Source: Ptychomitrium polyphyllum (taxonomy: Eukaryota). Taken from it: a stretch of 64,000 bases of DNA. The stretch's first letter is position 1. Each line of letters opens with the position of its first letter. Made by a program: the position numbers and the translations under genes. The DNA lies in the NCBI GenBank assembly GCA_973851085.1, contig OZ316776.1, forward strand, positions 8,308,001 through 8,372,000, written 5' to 3'. The notes beneath the pieces were generated by a model. That model worked only from the letters and a program-made list of their open reading frames with translations. It was not told the origin of the DNA and ran no database searches. Positions 1-64,000 of the stretch are shown piece after piece.

Positions 1-58
1 GTATTTGCATGGCATGGAGCCAACGTAAGGAATTGATGATCTCTTGATAAAATGACAG

Positions 59-312
59 GTCGGGCGGCCATGATCGGATACGCTTCTGGCTGGTTAGTTG
101 ATGCCGCAACTGGCGTTGGTTTGGTTGACCAACAAAATAGCTTTCTAGGGAAGTTGCTGCTCTTCATATCAGTGGTGGGAGTTTTGACGATCAGGAAAAA
201 CAGCGATGTGGATACCATCAGAAATCTTGCTGAGGAATCCACATTCTATGATAAGCAATGGCAAGCAACCTGGAAGGATGCTAAGGATCCAGAGAAACCT
301 GAAGGTTTCTAG
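59..312 (+). CDS. LIL3: Last exon of light-harvesting-like protein 3 (copy 1; 5' part lies upstream of window)
   Basis: cag acceptor at 56-58; exon encodes GRAAMIGY...[16 protein letters not shown]...[12 protein letters not shown], closely matching exon 3 of the complete copy at 2139-2401. Confidence 0.88.
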
Positions 313-1126
313 AAGAAGTTACCCTAATTTTTGCACATATTTTTTGTATGGGATATTAGACTTGTCTGTGCTATCTCTTACTGTCATTAAAAAAAGGTAC
401 ATTCAGGTCCGTTCACGAGCATCGATTTTGAAAGTTTGTTGTCTTGCAATGTTGTCCTACATTCCTGTCCTTACCATGTCACCTTCCACTTTGTCTCGGG
501 ACTTGGATATTTCTCCGTATACACAATTGGCTGACGAAGAAATCTCAACATATGTACCGCATATCTCAGCAACGGTCGTTTCTGTACACTTAGTCTTGCC
601 AGTTGCCCTGTTAACAAGACATTCTTTTCTGTGTTCGTTTCATACTCGAATCAGAAACAAAACCAGAAAACCTTCGCAAAAAACATGCGGATTCTATCAC
701 TTTCCGAGCTGATTCTTGCCGACCAGTCAGAAATCTCATTCCGAGATACTGAACCCTCGGATCTTCTACGATCAGATTCTGAAAACGTGAGATTTGACAA
801 GCACTTGGGATGCAATGCGAAAAGGGTAACCATATTGGACACTGCAAGCTCCCAAGTCCCAACAGTCTGCACTAGCTCTGTAGGTACTCCATCTAGTAGA
901 TATGAGAGTGGATACAAATGACCTCGTTTGTATCTCAACGCCGTCCACCTGGAGAGTCCACAACGAAAGACTGGCAACCTCTTATCCAATACCAGCGATG
1001 CTGCTCATTTGGCAGCAGTTGAGCGCAAGCTTCAACCCTGAGACTTCGGTTCAATTACCGTCTCTCTGTATCTCTCTTCGTTCCTCGATTCAACACACTT
1101 ACCACCCTTTCTCTGCTGTTAACGGC

Positions 1127-2401
1127 ATGGCAGCTATGGCCACAATCATGAAGCCGTTAGCAGGTGCAATTCCGGTGGCGAACGGGGGCTTGCTATCGAC
1201 TAGGACAACAGCAGGGAACTGCAAACAGGGTTGGGTTGCTTCCTCTTGGCGAGGACAATTGAGGTTTGAGGGCGTGAGGTTTGTTGTGAGAGCCGAATCA
1301 GATGAGAGCTTGGTGGGTCAGACGCCTACATCGCCGATAGACCCTGCGATAGGGGAGCCGGGGAACTTGGCTACCGAGGCGAAGAATCCCTCGCTGTTGC
1401 AAAATGGAGGTTCAATGGAGGAATCTGCGATCACCACGCCTTCCTCATCAATGGAGCCTGGAAAAGAAGAGGCCGTTAACCTTAGGGAACCCTCCCCATT
1501 GCAGAAGGGCGGCACACTCGACGGAGATGAAGCTGCTGGTGAGGACCCCGCGGCGACGACTTTGGGGAAGAAAGCTCCGATCGTGTCCAACGGCGCCGGG
1601 AAGTTTGACGATCCTCGGTGGCGAGCTGGAACGTGGGACATTACGAAGTTCACTCGCAATGGCAAGATAGACTGGGATGCGGTCATTGATGCTGGTATGT
1701 CAATCTATCCTTTGTCCAAATTTAGGTGCAACTAAATTCTTCGATGCTCAGTTGCGTTAGGGTTGAAAATTGATCAAGGCCTATCTCGTCTATCTCGCTG
1801 TTAATCTCGATGTAGCATAAGTTGATTGACTTCGAAAAACTTTGTGCATGTTTCAGAGGTCGTGAGACGGAAGTGGCTAGAGGAGAATCCTGAAGCCTCT
1901 AACAACAGCGAACCGGTTGTTTTCGATACCGCGACTGTGCCATGGTGGGCTTGGGTGAAGCGCTTCCATCTCCCAGAAGCTGAGCTTCTCAATGGTTAGT
2001 CCCATCCCATCCCATCACATCACGTCACGTCACATTACGTCATTCTTTATTATTCTCAAACAATTAGGGTCAATGTGATAAATTGCAAGTTTCCCAAGCA
2101 TGCAAAGAAAAGAATGCTCACTCGTTCTCCACTCGCAGGTCGAGCTGCCATGGTCGGCTACGGCGTTGGCTACCTCGTCGACTCCGCCACCGGAGCCGGA
2201 CTTGTTGACCAACAGAGCAGCTTCTTAGGAAAACTTTTGCTCTTCATCACAGTCCTCGGCGTCCTGCTCATCAGGAAAAGTAGCGATGTTGCCAACTTAA
2301 GAACCATCGCCAAGGAGTCCACCTTCTACGACAAGCAATGGAAGGCCACATGGAAAGACGACGACGATTCCGACGACAAGGAGAATCCAAGCAACCTTTG
2401 A
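1127..2401 (+). CDS. LIL3: Light-harvesting-like protein 3 (copy 2); exons 1127-1694, 1857-1994, 2139-2401
   Basis: Transit-peptide-like N-terminus, [32 protein letters not shown] motif EAELLNGRAAMVG; GT-AG introns join in frame. Confidence 0.92.
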
Positions 2402-3176
2402 ACTCAGAGTCCTCTTTTTCCAGATTTGCACATGCATACATACATACATGACCTATGCTGATTTCATGAGCTTATCTTTGCACATGACCAACTCTGGAAT
2501 TAATCGGTTTATGTTCATGGAGTAGAGTTTTGAATTTGTGTGTGAGGCGAAGCTGATCGTATACATAGAGTCCCAGTGGAATTGGTTGATTTGTGGGTTA
2601 AGCTTTCAAGGCAGAGAGAGAAAGAAAGAGTCTGGATTTTGATCTTGTAACGAATATTGTTCATATGATATTTGACTTAATACTGTTTTTCATTATAGAA
2701 AATTAATGCCATTTGTAAATCTTGATTGCAAGCATACTTTGCTACTTTTCTATTAGTTCACTTTGCTACTTCTCATTAAGCCTCTTGCACATAATTACAT
2801 TGTAAGTTCATAAGAACTTTGAGGGTCTTACCAGATTCGGACATGGCTCATTTCAAATTCAACTTAGCTTCTTATTAATGGCAACCTGTACTATGAACGT
2901 TTACATGATTGATGAAATATGTGAAATCCCATGGTCACTGTTTTAAATGCGGAGTCAGGGTAACTCAAGTGTTGGGATTTTGAACTTTAATACAAGCAAT
3001 GTAGACCCAGACCAGCACTTTCAATAGTGCACTTCAACCGCCATGCAGTGTTTGTGCTTAAGGATTTAGAATATGTGTTCATGTCTTAACAGAGATGCCT
3101 GTAAGAAATATCTCGATAATCTAGGTGCTTCGTCGATGCGAACTTGCAAAGACCATTTATTGTATGTCAAAGTTCA

Positions 3177-6100
3177 TCAAAAGATCTGATTCGAAGTAAT
3201 ACCCACAGGAAGTGGAGTAGTTAAATAGCTATCTTCAGCATAATCTGAAAACGGTTTCATCTCGAGCGCTACCTTCGCAACTCTCCCATCTTCATTGATT
3301 TTCTTCACTAAATCTTCTAATGTAGTAAAATTTGCCTGAATCAAGAGAACATGAACCAACCTGAGTAGCGCTCACCACCAGCACAAACAATGCTACACCG
3401 ATATCGATTTCACCTTATAATTAATGAGCTAAATGCAAATTCATGGTTTGAAATGAAGCCCCCCAGCAAGATATCTCAAGTCTAGGATTAAGAAGCAGAA
3501 GGATAACTTACTTCAGGACGAATGTATCCAACAACAATGAGCCGCAGCTCCTCTCCATAGAAGTCCTCTGAAAACTCATGAAGAATCCAAGGCTCCTGTA
3601 CGTTGCAAATATTATTAAAAAGGTTCATTAGCTACCAGGAGCATGCATTCTACCGAAAACGGATACTTAAAACCGAAAAGTATTGAGAAGCACTAGATAA
3701 ACAGTACTCACCACTGTCTTCTGACTGTTGTCGAAATAGGGGTTCCATCCAACACTCATGACCATCTTGTAAACACCTCGATTGGACAGCCCAGCCCAGC
3801 CAACATAGATTCCACAAACGTGGTCTGCCAACTGGCTTGAAAAAGCACTAGTTGGTAGATTAGCTGCACAAATAAATATTTTTATAAACCTAATGTTCAA
3901 TAGTATAGCTCTAGTCACTCGTACTTTGTCAAGTTTCCAAATAGTACAACCGTAAGGTTAGAGGCACCCATTTCCAACACTTGAAATTCAGGATCCCTTT
4001 GTAACCCATCTGGAAGCCCATACTCCAATGCGCTTCACATAAATGCCACACATAGACAGTTCTGGTTAAGGTTCCTATTGATTTTGGGTGCCTCTACCTT
4101 GTAATCCAAATCATCCTCGCACTTGCGTATTATAAGATAGAGTATTCAACTGGATTTAACCACCTTCATGTAACCAACAGTCGAAACTGAAACATTAAAA
4201 GGAAGTATATGGTAGAAATAACATAAGAGACATACCAGTAGGAATTCCAAGCATTTTTGAGCCACGACCAAAACCTTTGACAACTGGCCCGCCCATGTAC
4301 CACGGCTCCACAGGCAGTACGCCACCAATTCCTGGATCCGGAGCCGCAAATGCTCAAGTCTCGGCAGATATAAAACTAAAAATTTGTTTACAAGGAACAA
4401 AATGCAACTTTTAACGAATTTTGTGGAATCAGGGAATTACGATCATTAAGAGGAGGCAAGCCCCAGACTTCAGGCTGGAAATCCAGAAGAGAAGATAATA
4501 TCACGTCAGCTGAAGTGTACAAGGGACGGGCATCCTTGGTCGGCATTGAAGGAACAGCCACTACTTGCATTCCTGCAGCCTTGCCTGCCAACACACCAGC
4601 CCTAAGTACCCACACTATTTTGGTCAGATGGATGCAAGGGTGAAAAGTACGCCTTCAAACCTGTATTTTCAACCAGAATTGTCTGATGAAATCAAGCTGA
4701 ACAATCAAGGAAAAAGAATGACAAGCTTCAACAATTCATAGAAATGCTAATGCGGAAACTAGATCCCACCATAAGAATTGATACTCTCAAGAAACAAGAT
4801 ACGAAGTCATGTATTTTAAGAAAATTTAAAAACCAGCACAAGAAATCGAGCTTACGGAGCATCTTCAATTACAAGACACTTGCTTGGCTCTGCATTGAGT
4901 AACTTTGCCGCTTCTAGATATCTACAGACATCAGAACTCGCGCTTAGCATTAGGTTTGTGGTTGAGCATTCCACTAAAGTAGTGTTAACTAGTATCAACC
5001 AAATGTATCAAACTCAAAGCAAGAAGAAAACTGAAAAGAAGCATTATCAGAACCTCACATATCAGGTGCAGGTTTCCCATTCTTGACCATATCCCCAGCA
5101 ACGACCACTGGAAAATATTCCGTCCAGCCTGAAAAAATTTCAAACCTCTTTAGTTAATACTCCTGACATACCATGCAAACTTCCAGAAATTGGCAACAAT
5201 CTACTAGATCCGGTGTTTCAATCAGTAGCAGTAACATTTGCCTCTTTGGATTGTGAAAGAATAAGACAACAGCAGCATACAGCTCAGAAGTTGAAAGCTT
5301 AATAAAAAAGCTGAAAGAAGACCAGAACTAGACCTGATTGATAGGAGAGCTTTATTTTGATATTTCTTTGAGGAGAGCTCGAAGCAATGGCTATAGGAAC
5401 ATGGTGGCTGTGCAAATGTTGCACTAATCGAACGGACCCTGGCAAAGGCCTCGCCGATTGCCACCTACAGATTAGCAAAAGTATTAGGTCACACTTCCTA
5501 TAGATACCAACTTTGCACAATCAAATGTTTACTTGAACTCCAGTTGGAAGATAAGTTAGTAATATAGAATCTATGCGTTTATGGGCCAAAACACACCTCT
5601 CTTGAAGCAAGGCTAGAACCTCATTGTTGAAATCGAAAGGAGTACAAGGCAAATCGTAATCCTCGATGACAGACGCAGCCGCCTCTAGAGGCCGTTTACC
5701 CAATCGTTTCTGAGCGCCTCTTCCATCCCAATGCTTTCCATAGCGGGTAATTACTATCTCCATCGACGCATCCACCAGCGATTCTGCTGTCACAGAAAAT
5801 ATCAAACCCCTAAAACTGAATAAAAAAGCAAAAAATTTATAAGATTGCGCTAACCGTCTTCCAGTATAATTTGACAATCAACAAAGTAAAAGAAATAAAG
5901 TCCTCAAGCACCAAGACCCAATTCACATTCAGTATGACAAGGTAAAGCAACGGGAAAAGAAAATGACAAAAGCAACTCACTACCAATGCAAACTGTCTCT
6001 AATACAACATCACGATCCACATCAAACTCAAAACTTTACAACTGCTGTATCATATTCAACCATACAACACCGAACAGAAAGAAAACTCGAAACTACCAAA

Positions 6101-6411
6101 CACACAAAACCCCGTTTTTCAACTCCACCGTGAAATTCTGCCAACAGTCTAAGAAGCTGGGAACAAGACACCAAACTGAGCTGATTCTTCACGATATCAT
6201 GTCTAGGAAAATTCCACTAACAAAGCCCGAAACTTGAGCACATGCAACGTTCACAAAAACACTGGTACCAAAACAAACGAAGGAATGAGTGAGATCTAGA
6301 GTCCAGTTGACCTGTATCAAGGAGAGTCCCATCCAGGTCGAAGAGGATGTACTCAACATGGGCAACCTTCCCAGCAAGCTGCTCCTCCAAACTGTCCCCT
6401 GCCATGACCAC
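3177..6411 (-). CDS. Bifunctional FMN hydrolase (HAD) / riboflavin kinase, 10 exons
   Basis: HAD motif FDLDGTLLDT, GKPAPD, CLVIEDA; RFK motifs KGFGRGSKMLGIPTANL, SVGWNPYF, EDFYGEEL, GYIRPEANF; consistent splice phases; start could be 6411 or 6405. Confidence 0.93.
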
Positions 6412-6579
6412 CCCTTAGAGAGCAGCAACGACAGACTCTATACTGTGTGGGTGAATGCAGCCTCCGGCCGCGAGATTGTTGAAGAGAAAGCTTGAGCCCT
6501 GAGAGGGCGCAAGCAAGCAATCCCCTTCTAACCTTCCATGACCCTGCTGCTTGCTGCTTGCTGCTGATGTCACGCGTAC

Positions 6580-6763
6580 GGCGACGGGGTCATGGCGATG
6601 GGGTTATGGCGATGGGGTTATGGCGATGGAATCATGGTGATGGGGTCATGGTGATGGGGTCACGGTGATGGGGTCACGGTGATGGGGTCACGGTGATGGG
6701 GTCATGGTGATGGGGTCATGGTGATGGGGTCACTAGCGATTGGGTCATAGCGACGAGGTCATG
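6580..6763. repeat. G-rich minisatellite, ~13 copies of a 14-bp unit (consensus GGTGATGGGGTCAT)
   Basis: Directly visible tandem array, degenerate at both ends. Confidence 0.95.
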
Positions 6764-8866
6764 CCCCTGTGTGCCTTGGTTACTTTTGTGTAGAGAATAA
6801 TGACGAAAATCTGAAAGAAAAAGAAAAATGGAAAAATGGGTCACAACATGCATGCCCTACGGTGCACTGCCTCTAGATCCCAGATTATAATAATCACTCA
6901 TTTTGAAAATGTAGGACACTATGGAGTGATCCAAATAAGAGCTTCAAGTGTGCCTACATTGGACACTACAATATGGAGGATGTTAGTTTCTGACGCCAAG
7001 AAGAGTGTCCTACACTAAATTTGAAATTTAGAATCCAAATTCATTAAAATATTTGTTAAACAAGATTACATTTTTAAGTCTTTTTTATGATTTTAATCTA
7101 TATATAGAATAAATAAATAGAAACTTAATTAATAGGCGAGAATTGTAGAAAATTAATTCTAAAATCATTAATTTTTAAATGACTATTATTAAAAAAATTC
7201 TTGATTTGAAGACTATTTTGATAATACAAAAAGTGACTTACATACTTTTATCTAAGAAATCATTACTCTAATACAAGTGAAACAATTAAATTACATGACC
7301 ATAAATTTTAATCAATGAAGCAAAGAACAAAGTTAAAGTTAAAGCAAATTTTGATTTTTATCATAAATATCTTCATAACAAGATTAGGTATTTATCTCCT
7401 ACAAACCAATAATAAATCTATTTATTTTCTATTTCTTGGGGTATTTGAACAAAAATCAACCATAATTAATTTTTGGTATGTTGGTGAAATCATTTATAGT
7501 AGTGGCATAACATTCTTTTAATACTTGGAATACATCTCCCTCATTTCGAAAATGAGATAACGATGGCGAGGACATGTGATAGCAGATGTATAAAGGCATA
7601 ACTAAATCTCATTTGATGACTTAATTTTTCAACTCCCTCAAATTTCAAATGAACAAGGGTTTGACACGAGGATCCCTTGGGAGATATAGTTCTGCTTTGG
7701 TGGAGTCTTCGCTGGAGAATGCCAGATACAGTGCTATGGTATATCCTATTTGAAGTTTCCAAGTCCTTGCCACGTCACGCATCCTCGAGAGAACAATCTC
7801 ATTGTATTTCCTAGAAGGTTCCAACCCCAGAATCTCAGACCCTTCGATTCAACAACTGTCGTCCATAGCTGCTAATATTAGCATAGAAATCGTAGACTTG
7901 TATGCCACTCATCAAACAATTCCTACCGTAGACTCACATGAAACATCCAGGGTGGTACAACACAAGTCTACAGGATGTGCATAAAGTGACTAAGTTATTG
8001 TACATGATGTGGCAGGGATGTGGCACATAATCAGTGCTCAGGTCCGACACTACTGTTCACGGAAATGCTACTAAAGAAGCTACCAGTGAAAGATGAACAG
8101 AACGCTGGCAACGTGTGACCAACCAAATCTAGTGAACGAAGAGAAATGCATGATCGAAGAGTGTACCTAAGCTTGCGAAGTTCTTGTTTCTGGCAGGTAC
8201 ATTTAGGAACGTGAATCAAGGTTCCTTCCAGAACCTCATGTTGGAAGCGGTGTGAACAGGCTCTCGGACACGCTCTCCAAGTTTGGGGACGAAATTGTTT
8301 CCATGAAAGCCCTCATTGGCCCTACAACTAGGCCATTTCATCCAGCTTCGAAGCACGAAGAATTCTGAACACATCTTTTTTGACTAAAGGGATTCCAATG
8401 CGTCTGCAGTCCAAGTTTAGCATACATCTCCTGATCATAAAGGAGAAGAAACAAAACATTCTGCTGAATGTTGCTTTCAAGATGTGCCAACCTGCCAAGG
8501 ATTAGGACTGTATGTCAATGAGAAATTCCTGACAAAATCCAATCCAGCCATGTTTGGCTGATGCTTTCCTCAGAATCAGCTAAAAAATACCGTGTTGGTT
8601 GCGGCGATCTCACACTCAAGTGCATGGCTGCTTCTTGAAATCATCGATTTAAGGCGATGTTGTAATCGTTGAGGCCGAGGTTTAGGGCTAGCCCCTGACG
8701 CAGGCAAAAGTCCATGCTCCATGGCGTGACGAATATCGATCGCGAGATAAGTTAGAGCATGTCGAAAACAATTGGATACAACCCGAATTTGCGCCTTAAC
8801 TCTAGGTGGAACAATGAATTTGAATAACTAGCCGCTCGTTACAAAAAGCGGTAAATCATCTACGTG

Positions 8867-8992
8867 CTGTCTAATGCCGTTACAACAAGGCGTTGGAACA
8901 TGGCGATGCACTGGCTATGATTACATACTCCTGTCTAATTGCGGGTTGCAACAAGGCGTTGTAACCGGGCAATGCACTAACTATGCATACAT
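8867..8992. repeat. Degenerate tandem duplication of ~63 bp downstream of the APS kinase gene
   Basis: ctgtctaat...acaaggcgttg...atgcact..ctatg..tacat occurs twice (starts 8867 and 8931). Confidence 0.7.
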
Positions 8993-9174
8993 GTTTCTGT
9001 GAAATATAAGAAGGCCATCGATTACTAGTAATTCTTCGTTGAAGCGAGAGAGCTCACTTGACAACGCCTTCTGCGAGCACAGCGTTGCTGCTTCAACAAT
9101 GGGCCAGCATTCACCGAAGTAGCTACTTGGGAAGCTCCCGACGAAGGGCTTTGAATGAATCTTCATTACCTGTT

Positions 9175-9825
9175 TCAGAAGCAAGGCCCGCTGAGCAATC
9201 CATTGACAACCAAATGGTTGATCACAGTCTCCGCCATGCAATTCGGTGTAACAAGCTCCCCTGCTGTGTTCGTAGCCTCCAAGGTAACCTCGGGCTTCTC
9301 CGAAACTTCATATGGGTCATCAATCCCCGTAAATCCCTTGATCACTCCCGCACGAGCCAACTTGTACAGTCCCTTGCAATCCCGCTTCTCGCAAATCGAG
9401 AGCGGCACCTTCATGTACACCTCGACAAATTCCCCCTTGCTTATCAACCCGCGCACGAATTCCCTGTTCCGCCTGTACGGCGAGATGCAGCTCACGAGCG
9501 TCACGAGCCCCGCATCCGCCATCAGTTTCGCCACCTCCCCGACGCGCCTGATATTCTCCTCCCTGTCCTCTACCGAAAACCCCAAATCCTTGCACAATCC
9601 GTGCCGCACGTTGTCTCCGTCCAACACATAGCAGAGCTTCCCCATGCGCGCAAGTGCATGATCAACAGCGCACGCCACCGTCGACTTCCCACTCCCGCTC
9701 AGACCCGTGATCCACACCACGCACCCCTTCTGGTTGAGCAAATTCTGTCGCTCCTTCCGCTCCACACCCCCATGGTGCCACCGGATGTTCGTGCACGCCG
9801 GCGCCATCCCCGTCACCAAAGTCAT
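9175..9825 (-). CDS. APK: Adenylyl-sulfate (APS) kinase, intronless, no obvious transit peptide
   Basis: NIRWH, WITGLSGSGKST P-loop, LDGDNVRHGL, ENIRRVGEVAKL, KGLYKLARAG, FTGIDDPYE. Confidence 0.96.
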   Translation of the reverse strand: MTLVTGMAPACTNIRWHHGGVERKERQNLLNQKGCVVWITGLSGSGKSTVACAVDHALARMGKLCYVLDGDNVRHGLCKDLGFSVEDREENIRRVGEVAKLMADAGLVTLVSCISPYRRNREFVRGLISKGEFVEVYMKVPLSICEKRDCKGLYKLARAGVIKGFTGIDDPYEVSEKPEVTLEATNTAGELVTPNCMAETVINHLVVNGLLSGPCF

Positions 9826-12800
9826 TGGTTGATGTGCCCTCTGCCACCGTCACTTCCACGCTCTCACACCACCACCACAACACCACCACAACACCACCAT
9901 ATTCAACAACCACTGAACAAAAACTCCCACCTTTAATCCAGACACCAAGCATCTAAGAAAATCTACACATCCACCGACTCTACTAGCGTTGCAGGATAGG
10001 CCTTATAGGTGTGACCGCGAGGGCGACAAGTCAGGTATGCGCCGAAAGGGCGCCAACATTCCCGACCTTTTCCGGGCTCCTTCTCCAACATCGCAGATTG
10101 CACCAACTTGTATTGTCGCAACGATTGACTCATGCAACGATCACCAATGATAAGCCTGGGCAGAAGGAGGTCAGTGCAGTGTAAGGATGCATACCTCAAA
10201 CCAACAATATCTATTTCCTCCGTACATGATTAATCGAGAAATGTAAAGAGAACGTCAGATGTTGGTCTAGTGACGATCCGTCTCCGCTCACAAATCTGAC
10301 TTTATCTACGCATTTCATAGAGTTCCTAAAGTGAAACTTAAGCTGCAGGTAGAGAAGATGTTGGTTTTGGGTTGCATTCCGCACAAGAAAGTACCTGTAA
10401 GGCAATAGAATTCAGTATGTCAGATGTAGCCCGCTTGCAGAAGAATCTAATTTTGGGTGATAGCCTCCTAGGCACGGTGGTGGGATAGGGCGCCAGATCG
10501 GCACAACCGACTTGCGTGGCAGCTATGTCAGAGGGACGTGGCCGCCATGTGAGGCCGAGGGTTGGTGGTCGTGGTGCCGTGAGTAGCCTGGAGAGGTGAA
10601 GTGGGAATTACCGTTGCTGCATGTTTGCAACAAGCGGCATTAAAATAGACCCCTAAAACCCGCTGGGGGTGCCATTCCCGTGCACTCTGTCTACTGCACA
10701 GTCATTGCTTTCGTGACATGTTAGCGTTTACTTCGGTTGCAGCAGTCTAAATTTTGGGAATGGGGCTGTGCACGGCAATGGGTCCTCGCTAATTTCACGG
10801 GTTTGGAGTTTCAGCATGTTTCTTTACTGCCCTGGCCCAATCTCCAGCAAGGGGCTTCTGGCTGTTCATGCTCACGCTATGAAAAAGCAATATGAACCAT
10901 TAGAAAGTCTTGAAAGTAAATTTAAAAGTAAAAGTAGTTTTGAAACTATCGGAAAGCAATATGAACCATTAGAAAATGGATAATTTTATGATATTTGAGC
11001 AAGTCTTGCCAAAAATTTCAAAGAACTTGAACATTCATTTACAATTCTTTTTAAAAAAAATTTAAATTTTTCAAATTGAATTGAGTAGTGTTTGAGTTTA
11101 TTACACTGTATGCTACTAAAGAGCACCACATTGTATATTGACGTTTTTCCCCGTAAAAATTCCAATATTTAGTGTGAATCAGAAAAAATTGTTTTACTGT
11201 GATAATGTTCTATGCTGGAAGTGTGTTTTAATGTCAATTATATTGAAAGGTTTATTCAGGACTATAAATTTATACGCAAAATTAATTCTGTTAACAAAAA
11301 AACTCAATTCTATACATGTCAGAGGTTTTATGTTGAATAATTGGTGAAAAGAAAAGGTTAGAACATTTTGATATAAATTAACATAGTTGATAATAGACCA
11401 TATTCTTAATGTATATAAAACCATAAAATTACTGTAGACCCCAATTGCTAGAAAACTTTACTTAATTGCAACAAAATTTGCATATTGTATAAAAATTTGA
11501 AGTTTTTCTATAAAAAGTTTTTCAAATTTAAGATACAATAATCCAAGATAGTGATGTTGCATAGTAATTATAGACAATAATTACAATAAAATTTAGGTAG
11601 CCTTCTTCTTGTAGCATATTCACTTTAAGAAAATCAGATGATTAAAATAGACTTATCAATGAAAAGTTTAGTGCATTTTCATTGAAAAATGTGAAAGCTC
11701 ATTTCCTTATAGAATTTTGTACAATTGATCTATGAAAAATTATAATTTACATATTGAAAAAAAATTATGAAATACTCTTCAAGTTTTTATAATTGCATGC
11801 TGAAACAACATTGGTGTTTCTTAAATAAAAAAATAATTTACGAATATATATACATATATTTATATTTCTATATAATAATATTTATGAATATATTAATTTT
11901 ATATTAATTGAAATAATACAAATTAATTTTATGCAAGAGGAGATGAAAATTAATTATTGTACATTATTGAGTCTTTAAAAAATGATAATCATATTGATGA
12001 TATGTATTAATAAAATGTAAGTACAATTTGAAAATGTTTTAAATCAAAAATTTTAATTATGGTCTCTTTGCATTTTTTTGAATAGACAAATTTATTGGAA
12101 ATACCAATATTATATAAATCAGGTGACAAATGAAAAATTATCATTTATCCTTTAAAATCAGAAATTCTAATACTTGATTAGAATAAATTCTTATATAAAT
12201 TCAATTTGAATTATATGAATATATATTTTATTCATAAAAAAGACACTTGCAAACTTTTAAATTTTATTTTATTATTAAAAATGAGTTTTTTAGAATTTTG
12301 AAATTTTATTTAATTTCCCATATAGAAATTATACTTTGTTGATAAAAGCATCATATTCAAATATACATGAGTTTATTACAAGTGTAAATAAATACACCAA
12401 TTGATAAAATTGTTATATTTGATGATTCTTGGATTATATGAAATCTATTCAAATTTGAAAAATCTTCAAAGCTTCATTTCAATGAACATTTGTACTGTAT
12501 GGATATAATTGTAGGATCAACTAGTGGAGCCATTAAATTTTGTGCAATCTGTTCATAGATTATGTTCTAGATAATCATTTGAAGTCTTCTAGTTTGTTTT
12601 TTTGCCCTCTAAATTCTAAGAGTTACACAATTTTTTACAAATGATACAAAGACAAATACAAAAAATGGCTTATTTGGTAATTATTAAAAAAAATTAAACC
12701 AGTTCAATTTATTTATGGAAAATAAGCTTGGTTAATGACGTACAAGTAAAATTTTAATTAACTACTTTTTACCAAGATGATCTTTTTAATCCTATAAATT

Positions 12801-12913
12801 TTTTTTTGTAGATGGTTCTTATGAAAATTTACCTTTAACAACATACATATAATTTATATGGTTAATTCACAAATTTAAATTCAATTGAAAGTTAACTCTA
12901 ATTTCACATTTAT

Positions 12914-15206
12914 TGTTGCAACCTTTGTAATGCACCTTAGCAAGCGTCACGCGCGTTAACGCTATACACCTCCACATGCAAATGATTAACCCCATTCTCA
13001 CTCTTCAAGTTCCTCTACCATTTCTCTTAGGACATCCAATTGATTGGTAGTCAATGGTTAAGTGCGGACTTCCATTCATATCCAAGGCCTCATTTGGTGT
13101 TACTCCCATTCCACACGGCCTAACCGCACTTAGTGGTGTCTCCTCACTACCACTCATGATCCCCATATGATTCTAAGATCACCCCGGAGCATCATGGTGC
13201 TAACGTGAAAATACCACCCAAACTTAGTGGTAACAAGCGTGCCTGTCGCAACCTTTGTAATGCACCTTAGCAAGCGTTACGCACGTCAACCCTGTACACC
13301 TCCACATGCACATGGTTAATCCCCATTCTCACTCTCCAAGTTTCTCTACCATTTCTCTTAGGACATCCAATTTATTAGTAGCCAATGGTTAGGTGCGGAC
13401 TTCCATTCATGTCCAAGGCCTCCTTGGTGTTACTCCCATTCTACACGGCCTAACCGCACTTAGTGGTGTCTCTTCACCACCATTCATGATGCCCATGTGA
13501 TCCTAAGATCACCCCAGCCCATCATGGTGCCGGCGTGAAGACACCACCCCAACTTAGTGGTAACAAGCGTACCCTTTTGAACGTACTAGTTCCCTTCGTG
13601 AAACCGGCCGTCCACCGGCTCACAATGGTGTGGGAGTCCCCGTGGTGTAGCCCCAACACCAGCTCCACCACCCGGGACTCACCCTTGGTTTCTACCGGAC
13701 CACTAGGGGAGTGGGGAGGGGGACCAGCCCTCTCTTATAGTACTCTCTGTGGGATTCGGCAAGCCCCCTGGCCCTCCGTAGCTGGCTGAACCCCGACACA
13801 CCTAGAGTTTTGGAAGACCATCCAATCTCCCTTGGGACTTAGCCGCTGGAAGCCTCCGTGACTCCCAACGGACCTTTAGGGAGCCATATCTTCCTCATTC
13901 GGTGCCCAAATGTATTGAGCCACCACTCTATCGTCATGCACTCTTTGCGTAGATGCCAATAGACACCTCAAACGTCCGATTTGAGTTAGTATTGTGGGAG
14001 ATACGCCTCTCCCAAGGTTCGGAACTCCCGGGGAGTCCCTCCCTGGATTGTCCCACTCCAGTACAGTCACTGTGTGGGGTTGCCACACTCCAGAACAGCC
14101 TTTGGCAACTCCAACTTTGGGATGCCATAGATTTTAGCTCCTTTGTCCGATTTGGACAATCTTTAGCATTCTAGAATCAGCTCTTTGTGATTCTTCCAAT
14201 GCCAGCCATCTATCCCTCGTGGCCCTTGGTCTACATGGGCAAGGATGTTTCTCTCCTTTAGAGGTCATTCCCACGCTAGGCCCACTCGGTTTCCCTCACT
14301 ATCGGCGCCACAAGTCCTGGACGTCACTCTAAGGTCCCCCTTGTGCCTTTAGTGTTGCGGGCACTCCTCAAGGAGAGGTGCGCAATAGTGGCCTCTTGAT
14401 CTCACTGGTTCTGTTTGTGAAACCGATCGTCCATCGGCTCACAACGGTGTAAGAGTCCCCATGGTGAAGCCCCAACATTAGCTTTACCAACCGGAACTCA
14501 CCCTTGGTTTCTATCGAAATACTAAGGGAGTGGGAAGGAGGACCAGCCCTCCTTTATAGTACTCTCTATGGGATTTGGCAAGCCCCCTGGCCCTCTGTAG
14601 CTGGCTGAATCCCGGCACATCCAAAGTTTTGGAAGACCACCCGATCTCCCTTAGGAGTTAGCCGCTGGAAGCCTCCAAAACTCCCTGCGGATCTTCAGGG
14701 AGCCATATCTTCCACGTCCGGTGCTTGAATCTATCGAGTCACCATTCTATTGATGTCTACTCTTCGCGTAGATGCCAATAGACTCCTCAAACGTCCGATT
14801 TGAGTTAGTACTTTGAGAGATATTCCTCTCCTAAGGTTCGGAACTCCCTGGGAGTCCCTCTTTGGACTGTCCTAATCCAGTATAGTCACTATGTAGGGCT
14901 GCCACAATCGAGAACAGCCTCTTGGCAGCTCCAACTTTGGAATGCCATATCTTTTAGCTCCCTTGTCCGACTTGAGCAATCTTTAGCATTCTAGAATCAA
15001 CTCTTCGTGATTCTTCTATTGCTCACGATTTATCCCTTGTAGCCCTCGATCTACATGGGCAAGGATGTTTCTCCCCCTAGGGATCGTTCTCACACTAGGC
15101 CCACTCGGTTCCTTTCACTATTCGTGCGACAAGTCCTGGACGTCACTCTAAGGTCCTCTTTGTGCCTTTAATATTGCGGGTACTCTTCAAGGAGAAGTGC
15201 GCGACA
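12914..15206. mobile_element. Outer solo LTR of an LTR retrotransposon (12914-13243 + 14393-15206), interrupted by a second solo LTR of the same family
   Basis: Termini TGTTGC...GCGACA; 5-bp target site duplication TTTAT at 12909-12913 and 15207-15211; GC-rich relative to AT-rich flanks; no gag/pol ORF. Confidence 0.85.
13244..14387. mobile_element. Inner solo LTR (1144 bp) nested in the outer LTR
   Basis: Starts TGTCGCAACC, ends GTGCGCAATA; flanked by GTGCC (13239-13243) and GTGGC (14388-14392); colinear with the rejoined outer copy, which has the same length. Confidence 0.82.
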
Positions 15207-15548
15207 TTTATATTCCTCATTAATTATGTATTAATTATTTCATCAAATTATTTCTTTCTTTACACCATTCAATGTTTCATATGTCATTTTATATAATAAA
15301 ATTTGGAATTTATTTTCTAACATACACAATATTAAAATTCGCTTATGTATGTTTTGTTATATATAATTAAATATTTAACAAGACACTATTAAAATGATTG
15401 TTAATTAAAACACTATGATATCTTAATCAACCATAATTTTATTAGTGAAAAGAAAGTCTTCATTCATATTAATTTTTGAAAAGATTATAGCTATTATTCT
15501 TCTTATCTTCAGACTTTCAAGAATGTGATTCATTTATGCTTCTATCTA

Positions 15549-15674
15549 AACTTGATGCTCCATACTAAAGTGACTCTATTTATGTCGTTAGAAGCCTAGA
15601 ACCTTATTGCCAACTTGATGTTCCATACTAAAGTGACTCTATTCATGTCGTTAGAAGCCTAGAACCTTATTGCC
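15549..15674. repeat. Near-perfect 63-bp tandem duplication
   Basis: aacttgatg(c/t)tccatactaaagtgactctatt(t/c)atgtcgttagaagcctagaaccttattgcc x2. Confidence 0.92.
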
Positions 15675-16550
15675 AAATCTATCAAGACTAAAAGCAAAAG
15701 AATGTGTATTATTAAATATTTAGAGTTGCTTGTAATATGAAACAAATTTTGAAGTTCTAAATTTCTTAAAATTTTAAATTTTTTATGGTATAGAAAGGTA
15801 TAAAACTGTTTTTGACATGAAAAGGCATAAATACAATACATACCTGTGTAAAAAAGTATGAATAAATGAAAACAAATAGGAAGATTTTAAAAGGGTGCAT
15901 GAGAAACGTTTGGGATTCTACAAGGTAAGTTAGAAATGTTTTGAAAAGGCTCATGGGTTTTGAAAAGGAGATGGCCTTTCCACAGCACTGGGATAGATTC
16001 AGAGAATTCCAAACTCTCAAATGCTCATAACTGGTGGAAAATATTGGTTTTAGGCATACTGACGGCTTTGGTGTCCAAAGAACTGGCCGAACTAGCAAGA
16101 TACTAAAGGAACACAGTAAGCAGAACACTACACTCCGTAAGTTGCAGTCATCAAATAACAAGAACCCTTGGCTGTGATCATGTAATACATCGTTCTTCTA
16201 AAACTATCACTGGTGCAAGAAGTAGGCACACATTTTACAGGTACAGAGTAAAAAATCCTTGGCCAATCGCATTACTCTCTACATGAGCACCAGATTTGAA
16301 CTGCAACTCTCAATGATGCTCGAGCCAATTTCTTTTAACTACAAGGTGGCTAACTTGCACATATTCCAGATACAAGCCAGCATAGAAGCCTTCCGTGGTC
16401 AGTACACAAACCTGCACGTAATCGATCTTAGGTGCATTCCAGTAACCAATCTAGGCTATACTATTAGTCTGAGTCCTTGCTGCGAACAACTCTTAATTTT
16501 CAGTTGTTCTACTTAAGGGCGAATGGTCCTCAAATTTATGAACGGGTTCC

Positions 16551-19306
16551 TCACTGCTCCTTTGAAACCTCGAAACGAGCGGGTGATTTGACTGCCTTCA
16601 TGCAACAAATACCAGATACCAGAATAGTAATAAGGGTAAATGCCTGCACCAATCCCAGATTTTGGTTAGAAGTTACAAGACAACTTGGTAAGGCTAGATT
16701 CTGGTATGAAGTGTTCAAGAGATACAAACCAAACGAAGATTAACAGTGAGCTTACCACAAAAATTCCTTCAAGAATCACTGCTCTACTCCTGCAAAGTGC
16801 ATCACAATCAGCGGTTGCATTGCCAGTGCCGTCAAGGAGATGGCGCTCCATAATTCCATAGTACTTTTCCTTCAAGACCCTGAGATCAGAAGAATACATA
16901 GCCACATTGCTTGTTCCGGAAGACTTCAAAGCTGATAGCATCTCGGCCAATACCTCCCCTGCAGAAAACAGATACCAAAAAACATAGATCTCAAGATCTG
17001 ACAGTAAAAATGTAAAACGTGTTACTTTGTACAAAACACTCAACCTCCTCCACAGAACAAGGGACATTAATAAACTCCAGTATTACCTTCTGAGTTGGAG
17101 ATGCCAGCTAGGTTCCAGTCCAGTGAGGGGCTGTAGCAAATGACCAGAATATCAGTTTCCCCTGGCGCCCTTGACATTTTCCTCCCAGAAATGTATGCCT
17201 GCAACACAGGCACATGTTTCAAACGAGGACTTCAATGCATAGTGCACTGTTAGAGTGCACACTATGGACAAGAAGAGATAGAGAAAAACAGCCCAAGCCA
17301 CCCGGTTGGCATTTGTGGGACAAACCGTATTGCCAACTAAAGTGCTTTACATAGTAGTGACATAAAAATGCAATCATTCACATTTTACACGAACCTTTCT
17401 ATGCGCCTCAAGAAAACAACAGCTTTGCTAGTAAACAACCAAAAATAGTAAGACACTCTTCCTCAAACTTGAATTGAACATAATCACCTGAATATCAGGA
17501 ACGTCGGTAAGCTTCTTCACATCATGACTTCCGACAGAACACGATCCAGAGACTGCTACTTCTCTAATTTTCAAAGCACGGCTTAGCGCTTTATGCGAAA
17601 GGAGAGCCTCTGCAATCGAGGATTTGTCACTGGCTACAGTAACGTACGGGATTGAAACCGAAAATTTAGCTCCTGCAACAGATTCCTGCAATTCAACCCT
17701 CAGTTTCGTTTATCAATCTATACAACCATACCCCAGATTTGCATAAACTAATAGTGTGTTAAAATGGTTCACAATGGACAGGCTTACATTCATAACAACG
17801 ATGTCCCATATCCTGGATATGGCCACAATATACTTGCAGACTATGCATCATAGATAAGCCTATCTACTACTCGTCACCCAGCTAGTCATACACATTCCAG
17901 CATGATAAGCACAATGAATACCTGGAGGGTTTTCAGAATGCCAGATGAGTGACTTCGGGAAATGTCCTCAGACCGGAGCTGTTCACAATAAGGAAACCCA
18001 GAATCAGTGTACAAAATGAAACTCCAACTTGCACTAGCAACCTACCTTACTCCTGGACCCAAAAAAAAATCAATCAATACTTCAAATCAAAAGTTAGCCA
18101 AAGCTAAAAGTAATCTCACCTCTTTCCCAACGAAGGCAAGAATCATCTCTGGATATGCTACTTCTCTCTCCAATTTCTGCAAGGCCCAGTATTCCATAAG
18201 AGATAGCCAAACAGCACTACACGTGCTTATTGCACACATGAAGAATTGCTATAACAATCTGTTATTGCTAACATACAGATGCTTTTACGATGCGAAATAC
18301 ATAAATAAAAACCTCGAAGCAACAGCCAGCGATAATATTCACAAATTTCTTGATGAAGCTATCAAAAACCTCCATTCTAAGCACTAAAGAATAAACGAAA
18401 GGAAACCAATGACATTAGCCAATTTGGCTGACAGCAATCGAACAGGCATAAAGGACTTCACAAAAACTTAACAACCACATATTCACTAAGGTTAATAAAA
18501 TATGGAAAGTACGGGTCCGCAGTGTAAGGGCAAGAAAACATACTGGAGCAGCTGAGCATTTTGTGTAAATAGTATCTGAGATACTATCCACTAAGCTTTC
18601 AGGCGTCTGGGATTCATAATTAACGCTCTGATCCTGCTCACCCAAGCATCTGTACGCAATTCCAACGAAACATTCTCAAAAACTAAATCCTAGTCAGCTT
18701 TATGAAGAGAAAAGTCACAGCTTTTAAATTTCCCACCGACGTTGAATGACATCTGCATTTAGGGTTGTGGTTTGAGAAGAAACATACTTAGTACTGATCT
18801 CTTACGACCTAGATAAGATCTACAAATCAAACAGAGAGTATTTTTCGCAATTCCAGAGACAAGGGAGCTCGGCTACACTTTCATCTGCCACCGCAAATCG
18901 CCAACAAGGCATATTTTTCATTCCAAAGCCATCTTCCAAGAAAAGCTGGAATTACAAAACCCGGTCGAAGCTCGACTGATTTATAAAAAAAAACAGGCTA
19001 AATTCCGCTCCGATGCACTAGAAAACTCGTCCAGTTTGAATCAAAACCCTGAACTTCAACTTTTAAGTTTCAAAACCAATCCATCACGGCAGACCTCGTC
19101 GGAAACTCACCACACAAAATCCAAACCTAAGATGAGTGCCACGAGGTAAATTTAAACACTAGCTCAATCCATCAACCGCACAACACGAAACCATACCGCA
19201 GATCTGACCACACAAACGCCGGAGTGACGGTCGACAGAACCTCAGCTGCAGAAAAATGCAGAGAAGCGAGACCCAACAAAACGAGACCTAGCACTCCAAT
19301 CTCCAT
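16551..19306 (-). CDS. Type I membrane protein, plant V-ATPase accessory subunit Ac45/VOA1-like family; 8 exons
   Basis: Signal peptide MEIGVLGLVLLGLASL followed by PAFVWS; FSVSIPYV; C-terminal CDALCRSRAVILEGIFV-AFTLITILVSGICCMKAVKSPARFE; all splice sites in frame. Confidence 0.72.
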
Positions 19307-19798
19307 CGTCCTGGTGCGCCCCCCCATGCCTGCAAATCTTGCGATGCTCGACTGTAGGAACCCTTGTCAATACGCCTTCTCAGAGTACTGAGCGACGCGG
19401 TGACGTCGACGATCTGCGGCAAACTCTCGGCAAGGCGGGCAACCACGCGTTGGATGAATGAACCCACGACAACTTCTCCTTTCAGTTGCAACAGTAGGAT
19501 CCTTTCATCAATACACCAGAAACATTAACCTCAAGGTCGACCGACTCTCCCTCTATCTTGCCCGCGTGAAGATATTAGGAAATTGTGGAGGCTGACCCAC
19601 TTCTGAATCTGATAAGCAGTTCTTTGATTCGAAACTTTGTGTGTTGTAGCCGTTGCTGGGAGTTTTTTGTGATCGAAGTTTCTTTGAATAAAAACGGTTT
19701 GCGGCGATGTGCGATGTGGTTTGCAGATTTTTTTTGTGAGGTTTAGCATTGCGTTGTGAGGTTGAAGCAGGGGATTAGGTTTGTGGAGGTTGAGTGAG

Positions 19799-21401
19799 AT
19801 GGTGCAGTTTGAGAGTGGCGACGCGCAGGAATGGAGGGAGGCGCTGGATGCGTATCAAGAGAGGTTGGAAGGATTAGGGAATGAGAAACTGATGGAGCTT
19901 GATTCGTTTTATCGCGTGGACCTGCCCAAAGTGGTGGCGAAGCGACATCCGGAGGCGTACATCACGCAGGATGAGCTGATGAAGATTATGGACTGGAAGC
20001 TGAGTCGGGGTAAATGGAGGTGCACAAAACTCATACCGGCTACTTGCACAATTCTGCTCTCTCTGAGATGCTAAGAAAATCCAGAGTAGTCACGCAAGCC
20101 AACAAGGGTCAGTCATACGTATAAGGCATGAGTAAGAGGAGGTTTATTCTATGAACCACCCGGATGATTGATTGTACATGAAAGTAAGAACGAAAGAAAG
20201 ATCTTGAGCATCTGCATTGTAGAAACTTGGGCTGATTTCATTATAACATTCATTCGCAGTGGGTTTGTTCTGTCTCTCTAACTTTGCGTTTGGCCACGTA
20301 CTGCAATTTTTGAAATTGTTAGGTTTTGCTTAGGGTTTAGAATTTTAATAGTAGGAGATGAATTAGTGCATCACATCGCTCACAGTATGCGATGGTTTAG
20401 GAAGCAGATTAAGGCCTTCACTATCATCGTCTCTTTTCTTTGGAGCTCAATTTGAGACGCGTTGTTTTCACCTTCCGTCTACAAATGTCTATGGGCAGGG
20501 CTCGGCTGCAGAGTTTCGTCGCAGCTCTTAGTGATCACGAGGTGCAGGCCGCATCACAGAAGGCATTTACAGCGCTTCCGAATCTGAAAGAAGCTATCAG
20601 CCAGCTCTCGGTGCTTAAGGGGATAGGACCTGCAACTGCATCAGCTGTACTTGCCGCACATGCCCCCACTGTTGCCCCTTTTATGTCGGATGAGGTATGG
20701 CCTCGAAACTCAAGCTAGTTTGTCTTTTAGTGGAACTTAGGCCTCTCGTCTGAATTTCGTGACCAACTTTCATGTCGACACCCTGAGATCATTATGATTT
20801 GTATAGATCATATCTTTTTCTTATGGTTTGTTGTGGCAGACATGTTTAAGGGTGATGAAATGGGTTATTCTGATAATCGTCATGATTTTAGGAGTCGTAC
20901 GTTTTAGAAAACAGCATATTGCCTGTCTACCGAAGGGACCTAGAGGTCATGATATCTTTGTAATTGCAGGCCATGGTGGCTGCGTTAGGGATTGTGAAGG
21001 ACTATACGTTAAAATCGTACCTTGTCTTTGCAGAAACACTTCAAAACAAAGCAGAGGTATGTCTTCATGTGTCTGTAATTTGCATATGTCGTGATGCATA
21101 AGAAATTCAGTATTGCAGGGTGCACACCAAAGGTTGTGGATTGTGGTGTTACCGCCAAAATTGTTCAATCACAAACCTGCCTTAGAATTGTCTGCCTGCT
21201 CTCATGTTCGAGATTTTCTTGCAGGAGATTAATAAACTAGGGGAAGACATGAAGAGCTTTACGCCTTCAGACATTGAAAGGGCACTGTGGTCAACTGCAG
21301 CTGCAACTATGCCCAAAAAGACCTCCAAAACCAACAAGTCCGGCAATGGGAAAGCAGGAGCTGCTTCAGCTGCTACGAAGGGTGTGAAAAGGAAAAGATG
21401 A
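19799..21401 (+). CDS. Uncharacterised helix-hairpin-helix (DNA-glycosylase superfamily-like) protein; exons ~19799-20019, 20499-20694, 20970-21056, 21225-21401
   Basis: IMDWKLSRGKWR, HhH motif LSVLKGIGPATASAVL, APFMSDEAM, basic C-terminal NLS-like KRKR. Confidence 0.8.
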
Positions 21402-22446
21402 TTGTGATGGCGTTAGGATTCTACACCAGTTCTTCACAGCAGGAACCTCTCGAGACTTCCAGTTATATTTGAGGCCCGTGTAGCATGCGTTGTTTATATA
21501 CAACTTAGTTTTTAGAGTGGTGTCTCAGGACGATGACAAGATGACCAAATAACCAAAGCCCCGGAAGAAGTGGCGATTGAATTTATTGCCCTGAGAACTT
21601 GTCGACTCACTGATTTGTACTGAGGGAATGTACATGGGCTTTCTGTAGAATAGTTCCAGTCTTAGAGATAGACCAAGGTGCTTGATAGCACCAGTGAGGA
21701 TTGTCATGTTCGAAACTGAACATCAATTACGATGCAGAGAAGCTGGAAATACAAGCACATTTTCATATGCTAACTCTGGTCCACTTTCACGTAACTCCTG
21801 TGATGCTCTCTAACCATTAGTATGTTTTTGGCCATATGCACTCCAAAAATACAAGCCGGTGAGCAATCGGAATCTCCATATAAGAGTTTGATGCAGATGT
21901 TGAGCGTGACAATGTTACAAAGGCTACAAAGAAAAGAAAGATGAAAGATTCTGAATATATCGTCCTAAACGAAGTGCTCTGGACCTCCCACTCTACTGTC
22001 AACCGTCCTAGAGCAGAGACAGATCAATGGCAAGTACGTGCAGGGAAAACTAAAGAGGGATACGGAATGTGGCCACCTTGAAAGATGATACAGGAGGCGG
22101 CTGCCTAACTATAAAACCCAAAAAAACCCCACGTTTGTTAAATTGGCCAATCTCCCTTATTCTCACAATGTTAAGTTGCGATATTCATACTATTTTTGGC
22201 GGTCAAAACAATGAGATTGGTCAATTTAACAAATATGGTGTTAAAAATAAAGAACTCCCGAATACGAATTATCAGAAATTCAGCAAAATGGAAAGTTATG
22301 TGTAGGGCAATGCACCTTTGCCATAGAGAGTACCAACTTCAACGTAGCGTGTTACTCTACAAAAACTGCTGTACAAAATCAACTTTCCAGCTCAAAGTGC
22401 TGCTCTGATTATCTGATACAAGGTTCTAGTCCACTAATGCGTATCT

Positions 22447-23355
22447 TCAAGCAAGCTTCTTCTCCAGTAACAAACTGCTGGCGAAAGACAGATCAAAATT
22501 CTGAGTGGGAGGATCTCCAATGCAGGGGAACACAGCATCGGCTTTAGTGAAATCCTCATTCTCAGTGTACCCGCTCTTGGTCACAATGCATACCATGCCT
22601 GCAGCTTTAGCAGCTGTAACCCCAATATGACTATCCTCAATCACAACACACTTCTCGGACTGCACATTCAGAGTAGTCGCAGCCAGCTGATAAATTGCGG
22701 GATCTGGCTTCTTCTTAGGAACTACATCGCCTGCAAAGATCTTCATGACATCCGCTCGCTCATCCCCCAGCATAACGCGCACAATTGCCGACACAGCCCT
22801 CTCATTGGAGGTGCTGCACACCGCAACCTGCACGCCCTTGCTGAGCGCTTCGTCAATCAGCGTCGCCACGCCAGGCCGCAATGGCAGCTGCCCCGACTCC
22901 ACCAAGTCCATGAAGAGATCCGTCTTCAGCTTGTGCAACCCCGCCACGAAATCCTTCCGCTGCGACTCCTCCACAACCTCCGGCCACCCCACGTCATTGA
23001 AGTAGTGCGTCATCCGCTCCTTGCCGCCTCCAATCTCCAGTAGCTTCCCGTAAAGCTCCACATCCCATGTGGTTTGCAATCCATTCTCCTCGAAAGCCTT
23101 ATTGAAGCTCACTCTGTGCCCGTCGCGCTCTGTGTCCACCAGCACGCCGTCACAGTCGAAGAGAAGAGCCTCGGGCAACGCCGACGCCACCACATTCATG
23201 CGCCATGTTCTCTGCTTCCTAGCTCCAGGGGCGACCAAACTAGGAATGCTGATCCTTCCGCTCCGAAAAAACCTGGAACCCAACTGGGGAGGATTGGAAG
23301 CCAGGGACGAGGAGTGGAAGACGGATTGCAAGGTCACCATCCCCGCCATCGCCAT
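22447..23355 (-). CDS. CBBY: Plastid HAD phosphatase of the CbbY (xylulose-1,5-bisphosphate phosphatase) family, intronless
   Basis: Transit-peptide-like N-terminus; FDCDGVLVDTERDGHRVSFN, IGGGKERM, VCSTSN, KKKPDPAIY, VVIEDS. Confidence 0.92.
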   Translation of the reverse strand: MAMAGMVTLQSVFHSSSLASNPPQLGSRFFRSGRISIPSLVAPGARKQRTWRMNVVASALPEALLFDCDGVLVDTERDGHRVSFNKAFEENGLQTTWDVELYGKLLEIGGGKERMTHYFNDVGWPEVVEESQRKDFVAGLHKLKTDLFMDLVESGQLPLRPGVATLIDEALSKGVQVAVCSTSNERAVSAIVRVMLGDERADVMKIFAGDVVPKKKPDPAIYQLAATTLNVQSEKCVVIEDSHIGVTAAKAAGMVCIVTKSGYTENEDFTKADAVFPCIGDPPTQNFDLSFASSLLLEKKLA

Positions 23356-25416
23356 TTTGGAAGCCTCACAAACATTTGTCTAGATTCTTGAGTTCTGGGA
23401 GCGCAATGCCCAGTCTCCTGGAGTGCTTTCAGTGCCACACATCCTCCTGGATGAGATTTGGATTCTTCATTTGGTGACTTCGGTTCTGCCAATCTGCGCC
23501 AAGATGAGACTTGGACTATTCCATTAGTTAAAATTCTGATGCATTTCGTGCAACTTCTGTGGTTGTGTGTTCTCGTCGATGGGCTGTAGATGGCGATGAG
23601 CTGATCGATATCTGGAACTCAGTGGCTCCTTTCAACGGTTGTGTAGATGTGCCGCTCGGAGACGATTTTCCAGATTGTGACTTGTGTTTCAGTGGCAACT
23701 CTGTGCTTAGCACTAATTACTACTACTGTCAGGGACTCAGCTTGTCACTGCCATTGCTCTCCCTTCTCTGTACAAAATAACCAAAACGTTAAGCAGAGTG
23801 CCACTCGATCGTATTTCCAATCATTTGCTTTCAAAATTCTTAGCAATTATGAGATTGAATCAGGATTACAAACTAACAGCTAAGTGGCCAATCGAGTAGA
23901 GGTAGTTTAAAAGAGGTTGTTTGGTAAAGGTTGTTTTTACTCTGGAGATTCATCAGAAATTGTTTCTATAGTCAAGAATTGCACCAACTATAAAATTGTG
24001 ATGAATAATCCTATGGTCTACTACATTTACTCATTCTAAATCAATTCTTTTTCCTTGCTATAACATTCTTTCATGCATGCTCAAAACATCTTCTTGGAAA
24101 GAAATAATTTGATTGTATGTAAGATATAAGTTCAAGTGGAATTTTAGGAAATTTAAAAGCCAAGTCACTAAATTAGACTTTTGTCCTTATGTCTTTTCTA
24201 TTACATTCCTTCATTGTTATTTATTATTCATTTTCCACTTTCAAAATGAAAAAGTCACAAGCTTTATCCACAAGATTTTGCACTACGCCTATTGAATTTT
24301 TTAATTAATACTAAAGACCTCTTCACATTTTATAAATTGGCTCATTGTAAGAAATATGAAGTTGTGCTTCTAATCATTAATAACAATACATCATTTTAAA
24401 TATAACCAATAGTCATCAAACTTCAAACAATAGCATTGCATGGTTTTGTGTTCTTAATTTTGATCTCTGTAATATTACAAAGACCTTGTAGAAGAAATGC
24501 CTAAATGAAAAAAATGCTTCCTAGTCATTTAAAAAAATCCATATGCTTCACATGATATTATTTATGTGTGGACTTAGTACAAATAACAAAATAAACTATT
24601 GTCTCATAAATATATACTTCACAATAGTCACTTCTTTCAAGTAGTATGCCTAATTATATATATTATTAGTTTATAGGTTTAATTTTCCAAAGCTCTACTC
24701 TTATTAACTATACAAAAGATGGATTATTTTACATAACCAATGTTGTAGGCTCTTACAATGTCTTACAAAGAAAGTTGATCATCAAAATATAGGCACAATG
24801 TTGTAAATGAAGTCTTAAAATAAACTCATCACTTAATTAACTTCCCTTTACTAAATCAAAACACAATAAGTAACAATGTCATTAGAAAAAGTCATTACAA
24901 TAAATCTCTTTGTCAATCTAGAATAAGAAAGATATGATAAATCAAAAAACCAATTGTTACAAGAATTAATGGATTAATATTCACTTTGAACAAACTATTC
25001 ATAAAACTATAATGTAATAAATAAAAAGTTTGCTACAAAAGATTCTATTATTGAGCGCCCAACCTCAGACCCAACCTTCCACATTTCCTACTAATTTAGG
25101 CGTTGCCAACCTAGGTTTAGCCTACAGCCTCCCATGAAGACGGACTCCCGTTCTCTCCATATTCGATGTTTCTCCAAACATACTGCAAGTGGCAAATATC
25201 ACACGAGCCGATGAGCAAGTAAAACCAGACGTCAAAAGTAAAACAGACAACTGAAATTTGTAAGCAACACAAGCCATAAGGTAGGAGCATACTTAATCTG
25301 TATGTACCATGTTCCACCATCTGCAACATAATAAAAAAAAAGCTAATGCGCATAAAGCCATTGTTAGGCTCCCCGTCACCGGTGTAGCACTGATCACACT
25401 TCCGGAGCGTCTGCAG

Positions 25417-25608
25417 GTGGATCACTCCGTGGTGGAGACGTCTGCACAGGGCGGCCGGACAGTGATTGCCTCCAGAGTATATCCCCAATATGCTCAAGGA
25501 AGAAATCGGCATGTTTTCCTGTTCAACAACGGCTCCGAGCCGGTCACAGTAGACACAGTTGGGGTGTGGAACACGGGCACAGCGGAATTTGTGGACTACG
25601 AACACTGA
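25417..25608 (+). pseudogene. Orphan terminal exon of a GH32 beta-fructofuranosidase (invertase)
   Basis: ctgcag acceptor then VDHSVVETSAQGGRTVIASRVYP...VFLFNNGSEPVTV...W, typical of the plant invertase C-terminus; no upstream GH32 exons recognisable. Confidence 0.78.
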
Positions 25609-25831
25609 GGTCAGGCTTCCGTCCGTCGCTATCAAGAGCGAGAGAGTGTACACATTCTTCTTCTTCGTGCTTTGCGAATGAGAAGAAGCCGATTCCCAGC
25701 TGATAGAACACCCGAAGGAAGGCCATGTACGAGCATTTCATACCTTGCGAACACGCTGTCTGGTCGCATTTCTCGGACGAAAACCTGGAGCGACCACATC
25801 GATCGACCGTGTTCCATGGCTTCACGAAGTA

Positions 25832-27719
25832 TCATGCTGCCAACGAGAGCACATGTTCGGCTAGCTGCTTTGCTGAACCTGGCGCTGCCATCTCCAGCGC
25901 AGCCCTTCGCATCCTCTTCTGCACTGCATCGTCTCCTGCTAAGACAGCAAGACCGTTATCCTTCCAACCGCTTCTTACTTCGCATGGCACCTCGGATGGA
26001 CTCACACTCCGCCCCAACATTTCCCTAACCATGCACAGTCGATCGAAAAGTGAAGCTAAGTGGCACGGCCAGAAAACACAAAATCGTTCAGTCAAGGACA
26101 CGGAGGGTACGAGGGTCGGCCACAGCACCTAGAATCCTCAAGACCGCTGTCGCGAGACTCTCTGCATCGAGATCTCCCTCTGGTAGGATGACGGCAGCGC
26201 CGGCCTCAGCCATGGCCCGAGCGTTCTTCGTCTGATGATCCTCAGCTACAGAAGTGGCCGGAACCTGTCATGACTCCCCACGCTCAGCGCACTCTTGCGG
26301 ACACATCAGCAGAGAATGCAACAATCCAGAGCAGAGACCATCGACGCATTTCGTGCCAAGGAGTCTCATGCTGAAGAAGCACTTCCATTGGAACTGACAC
26401 CACATCTCTCGTCGTCCGAAGCTCGTACCAGAATGGCCGGCGTGGCAGTCACCAGCAACTCGCTGCAGGTTATTGCACCTGCCCTTGCTACGACGACATC
26501 TGCACTCGCATACATCATTTCCATGGCGTCCACATACCTGCCACCCATCCAGGAACCGCATCAGTGAACTCTTCTTCGCGGGAGGCCACCGAAGAGCCTT
26601 CCGCATATTTCGAGCTCCGAGCGAGCTTCGACCACGACAGAGTCATGCAATCACCGGTAGCAGAACGAGTGGAGCTCGATCACCACTTTCCCAGGTTACC
26701 GGGAACCCGCAACCTAGTGGACGTAGGACAGGGGTTGCGAGTACCCACGGCAAAAGAGCCAATCGTGGGTGCGTGCCAACTCTTCTCCGGGTGGTGTCGT
26801 AATTCGTCGCCCCGGTTTGCCAGATGATGTACCTCCGCGGGTTCTGCTCCAACAAGGATACGGCTATTCCTGCCATCGCCTCGTTGACGAGACGGGCCCC
26901 AAGAGATCCTCCCATCACACCGACGACCTCCTCGCCTCCGCCCGCATCCAACCCCGCGCCACCGAAAAACGTTCGCAGCGCAGACAACCGGTCAATCGGC
27001 TGCTGGAGCACACGCCTCGTGGGATTCCCAACCAAGACGCATCTGCTCTCGGGAAAGTAGACGGCAGCAGCCGCGAAAGCCACGAACACCACCTTCGCAA
27101 CCCTGCCGAGGATGCGGTTGCTCAGTCCCGCATACGCGTTCTGCTCCTGGATAGCCACCGCGACCCCACTCAGGGCTGCCATGAGACACAACGGACCTGC
27201 GACATAGCCCCCCGTTCCGACCACCACATCGGGCCGAAACCTGCGCACGATTCTCCAGGAAACCCACAGGCAGAGGAGCAACCGCACGGGCAAAAACACA
27301 TTGGACAGGCTCCAAAACGGCCGCCGTATCGCCACAGCAGGGATCGGCGAGATCGCATAGCCTGCTCTGGGCACTGCAACCCACTCCATCCGCTCTCTGG
27401 TCCCCACGAACTCGATCTCGGCCGCCGGATTCAGCTTCCCCACCTCGTCCGCAATTGCGAGAGCTGGATACACATGGCCCCCCGTGCCCCCCGCGGCAAA
27501 CAGAATTCTAGGTCCTGCGCGCACAGCATCGCTGCTCCTCTCGTCCTTCCCGGTCGCTGCACAAACGCCTCTAATCCTCTGGACGTCCCTCAATCGTGGC
27601 ATCACCGGCCTCGGAGCAGGGGTACAAATGGAAAATGATACATTCCAAGGGCCACACTCGAATACTCCACACCCCGGAGAGGACCGCAGTGAGCCACAGC
27701 TCGCCCATGGCAACGCCAT
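25832..27719 (-). CDS. murG: Plastid MurG (GT28 lipid II-forming GlcNAc transferase); exons 27719-26749, 26537-26429, 26264-26129, 25935-25832
   Basis: AAGGTGGHVYPALAIA, VVVGTGGYVAGP, QEQNAYAG, MGGSLGA, WQTG, ARAGAITCSEL, HQTKNA; N-terminal extension; GT-AG introns; start codon uncertain. Confidence 0.93.
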
Positions 27720-29720
27720 TTCAGTCCAGCCCTGTCGACAACGAACAAGCTCGCCTGCCAAACATCAGCGTAAAAATCCAAACGGGCGTGCACCAAATGA
27801 AAATCGCAAGGACAATCAACACAGGCATCGTAGTGCACAATCAATGCGGACCAGAATACCCTAGTAAAATTTCCAAGTTGTGAAACTCATCATCTTGAAA
27901 ACTGAAGAGCGCCGAGAAATCTTAAATTCTTATGGGAATCCGTCTATTTTTAGCGCTCAACTTGCAGCAAAAATATGAACCTTCACTTTGCGTCCATATA
28001 AACCTTCGCTTATTTTCCACTTGAAACTTCAGTATGAGCTTTCACTTAGCTGCGTGAACTGAATACAGGTAAGGCATTTTACGCAGGTTTTTGTACATTA
28101 TTTGAAAGTATAACAATAAAAGTAAAACTATAAAAGTGGAACGTAAAAGCAAAAAGTAAGTTTGATATGTGCCGACAGACAGACGGAGATGACAGGACAA
28201 GAAGGTTTCGTTTACAGAAACCTTAGACTCCCTAAAGATTTTAGTCGAAAGTTTACGATCTTTAGCCAAGACATCCTTTAGTTTAAGTTTCAAAAAATTG
28301 AGGCTCTGCATCATAGCTGACTGAAGAAAGCAGCAATTTTTGTCGCATGCCCCTTAAAAGCTCCAGCAGACAATGCAGGTAACATGTCCTACTAGAGACC
28401 AATCAACACATCCCTTTGTGTTTGCCGAACAAAACGTCACTTACCATTACACGTGATGTTGATAATGTACAGGCTGGGATTATTGAAGCACAGATGTAGC
28501 TGCAATCTAGTGTGTCACAGTTGGATGATTGTTACACGCGAACTAAGCCTATGATTAAACTACCTGCGCCAAGGCTTGTCTCAACCTGGAGTGAAGTGGT
28601 TAGCAGATTATTAGCAGAATCCGAAGGAAGAAATCATTGAAGGGAAGTTCAACTCAGTTGTATGGATCATTCTTGAGTCTTCAAAATAAAGAACCTCAAA
28701 CTTTGATGGAATGTAAGCATGCCCTTGTCTTTGGAAAGGAGAATCAACATCCTTTGCAAAGAAAAAGTACAAAGCAACTTTTGTTGAAACTATAAAGGTT
28801 ATGTAAGATAGATATATCCATGGCCATAAGTTTAAGTTCAAGCTATTTTTGTTCGTGCATATCATGCAAGAAAAGTTTCGTTTGTTGAGTAATACTAGAG
28901 GTGATTGGGAAATAGGTGTAATGTGGAATAAGGTTTGACATGATGGATGATAAAATCCCATAATATTTATACTTAATTTAAAAAATTGGAAAATAAATAT
29001 TGGATGGAATGGACAATATCAATGTAGGTGTACTTCATTTTAAAATCATATATATGATGTTCCAGGGTACCAATTTATAGGGAGTATGGTGTTAAATTCG
29101 TGGATTGATATTCAATACTATGCGTATTACTTTGAGTCAATGGTTTTTTTCTCTTGTACTTTAAATAGTGTTGATTTGGCAATATAAAATATTGTAATGG
29201 AATCAAATGTTTCTAAATTCATGAATATTTTGAATAGAGTTCAATTTTCTCCCATATTCAAAAGTAAATATTACATACAAAGGTAAATACTATACGATGC
29301 AATAATGTAAGCCCAAACAGTCTAAGAAGTGGCTAATCCATCTATTAAAGTGAAGTCAGGGAAAGGACATGGAGATGATACTGCTACTGCAAGAAGTCTT
29401 GGTGTAGATGAAGAGGAATCTAGATTTAAACGAGGAATCCATTAACATTCCGATCACGATTAACGGATGAACGAAATGGGTTCGACAGTTGACTCACGTC
29501 CCATGATCACTGCACACTAATGCAGAATTGCACACTATCGATCAGATTTAGAATCTAGACGAGGGGATCTAGATGCTACATCGATCAGATCTAAAATCTA
29601 CACGAGGAGGTCTAGAGGCTACTAGTAGATTGAGAAGCTCGTTGTTATTCAACAGGATCATCGATCGACTGGGTTGGGTTGTGTTGTTTGGTGTTTGGTT
29701 TGCTGGAGATTGGGGAGGGA

Positions 29721-30457
29721 ATGGCGCCAGAGAGGGCAGAAGTGGAGGTGAAGTTGGGAGTGCCGGTGGAGCAAATCTGGAGTGCGGTGAAGAAGGTGGA
29801 ACTGCTCATGCCCAAGGTTCTGCCCGACGTCTTCGTCACTTGCGATTTGGATGGCGAGAGTGGACCTGGCTCCGTCCGCGTCTACCGTTGCGGTCCTGGT
29901 ACGTCATATCTGATCTTGTAGACGTTGGATCTTGTTGTGTGCATGTATGAAAGTTTTTATTTGTGTTAGGTCATTTGTTAACTACTGGGTTTCTTCATCT
30001 AGGTGTTGAGTAGGTTGTATGAGTTTGTTGTGTGCCGGGCGTGTCTGAGATCTACGATCGCTTTTGTGTGATGATTTTCAAGAATGTTTTGTGTACGTCA
30101 AGTGGATTTCAGGTTCTAGGAGGATTTAGGGTTTAGCAACTAGGTGATTAGTCTGTTCGTAATGGTTTGGCAGCAATACAAGAAGGTTTTGTAATACGGG
30201 AACGCGTTGATGAAATCGACGACGAGGCACATTCAATGAGCTACACTGTGACAGAAGGCGATCCCCGGTATAAGTCGATGAGGGCAACCATAAGGTATTT
30301 CCCGAGCGAGGACGGCGCCACCTCAACTGCAGTGTTCAAGGCTGAGTATGACATCGATGATTCTGAGGAGGGGTTTTCAGACGAAATCACTGAAATGATT
30401 TCATTGATGCAGACAAGCTTGTGTGAGTATCTTCTCGCTAATCCTGCCTTTGAGTAG
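29721..30457 (+). CDS. Bet v1/PR-10/MLP-like (SRPBCC fold) protein; exons 29721-29898, 30174-30457
   Basis: LMPKVLPD, Gly-rich loop DGESGPGSVR, ERVDEIDDEAHSMSYTVTEGD, C-terminal EYLLANP; single phase-1 intron as in PR-10 genes. Confidence 0.88.
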
Positions 30458-32445
30458 GTCTATCGAAATGACTTTGAGGTTCGAGTACGGCCATCTGTAT
30501 GCTACGTCCCATTTTACGTTGTGATTTTAGGTTTTTGCTAATACTGAGAAATATATCAAATCGAAGGTTTACAGAGACTCTAAGAGCGCTAATCTTCTTA
30601 TCATGTGGTGCCCTAAATTTGTAGGCTTACATGATGCTTGGATTTTCGCTGTAGATAGAATAAGGGTTGAACATCCTGTTGTTGACCCTTGAATGGACGA
30701 TGTCCTGGTTCCTTGACAAGAACATTTTCTCATACCCACTTGAGGAACAACATTATTATTTTGTTGAAAACTCTGACAATGTTACACTGTTTTGTTGTCT
30801 AGAAAGGTTCTCTTGCTTACCTAGTTCATATAACTATAAGATGCAAGATGCATTCTAGGTTGTAAATGTAAGGAAAGATTAGAACCAGCAAGAGCAACAA
30901 TATTGGAAGGGATTTTCGACATCCCATAATCATCAATATAGACGCTTCTTGGTTCTTGCTTCATTGTACTATGTCTGCCTCTTCTAGTTCAATAAATGTC
31001 AGGGGTTGCGCAGGGAGTCCTCCTTGCCCAAATTAGGGTGGATGATTTTTCACTGGGCTTGAATTTCAGTGTCGTGAGGAATCATTTCAAATGCAGTGTG
31101 TTTACCAGTTCAAGTCGCTGCAGTTGATACTTTCCGATTTGCACTCTGCACTTTGCATTGTACTGCTGAAGACTACTCTTCACAGATGTTTACCGAGTCC
31201 AGAGAATCCGAGTCTAACAGGTCCAAGTATTAATAAATGCTCGGTTAAGTAGACACCAGGCTAGTAGGCATCTCTATCAGAGCCTTCAGGACTGATTCCT
31301 GGAGCTCTGCAGAAGACACTTTCTGAACTGCTACGTTGAATTAGTCAACATCCAATTACGTGCGGATAAAGTCGATAAGCTGGCTTATGCCTTGCATAGC
31401 CAGTCAGAAAACTACTCGTGGTAGACCTTATCAAAACTGGAAATCTCAGGCGAATGATAAACTGCACCATCGCTCGAAATAAACCGACTCTTCTTTGCAG
31501 AAAGGAGATTGATCTTGTGACTATGTACTTATCAAGACGTCTTAAAAGTTATTGTCCTGTCTAAAGAAAACCCACATACAGGTTCCTTGTAAAGCTGATC
31601 CTGCTGTTTCGGAGAAGATAAGTTCTGAAAATACAGTTTACTACTGTTCCGTTGTAAAGTCCGGAAGCTTCAGGAAAAAGTAAAAAATTATTGAAACTGT
31701 TACTGATTGGTGCGGCTATCTGTTCATCATTTTGATTGTATTTTATTATTTGGATTTTTATTCAAACAAGCGTTGTGGCCTGCAGTATGGCCAAAAAAAT
31801 TCAGATTGGAAAGAGAACCTAGTAATACACGCCGGTCAATTGGTATGAGACTCAGAAGGCCAGATTCCACATAGGTTGTGACGACCAAGGTCTAATATCA
31901 ACTAACGTACCAGCTCTCAGCATGGGAGTCATCAAAGCCATCCTGTGTGCAAAGATGCTGCTGAAGACAATTCGGGAACATACGGTCTTTGGCGGCAATC
32001 CAGCATATATATCAGTCAACTGGGATCTGGTAGTAATAGAGATCAACAATCTGTGCCGTAAGGAACACTTGACGACGTTGCCTTTACACCAAGTTTTCTT
32101 AAGTTGACGCTTGATCTCGGTTGCGGATTCTTCGTCCAATTCAAGCACTCTGATTTGGGTGAAGTCGAGAATTTTTCAGTTTTCGTGGAAGGTGATGCTG
32201 CACGAGGTTCGGTAACTTAGTGAACAGTAGATATCTTCGCATGCCCGGCAACGTTGTGAGCGCTACGCTAGGTGAGTGGGGCGAAGACGCAAGCTCCACT
32301 GCAGGATTAGCGTGCAGTTAGGATTATTCGGGGTTGAGAATGTATTGGAAGACAAGAGAGGTTAGGTTTTGATCAGGTAGTGGGGACGAGGAGGGGAGGA
32401 GTTCGAGGTGAGGTGAGGTGAGATTGGTTGCAGGAATTCGAGTAG

Positions 32446-32826
32446 ATGGCAGGCCCTGGTGAGGATTTCGATCACCTCTTCAAGGTCCTCTTGATAGGAA
32501 ATTCTGGTGTCGGGAAGAGCAGTCTCCTGCTGCGGTTTACGGCCGGGAAGTTCGATGACCTATCACCGACAATTGGAGTGGATTTCAAGGTCAAGATGCT
32601 AACTGTACATGGGATTGCATTTGCGAGGCAGCACGGGTGCTTGTTTCTTGAAGCAAGTGCGAAGACGAGCATCAACGTGCAACGCTGCTTCGAAGAGCTC
32701 GTGCACAAGATTATAGACACGCCCAGTTTGACAGCCGACACGGCTCAAGTGAGATCGAATCTCTTGAGACCTGACAAGGCATCGGACCAAGGCTCTTTTA
32801 CACCAGGTGGCCTGTGCAGCTGTTGA
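32446..32826 (+). pseudogene. RabC/Rab18-type small GTPase with in-frame internal deletion (pseudogene or truncated variant)
   Basis: G1 IGNSGVGKS, G2 PTIGVDF, G5 EASAK and C-terminal CSC are present; G3 WDTAGQE and G4 NKxD are absent; junction near 32605-32610. Confidence 0.8.
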
Positions 32827-35800
32827 TATCTAGATTTGAAATTTCGTAAGAGTACTCACTTCTTTCGAAATTCGGTCGTAATTTTTCAGTGCAGATGTTC
32901 ATTCTTCTTAACCTAGGAATCATTGTATCACTTACTGCAGCTCTAGGCAGTTTTTCGGGGTCTTTTATTAATTATAATGAATGCGCTCAAAAGGAAATGT
33001 GAGATTACGGGTATTGCTTTGAAAATGTGTTAGTAAGCCATGGTTAGGGTCAAAGGCATCTGAATATGTACAAGTATGTAAAAGGGGGAAACCTGACGTG
33101 CTGTTCCAGCAATTTAATTTGATTGTAGTTATGTATCTTCAAGGTTATTCATTAGTGGTCATTGCTAATATTGGCTGTAGACTTTTCTATCAATTCCCTG
33201 AGTCGGTGAACTTCCCTATGTTCCTTACGTTTGTGTCTAATCCTGAGTCTGCTTGTAGACCTGAATCATGCTGTTCCTGTTTTTTGAAGGTGTTTTTGGT
33301 TGCATGAGGGTGATAATTTTTCGTATCGGATATTCAATTTGCAAGTCGAAAGTAGGATTGCGTTTAGAAATATAACTTTCATGATGTCACATCTGTGGAT
33401 TGTGATATTATTGTCAGTTAGAAATGGGTAGCGTATGTTGCATACAAGCATCTCAAACGCCTCTAATCATCTGTACTTGTGGGACTCGGAGGATTCGAGT
33501 CACTGGGTTAGTTGACCGGTCACACTTGTCAATATGATGATTTGGCTGGAAAGCAATGCAGTGTGTTCTGGTGAAGGGAAGTAGTGTCGATTGTATAACG
33601 GAAAGGTTTATGCTTCCTTGGACCGCTTTGTTCTTAAATTTCGCTATACTTGCCAAGTTATATAAGTGAGTTTTAATCGATGTTTGACCCATACCCACCA
33701 ATCTTGATACAGTATGTTTGGAGTAGGAATGTTGCATTCTGCAGACCTTCGATGACTTACATTGCTTTTCACTGACTTGGATTTTGTTGCATACTTGTGC
33801 GTAATTTGTTATTTATAGAAATGGAACTTTGTTACACATCAGGAGTTTTCTTCATCACATGAAGGTAGGGGCCCTTATCCTTGATAACTGTGATCTCACA
33901 ACCGGAATAAAACGTGTGATGTGCCTTATTAGATTAAGTGCCAACAGCTGGGAGAAGCCTTGTTTCATTGTGCTGTCCAGGTGGGGGGAAGAGCTTGTCA
34001 ACTGGACTGGATGTCTGCTCCGCTGCTGATTTGTCGTATGGTGCGCTACCTCTTGATCTGAGGAATCCATAATTTAGTCCACTACAAAATTTGAGGTGGG
34101 AGCAAGAGTATTTGTGTTTAGTTGTCAAGTTTCTCCAATCAGTAAGTATCTGGTGCTGTTCAGATAAAATTGACTGAATAGTGGAAGTTACAGGGCAGCT
34201 TGAAGGCCAAGGAATCTGAATAGCACTTCGTTATCTTTTTTGACATGGTGCATAATTTGAGCTTGGAATAAGGTGCGGTGCACTGCAGATAAGAATCTGT
34301 TATTTAGAATTAGGGCCTGATACCCTGATTAATTCGCCCGTTTAATACGTGGCCATGGGTAGCAAAGCATTTAAAGAAGCATATGGCAAAAACGATCTAA
34401 CTTCTCGCTCATGAGCTCAATGCATCTAAAGACCGGCTTTCTCTAGATCTCCTCTCAGCCAGTCAATCCTACTTAGGTCTCTGAAATCCAACAAGTATTT
34501 ACAGGACCAAGCTCATTAGGTGATGTCCTACACCATCATGATTACTTTCCAAGCTGAGTTCAGACAAGACGTTTAGGAGAGCTCCAAACTGGTCTATACC
34601 CACACAGTTCTTATGAATGCCCGCAAATCTTGCATTGGTGCAAAATCAATGACAATGATGGAGTGCTGAGCACCATTTGTCGAGTGACAGAGAAGAATAG
34701 AATTCCGATCTACGTAAAGCTCGCAGGATCATATGCAGGATGATTATTGTAGCACATAAGAGCCTGGAGTCCTGGAATCTTGTCCTCGAGTGACCTTTTG
34801 CCTGGTACGCTAACCATGAAAGAATGATTGTTTCCAGGACCTTCGCTTTTGTTCCTTATTGTTTTTTGGGGACCCAAGTGGCTTATCATGACTTAACACG
34901 AAAAAGTTGGTCCTAAAATTGTAGTGAATTCACTTACACCGGATTGTGACATATACTTGTGGTTCATTCATGATTTCACGGAGATTCCTTCATACTTTCT
35001 GCACCACCATAGCAGGGTTAATTCTTTTGGCATGGGCAATGAGGCATGATGACTGGCAGCTGCTCATTGGTCAAGTGTACAAAATGTGTTCAATGTACAG
35101 CCTGCCTACCAGTCGAAGAAAAACACTGCACATGGTCTCTCTCACAATGACGATTCAACGTATAATGCCAGTGCTGATCGAACCATATAGAAAACCATAT
35201 AGCTGCATAGTCAATATAGTCTGTGATACTTTTTGCTTGCACACGGTCATGATGGGTATTTCGATCCACTTTTGTCAAATGATAATATCAAAAAGAATTA
35301 CTGTGAGCCGTTATAAAAACCCTGCTTCCCATGCAGCTTGCTGTAAATTAGTAGATACCAAGCCAGCAGAGATCGACTAATGATTATTTTGCAATAAGTT
35401 CTGCATCTCAGTTGAAGCGTGCTCTGGCCTGAATTAAAAGTAAAATCCTCAAGTTTCTCTAGGTTACCCTCAGTCTTCTAAAAATCGGTAATAAGAGGTA
35501 ACTCATAATTCTGTAAACAACGCAACTCCGAAGTTTCAGCAAATGATCATTGAATCTAAGGTAGCCAGGCCCGCTCAATGGGCACCATAATGACTTTGCT
35601 GCATTCATATTAGAGATAGGATGTCATGACTTGACCATTTCCTATTTTGGTTTCTAATGATCGAGAATGATACTGGTACTGCAAGTAAGTTCTGCAACAC
35701 ATTTGAAAAGTTTTAAACTGTTCCTATTTTCTTGGAAATAAGTTACCAATCGGTTCATAGCTGCTCCTACATTTTGCAGACAAGTTGCATATGTACCTCC

Positions 35801-37029
35801 CTGACTATTATGACTTGGAGGTACAACCTCGTCTAGAAACTTCATATAAAATTGGTGACAAAGCGTAAACAAAAACTAAAAACTTCTACTACTTCAAACT
35901 GTCGTGCTTCACTTGCACTAGTGAAATGAAACTCACGTTCGGCCAGATATGAAATAGAAATGTCAAGTTTCCCTAAACCCTAAACCTTTAGAAATGCATA
36001 GTGAAGCTGAACTGTAGCCAACTATTTACTCCAAGTCAAGAATTTCGCTAACTTGAAAGTACACTTTGCTATACTGTACTGCACAGTTCTTACTTTTAGA
36101 GATAATATGTACGGTTGTAGTACTGTTCACAACAAAAAATCAGGACTGTAAATGTGTCTGATCGTGGTTCATGTTTAGATCTTCGCCGAATTTTAGAAAC
36201 GATCACGACGTGTACAATCTCGGAACATTCAATCCGTTCCAGCAGCGCACCCGTTCGTCAACCGTCGATGAGGACGCCTCTCGCTATCAGTTACCAGTAT
36301 GAATTGAGATGCTGGCGTTTCACTCAGCTCTTAGATGAAATCACCCATACACTTTTTCTATCTCCGAGGAATTCTGTCTTGTCGCAAGCCAGGTTAGAGA
36401 CTTGGAATCCACAGAGAAAAATTGAAGTGGCAGTCTAGAATTGATCTGCGTCGACGGACTTAGCAGTTTCTTTTCGGCTTTGCCAATTGCCTGGTTGTTA
36501 CACCCAGCACTTCGGCGTCTAGATTAGCGACGCCGACTGAGGCCCACTACTGGAGGATCGCTTGCTTTGCCCACCTGAATCGTCCACATTAAAGCCTGCA
36601 TAACACCCTTTTTTTCTCGGAGCTGGGTTCAGGTGCCAGCCCGTCACATCACGAACCGGACAATCCCGCGTACAAGCGCTACTGGGTTGGTGATGGCTCT
36701 CGCGAGCACTTGCTCGCTAGAGTAGAGAGGCAACACGAGATCTGTCTTATATCCAGCTCTTCGGGGCTGAATCTGCTGGAGAAGCCCCGACAAAGCCCTG
36801 TCATAGAAGACGACTGCATTTGGTTCCATTCAAGTGATTTGAAGAACTTGAATGTGTTGCGCAATCTCTTGGCCAAGTTGTTGACTGGAGGCTTTAGTTT
36901 GAAGTTTGAAGATCTCGACGTTTCGATTGAGGATGTGGCCGCCAGCCAGGGGTGGCGGAGCATTATTTGGTGTTTGAACTTGATCATGTGTGCGGAGATG
37001 GGGAGGAGAGTTACAAGTGAGGTTTAGAG

Positions 37030-40000
37030 ATGGACAGGTATAGGGACAGGTCGAAGTGGTGCAATCTTCGTGAATCTGAATTGATGGGATTGGCAGCGAT
37101 GTACTTTGCATTGCTACTGATGTTGTCGTGGGCTTTGGTTGTGGATTCTATGACGCTTGAGGAATTCGCTATTAAGGAGAAGAACGTGCGCCGGTTAGCC
37201 GACGACGCGCTTCGATCGGCTCAGGATACAGAGGAATGCGGTAAGAATGCGCTCCACATCTTGTTGGAAAAGATGACAGGGTTCGGTCTGCATAGGATCT
37301 GTATCTGGTTTACCAAACGGGATTGGTTGTGTAGGGCTTTCGCTGTGCGTTGACAATTGCTCCCGACATGCCTGCTCAGCGATTCACAACGACAATTTCT
37401 TGTGTGCCAATACGTTCAGACCCGTCGCGGATTGCGATAGGCTTAATCCGAACAAAACATGCATGCAATTGCAGCTCAACTTCGGCAAGAATGGCTTCGT
37501 ACGGTAAGCCGAACGAACATACTTCAGCGTTAGCTATCTAATGATTTGTCTAGTTTTTCTTGCGGTGAGAGGGGTGACATTCCTGACGTTTCATAACTCC
37601 AACCTAAATTTGTGAGAGAAAACTCCGTATTGTAGAATTCCGTCATCGTTTCGCAACTACTCGAACGAAAATCTGAGGCCGGAAATCAAACGAGCAATCT
37701 GCTCGCAGTCGAATCTTCAGTTCTCGGCGAACAGCAGAATCAACCTCACATTCTGGAACTACTTCGGCTCAGCAGAAGGTGTTTGGCGAAGCTATCCTGG
37801 ACGCGTAAGCTCCAATCCTCTTGAAACATTCGGATACTCGGTGCGCAATTCATGGAGCTGCCAATCGTGAACATTTTATGCCCGATAAGTGTTAATCATT
37901 TTAGCAGTTTTTGGGGTATAATCTAAGCTGTGGTTCTATCTAAATGAATGGAACTACTAGGTAGCCGAGCCTGACCAAGGCTGCGTCACATTCGATCCTC
38001 GCAAACGACCTTGGCACATCGATGCAACGGCGGTTGTGAAGGACCTGGTGGTGCTTCTCGACACCGGACACGCAAAAACCGACACTTTCGACTTGGCAGT
38101 GAAATCTGTTTTGGAGCTTTTCGATACATTTCGGGTCGACGATTCTGTCAATGTTGTGACGTTTGATTCGACAACTGCAGCTCTAATGCAACCACAATCT
38201 GTAAGACTGTTTTGGCTCAGTAACTCAGCGAGTCAGCGCTGCATCTCCTTTGAGGTGGTTACACCGCTACAATTGTAGATATTCAATTTTGAAATTTTGG
38301 GTTTGTATCCAAGCCTATGCCCATTTTTTACCTTTCCTTTCTTCTCTGTACTTGATATGGATCATCATGCAGTTGCCTGTAACCGTGAATAACAGCAACG
38401 ATCTGCGCACGAACTTCAATATATCCAAATTGAAGAATAGCGCCAATGGCTTCTCGAACCTCGCTCAAGGATTCGACACAGCAAGAGCAACGCTCAGTCC
38501 TGCGAGCACACTGAAGGTGAGTATGTGTTGTTTCCTTCTTTAAGACCAATCCGCCATAATTTTCTTTTGCCTCTTCAAAGTCTCTATGGTTCGGAATTAA
38601 CACTTCCACTGCTCCCTGACAGATGTTTCTCGTATTCACTGACGGCCAGTTCTCCAAGAATCCCGCTTTCGACATAGATGTAACCCTCCAGCGTACGCTT
38701 GCGAATCTCAATGCGAACAACGTGATCATCTTCTTTTTCAGCATTGGTCCGTGCGAACAAGACAACCCTCCTGATCCCCTCACAAACCTTCGCAACATTT
38801 CATGTCAAATGAACAGCTCCGTGACGTAAATTACCAAAGAAGATGCGTTCTGGAATCCACTCTGGGCCATTCGACCGTACTTCGATTACCAAGCCAAATT
38901 GCGATTCAAGCAGGATGTCACATTCTGGAGCAATCCCTACATCGACTTTGATGGTCTGGGCGAGGTTTCCACTGTCACTTACCCAGGTATGCCGCTTATC
39001 ATCCTCAAAAGCTAAAATCCTAAATCTGAAGATCTCTATTATAAATGCACGACAGAAGGGATTGATATTGACCACACCGGAGGTCCTTTCTGTGCACAGT
39101 ATTCGCGGACGGCATCTTGTATGGAGTTGCAGGCATTGACGTGTTTGTAAACGAAAGCGACTACATCGTCATCCAGCAGAAAGCTGCGAATCCGAATGTT
39201 CGAGCAATCCCATTAAAGTGTGAAAAAGTAAACGTGAGTAGTAAATTACAGCTCTAGCCCAGATGCTCGTTACAACGCCCTGTGTTTCAGATTTTTGGGA
39301 AGGATGGAAGAGGGCTCTAATATTTGAGAATTTTTTTTCCACGTTGTGTGTGGTTGCAAAGGCGGTTGACATGAGGTTGATCGATGTTCTTCGTTATCTG
39401 CAGGTTAATCTTAGCCAATGCACGAAACCTGTAGACCCAACCCTAAAACCACTCTGTGAACAAGACGTGTATGTCAACGAGAAACCGGCGGACGTGTATG
39501 AGAAGCTGCTGTGCTGTGACACATGCGCTATTGTAAATCCCAATGGGCGAAACCTTCTTCCAATATATTTGTCCGTGGTATTTACTAGCGCTTTTGCCGT
39601 GGTTCTGATGATTGTCATCTGTGTCCTGGCTTCCAAGTACAGAGCTGCTCAGATGTATGTTCGAGAGATTCAAGAAGGTATCGTTCCATTTCTATACTTA
39701 CTGCTCACAACTGCAATTTCTGTGTTGCAAGTGTGTCCGCGTTCACATCTTTGTCGTTATTTCTGGTTACATGAATTACATACGTCATGTAAATGTTGGA
39801 GGCACGTATGTATTCATGTTCTGCTGGTGGTTTCAATTTTCAGATTTTGCGAAGGCATCTATATCAACCAACCTGTTCACGTACAAGGAGTTGAAAAGAG
39901 CGACTCGTAATTTTCACAATGACAACAAGCTGGGCGAGGGTGGATTTGGCGAAGTTTTTCTGGTAAGCACAAGGGAGGAACTCTCTTTTGTAAATCACGG

Positions 40001-41533
40001 AAGTTCATGTTCTACGGCTTTTCTAGGTTAATCGCACTGATATAGATTGATGGATGCTTTGATTGATTCCACAGCTTAACCCGTTGGTTTGGACTTGAGC
40101 AGGGAAAGATAAGCGATGGTTCACAAGTGGCAGTGAAGAAGCTCTCTGATGACTCCAAGCAAGGGAAGCCCCAATTTTTAGCAGAGGTGATGATCATTAG
40201 CAAGGTGCAGCATAGGAACCTTGTGAAGTTGTGGGGCTGCTGCGTTGAGGGGCAGCACAGACTGCTCGTGTACGAATATCTAGAGAAAAGAAGTCTTCGT
40301 GAAACCATACTAGGTAATTTTTCACCGTTGCATCCACTGAAATCACAAAGATTGTTAGTTGGATTGAAAGCTAGAGATTCAGTTCAATGTTTCTTCAACT
40401 TCTTCATATACTAGACTCTAAAAACCAGAATATTACATTGCAGGGACTCCGGAGGAAATCCTTCATATAGACTGGCCAACTCGGTTTGACATTGCAGTAG
40501 GAACTGCTCGAGGTCTTGCATACTTGCACGACGAAATCGCTCCTCGTATTATTCACAGGGACATCAAAGCCAGCAACATCCTTCTCGATGCTCACCTCGA
40601 AGCCAAAATCTCTGACTTCGGACTCGCGAAGCTCTGCCCAGATGAACAAACCCATTTGACCACAGCCATTGCAGGCACTCTGTAAGCGCTTCTAACTGCA
40701 CTTGGTCATATTCTACTTTCAATTATCATAGAGACTGTAGTCAACTTGGAAGCAATTCTATTCTTTTAGTCTGTTGTTAGTCTTGTGTCATTTCAGGCAT
40801 GGCACTAAATGCAATAGTATGTCACTGAAATTGATTCACAGAGGTTACATGGCACCCGAAATCACACGAGGGCAGCTCACAGAGAAAGTGGACGTGTTCA
40901 GCTATGGCGTCCTCTTGATGGAAATTGTGACTGGGAGAATCACAATGAGCGTTACCAATTATGGAACTCCATTCTGCCTTATTGACGAGGTGAGTCCACA
41001 AATATGTCTGTTGTTAACAACTCGTATTTAAAGGTGTCATTACGTTTCACTAAGTTTCCTGGTCATCATCAATCAGTATGAAATATGAATTTCCATTGTG
41101 TGTGCAGATAAGGGATCTATACAGGGAGGCTCACAAGACAGGCGAGGAGGACTATCTACTCCTACTTGTGGACCGAAACCTTCACAACTTGTTCCTGAAA
41201 GAAGAAGTAATAAGGGTGCTGAAGATCGCACTACTATGCGCAAATGATAACCCAGCCTCTCGCCCTTCAATCACGCAAGTGGTGCACATGCTTTTAGGTA
41301 CTCAGACTATTCCGGAGCATGTGTTGAAATACCTGCTGCATCAGGATTTGCAGTCGTCCCCGACTTTATACGATTTGGAAGTGTCGGATGACAATAATTA
41401 TTCCGGTATCTTGCCTGCCAATGCTGGACGCGAGCTTTCTCATTCCTCCGGCACTCCTGCAGGCACCACGAATACAAGTGGACTAGACAGGAGTTTATCC
41501 CTTGCCAATGTTGCTAGTTCCGAGGGAAGATAG
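37030..41533 (+). pseudogene. dCache/VWA-ectodomain receptor-like kinase, copy 1 (13 exons), with an in-frame TAA at 38827-38829
   Basis: Signal peptide; [35 protein letters not shown]...FTDG, WSNPYID, GVAGIDV; TM helix; kinase [26 protein letters not shown]; pseudogene status depends on one base. Confidence 0.8.
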
Positions 41534-42242
41534 TGTTAATTTGCTCCACCTACTGTTTATGTACATTATATAATCTTAGGTTTCATTCTTCAGTACTAGT
41601 GTTGTTTTTTTCTCTAAAACCGAGTATAGTATTTGATCATTTGGGTTTGCTTAAAAAATGTTATCTGCTGCATTGCAAGAACAGGTGAAGCAGCCCCGGA
41701 GTACCGAGGAACAAGTGGACAAAGCAAGCGAACTAGTACTGCATCCTGGATGGATTTTAGTTTCTGTTGGGCTGTCAACACTCATTTACACTTTATGTAC
41801 AATGGCAGTGAGTTATTGGTTGAGTCAGTTCAAAAGGCTTGTCAACATGATCTGCCGTGAGTGTGACCGAATGTCGCTTGCAGAGCAGTCCAATGATTTC
41901 ATCACTTGAAGGTACAGCAGAATGAGGACGTCCAGACTGCATGTCAGCCCTGCATCTGAGCAGCTGCAGCAACAGTGTCACTCTGTGAGCTTTGATCTGC
42001 CGCCTCTCATTGTGTCAATGCTTGGTTGTCTCCAGCTCGTACCTGGCGTCTGTGCATATTAATTGGTTGTCATTGCCGCGTGCAGTGACCAGAGACACTC
42101 ATTCAGAGCTTCAATGTGCACAGAAGATCGAATTTCAGACAATCTTCCACATATAGATAAGCAGGCAAAGTGCCCAGACTCTGCAAAGAGCTGAATGAGT
42201 CCAGAAGAAACATGTTTTCACCTTCTCCTGGGAATGAGCAAA

Positions 42243-42314
42243 AGGTCCCGGCGAGATTTGAACTCGCGTTACTGGATTCAGAGTCCAATGTCCTAACCGC
42301 TAGACTACGGGACC
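42243..42314 (-). tRNA. tRNA-Gln (CTG)
   Basis: Reverse complement GGTCCCGTAGTCTAGCGGTTAGGACATTGGACTCTGAATCCAGTAACGCGAGTTCAAATCTCGCCGGGACC folds as a cloverleaf; T run follows. Confidence 0.96.
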
Positions 42315-43342
42315 AGATGCTTCAGAAGACTTATCAACGGTCCTAACAGCTCCACGTCCGAAGGGCTTCAGGATTCTGTATTATAATGCACGTGACGTAG
42401 ATGTAAACAATCTATTTTCCACTTCAAATTCTGGACATCGCTTTCATTCGTTGATTAACAAACTCCTTTTAAATGCATTATGAAACTTGATTAGAAGCAA
42501 AAGATAGCATGGAATAAAAGGCAATGGCAACAACATTATTGATAGGCTGTTTCTTTGCAAGCTCCACTCATGAAGCATTGCTATTGTAGCAAAAATGCTC
42601 CTTATTTTTTAGCAACTATTTTTTCTTCATCATTTCTTTTGCTTATTAATTTACCATGTAAAATTAAGGTTGCAACAATGATTCTTTGGGAGTATTAACA
42701 TGTTACACTAACTCGCGTCAAGTTAGACCCTTCCAAAATAACAAATAAGTTGCTTGGATTTAGCCACAGCATCATAAACATCAAACTTCTAAGAAAAAAC
42801 TAAAGTAAATACATGTACAAACTAGCTACATACTACTTCTGGGATGGACGAACACAGGTACATATGAGATGATTCTGGTTCGTAACACTGCTGCAGCATT
42901 TACCATGCTAATGTTGTCCATTGTTTTCAAGACAACTGCCTAATCATGTAATCGGTAACCCCAGAGTATCACCTAAATATAACTTGAAAAAAATGGACGT
43001 CGTGAACGCCCTGAGCTTCATGTGGAACATTAACTGTCGACTCTCTTTTCCTCATTCTCAAGACGCACTAATCTTTCTCCATCGTCCTTCTACTACCTAC
43101 CCGAGTAACATCCGGATACAAAACCAGTAACCCAAAGCATAGTCGCAGCATCGCACGAGTATCGCATAGATATCATTCAAAAAGGGGATGCAGGGTCGCG
43201 CACTTGTGGCAAAGATTGTTTGATTAGGTCGTGGCCTTAGATTGCGCAGAATGAGCAACGCAGAGCCCAGACACAATTGAAGAAGAAAGCGAGAGACCGA
43301 AAAAGCTCTGCAAAGACGCCGCTGAAGAGCACGGACAGACAC

Positions 43343-43370
43343 AGAGAGAGAGAAAGAGAGAGAGCGAGAG
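43343..43370. repeat. GA-rich microsatellite upstream of receptor kinase copy 2
   Basis: agagagagagaaagagagagagcgagag. Confidence 0.75.
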
Positions 43371-44039
43371 GATTGTTCTCGCAAGCACATCCGCTCGCTC
43401 CATCGCTGCTCCTGTCCCTCGGCGATGGACGTGGATATGAGAGCGCAGAGCTTGGCAGCGATAACAGCCTCATCATGTGACGAAAGCTGGAGCGCCGTCA
43501 CGGCGGCCAGCTAGATCGCTTCGCCGTTGCGTACGCTGTGATTCACTTTTCCAAGTTTATTCGCGCCGCCGCGGGGCTGCCTTTCTTTAGCAGATCCATT
43601 CCACGCTCACCTTTGTCGTTCATACAGAACCTACCGTGTCATTGTTGCGCTTTCCCTTGACAGGCAGTCTTGTAGCTGTAGCATACCTAGGAGTGCCGAG
43701 TTGTCGGGACGTCCATGATGAATGCGCGAAGTCGGTGGCAGTGGATGAATTGTTGATTAGTTGCAGGAAGTGCGGAGAGATGGTTGTATACTGTAGCTTG
43801 TGGAGAGGAGCGAGCGCTGATGATTTTGTTGCACGCGCTTGCGCGAGAGAGAGAGCGGAGGTGTTGTTTCGTGCGGTTTCTTGATGATTTACAGGAAGTG
43901 ACAGCGCGAGAAACAGGGGAGGAAGTAAGGATAGGTTTTTTGTTGATGAGTGCGTTAAGGCGCGTTATCAGTGCTGATCGTGCTTCGGAGGAGCGGGGAG
44001 AAAGAGTTTTAGTTTGTTGATTGCTTGTTGATGTTATTG

Positions 44040-47000
44040 ATGGAGAAGCAGAAGTGGAGTCTGGTGTTGCAGTTGTTTTTGCTGCTGATTTCATGCATAG
44101 GAGATGACGCGGTGGCGGTTGATTCGTCGCGGGGAGTGGAAGAGTATTTAGCGGACAAGGAGAATAAAGTGCGGCTTCTTGCCAGTGACGCCCTTCGTTT
44201 AGCTCTTGATAGAGAAGAATGCGGTACTGGCTATCTACTGGAAGAGTGTTTTTTTTTGGTCCTCTTCAGTCGTCTCTATGGCATTAGTCTGGCTTTTATG
44301 TTTTAAGGAGACTGGTGGATTGGACTTGATCTCCTAGCTGCGGGGAGGCGCTGTGGTTATTCAGCTTTCTAGTGCACCGGAAATATATTTTCGTATCTAC
44401 GTTGATCTCATCGGAGATGAAGCGATCGTTAGTTCTACTAGAGGTTGATTTCTGAATGCTTTTTGTGTGTTGCAAAATTTCAGGTCTATCGCACTGCGCG
44501 CTTCGCTGCGCCAGGCATGCGTGTTCCCCGACGGCCAATGACAATTTTACGTGCGTTGCGGCTCTAGGACCAGTTTCAGATTGTAACAGTTCTTGCGTGG
44601 GAATTAAATTAGACTTCGGAGGAAATGGATTTGTGAGGTACGGGAGCCTATAAAATTTTCATACCCTAGAATTAAGTTTCTGGTCACTAGGCTACCATCA
44701 CTTCCACATGATGAGAGTGGTTTCTAGAGGAAACTCTAGTTTCTGTTCATATCCTTTGAATATCTTTCATGAGAGCATTGCCCTTTGGCTGCAGACTCCC
44801 GCCGTTTTTCAGAAACTTTTCAAATTCGAATTTGAGTCCGGAGATTAAGCGATCCATCTGTGCGTATTCGAGTCTTCAATTTTCTGCAAGCGGTAGTAAT
44901 GATGATCGCTTGCTCCAGAATATTGCGCTCGGAACCGCAGAGGGTGTCTCTCGAGCTTATCCGGGCCGAGTAAGACTCTCCAGCTCTTTATTTGCAACGT
45001 TTTAAAGGAGTGCGTGAATGTTAACTTCAATGTGGACGTTTATTACTTAACCTGCGCTGGTTCTGTATTCGCAGGCTGCGAATCCGGACGGGGCCTGCAT
45101 AAATTTTGATCCCCGCAAACAACCGGGGTGAGTATTTGGAAGAAACTCCCGATTATATTTCTTTAAGTAACCATAACTGTAAGAATGTTGGTTGTATCTT
45201 CGTGACAGCTATTTTCTTGCGATGTAGGTACATTTTGTCAATATCTGTTGTGAAAGATCTCGTAGTGCTGCTCGATACTGGACAGCAAGATAATTCAACT
45301 TTCAAAGTTGCAAAGAACATTGTTACAGAGCTTTTCGACACTTTTACTACCAGCGATTTTGTAAATGTGGTTTCATTTGACTCCACGCGTGCAACTCTAT
45401 TGCAACCAACCTCGGTACTTTTCTCTCAGCTCAGCATGCTGCTACCAGTCGTTTTACTCAATCGATGCAGCGAACCTCTAAATATTTCAACTCTAAGCTA
45501 AATTTGTTAGTACAATGTGACAGGGCAGTGCTTCAGTTATGCTTACCTGACGCCTCCAATTTGCAGGTTCTTGCAAGAAGCAATGCAGACCTACATTTTT
45601 CATTTGGTATACCCTCCTTAATAAACAACCCAAATGGCTTTTCGAATCTCACTCAGGGGTTTCAGAGAGCGATGACCACCTTCAATTCAACAAGTAAACT
45701 TAAAGTACTTCTTCAAACCCCTTCATACATCTCTTCGTGCAGATATGCTGTATATAACTTAGATTGCTTGTTTACTGTGGTCCGTCCAATGGTGCTATAT
45801 TCATATTTATAAGACGATCAAATGGATTTTCAATTTACCGTAAGCAAATTAGGCATCTGCAGGTCATCTGCTTGTATTTCATTCGTTAGATGCTCATTTG
45901 AGTTTCTAGAGGTTGTGTTGAGATTGATTCTTTGCTCTAATCACTGGGTCTGTTTGGTTTGTTAGATCATTGTGGTGATTACCGACGGCTATTTCTCCAC
46001 AGCTGGAAATCTCTCCACTACAGCACTTCAACAAACAGTGTCGCTTCTGAACTCGGAGAGCGTCGTGGTTTTCTTTTTTAGCCTCGGTACCGGTGATGGA
46101 AACAACCCTGCTAGTCCACTTATAGAGCTAAGGAAATTCTCGTGTCGGCTGAACAGCTCTGTGATTTACGTTCGTACCGGGGATGCGATTCGAAATCCAC
46201 TTTGGGCTATTCGCCCTTACTTTGACTACCAGGCTACAATGCGATTTAAGGAAAACGTTACATTTTGGACGGATGTTTATGCGGACGGCAATGGTCAGGG
46301 CAATGTGTCTACCGTGAGTTATCCTGGTACGTGATTTGTGTCGTGGTCACCTAGATCATGGTTCTTCCCTACACTAAGCTATATATGAATTGCCAAAACC
46401 TCTGTACTTAGTGTCCGCTAACACTTTTGGAAGTAAATGTTGATGATCTTAACTGGGATTGAGTGCAGTTTTCAAGAACGGAACCTTGTATGGTGTAGCT
46501 TCTATTGATGTACCTGTCAACTACACGGATGGAAACATCATCAAGCTGAAATATGTGGATCCAAACGTTCCTGCGATCAGATTGACCTGTCAAATGCAAC
46601 AGGCAAGGTTATTTTTATACGACTCAACTGTGCATTACGACATGCCTTTTTGTTCTGGATTATCCATGCGAGAGTCTTGACTAGAATCTTCAATGAATCT
46701 TGACATGTTGTATTCTGAATTGGGGCATTGCAACTTCGAAGCTAAAAAGGCTACTTATTTGAATGAAAATCTGCAGTAGGCGTATTATTTCTGCGAGTTT
46801 TGCTCTAGTATTCCAGACATATCTTTGTATTGCTTTGTTATTTTCTTCTTTCCAATATAAATTTCAGAATGTATTGCTCACACAAGTCTATGCCCCATCT
46901 CCACCTCAGGTCAATCTCACCCAGTGCACCAAGCTTGTGGATCCAGACTTACGACCTCTTTGTGAACAGAGCATATATATTGGCGAGCCTCCTGCATCGT

Positions 47001-49106
47001 CGTTTAAAAAAACTCTTTGCTGCGATTCTTGTGCTTTTTTAAGCACAAAGACAAAGGCCTTTCTTGCCAAGAAGGCAAATCGCCTCCGTTTGGGTTTGGG
47101 AGCAGTTGGGTTATTTGTCCTCCTTCTCTGCGTAGTGGCAATTCTAGCATACAAGTGTGTTGCTGCTCGATCGCCGGTTCGAATATTGAAAGAAGGTAAA
47201 GCTTTGAACACCCTGCTTGGGTAGATCTTTCTACCAGCACCTGCTCTTTTCAGATGCCGTTTGACGTTTAGGGGATGTAAGTACGACTCCACCCTCATCA
47301 TTGCTAACCTCGAAATGTATACTTTGTGGACAGGTTTTGCAAAAGCATCCTTATCGACCTATTTGTACACGTACAAGGAACTTAAAGCTGCAACTCGCAA
47401 TTTTCGTGAAGACAATAAGCTCGGAGAGGGTGGGATTGGAGAAGTTTATTTGGTAAGTCTTAACAATATTATCAAACTTGTCGTCAGAGAACAACTTATA
47501 TTGAAGTAGAGCAAAAAGATGCAACTTGTTAGTGAAAGAGTGTGGATGATGATAATAGTCCACGAGTTTCTTCTACTCGAGTTTCTTATAAGTTAAAGAC
47601 ATGGTTGATTGGACAGGGGCGAAACAAAGATGGTTCTCAAGTGGCCGTGAAAAAGCTCACGAAAAGTTCGAAGCAAGGAAAGCGTGAGTTTCTTGCAGAT
47701 GTTGTTAATCTTAGTAAGGTGCAGCACAAGAATCTTGTCAAATTACGCGGATTCTGTGTAGAGAGAAAGCATAGGCTCCTCGTCTACGAGTACCTGGAGA
47801 AGAAGAGCCTTCGTCAAACACTTCTTGGTAATCTTCGATCTCTTAGTCTTGATATTGTGGAAAGTTGCAACAGCATGGGTAGAATTCGTTGTTATGAAAT
47901 AGGAGTGCTGAGACTAATTGCTTGTATGTTGGTGATATGCAGGTAGGGCAGACGACTCAGAACACGTTGATTGGTTAACACGTTTTAAAATTGCCATTGA
48001 TACTGCTCGAGGTTTGCAACATCTACACAATGAAATCCAGCCTCAAATTATACACGGAGACATTAAAGCTAGCAACGTTCTGCTAGATTCTAACCTCAAT
48101 GCCAAGATATCTGATTTTGGACTCGTCAAGCTGTGTCCTGGTGACAAGACTAATTTTACTACAAATCTCGCAGGCACTATGTAAGTACTCACTGTCGCAT
48201 GTAAATGGAACTGTGAGATAAATATGAGTTTGTCTTGTTTAATTCATAAGAATGTACATGTGTATTGTAGGAGCATCGAGGCTGTGAAAACTAGCTGCAA
48301 CATCGAAATGCATCATACTATAAAACAGTTCACATTCTTTTATATTAGTTCACTCAAGATTGTCTTAGCAAGTACACTTTACTTGTCTGGCTTTCTTGTG
48401 GTCTTGACTGTAGGGGCTACATGGCGCCAGAATTTATCATGTGTGGTCAGCTGACAGAAAAGGTTGACGTATTCAGCTATGGTGTCCTTTTGATGGAAAT
48501 TGTGACCGGCAAGATTACCACAAGTCGCAGTCGCTCTGGAACGATGTACTTCCTTCTAGATGAGGTTAGCATGCCAACTTAATTTTGTTATTTATAAAGT
48601 CACAAATGTTAAATTACCTTAATAATTACCTTTATTATTGCCTTCATGTAGGCAATGATCTGGATTAAGAAATTACTAGCGCAGAGTGCAACTTTATATT
48701 CTGATTAAGAGCTTGTCGTTCGCAGATAAGAGGCGCATATCTAAGATCATGTGAAGCAAACGACGAAGAACTCCTGTTTGGCCTTGTGGACGCAAGATTG
48801 GTTGGTAGATTCGGAAGAGAAGAAGTTGTGAGGGTATTGAAGGTAGCACTCCTGTGCACAACGGATAGCCCGACAATCCGGCCAACTATCTCTCAAGTGA
48901 TTCTTATGCTCTCAGGGAGTCAAGAAATTCCCGATCATCTCCTGCAAGACTTCGGAACGAGAGGTGACCATTCCCGACGCATGTCAATGCAATCATCTCC
49001 CGATTTATCGAACTTACAATGGTGGGAGGACGAAAGTTTAGATCCGCCTCTTCTTGTTGAACGTCCACCAAATCGAACAGGATCTGTATCAGTACCAACG
49101 AATTAA
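44040..49106 (+). CDS. dCache/VWA-ectodomain receptor-like kinase, copy 2 (14 exons), non-RD kinase
   Basis: Signal peptide [52 protein letters not shown]...[41 protein letters not shown]; kinase [26 protein letters not shown]; start could be 44031. Confidence 0.88.
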
Positions 49107-51575
49107 ATGGTATTTCTCAAAATGGAAAAACAGGAGACGAGCAGCTGCAGAGTCGACCAGCAAACTTGAAGAGATAAAAGTTCCACCTTGCAGATTATAG
49201 TGCATGTAATTGCAGTAGGTGTCTCTGGATGCAGAATTTATAACTCATTGTAGAATGATAATCTCCAGCAGGTGGAGATATTATTCCCTGGTGTGAAATA
49301 GTTAGAGTTTAGGATTGAGGATTATAGCGGACATTAATGGATAATAGACACGATGCTCGTCTTCAAATCTGTACTATAGAACAAAGGGCACTGAACTAGT
49401 GCATATTGTGATTTGTGAAAAATTGAAACGTTGAAACACTAATCAAACCAGTGCTTGTTATGCATGAATTTGGAGGTGTAATTCCTAATTTCCAAAACAC
49501 ATAGGTCACGATTATTCAGACAATGCAATGCTTATTGTTGGTCATATTGGTCATATTGTGTTAACACGTACACTTGTAATTCTAAATACTGAGGTTTAGG
49601 TTGTGATTTAAGCAAGTGGGTTTGTTTACCTTGAGTTGGTTGTTTAGATAGTGTGCATGTTTTAGTGTAGGTAATGCTTGAAGTTAAATGTTTCACTTTG
49701 AGTAGCAAAAAATTATAGGTGATTGTATACTAATTAAACTTTATGTATGAATAAGTTAGTTTAACAAATTTGTTTCAAAAATTATTTTCTTTGGTAATTG
49801 AGTCTTCACTTCAAAAAGTAAGAATCAATAATAAATGATAGTGAATGTATGAAGGTATGAACAATTTTTAATGAAATAAGGTTTTACTAATGAAATTGTA
49901 TTTACAAGTGATGGAATTTTTTTTGTGGGAATCAATGAAGAATATTATGTAGTATACAAAGGCTATACAAAGTTGATTTATGAAGATGGCTTTTACAATT
50001 GATATTATTAAGGTGCTATAAATTACTATGCACCAAAAATTCTATATTGATACATAATAATTAGTGATTATTTTTATTTAATTATCTTCTCTTTAGAAAA
50101 AAAAAAGATGTGTGGTAATAAGTAGGTGAAACATGATACACTAGAATGTCCTATATAGAATGTATTTATATTAGAGAAATCATCACATATATAAAAGCAC
50201 TTTGACAATATGCATATGGATAAAGGATTAAATATAAATAACTTACGAATATGAAGCAAATAACATTAATGTGAAGGTGGAGTAAAGATTTGATCCTTTT
50301 CAAAAATCCTCATTAAAGTAACGAATTATTGTCAATTTCTACAAAGTAATCTTATAATCTTGAAGAAAACTTGATAGTGCTTTCTATGAACTGTGTAGTT
50401 CTCATTCCCACTCTGTGTGCACTCTCCAGCATGTCAACCGCTTCTAGATGAGCATCGATAGTCTAGAACTCCTTAAATTGTCCTCGAGAATAGGTCTCCT
50501 GCTGCAGTGTGGCAAGAAATCTGCACAGTTGTATAGTACGTAACTGTGTCAGCAGTAGGGTGCCACTGATACTGACTGGCCCTGCCGTGGTGACTAATCA
50601 TACCTTTACCACAAAGTTAGAAGAGGTAAACTAAAAAAATTCACCGAGAGAACTTCAGGCAGCCATCCGATGACCGAGGATGCAAGGTGGAGGGTAGCAA
50701 ATCAAGTGGCAGAGTGGAGTGAGGCGGTGGCGCCACGTCTGGCGACACTTGGTGTTGGGTGCATGACACTGCAGCGGCGACGAAGATCCTTCGACTGCAA
50801 GCACGACAGCATCGCACCGGAATCCCATGCAATTGCCCAAGCTTGGTAACCTGGCACCAACTCTGCCCCTCTCTCCACCCTGGCGTTGCATGCTTACGTC
50901 GCGCGTCATTTGAGCCTTTGGAGTACCCTCGGTGGAATTAGTATGAATGCTTGATGTGCTTGCGTTAGTTGTAGCGTGCAAACCTCATCGCATTCACAAG
51001 AGAAGAGTAAATGGTTTCCTGAGCAAAGCATGACATGGGTCCCTTTTGGTGAAGCACAGAACTTGGACTGAGTGGGGATTGGATTGAGACTGAATTGGTT
51101 TGTCGATTGGTTTTTGGCTCACAACGCGTGATAAGGTAAGTGGAAGGGTCATGGGAAATGATTGATATGATGCTGTCATGTCTGTGCAGGGTTGTGAGTT
51201 CCGTTCTTATTCAGTGTGTGTTACCTGGTGGCTTGCTCTCTGAGGATGAACTGGAACGTGCTTTTGAATACAGTTTGTAGCTTTTATTTTAATATGTGGA
51301 AGGGGGAGCATTTTAGGTCAACATTGTGAAGATATGTCGAAATTTTATTTCGAGTTTTGATGCTTGCATGATCGCATCACACGGAATATCTGCACATCCT
51401 TAAGCAGTTTTGAGAGTGGAATGGGCCAGAGAATCCTCGACGAGGAGACATTCTGCGTTGGCAATTGACTGAACGCTTGCTTCGGGAAACGGCTGCAGGT
51501 GGGGGCATTAGATTATTGCACATCGATCTTTGTTTCAAGGCAAGCGACGGAGAGAGAAGTTTAGTGTTGGTGAAT

Positions 51576-54148
51576 ATGGGGAGTCAGGAGGCCCAGCGCG
51601 TGAAGGCGAGCTTAGAAAACCAAGCCAAGGAAGCGCAGGACTATGTCGGTGGTGGACAAGACAAGAGCTCTGTCATTGCTGCACAGGTCGTTGTTCCTTC
51701 GAAGGTTGGCGAGGAAGCAAACGAGGTAATGAATGTGTCACAGAACTCTGACGGTTAGAATTGGTTCGAAGTCTTTGTTCTGGAATTCGACATCGTGAAT
51801 CCAATGCTGAATTCACAGGAAATTCAAATTGCTAGGGAGTTACCGCGGTTTAGGGGAAGTCTAGTTGAGTTTGAACGGCACTTAATTGCGATTGAAGTTT
51901 CGTCCAGTCCGGTTGAAACGCGAATTTGTGTTACTGCAGGAACTTAGGTTTTTAAAAAATGGAAACTCCAAGCTCAGGGTGCAGTTGAAAGACTGTGAGG
52001 AAGCGTTTCAACTAGCAAACCGTGAGACTGAGAAGTCGAACAAAGTGGCTAGAGACGGGAAGCAGAAAATCCACGAGCTTGAGAAGCAGAATGAGGATTT
52101 GAAGAAGAACGTGCATGCTGCTGGTGCTAAGGCAGCTGAACTAGAGCTGAAATTGAAGGATGCCGAGGACCAGTTCAAAGATGCGCAGAGTGCTATCAAG
52201 GTGCTGGAGGCTAAGCTGAAGAGTGATGAGAAGAGCAAAGCTGCTCTGAACGCCGATCTTGATCGGTTGAAAGCAACTCTCCACGATCGGGAATTGAAAC
52301 TGAGGAGCTTGGACAAAGAGATCACCGAAAAAGAAGAATCGTTGAAACACAAGCTGGTCGAAAAGAACATCAAAGTAGAGGAGCTTTCCTCTAAGGTGAT
52401 TCAAATCCTTGCAAATTGAGCATTTCGTGGGTAAATGTATCATAAGTGCTTTATATTTAGTTTTGTTTTTTCACTGTAAATAATTCGATAACTTTCTCCT
52501 ATTGACATTTTCGGTCGCAGGCCGAGCATTTCGAGTCTCGGGCAATCCCGGCGGAGAAGAAAGTCTCGGAGCTCGACTCTAAGGCCAGAGACTTGTCAGC
52601 TGCAGCGACTGGCGTAGAAGCTGATCTTTCTCACGAACGAGAAGTGAACAAACACAAAGAGGCCTCAATAGCTGAGTATCAGGAAGAGCTTCATAATGCC
52701 GTCTCTCGAGCCAATCGCATGGGAGCAGCTCTAAGGACCGAAGAGGAGAAGATGGCCGCTCTGAAGGCAGAAGCAGAAGAGCAGAGGACGAAACTTGAAG
52801 AGCGGGCGGTTGCGGCGGAGGCAGAAGCAGAGAAGCTCCGGACGAAATCTGCTGAAGACTCCGCCCACGCGCGTGTGTTGGCGGAGAGAATTGGCGCTCT
52901 GGAGAATATGATCACCGCGACCAAGGATCACAGTATGGAAACGAAAAAGAAAATGGACGCGAAATTGAAAGAAGAAGCCAAGGAAGTAAGCTCACAGGCT
53001 GAGGAACGAAGCATCGCCATCACGGAAGCTAATGAGATGAAGACCGAGAAGGGTGGCTTGTTATCCACTATCGCTGACTTAAAGTCCAAAATGTTCGGTG
53101 TGGCCTCCAAAGTTGAAGAGAAAGACGCCGAAGCGAAAGCGAAGGCCGAGGAAGCCGAGAACGCAAAAGCCGAAGCTTCAAAGCTTGAGACAGCAGTGAA
53201 GTCGGTTTCAGAACAAGCCGTACAACAGGAAGAAACGAAAGAGAATCTGGAGTCGGAGCTGGAAGGGGTGAAAGAGAAAGCCAACGAAGCAGACAGCGCC
53301 ACTACGGCGTTGAAGCAAAAAGACTCCAAGCTGGGAGAAATAAACCACGGCTTGCAATCCTCCGGCCAACGGTTGGCTGATCTCGGTGAGAAGCTGTCAA
53401 CATTGCGGAGAGAGCGTGATGAAGCTGTTGCCTCCGCCGACTCCAACGCCACCAGGTTTGCTCCACCCTCTTCACCTTATCGTTTTCTACGCAACTTTGC
53501 ACATGATGATCAACCTGCGAGTGCACCCAATTCACCTGATTTAATGTCTACATATGGAACCTCAACAGGTATACAACATAGAATTTCACTTGCCTATATT
53601 TTGATCTTCACACGTCTCAGTATCATTTAGGTGTAAGTCGAGAAGTGGATGAGGTGAACTCCTTTCCACTCGTTGTGACCCTTGGGATGCTTCGGACGTT
53701 TGTAGTGTCGTAATCTTTGTGCATTTCTCCAGACGTCCGCTTGAGTATCATCTGTACATCACATCAGTGCCCACCACAATAACCTCTAGGCCGCAGTTGG
53801 GTAAGTGTATGTAGCGTACTCCTTTGGGATACATGTGATGGACGTTTAGAAAGCGCCTGTTTTGATGGTGACAGGGTGGACGAGTTGGTGACGAGGGTTG
53901 CGGATTTGGAGAGTAAGTTACGTGACGCAGAGGAGCACAACTCCAGCTTGGAGGATCAGCTGCAGGAGCTTGGTGTGAAGGTCGAGAAGCATGCGTCCGC
54001 GATTAAGGGCCGTGAAGAGTATGCTCTTCACAAGGCAGAGAAGGCACGCCAATTGCAAGATGAAGCGGTGGATATGGAAAAGAAGAACATGAGAGAGGGA
54101 GAGGAACAGTTTGTAGAGACGTCCACAACTCTGAGCAGCAATGCCTGA
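51576..54148 (+). CDS. Long coiled-coil protein of unknown function; exons ~51576-51725, 51940-52395, 52521-53455, 53875-54148
   Basis: E/K/A/L-rich heptad-like ORFs joined in frame by GT-AG sites; no globular motif recognised. Confidence 0.75.
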
Positions 54149-55166
54149 TCTTGATAGAAAGAAGAGACTCTTTACCTTTGTCCTCAGAATCACATTTGTG
54201 TACATAATCGACTACAGATTGTAACCGAAGTTGGAATATGGGAGAAATATATGGGTTGCTCGCTCTACCTTGTCATTTTATCCGAGTGAACCGTCCACAT
54301 GCAGCCTCCGTCTCCTGATCAGTCGACTTTCCGATTTCAGAATCACAGTCATCCTCCCGCTCGTCTCACGAATCAGTCCATTGCAACACTTCTCTATTTG
54401 TAATTCAATAACAATTGTAAGCTGCTCTTGGACAGATTAGAACGGGTCTTGTTTGTGCTGTACGACTGGATACGACTGACAAAAAAATTTCACACTTAAT
54501 GCAAGCGTCTAAAAAGGGAACCAGCATTTAGGAAAAAAATCCAACATAAAACCAATACAAAAAACCAATACAACCCTACTCGTATTACACCTATCCCATG
54601 AATTTTCAGAACCCCATGCCATCGTGAAATATACTTAGTTACCACTTCCAACTATTGATCCAAAAGGTACATCCCTCCGGTGTCCTTAGTGTTGTGCGCC
54701 CGCAGCCCTATCGTGGAGAATCTCATGCAGCAGAGCGGACTCTCCGAACGAGATACCCTGGCCCTCCGACTCAAGACCCTGGGCAGCCAACTCAACATCG
54801 TAAACGGCGACGAAGTTATTCTAACCGTCGCACTATGTCCGGACCAACGATACAATACCCCGACCGCTACAAAGCCCGCAACCCAGAGCGGGGACGTGGT
54901 ATCTATAGTACCTGTTCACACGGGCACCACAGCCCCGGAGACGAGCAGAGGTGGCCTCGGGGTCAGCTCCAGGGCGCCACAGAGAGCTCCGGGGGTGTCT
55001 TTGCGCTCTCAGCGTGGCTGTGGGATCTGCCCAAGTGTTGCCCACTCGACATACTACCCTAGCCCCACCTCTGTCCACACTCTGTGCGTGTCAGTTTTCT
55101 CACGCACAGCCCTCACAACATCAACCCGCTCCACATAGCCGACGAAGAGCGCAGCGGAGACGAGTC

Positions 55167-58100
55167 ATGGCGGACTCCGAGCTCAATCGAGAGGAGGTGG
55201 GACTCTGGGACGATCACACGCACCCCGTTGATCCCGTGTTTGTGTCGTATGCTTGAGGGGGTTGGTCTTGAATATCGCTCTTTGGGTTTAGGTTTTGCTT
55301 TCCGGGCATGTGGGTTGAGACTGGGGTAGTTGGGTGGAGGGGATGATGAGGAGTGGTCGGGGTGGGGTGGATGTAGATCGGAGGGGTTTAGGGTTTGGGT
55401 GGGCAGTCCATTGGTTGAAAGGCAGTTGGGGTGTTGCAGGTGTTGAAGCGGGATATTCCATGGGAGACTTACATGACAGCCAAGCTGATCAACAGCACTG
55501 GATTGCAGCTGCTTCGCCGGTACGACCACCGGCCTGACAACGTGCAAGCTGCATTGCTGGAGGAGGTACTACTTGTGGTGTTATTCTTTTTTTGCGAATT
55601 TTGGTTCTTGGGTGAGAGCTGGATTGGAAAGAGTGGGCAGGTTGGATTAATCTTTCGATGGAGTTATTGGGGTTATTCTCGTGATTGGGGTGGATCCTAG
55701 TTTTCATGGCTGTGTGGGCGGACCTAATCCGGCTGTTATATTGCTGAGTTCCTGTCTTTGAAATAATTGTGAGATTTGTTTCGTGACTCTGAATGGATAA
55801 GAATCTTGAATTCTTTTTTTCTTTCCTGATCACAGTGGTGATGGCTTGTATGGGTTCTAGTAATTTGCAGTCATCCTTGAGTTGTTTAAAGAGTCGTCAA
55901 TTAACCTTTTTCCATGTGTGGGTCGCCATAGTGGCTCGTAGAGCATTGTATCGTTTTCAGATGTGGTTCTTGCGGAATCAAACGCTATCTCGAAGTGCAA
56001 TTTTTTAGCAGGAAAAGATTGATTTGGTAATTATCTATGACGTGCCCGGTGTGAGGCCCAATGGCTGACCCCCGAGATGATGAAATAGATTAGGGCTACC
56101 ATAGACGTCCTTCTGAAGGATCAGAACTTTTGCAGACTTTCCAATACTGTTTATAAGTTCAGTGTTTGCTTCTTTGCAATGAATTTGGTTGGTTCTTGAT
56201 TTAAGGAGTACCTAATGGGAATGCAGAATGGAGTAGCCTACGTCCGAGTATTTGTGGGTATTCTGCGGGACATCTCCAAACAGGAGACTGTTGAGTACAT
56301 GCTTGCTATGGTGGACGAGATGCTCACAGGTACATTGTTTACGAATTTCTAGTTTCATTTCGTGTACTGAAAGACAATCCAGTGAGAATGGTCAGAGACT
56401 GTGACTGGCTTTCTGTTTTATTCACTTGAAATTTGACTATGTCATTGTTAGGTCACACCATAATTAACACGTTTTGAGTTGGTAATGTTTGGTTGATTTT
56501 TAGTTGTTAGTAATCATTATTTACAACTTGAATGTGTTAGTCGTTTTTGATGTTCAAAGTTTCTTCGTGAAGATGATCTATGCACTTTGTGTGGTTGCGT
56601 TTTCACCGTTGAGGACAAGTTTGACAATATTTTGTGAATACCTTGACAGCTAATCCAAAGCGTGCTCGCTTATTTCATGACAAGTCTTTCCAAGATAATG
56701 AGGATGTTTACAGACCTTTCATAAGGTCTGTGTTTACTCATCTCCCCATTCATATCCTCGAGGTTCTTGTTACATTCCTAAAAAGGGCTATTTCTTCAAG
56801 TCACAACGTGGTCTCATATCTGTTGTCTGGAGGTTAAAATCGTCATGTATTCTGGCATTTACATTCGACGTGTGGACCTATGTATAACTGCATGCTAATT
56901 TTTGACACTTGACTATAGATTTAGTCCTTCTTAGGAAATCCCTCTGCAGATTTCATTGACTTCACATGGTTCTTGATGTGCTGAAATTATTTCTTACGAA
57001 ATTTTTGTTTAAAGCTACTGAGAAATGGCCTTAGGAAGCGAAACTGTTCACGCTTAAGTACATATCAATCACTTCTGGGTTTTTACATGATAGGTCATTG
57101 TATGATTCGTTGTATTTGATTTTCTTATTTGGAGGCATGACCACTTTCTTTTGGAGGTGGATCGCTCATGATTGATTCTCAAAATCTACTCCACGTTACA
57201 GGTGATGGTCATCTTTTGATTTCATGGGTCTGCTGCAGGTTGCTGTCAAAAAAGAACTGGTTTATTCAGGAGAAGAGTTGCAAGATTCTGACCTTGATTA
57301 TCAGGTATGTTCTTTTCAATCTCCACCTCAAATGCGACGACCTTACATTTACATGTTTGTTGCCATGTATTTCATTTTTTTTGGTTATTAAGTTGTAGAA
57401 TGTTACATTCGGGCATATATCGGCGGACTGCCTCACGAATCAATATAAGCTTTAGTACATCTTCATTATCTTTATATAGTTTTCTGCTTTTGTGATCTTG
57501 TTTCCATTTGTATTATTATTCTGCGAGGTGCTTGACAGAGAAGGCTTGTGGCTAGGGATGTTGCAGTGCCCGACAGTATGAGGAGATAGACATCGAGGAT
57601 CCTTCAGCTCCACAGAAGAAAGTTGATTCATTCAACGAGGTTCTTCGAGGTGTTGTGGATTGGCTCATCTCTCAGGTATAGCCTACTCTTGTTTGTACCT
57701 TTTTCTCTCGCTAATGAAGTTGTTATTCTGAAACTCTATTCTGTCACAAAAATGTTTAAGACTTTGAAGTATGTCACGTGTTGGATATCTGTGTGCAGCT
57801 AAGAAGTCCGGCTCATCCACGTCGGGGAATCCCAACGGCTGTGAGTTCGTTGGCAACACTTTTGCGTATTCCTAAAGTGCGGGCCATGTTCATCAAGGCC
57901 GATGGCACCAAGCTGCTTGCTCCCTTAATTACCCCTCCGTCCAATCAGCAATATATCCAGGTCATTATAGTCCACATCGTATTACGCCTATTTTTGGTGG
58001 ATTCATGGTTTGATTGTATTGAAGAATTTTCAATGAGAACAACTTGTTCTTGTGGAGAACGCTAAGCTACAGAAGAATTCAGCTTGTTTTAGTTGACAGG

Positions 58101-59436
58101 TCCAGTTAATGAAGCCTTGTTTTTCGAGCCACAAATTTTAATATAGCTACCTTTATGCCTGTTCTTGTTGCAGCTGCTCTATGAGGCAACGCTGTGCATA
58201 TGGCTTTTATCGTTTCAAGATGGTTCTGTCGAAGCGTTTTCAACAGGGAGAGTGGTACCACGCCTTGTCGAAGTCGTGAAATACTCTTCTAAAGAAAAGG
58301 TGCTCCTCAATAAATGCAATTTATATAATTTTATAATTTAGGTCGGGATCGATATATTTAATTCTATTGTTGGCCTGGAGTGGAACTTGATTTCTTAGTG
58401 TAGCTTTAAAATCATGTCTTTTATCTCTAATTGAGGTCGAGATATTTGTTGTTTGAGGAAGTATATCCTACGATTATCGATGTTGCTGAGCGAGTTGCTG
58501 GATACGACAGGTGGTAAGAGTTGCTGTGATGGCGTTTCGCAATCTTTCAAACAAGGGAAATTTTGCTGCAGAGATGGTAGATTTGGGCATGCCCAAAGTC
58601 GTGCAGAGTCTGAAGTTGCAAGCTTGGAGTGATGAGGTAAGATTTCTCCAGCATTTGCCCTAAACTACTGCAATTAGCTGTCAACTAACGACGTGGTAAA
58701 TTTTACTGGTAGACAATTGTTTATATTCATATACATCGAATCCACAGCAGGTCTCGAGAAGACAAACTACCTATCAAGAACTTAGTATGGGAATCTGTTG
58801 CTGCAGGATTTGTCCCAAGCACTGGATGTTGTAGATGCAGCGTTGAAGGACAGCATACGGAAGTTGAGCTCGTTCGACAAGTACAAAGCTGAAGTATTTT
58901 CTGGAAATCTGGACTGGTCTCCAATGCACAAAGATCCCGTGTTTTGGCGTGAGAACATCTCCAAGTTCGAAGAAAATGATTTTCAGGTTCGTTATTGACC
59001 TTTTGGGTCTCTCGTTTGTGCATTAATGTATGCTGCCTTCTTTATTATGCGACATCGTTGGGGGTGGCAATTTGTATAACTTTGTACGAAAGTTTTTAAC
59101 GTAGTGTGTATCCTCAAGTATTTGAGGAACGTTATTTGTAAACACATCTGCTATCTTGCAGTTACTTACAAGTTTTTTCTTCCTGTACAGGTGCTACGTA
59201 TCTTGATTACATTATTGGACAATTCCCGGGACCCTAAAACTCTTGCAGTGGCTTGTCACGATATAGCTCAGTTTATTCAGGTTCACCCAGCTGGTCGGGG
59301 CATCATTCTTGATTTGAAGGCCAAGGAGCGGGTTATGAAACAGATGTCACACCCAGACGCTGAGGTTGCAAAGCAAGCTCTTCTATGCGTGCAGAAAATT
59401 CTGCTTAGTGCTAAGTATGCAAGCTACATGCAATAG
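55167..59436 (+). CDS. VHA-H: V-type H+-ATPase subunit H, ~11 exons
   Basis: [79 protein letters not shown]. Confidence 0.95.
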
Positions 59437-62400
59437 GGGGACTGCTGAGGATATTAATATTTTTTCGTTTCAGATTTATGCATCATATTGCGAGAATGTA
59501 TTGGAAAAATGTGTTCAGTAGACTGAGCTGTTCCACTCTGTATGAACCGTTGATATGTACTGCAATGAGGCGTCCTCTGAGCCTCTGCAATTCTGCAAAT
59601 AATGTAACATTCCTATTTAGAACTTCACGACAGTTGCAGTTCTTTGCTAGTGCATTCTCACAAAATTATGTCTTATTACTCTACCTTCATTATGGCGTCT
59701 TATGTAAATTAAGTCCGACCTGTCTGTTTATCACGCATTAATGGTGTATTCTTCAGTAGTTTTGAGCAACTTACGCTCACCTTGGAAATCTTAGAGAGTT
59801 TCATGAACTTTTTGCACAAATACCCTCAATTGTGAATATAACAAGGTATTAGCATTGAAATAATTCATTTAAAAGGTGTTTAAAAGGACAGTTTAAGAAT
59901 GTTATGGCCTGAGTTTAAATTTCGGTATACAAATAGTTTGTTCCAATTCTTGTTTGTTACATATGGAAAAGTTGGTGGAATGTAAGGATGGAGATTTTGA
60001 TAGCTAGCAAGTGTCAACATTCAAATTAAAAGACAAATGAATCTAAAAATTGCCTTAAAATCTCATTTCATTATCCATAGGATAAGAGAATTCTATTGTA
60101 TTTAGAAAAACTTAACAATATTATTGGTTAAATTTTTCAAATTTCCTTATAGGACTTTACATCATGTCTTCTTGTTTATAAATAAATTCTTTTTGTAATA
60201 ATTGTTGCCATAGGCCGCCATAGGCACCTAATTGGCGGCACTTAATATGGCCTAAATTACTCTTTTCCTATGGACAATTATATGAAGTATAATCTTGTTA
60301 TTGTCTATTGTCCATAGGCAACTAATATGACCTACTATGGTGGCAACTAATTGGAATTATATTTCAAAATAATAACAAAGATGACAAATGACATGTGAAA
60401 AATTTATAGAGATCTTGAAAATAATATGCCAACAACTTTATTATATTTAATGAGAAAGATGAGGATCTTTCTAAAGAACATCTACAAATTGCAAAATAAA
60501 GTACTATTGATGTATTTCATCTTTATATACTCTTTATTTATGTGGAAGTTTCACAATGACATCTATATTGTGATGAAGTGCGTTTTATCTAAATTTTGCC
60601 AAGATGGAGTGGTCCTCCAAAATCTATATGCATATTATATGGACCTTCTTTTTTCTAATGCCCTCATTTATAATCCTTTGCAAAACTTGGAAAATAAAAA
60701 TTACTTTTCAAACAACATTAAATTTTAAACCCTCAATCAAAGATAAAGTGTTCAAGATGTTTATGCCATTTATGCCATCTACAAAATACTTTATTGATTT
60801 AATCAACTAACATGCCTTTAAAACCACCTATTTTAGATGTACAAAAATTACTTTAATAATGAATTATGTTTGAAATTTTCACAAAGCTTCCATGCAAATT
60901 AAGCAATCTTCTTCACTCTACTATGTAATCTAAGATATTATGGAGAATTCCAAAATGCTACTACTTTGCAAAGAAAAGCAAGAATGAGAAAAATACAAAC
61001 TTGATTAAATCAATTAATTTGTCCAAGTTTATTTAACTCTAATTGGAGGCTGGGCAATTTATTTGCTATTAGAGGATAGACAACTGTTTGTTTGCGCATT
61101 TGAAGCCAAAAAGTCTAGATGTAGCATTGGCAGATAGCCTTTGATATGGCACTTTGTCCACACTGCATTTTGGCCATCTAGCTTGCGGCTATACGTCCAA
61201 GTTAGGATTTTTGTTTAGGTGAAAATTCTTGCTCCTTTCCATAATCTTCTTTCCTTTTACTCTTGCAGGTTGATGTAATTGTAAGCAATAATTGGATTCT
61301 TTATTGATCCATAGCTACAACCAAGTTTATTATTATAGAGTGAAATGTTCATATTTTTGAAACTAAGAGTTTCCAAAATTTGCAAAGAAGATTATGTGGC
61401 CTCTAAGAAGAGAAGTCAAGGATCTAAGTATGCCCATTGGCAAGTCTATAAACCTAACCAAGTCTTATATCAATAATGGCCCCATAGAAAAGTGGATGTT
61501 ATTTTTGGAATGAATGTTTGTAATTGATTAGTGTTGTAGTCACGGCAATTTACTTTTTTCATATCTTAAGTCTTTTATACAGTGTGTTGATATTGCCAAA
61601 AAACATTAATGGACATCTTTGTAGTATGCCAAGCAAGATGATGTGCCAAATAAGAATTTGGTGTTTTAGGAATACACTTGATGTTAAAGGCAAATTTGGA
61701 TTCTAAAGCATGTCTAATGGAAAGATTGAGATATAAGCTTTGGTTGTACCAAGCAGAGTGGACAAAGTCCAGATGTGGAATGTGCCAAAATTCATGACCA
61801 TGTAGATTTCAAAAACATCTCCTTGTAATGGCAGATAACCAATTTGGTTCTTTAAAATTGACATCATTTTGTAATAGTAATTGCTTGTACATTAGAGTAA
61901 CAAATTGTTTAGCAGTATCATGGCACAATTCAATAAACAACTGCATTGAGCCGAGCTGTATTTAAAAGTTCATCAATGATGAAGTAAACGCTGATATAGG
62001 TGATAGCAAATAGCAATATAAAATGGAAAGTATGAGTAAATACTAAGCCTAATAGGGGTGTCAAGAGATGATGTTGTCATCTGCTTTGTTGTTGTGTGAT
62101 TTGGGAGGTTGTCACCTCGCAAGCCCGAGAATGCGCACCCACAGAGTTGGTAACGAAATATGGATTTGGATTCGATCTGTAGTAGCTTTTTGAAAAGTGT
62201 AGCATCCCATGTGTAGGCATCATGCTAGTGTGCTTGCCACGTCGTAGAAACCATGCCACGAGCAGATAGCTAAATTACTCATACTACCCACTTCGGACAG
62301 GGGTATAAGGAGAATCCTGCGCCGCTGCAAATCTTCATCTTTAGTTCTGAAATGTTTATTCATGCTGACGAACATCTACACAGCAAGACAGCAATTTGCA

Positions 62401-63324
62401 AATATGTGCTGGAGCTCACCTCATGAACCACTACTAACATTTTGAACGTGAAAGGAACCAACCGCAAGGCTCTCCAGATTGACAACTCCTCCAGCAAAAG
62501 TCTCTGAGTGCTCGAGCATCCCATCCCCGTCACTGTAGCATGGCAAGACTCGCTTCTCCTGCTCGAGCCTGGCATGACACATGTGACTCGCCTTCATCGA
62601 ATTCGGATGTCCGTACCCAAGAATCAGTGGATATCCAAGCTGCCGCAGCTTGAATCTCAAATTGTGCCCACTGGAAAATTTGTAGAACGCAAGGATGGAT
62701 ATTCGATAACCAGCGAATGTTAGCACTACACTGATGAACGGAATCATTTCGAATTTAACTATTTCTGTACTAGAGAAGCCACTCATCATCTGTGCACTAC
62801 ACGTTCCAAACCGGCCATAACCAAATTTAACCATGCCGCACTTGATCTGTGTAGTATTGCTGTTCTTAATCAGTCATCTTTTTTATCAACCACCCACATG
62901 CAAATGAAAATTAAGAAAGGTAAGTGTTCTGCTGTCATTGTTGTAAAGGAGCACTTTGAGATTCATGCAAAAGATTAACATACATGTGATCATCGATTGC
63001 CTTCTGCCACTACTTTACAGGAGTCAATGTCCGGCGGATCGAATTTTAGTTACACCAGGTTTGCATGGGTGCGCATGATCTGCACCGCTCTGAGTCAGGG
63101 TGGATGCTTTGACCTTTGAGCATACCTTACAACGAGACCCTCAATCAAATATAAGCCCCACTTGGGCACCGCTGAAATATCACTCTTCCGCAAACGGATT
63201 CTCGGTAGCATCTAGCATTCAAGAGAGGTTGGTGTTTTGGCAAGTTGTGCTTCTTCGTGGTCTGGTTTCTGCGTAAAAGTCCAGTGTTCAGGGGTTTCGC
63301 TCGGTTGTTAGCAGTCTAGCAACG

Positions 63325-64000
63325 ATGGTGCTACAGGCTGACCCCGCGGAATTGGGGTTTCTGCCCATGGGGTTTCTCAACCACCATGGCTACAAGATGG
63401 AGGACCCCATGGATTTCTATCAGAACATGATCCTCGAGGTTGTCTCCAACAAGATCAACCATTCGACGTATTACGTGAATGACCTCTCACCCCTGGCCAA
63501 CATGACGCCGCGTCTTTTCCCGAGGACCTTCAACCCGACTGCGAGGAATGCCATCAACCAGCACATGCGCATGCACGTGATGACAGCAAGGCGCAGAACT
63601 CCAGAGGGAAGGTTTCACGCGTGTCGGAGCTCCACGTCAATATTTCGGCCGAGACATTCTGGGAAGCCTGGATGAATGCCGAAGAAGGCGAAGTTCGCCC
63701 CAAGTTCATCGCCGTGCCTCTGCTCAATAAAGGACGAAGCGCGATATGTGTGGATTGACATGGCGTGGCCCATTCGCAGTATCCTCTTACCAGTGGCGCA
63801 GAACCGTTACGACGACATGCACCCACACTGTGTGTACGTGCAGCTCAATTTCAGGAGCCTGAAGGGCAAACTCGCATCCTCTGACTTCTTAGAAGATGAC
63901 AACCAGGGATTCTCCAGGTTGGAGGGAGACGAGAAGTACGGGTTGTACTGGACCTCGACGCCAGCGTCGATGCACGTGGACATCGATATGATGTACGGGA
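63325..64000 (+). pseudogene. Unidentified intronless coding-like region, interrupted by a stop or compensating frameshifts, running off the window end
   Basis: TATA-like aaatataag ~63147; C/G-ending codon bias; frame 1 open 63325-63672 and again from 63676 to the end; frame 3 open across the stop. Confidence 0.45.

What the first reader, a model, noticed from the sequence alone, without database searches (positions are those of the whole stretch)
37030..49106. Tandem receptor kinases with an alpha2delta/CACHD1-like dCache+VWA ectodomain: candidate amino-acid-sensing RLKs
Seen: after splicing, both genes give signal peptide - Cys-rich segment - W.YFGS.EG..R.YPG - FDPRK(R/Q)P(W/G) - VWA domain (KDLVVLLD...TDG) - W...Y.D..G.G.V.TV.YPVF....L.GV..IDV - Cys-rich linker - TM - RLK/Pelle kinase. 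Established: this motif order, with a VWA domain inserted in a dCache_1 domain, is the architecture of animal calcium-channel alpha2delta subunits and CACHD1. The dCache_1 pocket binds amino acids in bacterial chemoreceptors and gabapentinoids/leucine in alpha2delta. It is not one of the standard angiosperm RLK ectodomains (LRR, LysM, lectin, malectin, DUF26, WAK). Inference: a single-pass small-molecule receptor kinase of non-flowering plants. Such domain fusions may already have been noted in bioinformatic surveys; I know of no functional characterisation.
Basis: partly seen in the sequence, partly recalled or inferred. Interest (0 to 1): 0.92.

Follow-up and report, generated by a model that had tools for sequence, protein, structure and literature searches.

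The report
Moss Cache-VWA receptor kinases, one broken
Two neighbouring moss genes code for receptor kinases whose outer part is related to the amino-acid-binding part of animal calcium-channel alpha2delta subunits; the family is already catalogued but I found no test of it, the first copy has a premature stop and is likely dead, and the second has a changed pocket, so it likely senses something other than a standard amino acid.

Summary
The architecture is real: signal peptide, Cys-rich segment, Cache module split by a VWA domain, Cys-rich linker, one TM helix, RLK/Pelle kinase. Ortholog ectodomains match alpha2delta-1 (E 1.6e-17; predicted fold Z 28).

It is not new. Gumerov 2022 states this fusion in streptophytes and lists the Physcomitrium orthologs of both genes. 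metaRLK 2.0 names a bryophyte 'VWA' RLK family. I found no functional study.

(1) Gene 1 has an in-frame TAA at 38827 (Tyr in 13 of 13 relatives) and is likely a young null.
(2) Gene 2 is open (923 aa) but lacks the carboxylate-binding Arg and Trp and has a non-RD (HGD) kinase. R-to-Q and HGD hold in 5 of 5 members of its clade.
(3) The model shows one Cache module, not a double one, and the VWA MIDAS is degenerate.

The tandem pair is kept in Physcomitrium and Ceratodon. Best reading: intact gene-1 orthologs are amino-acid-sensing kinases and gene 2 is a retuned sibling. Binding is untested.

The parts
37030..41533 (+). Gene 1: Cache-VWA RLK, 13 exons (37030-37240, 37335-37503, 37636-37804, 37961-38200, 38373-38516, 38623-38986, 39100-39233, 39404-39677, 39844-39962, 40103-40313, 40444-40681, 40842-40989, 41108-41533); 948 codons with one internal stop; likely null
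   Evidence: closest relative Ceratodon KC19_2G134300 (81.5% ectodomain, 93.9% kinase)
37991..38014 (+). Gene 1 first half of the amino-acid motif, F194-DPRK-R199-P-W201, followed by His where the family has Tyr/Phe
38039..38826 (+). Gene 1 VWA domain (exons 4-6), MIDAS degenerate (DTGHA)
38827..38829 (+). In-frame TAA, codon 380 of gene 1
   Evidence: Tyr in 13 of 13 other rows; run X1 contig, depth 55, no other letter
38935..39140 (+). Gene 1 second half of the motif: Y417-x-D419 and D446
39404..39677 (+). Gene 1 exon 8: Cys-rich linker and TM helix (hydropathy peak at residue 535)
39844..41533 (+). Gene 1 RLK/Pelle kinase, RD type (VAVKK, FLAEV, HRD, DFG), with a private R652W
44040..49106 (+). 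Gene 2: Cache-VWA RLK, 14 exons (44040-44223, 44484-44637, 44795-44969, 45075-45127, 45228-45414, 45567-45704, 45966-46326, 46469-46602, 46910-47195, 47334-47452, 47617-47827, 47943-48180, 48414-48564, 48726-49106); open frame of 923 aa
   Evidence: closest relatives P0001 (86.8% / 92.3%) and Ceratodon KC19_2G134200 (82.6% / 89.6%)
45105..45228 (+). Gene 2 first half of the motif, altered: F-DPRK-Q-P-G; an extra intron (45128-45227) splits the Gly codon
46275..46509 (+). Gene 2 second half of the motif kept: Y-A-D and GVASID
46603..46909 (+). Gene 2 intron 8, GC-AG, at the place and phase of gene 1 intron 7
   Evidence: ortholog P0001 reads straight across this junction
47334..49106 (+). Gene 2 kinase, non-RD: HGD (48053-48076), alphaC Glu to Asp (FLADV, 47689-47703), Gly-loop Phe to Ile; VAVKK Lys, catalytic Asp and DFG kept

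Best explanation
This is a conserved tandem pair of moss single-pass receptor kinases with a VWA-split Cache ectodomain; gene 1 belongs to a clade predicted to bind free amino acids but has a premature stop here and is likely a null, while gene 2 is intact and likely binds a different small ligand through a remodelled pocket. Shown: architecture, motif states, the stop, orthology and tandem order. Inferred for intact gene-1 orthologs: an amino acid binds in the Cache pocket (Tyr, Arg, Trp on the carboxylate; Tyr, Asp on the amino group), the pocket closes, and the change passes through the disulfide-rich stalk and TM helix to a dimerised RD kinase. [quoted passage not shown] The gene-1 stop would leave a 379-residue fragment without the second half of the pocket, the TM helix or the kinase; the message is probably degraded, as 7 introns lie downstream.
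For: Profile of ortholog ectodomains: alpha2delta-1 E 1.6e-17, CACHD1 7.5e-11, PctA 7.5e-5. AlphaFold model of the Ceratodon ortholog of gene 1: pLDDT 91.5, pTM 0.92; best folds alpha2delta-1 Z 28.3, rmsd 4.2, 374 aligned, and CACHD1 Z 24.2, rmsd 4.9, 364 aligned. Motif in 111 aligned family rows: Y/F 109, R 105, W 108, Y 105, D 99. In PctA, R126A lowers affinity 61-fold and D173A abolishes binding (PMC8915833 passages). Gene-2 clade: R-to-Q 5 of 5, HGD 5 of 5, alphaC Asp 4 of 5; fixed differences from the other clades fall in the Cache halves (10 of 55 invariant sites) rather than the VWA (1 of 57), Fisher p 0.004. Amine-binding Cache domains arose by losing this Arg; PacA has Gln at the nearest position (PMC10589655 passages). 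Gene 1: Tyr at the stop in 13 of 13 relatives; more changes than its Ceratodon ortholog with 3 of 4 outgroups (56 vs 21, 56 vs 17, 42 vs 18); His after the motif Trp in 0 of 111 family rows. Orthologs are adjacent in Ceratodon (KC19_2G134200 / 134300) and Physcomitrium (LOC112287630 / 631).
Against: No ligand binding or kinase activity is measured for any plant member that I found. The fold was predicted for an ortholog, not for the window's own proteins, and I could not inspect pocket geometry. Gene 2 and 2 of its 4 clade relatives also lack the motif Trp, which amine sensors keep as an aromatic, so the pocket may be ligand-blind. I drew the regions for the 10/55 vs 1/57 count after seeing the R-to-Q change, on only 5 + 7 related rows. 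For gene 1, the fourth outgroup gave 46 vs 31 (p 0.11); its count of changes at family-invariant sites (6 of 252) equals that of intact P0001; its kinase is still 93.9% identical with all catalytic motifs. The only run covering the stop (X1) may be the source of the window. 146 of the best 150 library hits have no kinase, so the pocket need not be wired to a kinase; some of these representatives are fragments of kinase-bearing proteins.
Confidence: 0.55

Rival explanations
1. Gene 2 binds no ligand. It is a co-receptor, scaffold or decoy for gene-1-type receptors, and its kinase is weak or inactive.
For: Both Arg and Trp are gone in gene 2 and in the Ceratodon and Physcomitrium orthologs; the kinase has HGD, alphaC Asp and an altered Gly-loop. 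The pair has stayed adjacent in three moss genomes.
Against: The new pocket residues are fixed, not random (Q 5 of 5, N 5 of 5, S 5 of 5). Gene 2 shows no rate increase although its neighbour is broken (40 vs 66, 47 vs 37, 41 vs 50, 38 vs 29). The catalytic Lys, Asp and DFG are kept. Other gene-1-type paralogs elsewhere in the genome could still be partners; no genome was held to check.
Confidence: 0.25
2. The real ligand is a protein or wall polymer bound by the VWA or Cys-rich surface. The amino acid in the Cache pocket is a folding or trafficking cofactor, as the pocket affects trafficking in alpha2delta-1.
For: R241A in alpha2delta-1 acts through channel trafficking (PMC8915833 passage). 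Most homologs are kinase-less type I membrane proteins, some with added C-type lectin domains. 16 cysteines are conserved in 85-109 of 111 rows.
Against: The VWA is among the least conserved parts between Ceratodon and Physcomitrium orthologs of gene 1 (62.6% vs 93.5% for the first Cache half), and its MIDAS serines are lost in this clade.
Confidence: 0.15
3. Gene 1 is functional: the TAA is an assembly error, is read through, or is removed by a cryptic intron.
For: Only one lesion in 948 codons; all 12 introns are canonical; the kinase is 93.9% identical to the ortholog. 40 in-frame donor-acceptor pairs of 60 nt or more could span the stop.
Against: The X1 contig agrees at depth 55 with no other letter; the context is not a homopolymer. 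Of the 8 best-scoring cryptic pairs, the best acceptor scores 2.3 (true acceptors 2.1-12.2) and they remove 31-95 codons of conserved ectodomain. The gene shows a rate increase with 3 of 4 outgroups.
Confidence: 0.08

Closest known systems
Streptophyte single dCache_1AA-VWA Ser/Thr kinases (Gumerov et al. 2022, PMC8915833)
   Same: Same fusion, stated in one sentence of the paper. Dataset S3 lists XP_024386590 and XP_024386595, the Physcomitrium orthologs of genes 1 and 2.
   Different: In the parts I read, no plant protein was assayed, and the tandem pair, the R-to-Q/HGD clade and the missing proximal module are not discussed. XP_024386595 occurs once in the dataset, in the representative list, not in the motif sheet.
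metaRLK 2.0 'VWA' RLK family (PMC13174206)
   Same: [quoted passage not shown]
   Different: The main text never mentions Cache (0 hits) and the passages seen propose no ligand. I did not check member ids; 2 of 14 supplement files were not searched.
Animal alpha2delta-1 and CACHD1
   Same: VWA inserted in a Cache module that splits the Y-R-W / Y-D motif; best sequence and fold matches.
   Different: They have two nested dCache domains (about 1100 aa) and alpha2delta-1 has a DVSGS MIDAS. The moss ectodomain is about 480 aa with one module, a degenerate MIDAS and a kinase.
Bacterial dCache_1AA (PctA) and dCache_1AM (PacA, PctD) sensors
   Same: Gene-1 clade carries the AA motif; gene 2 shares with amine sensors the loss of the Arg and the kept Asp.
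   Different: No VWA in the bacterial ones; they have a proximal module. Gene 2 has Gly where amine sensors keep an aromatic.
LRR-malectin (At1g56140-like), DUF26 and S-domain-1 RLK kinases
   Same: The kinases fall in one clade with these (94/96 support); highest identities outside the family, 54-58%, are mostly to LRR-malectin kinases. The labels LRR-VIII-2 and DLSV are recalled.
   Different: Different ectodomain; order inside the clade is unresolved.

Membership tests
dCache_1AA amino-acid sensor | Cache-type distal module (stalk helix plus PAS-like sheet), here split by VWA | tested here: met
   Ortholog profile hits PctA and alpha2delta-1; ortholog model aligns to alpha2delta-1, Z 28.3, rmsd 4.2, 374 residues
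dCache_1AA amino-acid sensor | Carboxylate half Y-x4-R-x-W, gene 1 and its clade | tested here: met
   F194, R199, W201 in gene 1; Y-R-W in 5 of 5 clade relatives; Phe at the first place in 23 of 111 family rows
dCache_1AA amino-acid sensor | Carboxylate half Y-x4-R-x-W, gene 2 | tested here: not met
   F-x4-Q-x-G; Gln in 5 of 5 clade rows, Gly in 3 of 5
dCache_1AA amino-acid sensor | Amino half Y...D | tested here: met
   Y417/D446 in gene 1 (behind the stop) and the matching Tyr/Asp in gene 2
dCache_1AA amino-acid sensor | Second, membrane-proximal PAS-like module | tested here: not met
   In the predicted ortholog model no strand of 3 or more residues follows 398-408, at pLDDT 82-96; the sequence match to alpha2delta-1 ends at profile position 395. 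Prediction only.
dCache_1AA amino-acid sensor | Measured amino-acid binding | not testable with these tools
   Needs ITC or thermal shift
dCache_1AM amine sensor | Terminal Asp kept, Arg lost, aromatic pair kept | tested here: not met
   Gene 2 keeps Asp and has lost Arg, but has Gly at the Trp place; 2 of 5 clade rows keep Trp
alpha2delta / CACHD1 | VWA inserted into a Cache domain | tested here: met
alpha2delta / CACHD1 | Two nested dCache domains | tested here: not met
   Ectodomain about 480 aa, one matched stretch
alpha2delta / CACHD1 | Canonical MIDAS DxSxS | tested here: not met
   DTGHA in gene 1, DTGQQ in gene 2; no moss-clade row has the serines
RLK/Pelle receptor kinase | Signal peptide, one TM helix, Pelle-type kinase | tested here: met
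   Two hydrophobic peaks per model, N-terminal and about residue 523-535; kinase groups with LRR-malectin, DUF26 and SD1 kinases. No dedicated signal-peptide predictor was run.
RLK/Pelle receptor kinase | Open reading frame, gene 1 | tested here: not met
   TAA at codon 380
RLK/Pelle receptor kinase | Open reading frame, gene 2 | tested here: met
   923 aa with one GC donor at a shared intron position
RLK/Pelle receptor kinase | Active kinase | tested here: inconclusive
   Motifs only: gene 1 complete; gene 2 keeps Lys, Asp, DFG but has HGD and alphaC Asp
metaRLK 'VWA' RLK family | Bryophyte RLK with Pfam VWA ectodomain | tested here: met
   Pfam VWA or VWA_2 above the cut-off in 6 of 8 homologs scanned; named relatives are Ceratodon and Physcomitrium

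The most novel reading that the evidence does not exclude
Mosses duplicated an amino-acid receptor kinase and retuned one copy. The gene-2 clade is a receptor for an amine-like or other non-amino-acid small molecule, coupled to a non-RD, immune-type kinase: a plant parallel of the bacterial shift from amino-acid to amine Cache sensors. This species has kept that copy and lost the tandem amino-acid sensor.
Probability: 0.2. Interest if true: 0.8.

Novelty: new member of a known kind. Interest (0 to 1): 0.5.

Why it matters
From my own knowledge, no plant receptor kinase is established as a sensor of free amino acids; glutamate-receptor-like channels fill that role. This family gives a direct test in Physcomitrium, where both orthologs are annotated and knockouts are routine: a defined pocket, known loss-of-binding mutations, and a natural sibling with the key Arg replaced. 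The window adds a natural loss of one partner. It is a poor test locus itself, and the fusion has been published twice as a bioinformatic observation.

Tried and rejected
No genome was held, so other paralogs in this species could not be counted. No RNA holder was listed for the locus; run X2 had no contig over the stop; neither says anything about expression. A first gene-2 model with a GT donor after 46607 broke the frame and was replaced; an alternative acceptor at 46868 (937 aa) stays possible, but orthologs match the 923-aa form. Complex prediction of the two Ceratodon ectodomains gave no verdict (score 0.00, alignments not used). One origin for all Cache-VWA RLK kinases is not rejected (AU p 0.11; with the Riccia protein alone p 0.26; with P0213 alone p 0.04), so repeated fusion remains a lead only; that tree used 22 of 50 kinase rows. 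The wide fold search was filled by VWA domains, so the Cys-rich parts were not tested for a known fold. The kinase search was dominated by double-kinase gene models. Paper searches with 0 hits; one search listed no paper with 'dCache'. One recalled paper id was not held. No look-alike among earlier scan findings by sequence.
Full report
Observation. The window is moss DNA by homology (nearest named proteins are from Ceratodon and Physcomitrium). I built both gene models from splice signals. Gene 1 spans 37030-41533 in 13 exons, gene 2 44040-49106 in 14. 11 of 12 gene-1 introns sit at the same column and phase in gene 2; gene 2 has one extra intron inside the ligand motif and a GC donor at a shared position. 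Each model has an N-terminal hydrophobic stretch, a Cys-rich segment, half a Cache module, a VWA domain, the other half, a Cys-rich linker, one TM helix and a kinase.

What was missed. Gene 1 has TAA at codon 380 (38827-38829). Gene 2 and 12 homologs have Tyr there (13 of 13); in the wider family the column varies. The contig of run X1 agrees at depth 55 with no other letter, but X1 may be the window's source, and X2 had no cover there. Cryptic introns could span the stop (40 in-frame pairs), but the 8 best have weak acceptors and cut 31-95 codons. Gene 1 has more changes than its Ceratodon ortholog with 3 of 4 outgroups (p 1e-4, <1e-4, 0.003; fourth 0.11), including Y202H and R652W at otherwise invariant sites. 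Its kinase is still 93.9% identical, so the loss is likely recent. I put a null at about 0.9.

Ectodomain identity. A 3-sequence ortholog profile hits alpha2delta-1 (E 1.6e-17), CACHD1 (7.5e-11) and PctA (7.5e-5) among solved structures. AlphaFold on the Ceratodon ortholog of gene 1 (81.5% identical ectodomain; 111 sequences) gave pLDDT 91.5, pTM 0.92. Its best folds are alpha2delta-1 (Foldseek E 1.4e-19; Z 28.3, rmsd 4.2, 374 aligned) and CACHD1 (Z 24.2), above lone VWA domains at Z 18.7 or less. After the last strand of the ligand module the model has a short helix and a confident Cys-rich coil, not a second PAS-like sheet. So it is predicted to be a single-module Cache. The MIDAS serines are lost in the moss clade but are common in the wider family (70 and 80 of 111).

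Family. The moss proteins form three well-supported clades. Orthologs of genes 1 and 2 are adjacent in Ceratodon and Physcomitrium. Full-length orthologs of 926-945 aa are called on contigs of 3.8-4.7 kb; I infer these are spliced transcripts, which joins ectodomain and kinase in one message for relatives. No RNA was available for this species. The representative library holds 1597 hits at E 0.001 or better; 4 of the best 150 carry a kinase, a lower bound since one kinase-less representative has kinase-bearing cluster members. Of the 13 library hits I looked up, those with names were mosses, liverworts and Selaginella; a fern (Psilotum) form without kinase came. The kinase groups with LRR-malectin, DUF26 and SD1 kinases. 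Other Cache-VWA proteins carry more distant kinases, but a single origin of the RLK-type ones is not rejected.

Two clades, two states. Gene-1-type and third-clade proteins keep Y-x4-R-x-W...Y...D and an RD kinase. The gene-2 clade has Gln for Arg (5 of 5), Gly for Trp (3 of 5), HGD (5 of 5) and alphaC Asp (4 of 5). Its fixed differences cluster in the Cache halves (10 of 55) against the VWA (1 of 57; p 0.004) or all other ectodomain parts (5 of 118; p 0.006). The regions were drawn after I had seen the Arg change, and the rows are related. Gene 2 shows no rate increase against its orthologs.

Mechanism. Established: in PctA, Tyr/Arg/Trp hold the carboxylate and Tyr/Asp the amino group; R126A lowers affinity 61-fold (PMC8915833). 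Amine sensors evolved from these by losing the Arg (PMC10589655). Non-RD kinases are enriched among immune receptors and work with RD co-receptors (PMC8872720). Inferred: intact gene-1 orthologs sense an extracellular amino acid and activate their kinase; gene 2 binds a changed ligand and signals with an RD partner (0.55 together). Rivals: gene 2 is ligand-blind (0.25); the pocket is a cofactor site and the ligand a macromolecule (0.15); gene 1 is functional (0.08).

What is known. Gumerov 2022 says that in some Streptophyta the VWA-inserted dCache_1AA is present in a Ser/Thr kinase and is absent from angiosperms; its Dataset S3 lists both Physcomitrium orthologs (section 12 read whole, passages, supplement rows 1-60 of 68 for Streptophyta). 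metaRLK 2.0 names a bryophyte-only VWA family of 60 RLKs (passages and supplement rows, 12 of 14 files). PMC10589655 and PMC8872720 were seen as passages; other papers only as search listings. Ten searches of open papers showed no functional study; subscription journals and bioRxiv supplements were not covered.

Verdict. Real, correctly recognised kinship, already catalogued, apparently untested. The window adds a likely null gene 1, a conserved altered gene-2 clade and a predicted single-module fold. New member of a known kind; interest 0.5.

Noticed in passing
window 42243-42314 (-): A tRNA-Gln(CTG) gene lies between the two kinase genes.
   Followed up: no
P0075 and P0119 (Ceratodon KC19_8G097200, KC19_2G286500): The same Cache-VWA ectodomain is joined, after a long cytoplasmic stretch, to a non-Pelle kinase far from the RLKs. 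This is either a separate fusion or a gene-model join.
   Followed up: partly
P0067 (Riccia fluitans) and P0213 (Physcomitrium XP_024368104): Cache-VWA RLKs whose kinases fall outside the window's clade; P0067 reads HSD and P0213 HGD, both non-RD.
   Followed up: partly
P0090, P0095, P0134, P0158, P0184: Homologous ectodomains with an added C-type lectin domain (4) or an ANF_receptor domain (1).
   Followed up: no
P0015, P0071, P0068, P0069, P0072: Kinase-less, receptor-like-protein forms (ectodomain, TM, short tail) in Psilotum, Selaginella, Riccia, Marchantia and Ceratodon.
   Followed up: partly
window 9175-9849 (-), 22447-23379 (-), 26643-27764 (-), 32446-32826 (+), 51886-54148 (+), 884-2401 (+): Ordinary-looking neighbours: adenylylsulfate kinase, HAD/CbbY-like phosphatase, MurG-like glycosyltransferase, intron-poor Rab GTPase, a coiled-coil protein and a plastid membrane protein. 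The labels are recalled, not tested.
   Followed up: no

Follow-up and report, generated by a model that had tools for sequence, protein, structure and literature searches.

The window, a 64,000-nucleotide stretch of the moss Ptychomitrium polyphyllum, carries two tandem genes for receptor kinases that are kin to the target of gabapentin in humans, and the predicted product of the second gene (copy 2) is without key amino-acid pocket residues in every moss examined. On balance, copy 2 is best regarded as a duplicate of an alpha2delta-like receptor kinase, intact and conserved among mosses, that likely needs no small-molecule ligand to act and serves the pocket-intact receptors of its family as a partner or tuner. 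This reading draws on the gene structure, the orthology, the synteny in three mosses, the pocket substitutions, the HGD motif of the kinase and the rate of ectodomain change, all observed, and on a fold that is predicted. An earlier note on this DNA had listed ligand-independent action as the last of its options, and it is this predicted function that fits the evidence best.

The features of both genes are given in Table 1. All 12 introns of copy 1 were GT-AG, and an alternative in-frame ATG at 37030 would lengthen its product by 18 residues. The orthologue of copy 1 in Ceratodon was KC19_2G134300 and its counterpart in Physcomitrium, by synteny, LOC112287630, while the orthologues of copy 2 were KC19_2G134200 and LOC112287631 (XP_024386595), respectively. 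The tandem order of the pair was thus conserved in Ceratodon and Physcomitrium, as judged by adjacent locus numbers, and is now known from three mosses including this plant. The copy 2 clade was monophyletic (100) and nested among relatives bearing both the Arg and the Trp of the pocket, which indicates that the loss of the pocket is derived. A further paralogue of the family was detected in the same sample as copies 1 and 2. A first metagenome scan for family members returned no match, and a second one recovered a single 1.7-kb paralogue fragment with an intact pocket.

Table 1. Coordinates of the tandem receptor-kinase genes and their features within the window
Feature	Position	Strand	Remarks
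Copy 1 gene (dCache_1/VWA/TM/RD-kinase)	37084..41533	+	13 exons, 930 codons, one premature stop
Copy 1 first pocket strand	37751..37771	+	Trp and Tyr present (alpha2delta-1 W207 and V209 positions)
Copy 1 carboxyl half	37991..38017	+	F-x4-R-x-W-H
Copy 1 degenerate MIDAS	38060..38074	+	DTGHA
Premature TAA	38827..38829	+	near VWA domain end; codon 362 (ATG at 37084 as codon 1, 930 in all)
Copy 1 amino half	38935..39143	+	Y-I-D-F-D, followed by GIDV one exon further on; all beyond the stop
Copy 1 kinase HRD	40554..40562	+	RD type
tRNA-Gln(CTG)	42243..42314	-	between copy 1 and copy 2
Copy 2 gene (dCache_1/VWA/TM/non-RD-kinase)	44040..49106	+	14 exons, 923 aa, intact
Copy 2 first pocket strand	44916..44936	+	Trp and Tyr both lost
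Copy 2 carboxyl half	45105..45231	+	F-x4-Q-x-G-Y; Gly codon split by intron 45128-45227
Copy 2 degenerate MIDAS	45274..45288	+	DTGQQ
Copy 2 amino half	46275..46512	+	Y-A-D-G-N, then SIDV in the next exon
Copy 2 GC-AG intron	46603..46909	+	inferred from frame and homologue alignment
Copy 2 kinase landmarks	47423..48121	+	Gly-loop GEGGIG 47423, alphaC Glu>Asp 47692, HGD 48053, DFG 48113

The fold was assessed globally with a model of the Physcomitrium copy 2 orthologue, built from a 124-sequence alignment dominated by pocket-intact relatives (pLDDT 93, pTM 0.92), which replaced an earlier 15-sequence model of pLDDT 59 that was poor in the N-half. This model matched alpha2delta-1 with Z 29.1 (377 aligned residues, rmsd 4.2) and CACHD1 with Z 24.5 and, together with Pfam VWA hits, it placed a VWA domain between the two motif halves of a dCache_1 fold. 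The register of both motif halves held in the alignment with alpha2delta-1 (E 1e-78), as did that of the N-half with PctA (E 2e-10). The VWA-tail exon, used by itself as a profile, gave no match to solved structures below E 0.18, and a complex prediction for the two Physcomitrium ectodomains, run without alignments, scored 0.00, which speaks neither for nor against pairing. The degenerate MIDAS that the earlier note had reported in both copies was real. Since D-x-G-x-x was present in 14/14 moss members, with DxSxS in 90/110 pattern-matched distant relatives, this trait does not tell the copies apart, and MIDAS loss as a copy-specific feature was rejected.

Re-reading of the sequence returned for copy 2 the motif letters first described, namely F-DPRK-Q-P-G across the intron, Y-A-D at 46278 and SIDV at 46501. 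The carboxyl half is therefore F-x4-Q-x-G instead of Y-x4-R-x-W, and the amino-half Y...D pattern is present in copy 2 itself and variable across its clade. Relative to the paralogues, the amino half presented F>G and D>N, and SIDV a G>S change; in the first strand, a one-residue insertion leaves Gln or Asn as the partner of W207, and Tyr is replaced by Ala. The intron that splits the Gly codon was a 100-bp GT-AG intron, and the possibility that different splicing at 45127/45228 changes the motif was addressed with intron-free Physcomitrium orthologue contigs, which read QPGY and back the Gly (P0004, with 888 aa in a 2,790-bp contig, and also P0071-P0073). Alternative splicing behind the W versus G difference was likewise rejected, because the genomic fragment P0047, matching a Trp-bearing orthologue, has the same donor site.

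To follow the pocket across the mosses, sites were taken from the gabapentin structure and mapped by alignment, with alpha2delta-1 numbering, and invariant sites were defined as those unchanged in eight paralogues. Changes in at least one of the five clade members were observed at 8/10 pocket sites vs 33/157 other invariant sites (Fisher p 2e-4), or at 7/9 when the W207 site was left out (p 7e-4), p values that are optimistic because the sequences are related. R243Q, D456N, G491S and S219A, all in the pocket or adjacent to it, were fixed in 5/5 members, and fixed new residues were commoner in the pocket (2/10 vs 2/157, p 0.018). Both first-strand aromatic residues were lost in all five members, the strand being different in each species, and W245 was Gly in 3/5 (copy 2 and 2/4 others) and Trp in 2/5, a distribution that requires 2-3 independent changes. 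Moreover, four pocket sites within one exon showed 0.56 identity in the copy 2 clade vs 0.88 for the neighbouring sequence, the corresponding values for the paralogues being 0.90 and 0.77. Among 12 clade sequences, residue 452 was Tyr in nine, Ser in two and His in one, and residue 454 was Asp in seven and Ser in five. The Y452-D454 pair was retained in 6/13 clade sequences (two of them identical over the tested stretch) vs 28/28 paralogues, a variation that comes mostly from exon-sized contig fragments assigned by best BLAST score, some of them possibly pseudogenes or extra paralogues. At D493, Asn was found in 1/6 clade sequences, and this residue and T463 were kept in all five full-length members. 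The predicted pocket of copy 2 has thus decayed beyond the carboxylate contacts alone. The loss of carboxylate recognition proposed in the earlier note is well supported by the R>Q change in 5/5 orthologues and by its PctA analogue R126A, which lowers affinity 61-fold (PMC8915833); the accompanying proposal that amine-binding residues are kept holds for copy 2 itself and fails for its clade.

The open frame of copy 2 and its normal ectodomain rate led to the rejection of general decay. Lineage-specific ectodomain changes in the copy 2 and copy 1 clades numbered 52 vs 51 and 53 vs 57, and ectodomain identity to Ceratodon was 83.5% for copy 2 vs 81.7% for copy 1. The copy 2 kinase retains VAVKK and DFG; across its clade, the Lys, the catalytic Asp/Asn and DFG are kept and HGD was found in 5/5 members, vs HRD in every paralogue having the motif. 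A plausible sequence of events is that the duplication was followed, in the ancestor of the clade, by a single neutralisation of R243 to Gln and of D456 to Asn and by loss of the cage aromatics, and that the other ligand contacts would then have drifted in each lineage. Meanwhile, selection may have held the fold and the surface used in protein contacts, and the Arg that makes kinase activity depend on activation-loop phosphorylation would have disappeared. In this plant, copy 2 remains intact beside a broken copy 1, which therefore cannot be the sole partner that it requires. That fixed changes concentrate in the pocket would also be expected if selection had favoured a new ligand.

It is conceivable, but unlikely, that the loss of the Arg and of four bulky aromatics reshaped the pocket into a larger neutral cavity still gripping the free amino group of a bigger ligand, such as a peptide N-terminus, an amino-acid amide or an amino sugar. 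The enrichment of fixed changes at pocket sites and the fixation of R243Q, D456N, G491S and S219A alongside the maintenance of T463 and D493 agree with such a cavity, as does the HGD motif, since 12/15 immune-signalling kinases are non-RD according to PMC8872720; by analogy with immune receptors, the signal might possibly be microbial or damage-derived and be passed on through the non-RD kinase. However, one specific ligand should constrain Y452, D454, W245 and the first strand, so the joint retention of the first two in only 6/13 sequences, the alternation of the third between Trp and Gly and the species-specific strand count against this reading, and the link between non-RD kinases and immunity is correlative. 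The fuller proposal of a bryophyte immune-type Cache receptor, with a moss pocket retooled to be wide and neutral and to take a larger ligand bearing an amine, coupled to a non-RD kinase and in tandem with an amino-acid-sensing sister, is rather doubtful.

The letters described for copy 1 were also recovered (F-DPRK-R-P-W at 37991-38014, P-Y-I-D at 38935 and GIDV at 39132), and its F-x4-R-x-W conforms to the motif, the F variant of the first position being accepted in Dataset S3 of PMC8915833. The description of copy 1 as intact, with only a Y>F change, suits its orthologues in other mosses and fails in this plant, which has an in-frame TAA and W-H where every moss homologue and 136/136 ungapped distant relatives have Tyr or Phe after the Trp. 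The TAA occupies a position that is Tyr in homologues, with two related organisms reading Tyr, and the following codon is also altered, two adjacent bases being different from the relatives. It lies upstream of the amino half, the transmembrane helix and the kinase, and the amino half is not translated in this plant because of its location after the TAA; consequently, the contrast with an intact copy 1 fails here. It is quite improbable that copy 1 is functional in this plant through an error of assembly at the stop or a bypass of it. The TAA is the sole lesion in 930 codons with every splice site canonical, the kinase is 93.7% identical to that of Ceratodon, and the stop is known from one contig of one sample, possibly the source of the window itself. 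Nevertheless, that contig had a depth of 55, like its single-copy neighbours, and zero differences across 3,684 bases, the shortest in-frame GT/GC-AG intron of at least 45 bases that would bypass the TAA would remove 16 conserved codons, and private changes at invariant sites include the W-Y>W-H and a kinase Arg>Trp. Splicing thus does not account for the premature stop, and a test of the decay rate gave p 0.13 or 0.0005 according to the outgroup. The copy 1 branch is predicted to sense amino acids, and in this plant copy 1 is likely a young null allele.

That copy 2 could be an amine or polyamine sensor, through the route of the bacterial dCache_1AM domains, is very unlikely. It keeps Y452, D454 and D493, its SIDV supplies the terminal Asp (D173/D235), and PacA also has Gln at the R126 position (bioRxiv 10.1101/2023.04.06.535858). 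However, the same source describes an aromatic conserved at the W128 position of bacterial amine sensors, W155 of PctD as the upstream cation-pi aromatic, affinity losses of 373-fold for F188A and 175-fold for W155A, and dCache_1AM criteria that include an extra helix with an R103-D133 pair. Cation-pi binding needs aromatics, and at the W128/F188 position copy 2 has Gly (Trp in 2/4 other orthologues) and is without W207, Y209 and F455; the amino-side Tyr and Asp vary among orthologues, and the purine motif too retains the W128-equivalent Trp. With this aromatic replaced and two further pocket aromatics lost, the proposal of the earlier note finds poor support. A low-affinity receptor whose binding of amino acids persists in a weak form or with a changed selectivity is hardly probable either, for although PctA R126A lowers and does not abolish binding, D173A abolishes it and copy 2 keeps the Asp, and Trp is kept in 2/5 orthologues, alpha2delta-1 R241A abolishes gabapentinoid binding, the Arg, the Trp and the Tyr hydroxyl are all missing together in copy 2, and Arg and Trp are both present in 134/136 ungapped distant relatives, a set biased to intact motifs by an intact-motif query.

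The Cache-VWA receptor kinases of plants, which do not occur in flowering plants, are candidates for sensing amino acids outside the cell (PMC8915833); the literature searched, with subscription journals mostly outside its scope, yielded no functional work on these proteins. Physcomitrium offers a ready comparison, with LOC112287630 (full pocket, RD) beside LOC112287631 (stripped pocket, non-RD), and this pair could test whether amino acids are sensed at the cell surface in mosses and whether a ligand-blind sister serves as co-receptor or brake, and could show the role of an alpha2delta-type ectodomain without pocket and MIDAS. In at least one moss this branch would seem to be redundant or dispensable, as the natural stop of copy 1 suggests.

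Among known systems, the streptophyte dCache_1AA-VWA serine/threonine kinases (Gumerov et al. 2022, PMC8915833) have an identical architecture, treated in that paper in one sentence and a figure. The Physcomitrium orthologues of both copies, XP_024386590 and XP_024386595, are placed in the 'Single dCache_1AA group' of its Dataset S3; XP_024386595 occurs once in all six supplements, without a row in the motif table, and its actual motif is F-x4-Q-x-G, which corrects its published filing as an amino-acid-motif protein. The motif loss, its moss-wide spread and the non-RD kinase of copy 2 are not described in the accessible portions of that paper. The non-RD kinases XA21, FLS2 and EFR (PMC8872720) share with copy 2 the lack of an Arg before the catalytic Asp and the receptor-kinase layout, but their ectodomains are unrelated. 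As in copy 2, the dCache_1AM sensors PctD, PacA and McpX lost the Arg from an amino-acid sensor and kept the terminal Asp, with Gln at the Arg site in PacA; unlike copy 2, whose cage is dismantled, they keep and depend on the aromatic cage. The best structural match is to alpha2delta-1 and CACHD1, which share the VWA-split dCache_1 and the motif register, whereas the moss copies differ by a single dCache in place of two, by the presence of a transmembrane helix and a kinase, and by the lack of a DxSxS MIDAS, the latter being intact in alpha2delta-1 and -2. Finally, alpha2delta-3 and -4 have also reshaped the pocket, but at five sites other than the Arg and the Trp.

Twelve of the 13 residues lining the gabapentin site, as described in the accessible text of Chen et al. 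(bioRxiv 10.1101/2022.12.05.519047), were mapped by alignment onto the tandem dCache_1/VWA receptor-like kinases of the window (alpha2delta-1 numbering), W225 falling in an unaligned loop, and 10 of the mapped sites were invariant across eight pocket-intact paralogues. The family profile aligned with both halves of the ligand motif of alpha2delta-1 (E 1e-78) and with the first half of that of PctA (E 2e-10). Copy 2 and its orthologues alter 8 of the 10 sites; of the 157 invariant ectodomain sites outside this set, 33 are altered (p 2e-4, a significance inflated by kinship among the sequences). R243Q, D456N, the neighbouring G491S and an Ala at 219 are fixed in all five clade members, W207, Y209 and F455 are gone in all five with differing replacements, and at W245 three members have Gly and two have Trp, a pattern requiring two to three changes. 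The pair Y452 and D454 is kept in 6 of 13 clade sequences (exon fragments included, two of the 13 being identical over the tested stretch) versus 28 of 28 paralogues, counted after exclusion of isoforms and near-duplicates, all likewise Y-x-D. T463 is kept throughout the clade and D493 in five of the six seen. The per-site amino-side counts omit one clade fragment that bears a deletion. Among distant eukaryotic relatives, R and W were both kept in 134 of 136 ungapped rows (142 in all, six gapped), a set biased by its intact-motif query.

The copy-2 orthologue of Ceratodon, KC19_2G134200, adjoins the copy-1 orthologue 134300, and that of Physcomitrium, LOC112287631, adjoins LOC112287630; two transcript-sized contigs complete the clade (n=5). 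It was monophyletic with support 100 in both ectodomain and kinase trees, and in both it branched from within R/W-bearing relatives comprising moss paralogues and plant outgroups, which indicates that the motif loss is derived and older than the divergence of Physcomitrium and Ceratodon more than 200 million years ago. In Dataset S3 (PMC8915833), XP_024386595, the Physcomitrium copy-2 protein, is listed among single-dCache_1AA proteins without a motif row.

The motif letters that the earlier note read in the two copies are all present at the positions it gave. The motif Gly of copy 2 is encoded by a codon split by intron 45128-45227, and this splice was corroborated by contigs in which the Physcomitrium orthologue lacks the intron and reads QPGY. 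A genomic fragment (P0047) that matches an orthologue with Trp has the same donor, so that Trp versus Gly is a single-base difference and a splice choice is ruled out. With the splice bases fixed, one-step first-base changes of this codon are limited to Trp, Gly and Arg. The intron is missing from copy 1 and, by eye, seemingly present in a third paralogue group (fragment P0058), a distribution suggesting that the copy-1 lineage may have lost it.

Copy 1, previously described as intact, contains an overlooked in-frame TAA at 38827-38829, where the eight compared paralogues have an invariant Tyr, with the motif's amino half, the membrane helix and the kinase all lying downstream. The same letters stand in one contig from the same organism, which has a depth of 55 and may be the source of the window; the second run of that sample has no contig at this point, and two other organisms show TAT GTT in their contigs. 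An in-frame splice bypass (at least 45 bases) would cost at least 16 conserved codons. Moreover, copy 1 has a His after the motif Trp that is absent from 13 moss homologues and the 136 ungapped distant relatives, and rate tests for wider decay were mixed (33 vs 21, p 0.13; 35 vs 11, p 0.0005). Copy 1 is likely a young null allele in the sampled plant. The Ceratodon and Physcomitrium copy-1 orthologues carry the complete Y-x4-R-x-W-Y, Y, D motif. The sample also contains, on a separate contig, a further dCache/VWA kinase paralogue with about 80% identity to copy 1 (contigs matching window 37333-40583).

Taken as a whole, the ectodomain of the copy-2 clade showed no excess of changes over that of the copy-1 clade (52 vs 51; 53 vs 57). 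The model of the Physcomitrium orthologue, built on a 124-sequence alignment of mostly intact relatives, reached a pLDDT of 93, its best structural match being alpha2delta-1 (Z 29.1, 377 aligned, rmsd 4.2; Foldseek E 4e-17). The kinases of the clade retain the Lys, the catalytic Asp/Asn and DFG; HGD replaces HRD in all five, making them non-RD, the Gly-loop Phe is Ile/Leu in all five and the alphaC Glu is Asp in four, and the kinase is possibly weakened. Non-RD kinases are reported to be enriched among immune receptors (PMC8872720). The degenerate MIDAS noted earlier in both copies is real, but it does not mark either copy, since D-x-G-x-x occurs in 14 of 14 moss members and is thus a family trait. 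Physcomitrium, Ceratodon and a liverwort, Riccia, have more distant dCache/VWA kinases with R/W intact (P0098, P0105, P0114); the one from Riccia is also non-RD (HSD).

Loss specific to the pocket, variation between lineages in the contacts that are left and a fold conserved in other respects are best fitted by a receptor blind to small ligands, a reading given somewhat better than an even chance: copy 2 would cease reading a small ligand, protein contacts would take over, and it may serve as a partner of, or a brake on, the RD sisters whose pockets are intact. A less likely reading, which the fixed neutral substitutions, the retention of T463 and D493 and the non-RD switch allow, is that the site was instead reshaped for a larger amine-bearing ligand. 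The amine binding entertained in the earlier note is improbable: the Arg site is free in bacterial amine sensors, being Gln in PacA, but the aromatic equivalent to W128 (PctA) is conserved there and worth 373-fold affinity, as far as the accessible text states (bioRxiv 10.1101/2023.04.06.535858), and purine sensors are reported to retain it likewise (PMC11245519). Weak amino acid binding merits as little credence.

Among named proteins, Ceratodon purpureus KC19_2G134200 came closest to a copy-2 exon (86%), which identifies the window as moss DNA. A tRNA-Gln sits between the two copies, and VWA and kinase Pfam domains were found in their homologues. The GC donor of copy 2 lies in sequence read through by a fragment from another moss (P0018) and may be conserved. 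The C-terminal tail of copy 2, strongly conserved across the clade including Physcomitrium and unlike paralogue tails, is a candidate docking or phosphorylation region. The Rab-type frame apparently lacks the middle of its domain and resembles an internally deleted retrocopy.

Features located in the window
Feature	Position	Strand	Description
Exon-sized frame	30152-30457	+	Weak similarity to Bet v 1 / polyketide cyclase, E 9e-6 to 1e-4
Rab-type small GTPase frame	32446-32826	+	Intronless, 126 codons; Pfam Ras E 6e-18, match in two stretches
Copy 1	37084-41533	+	13 exons, all GT-AG, 930 codons; exon model from homologue alignments
Copy 2	44040-49106	+	14 exons, one GC-AG intron, 923 aa, frame open; model from homologue alignments
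GC-AG intron of copy 2	46603-46909	+	Gene model
C-terminal tail of copy 2	48950-49106		Candidate docking or phosphorylation region
Long coiled-coil-like frames, one gene	51414-54148	+	374 aa at 52506-53630; Pfam match sub-threshold only

A moss-wide, pocket-stripped non-RD sister in tandem with an intact gene was not found in a search of mainly non-subscription literature, and the comparison of the two copies is directly testable in Physcomitrium. The dCache_1/VWA kinase family and its architecture are themselves already known, the architecture having been described in streptophytes by Gumerov et al. (PMC8915833, accessible text).
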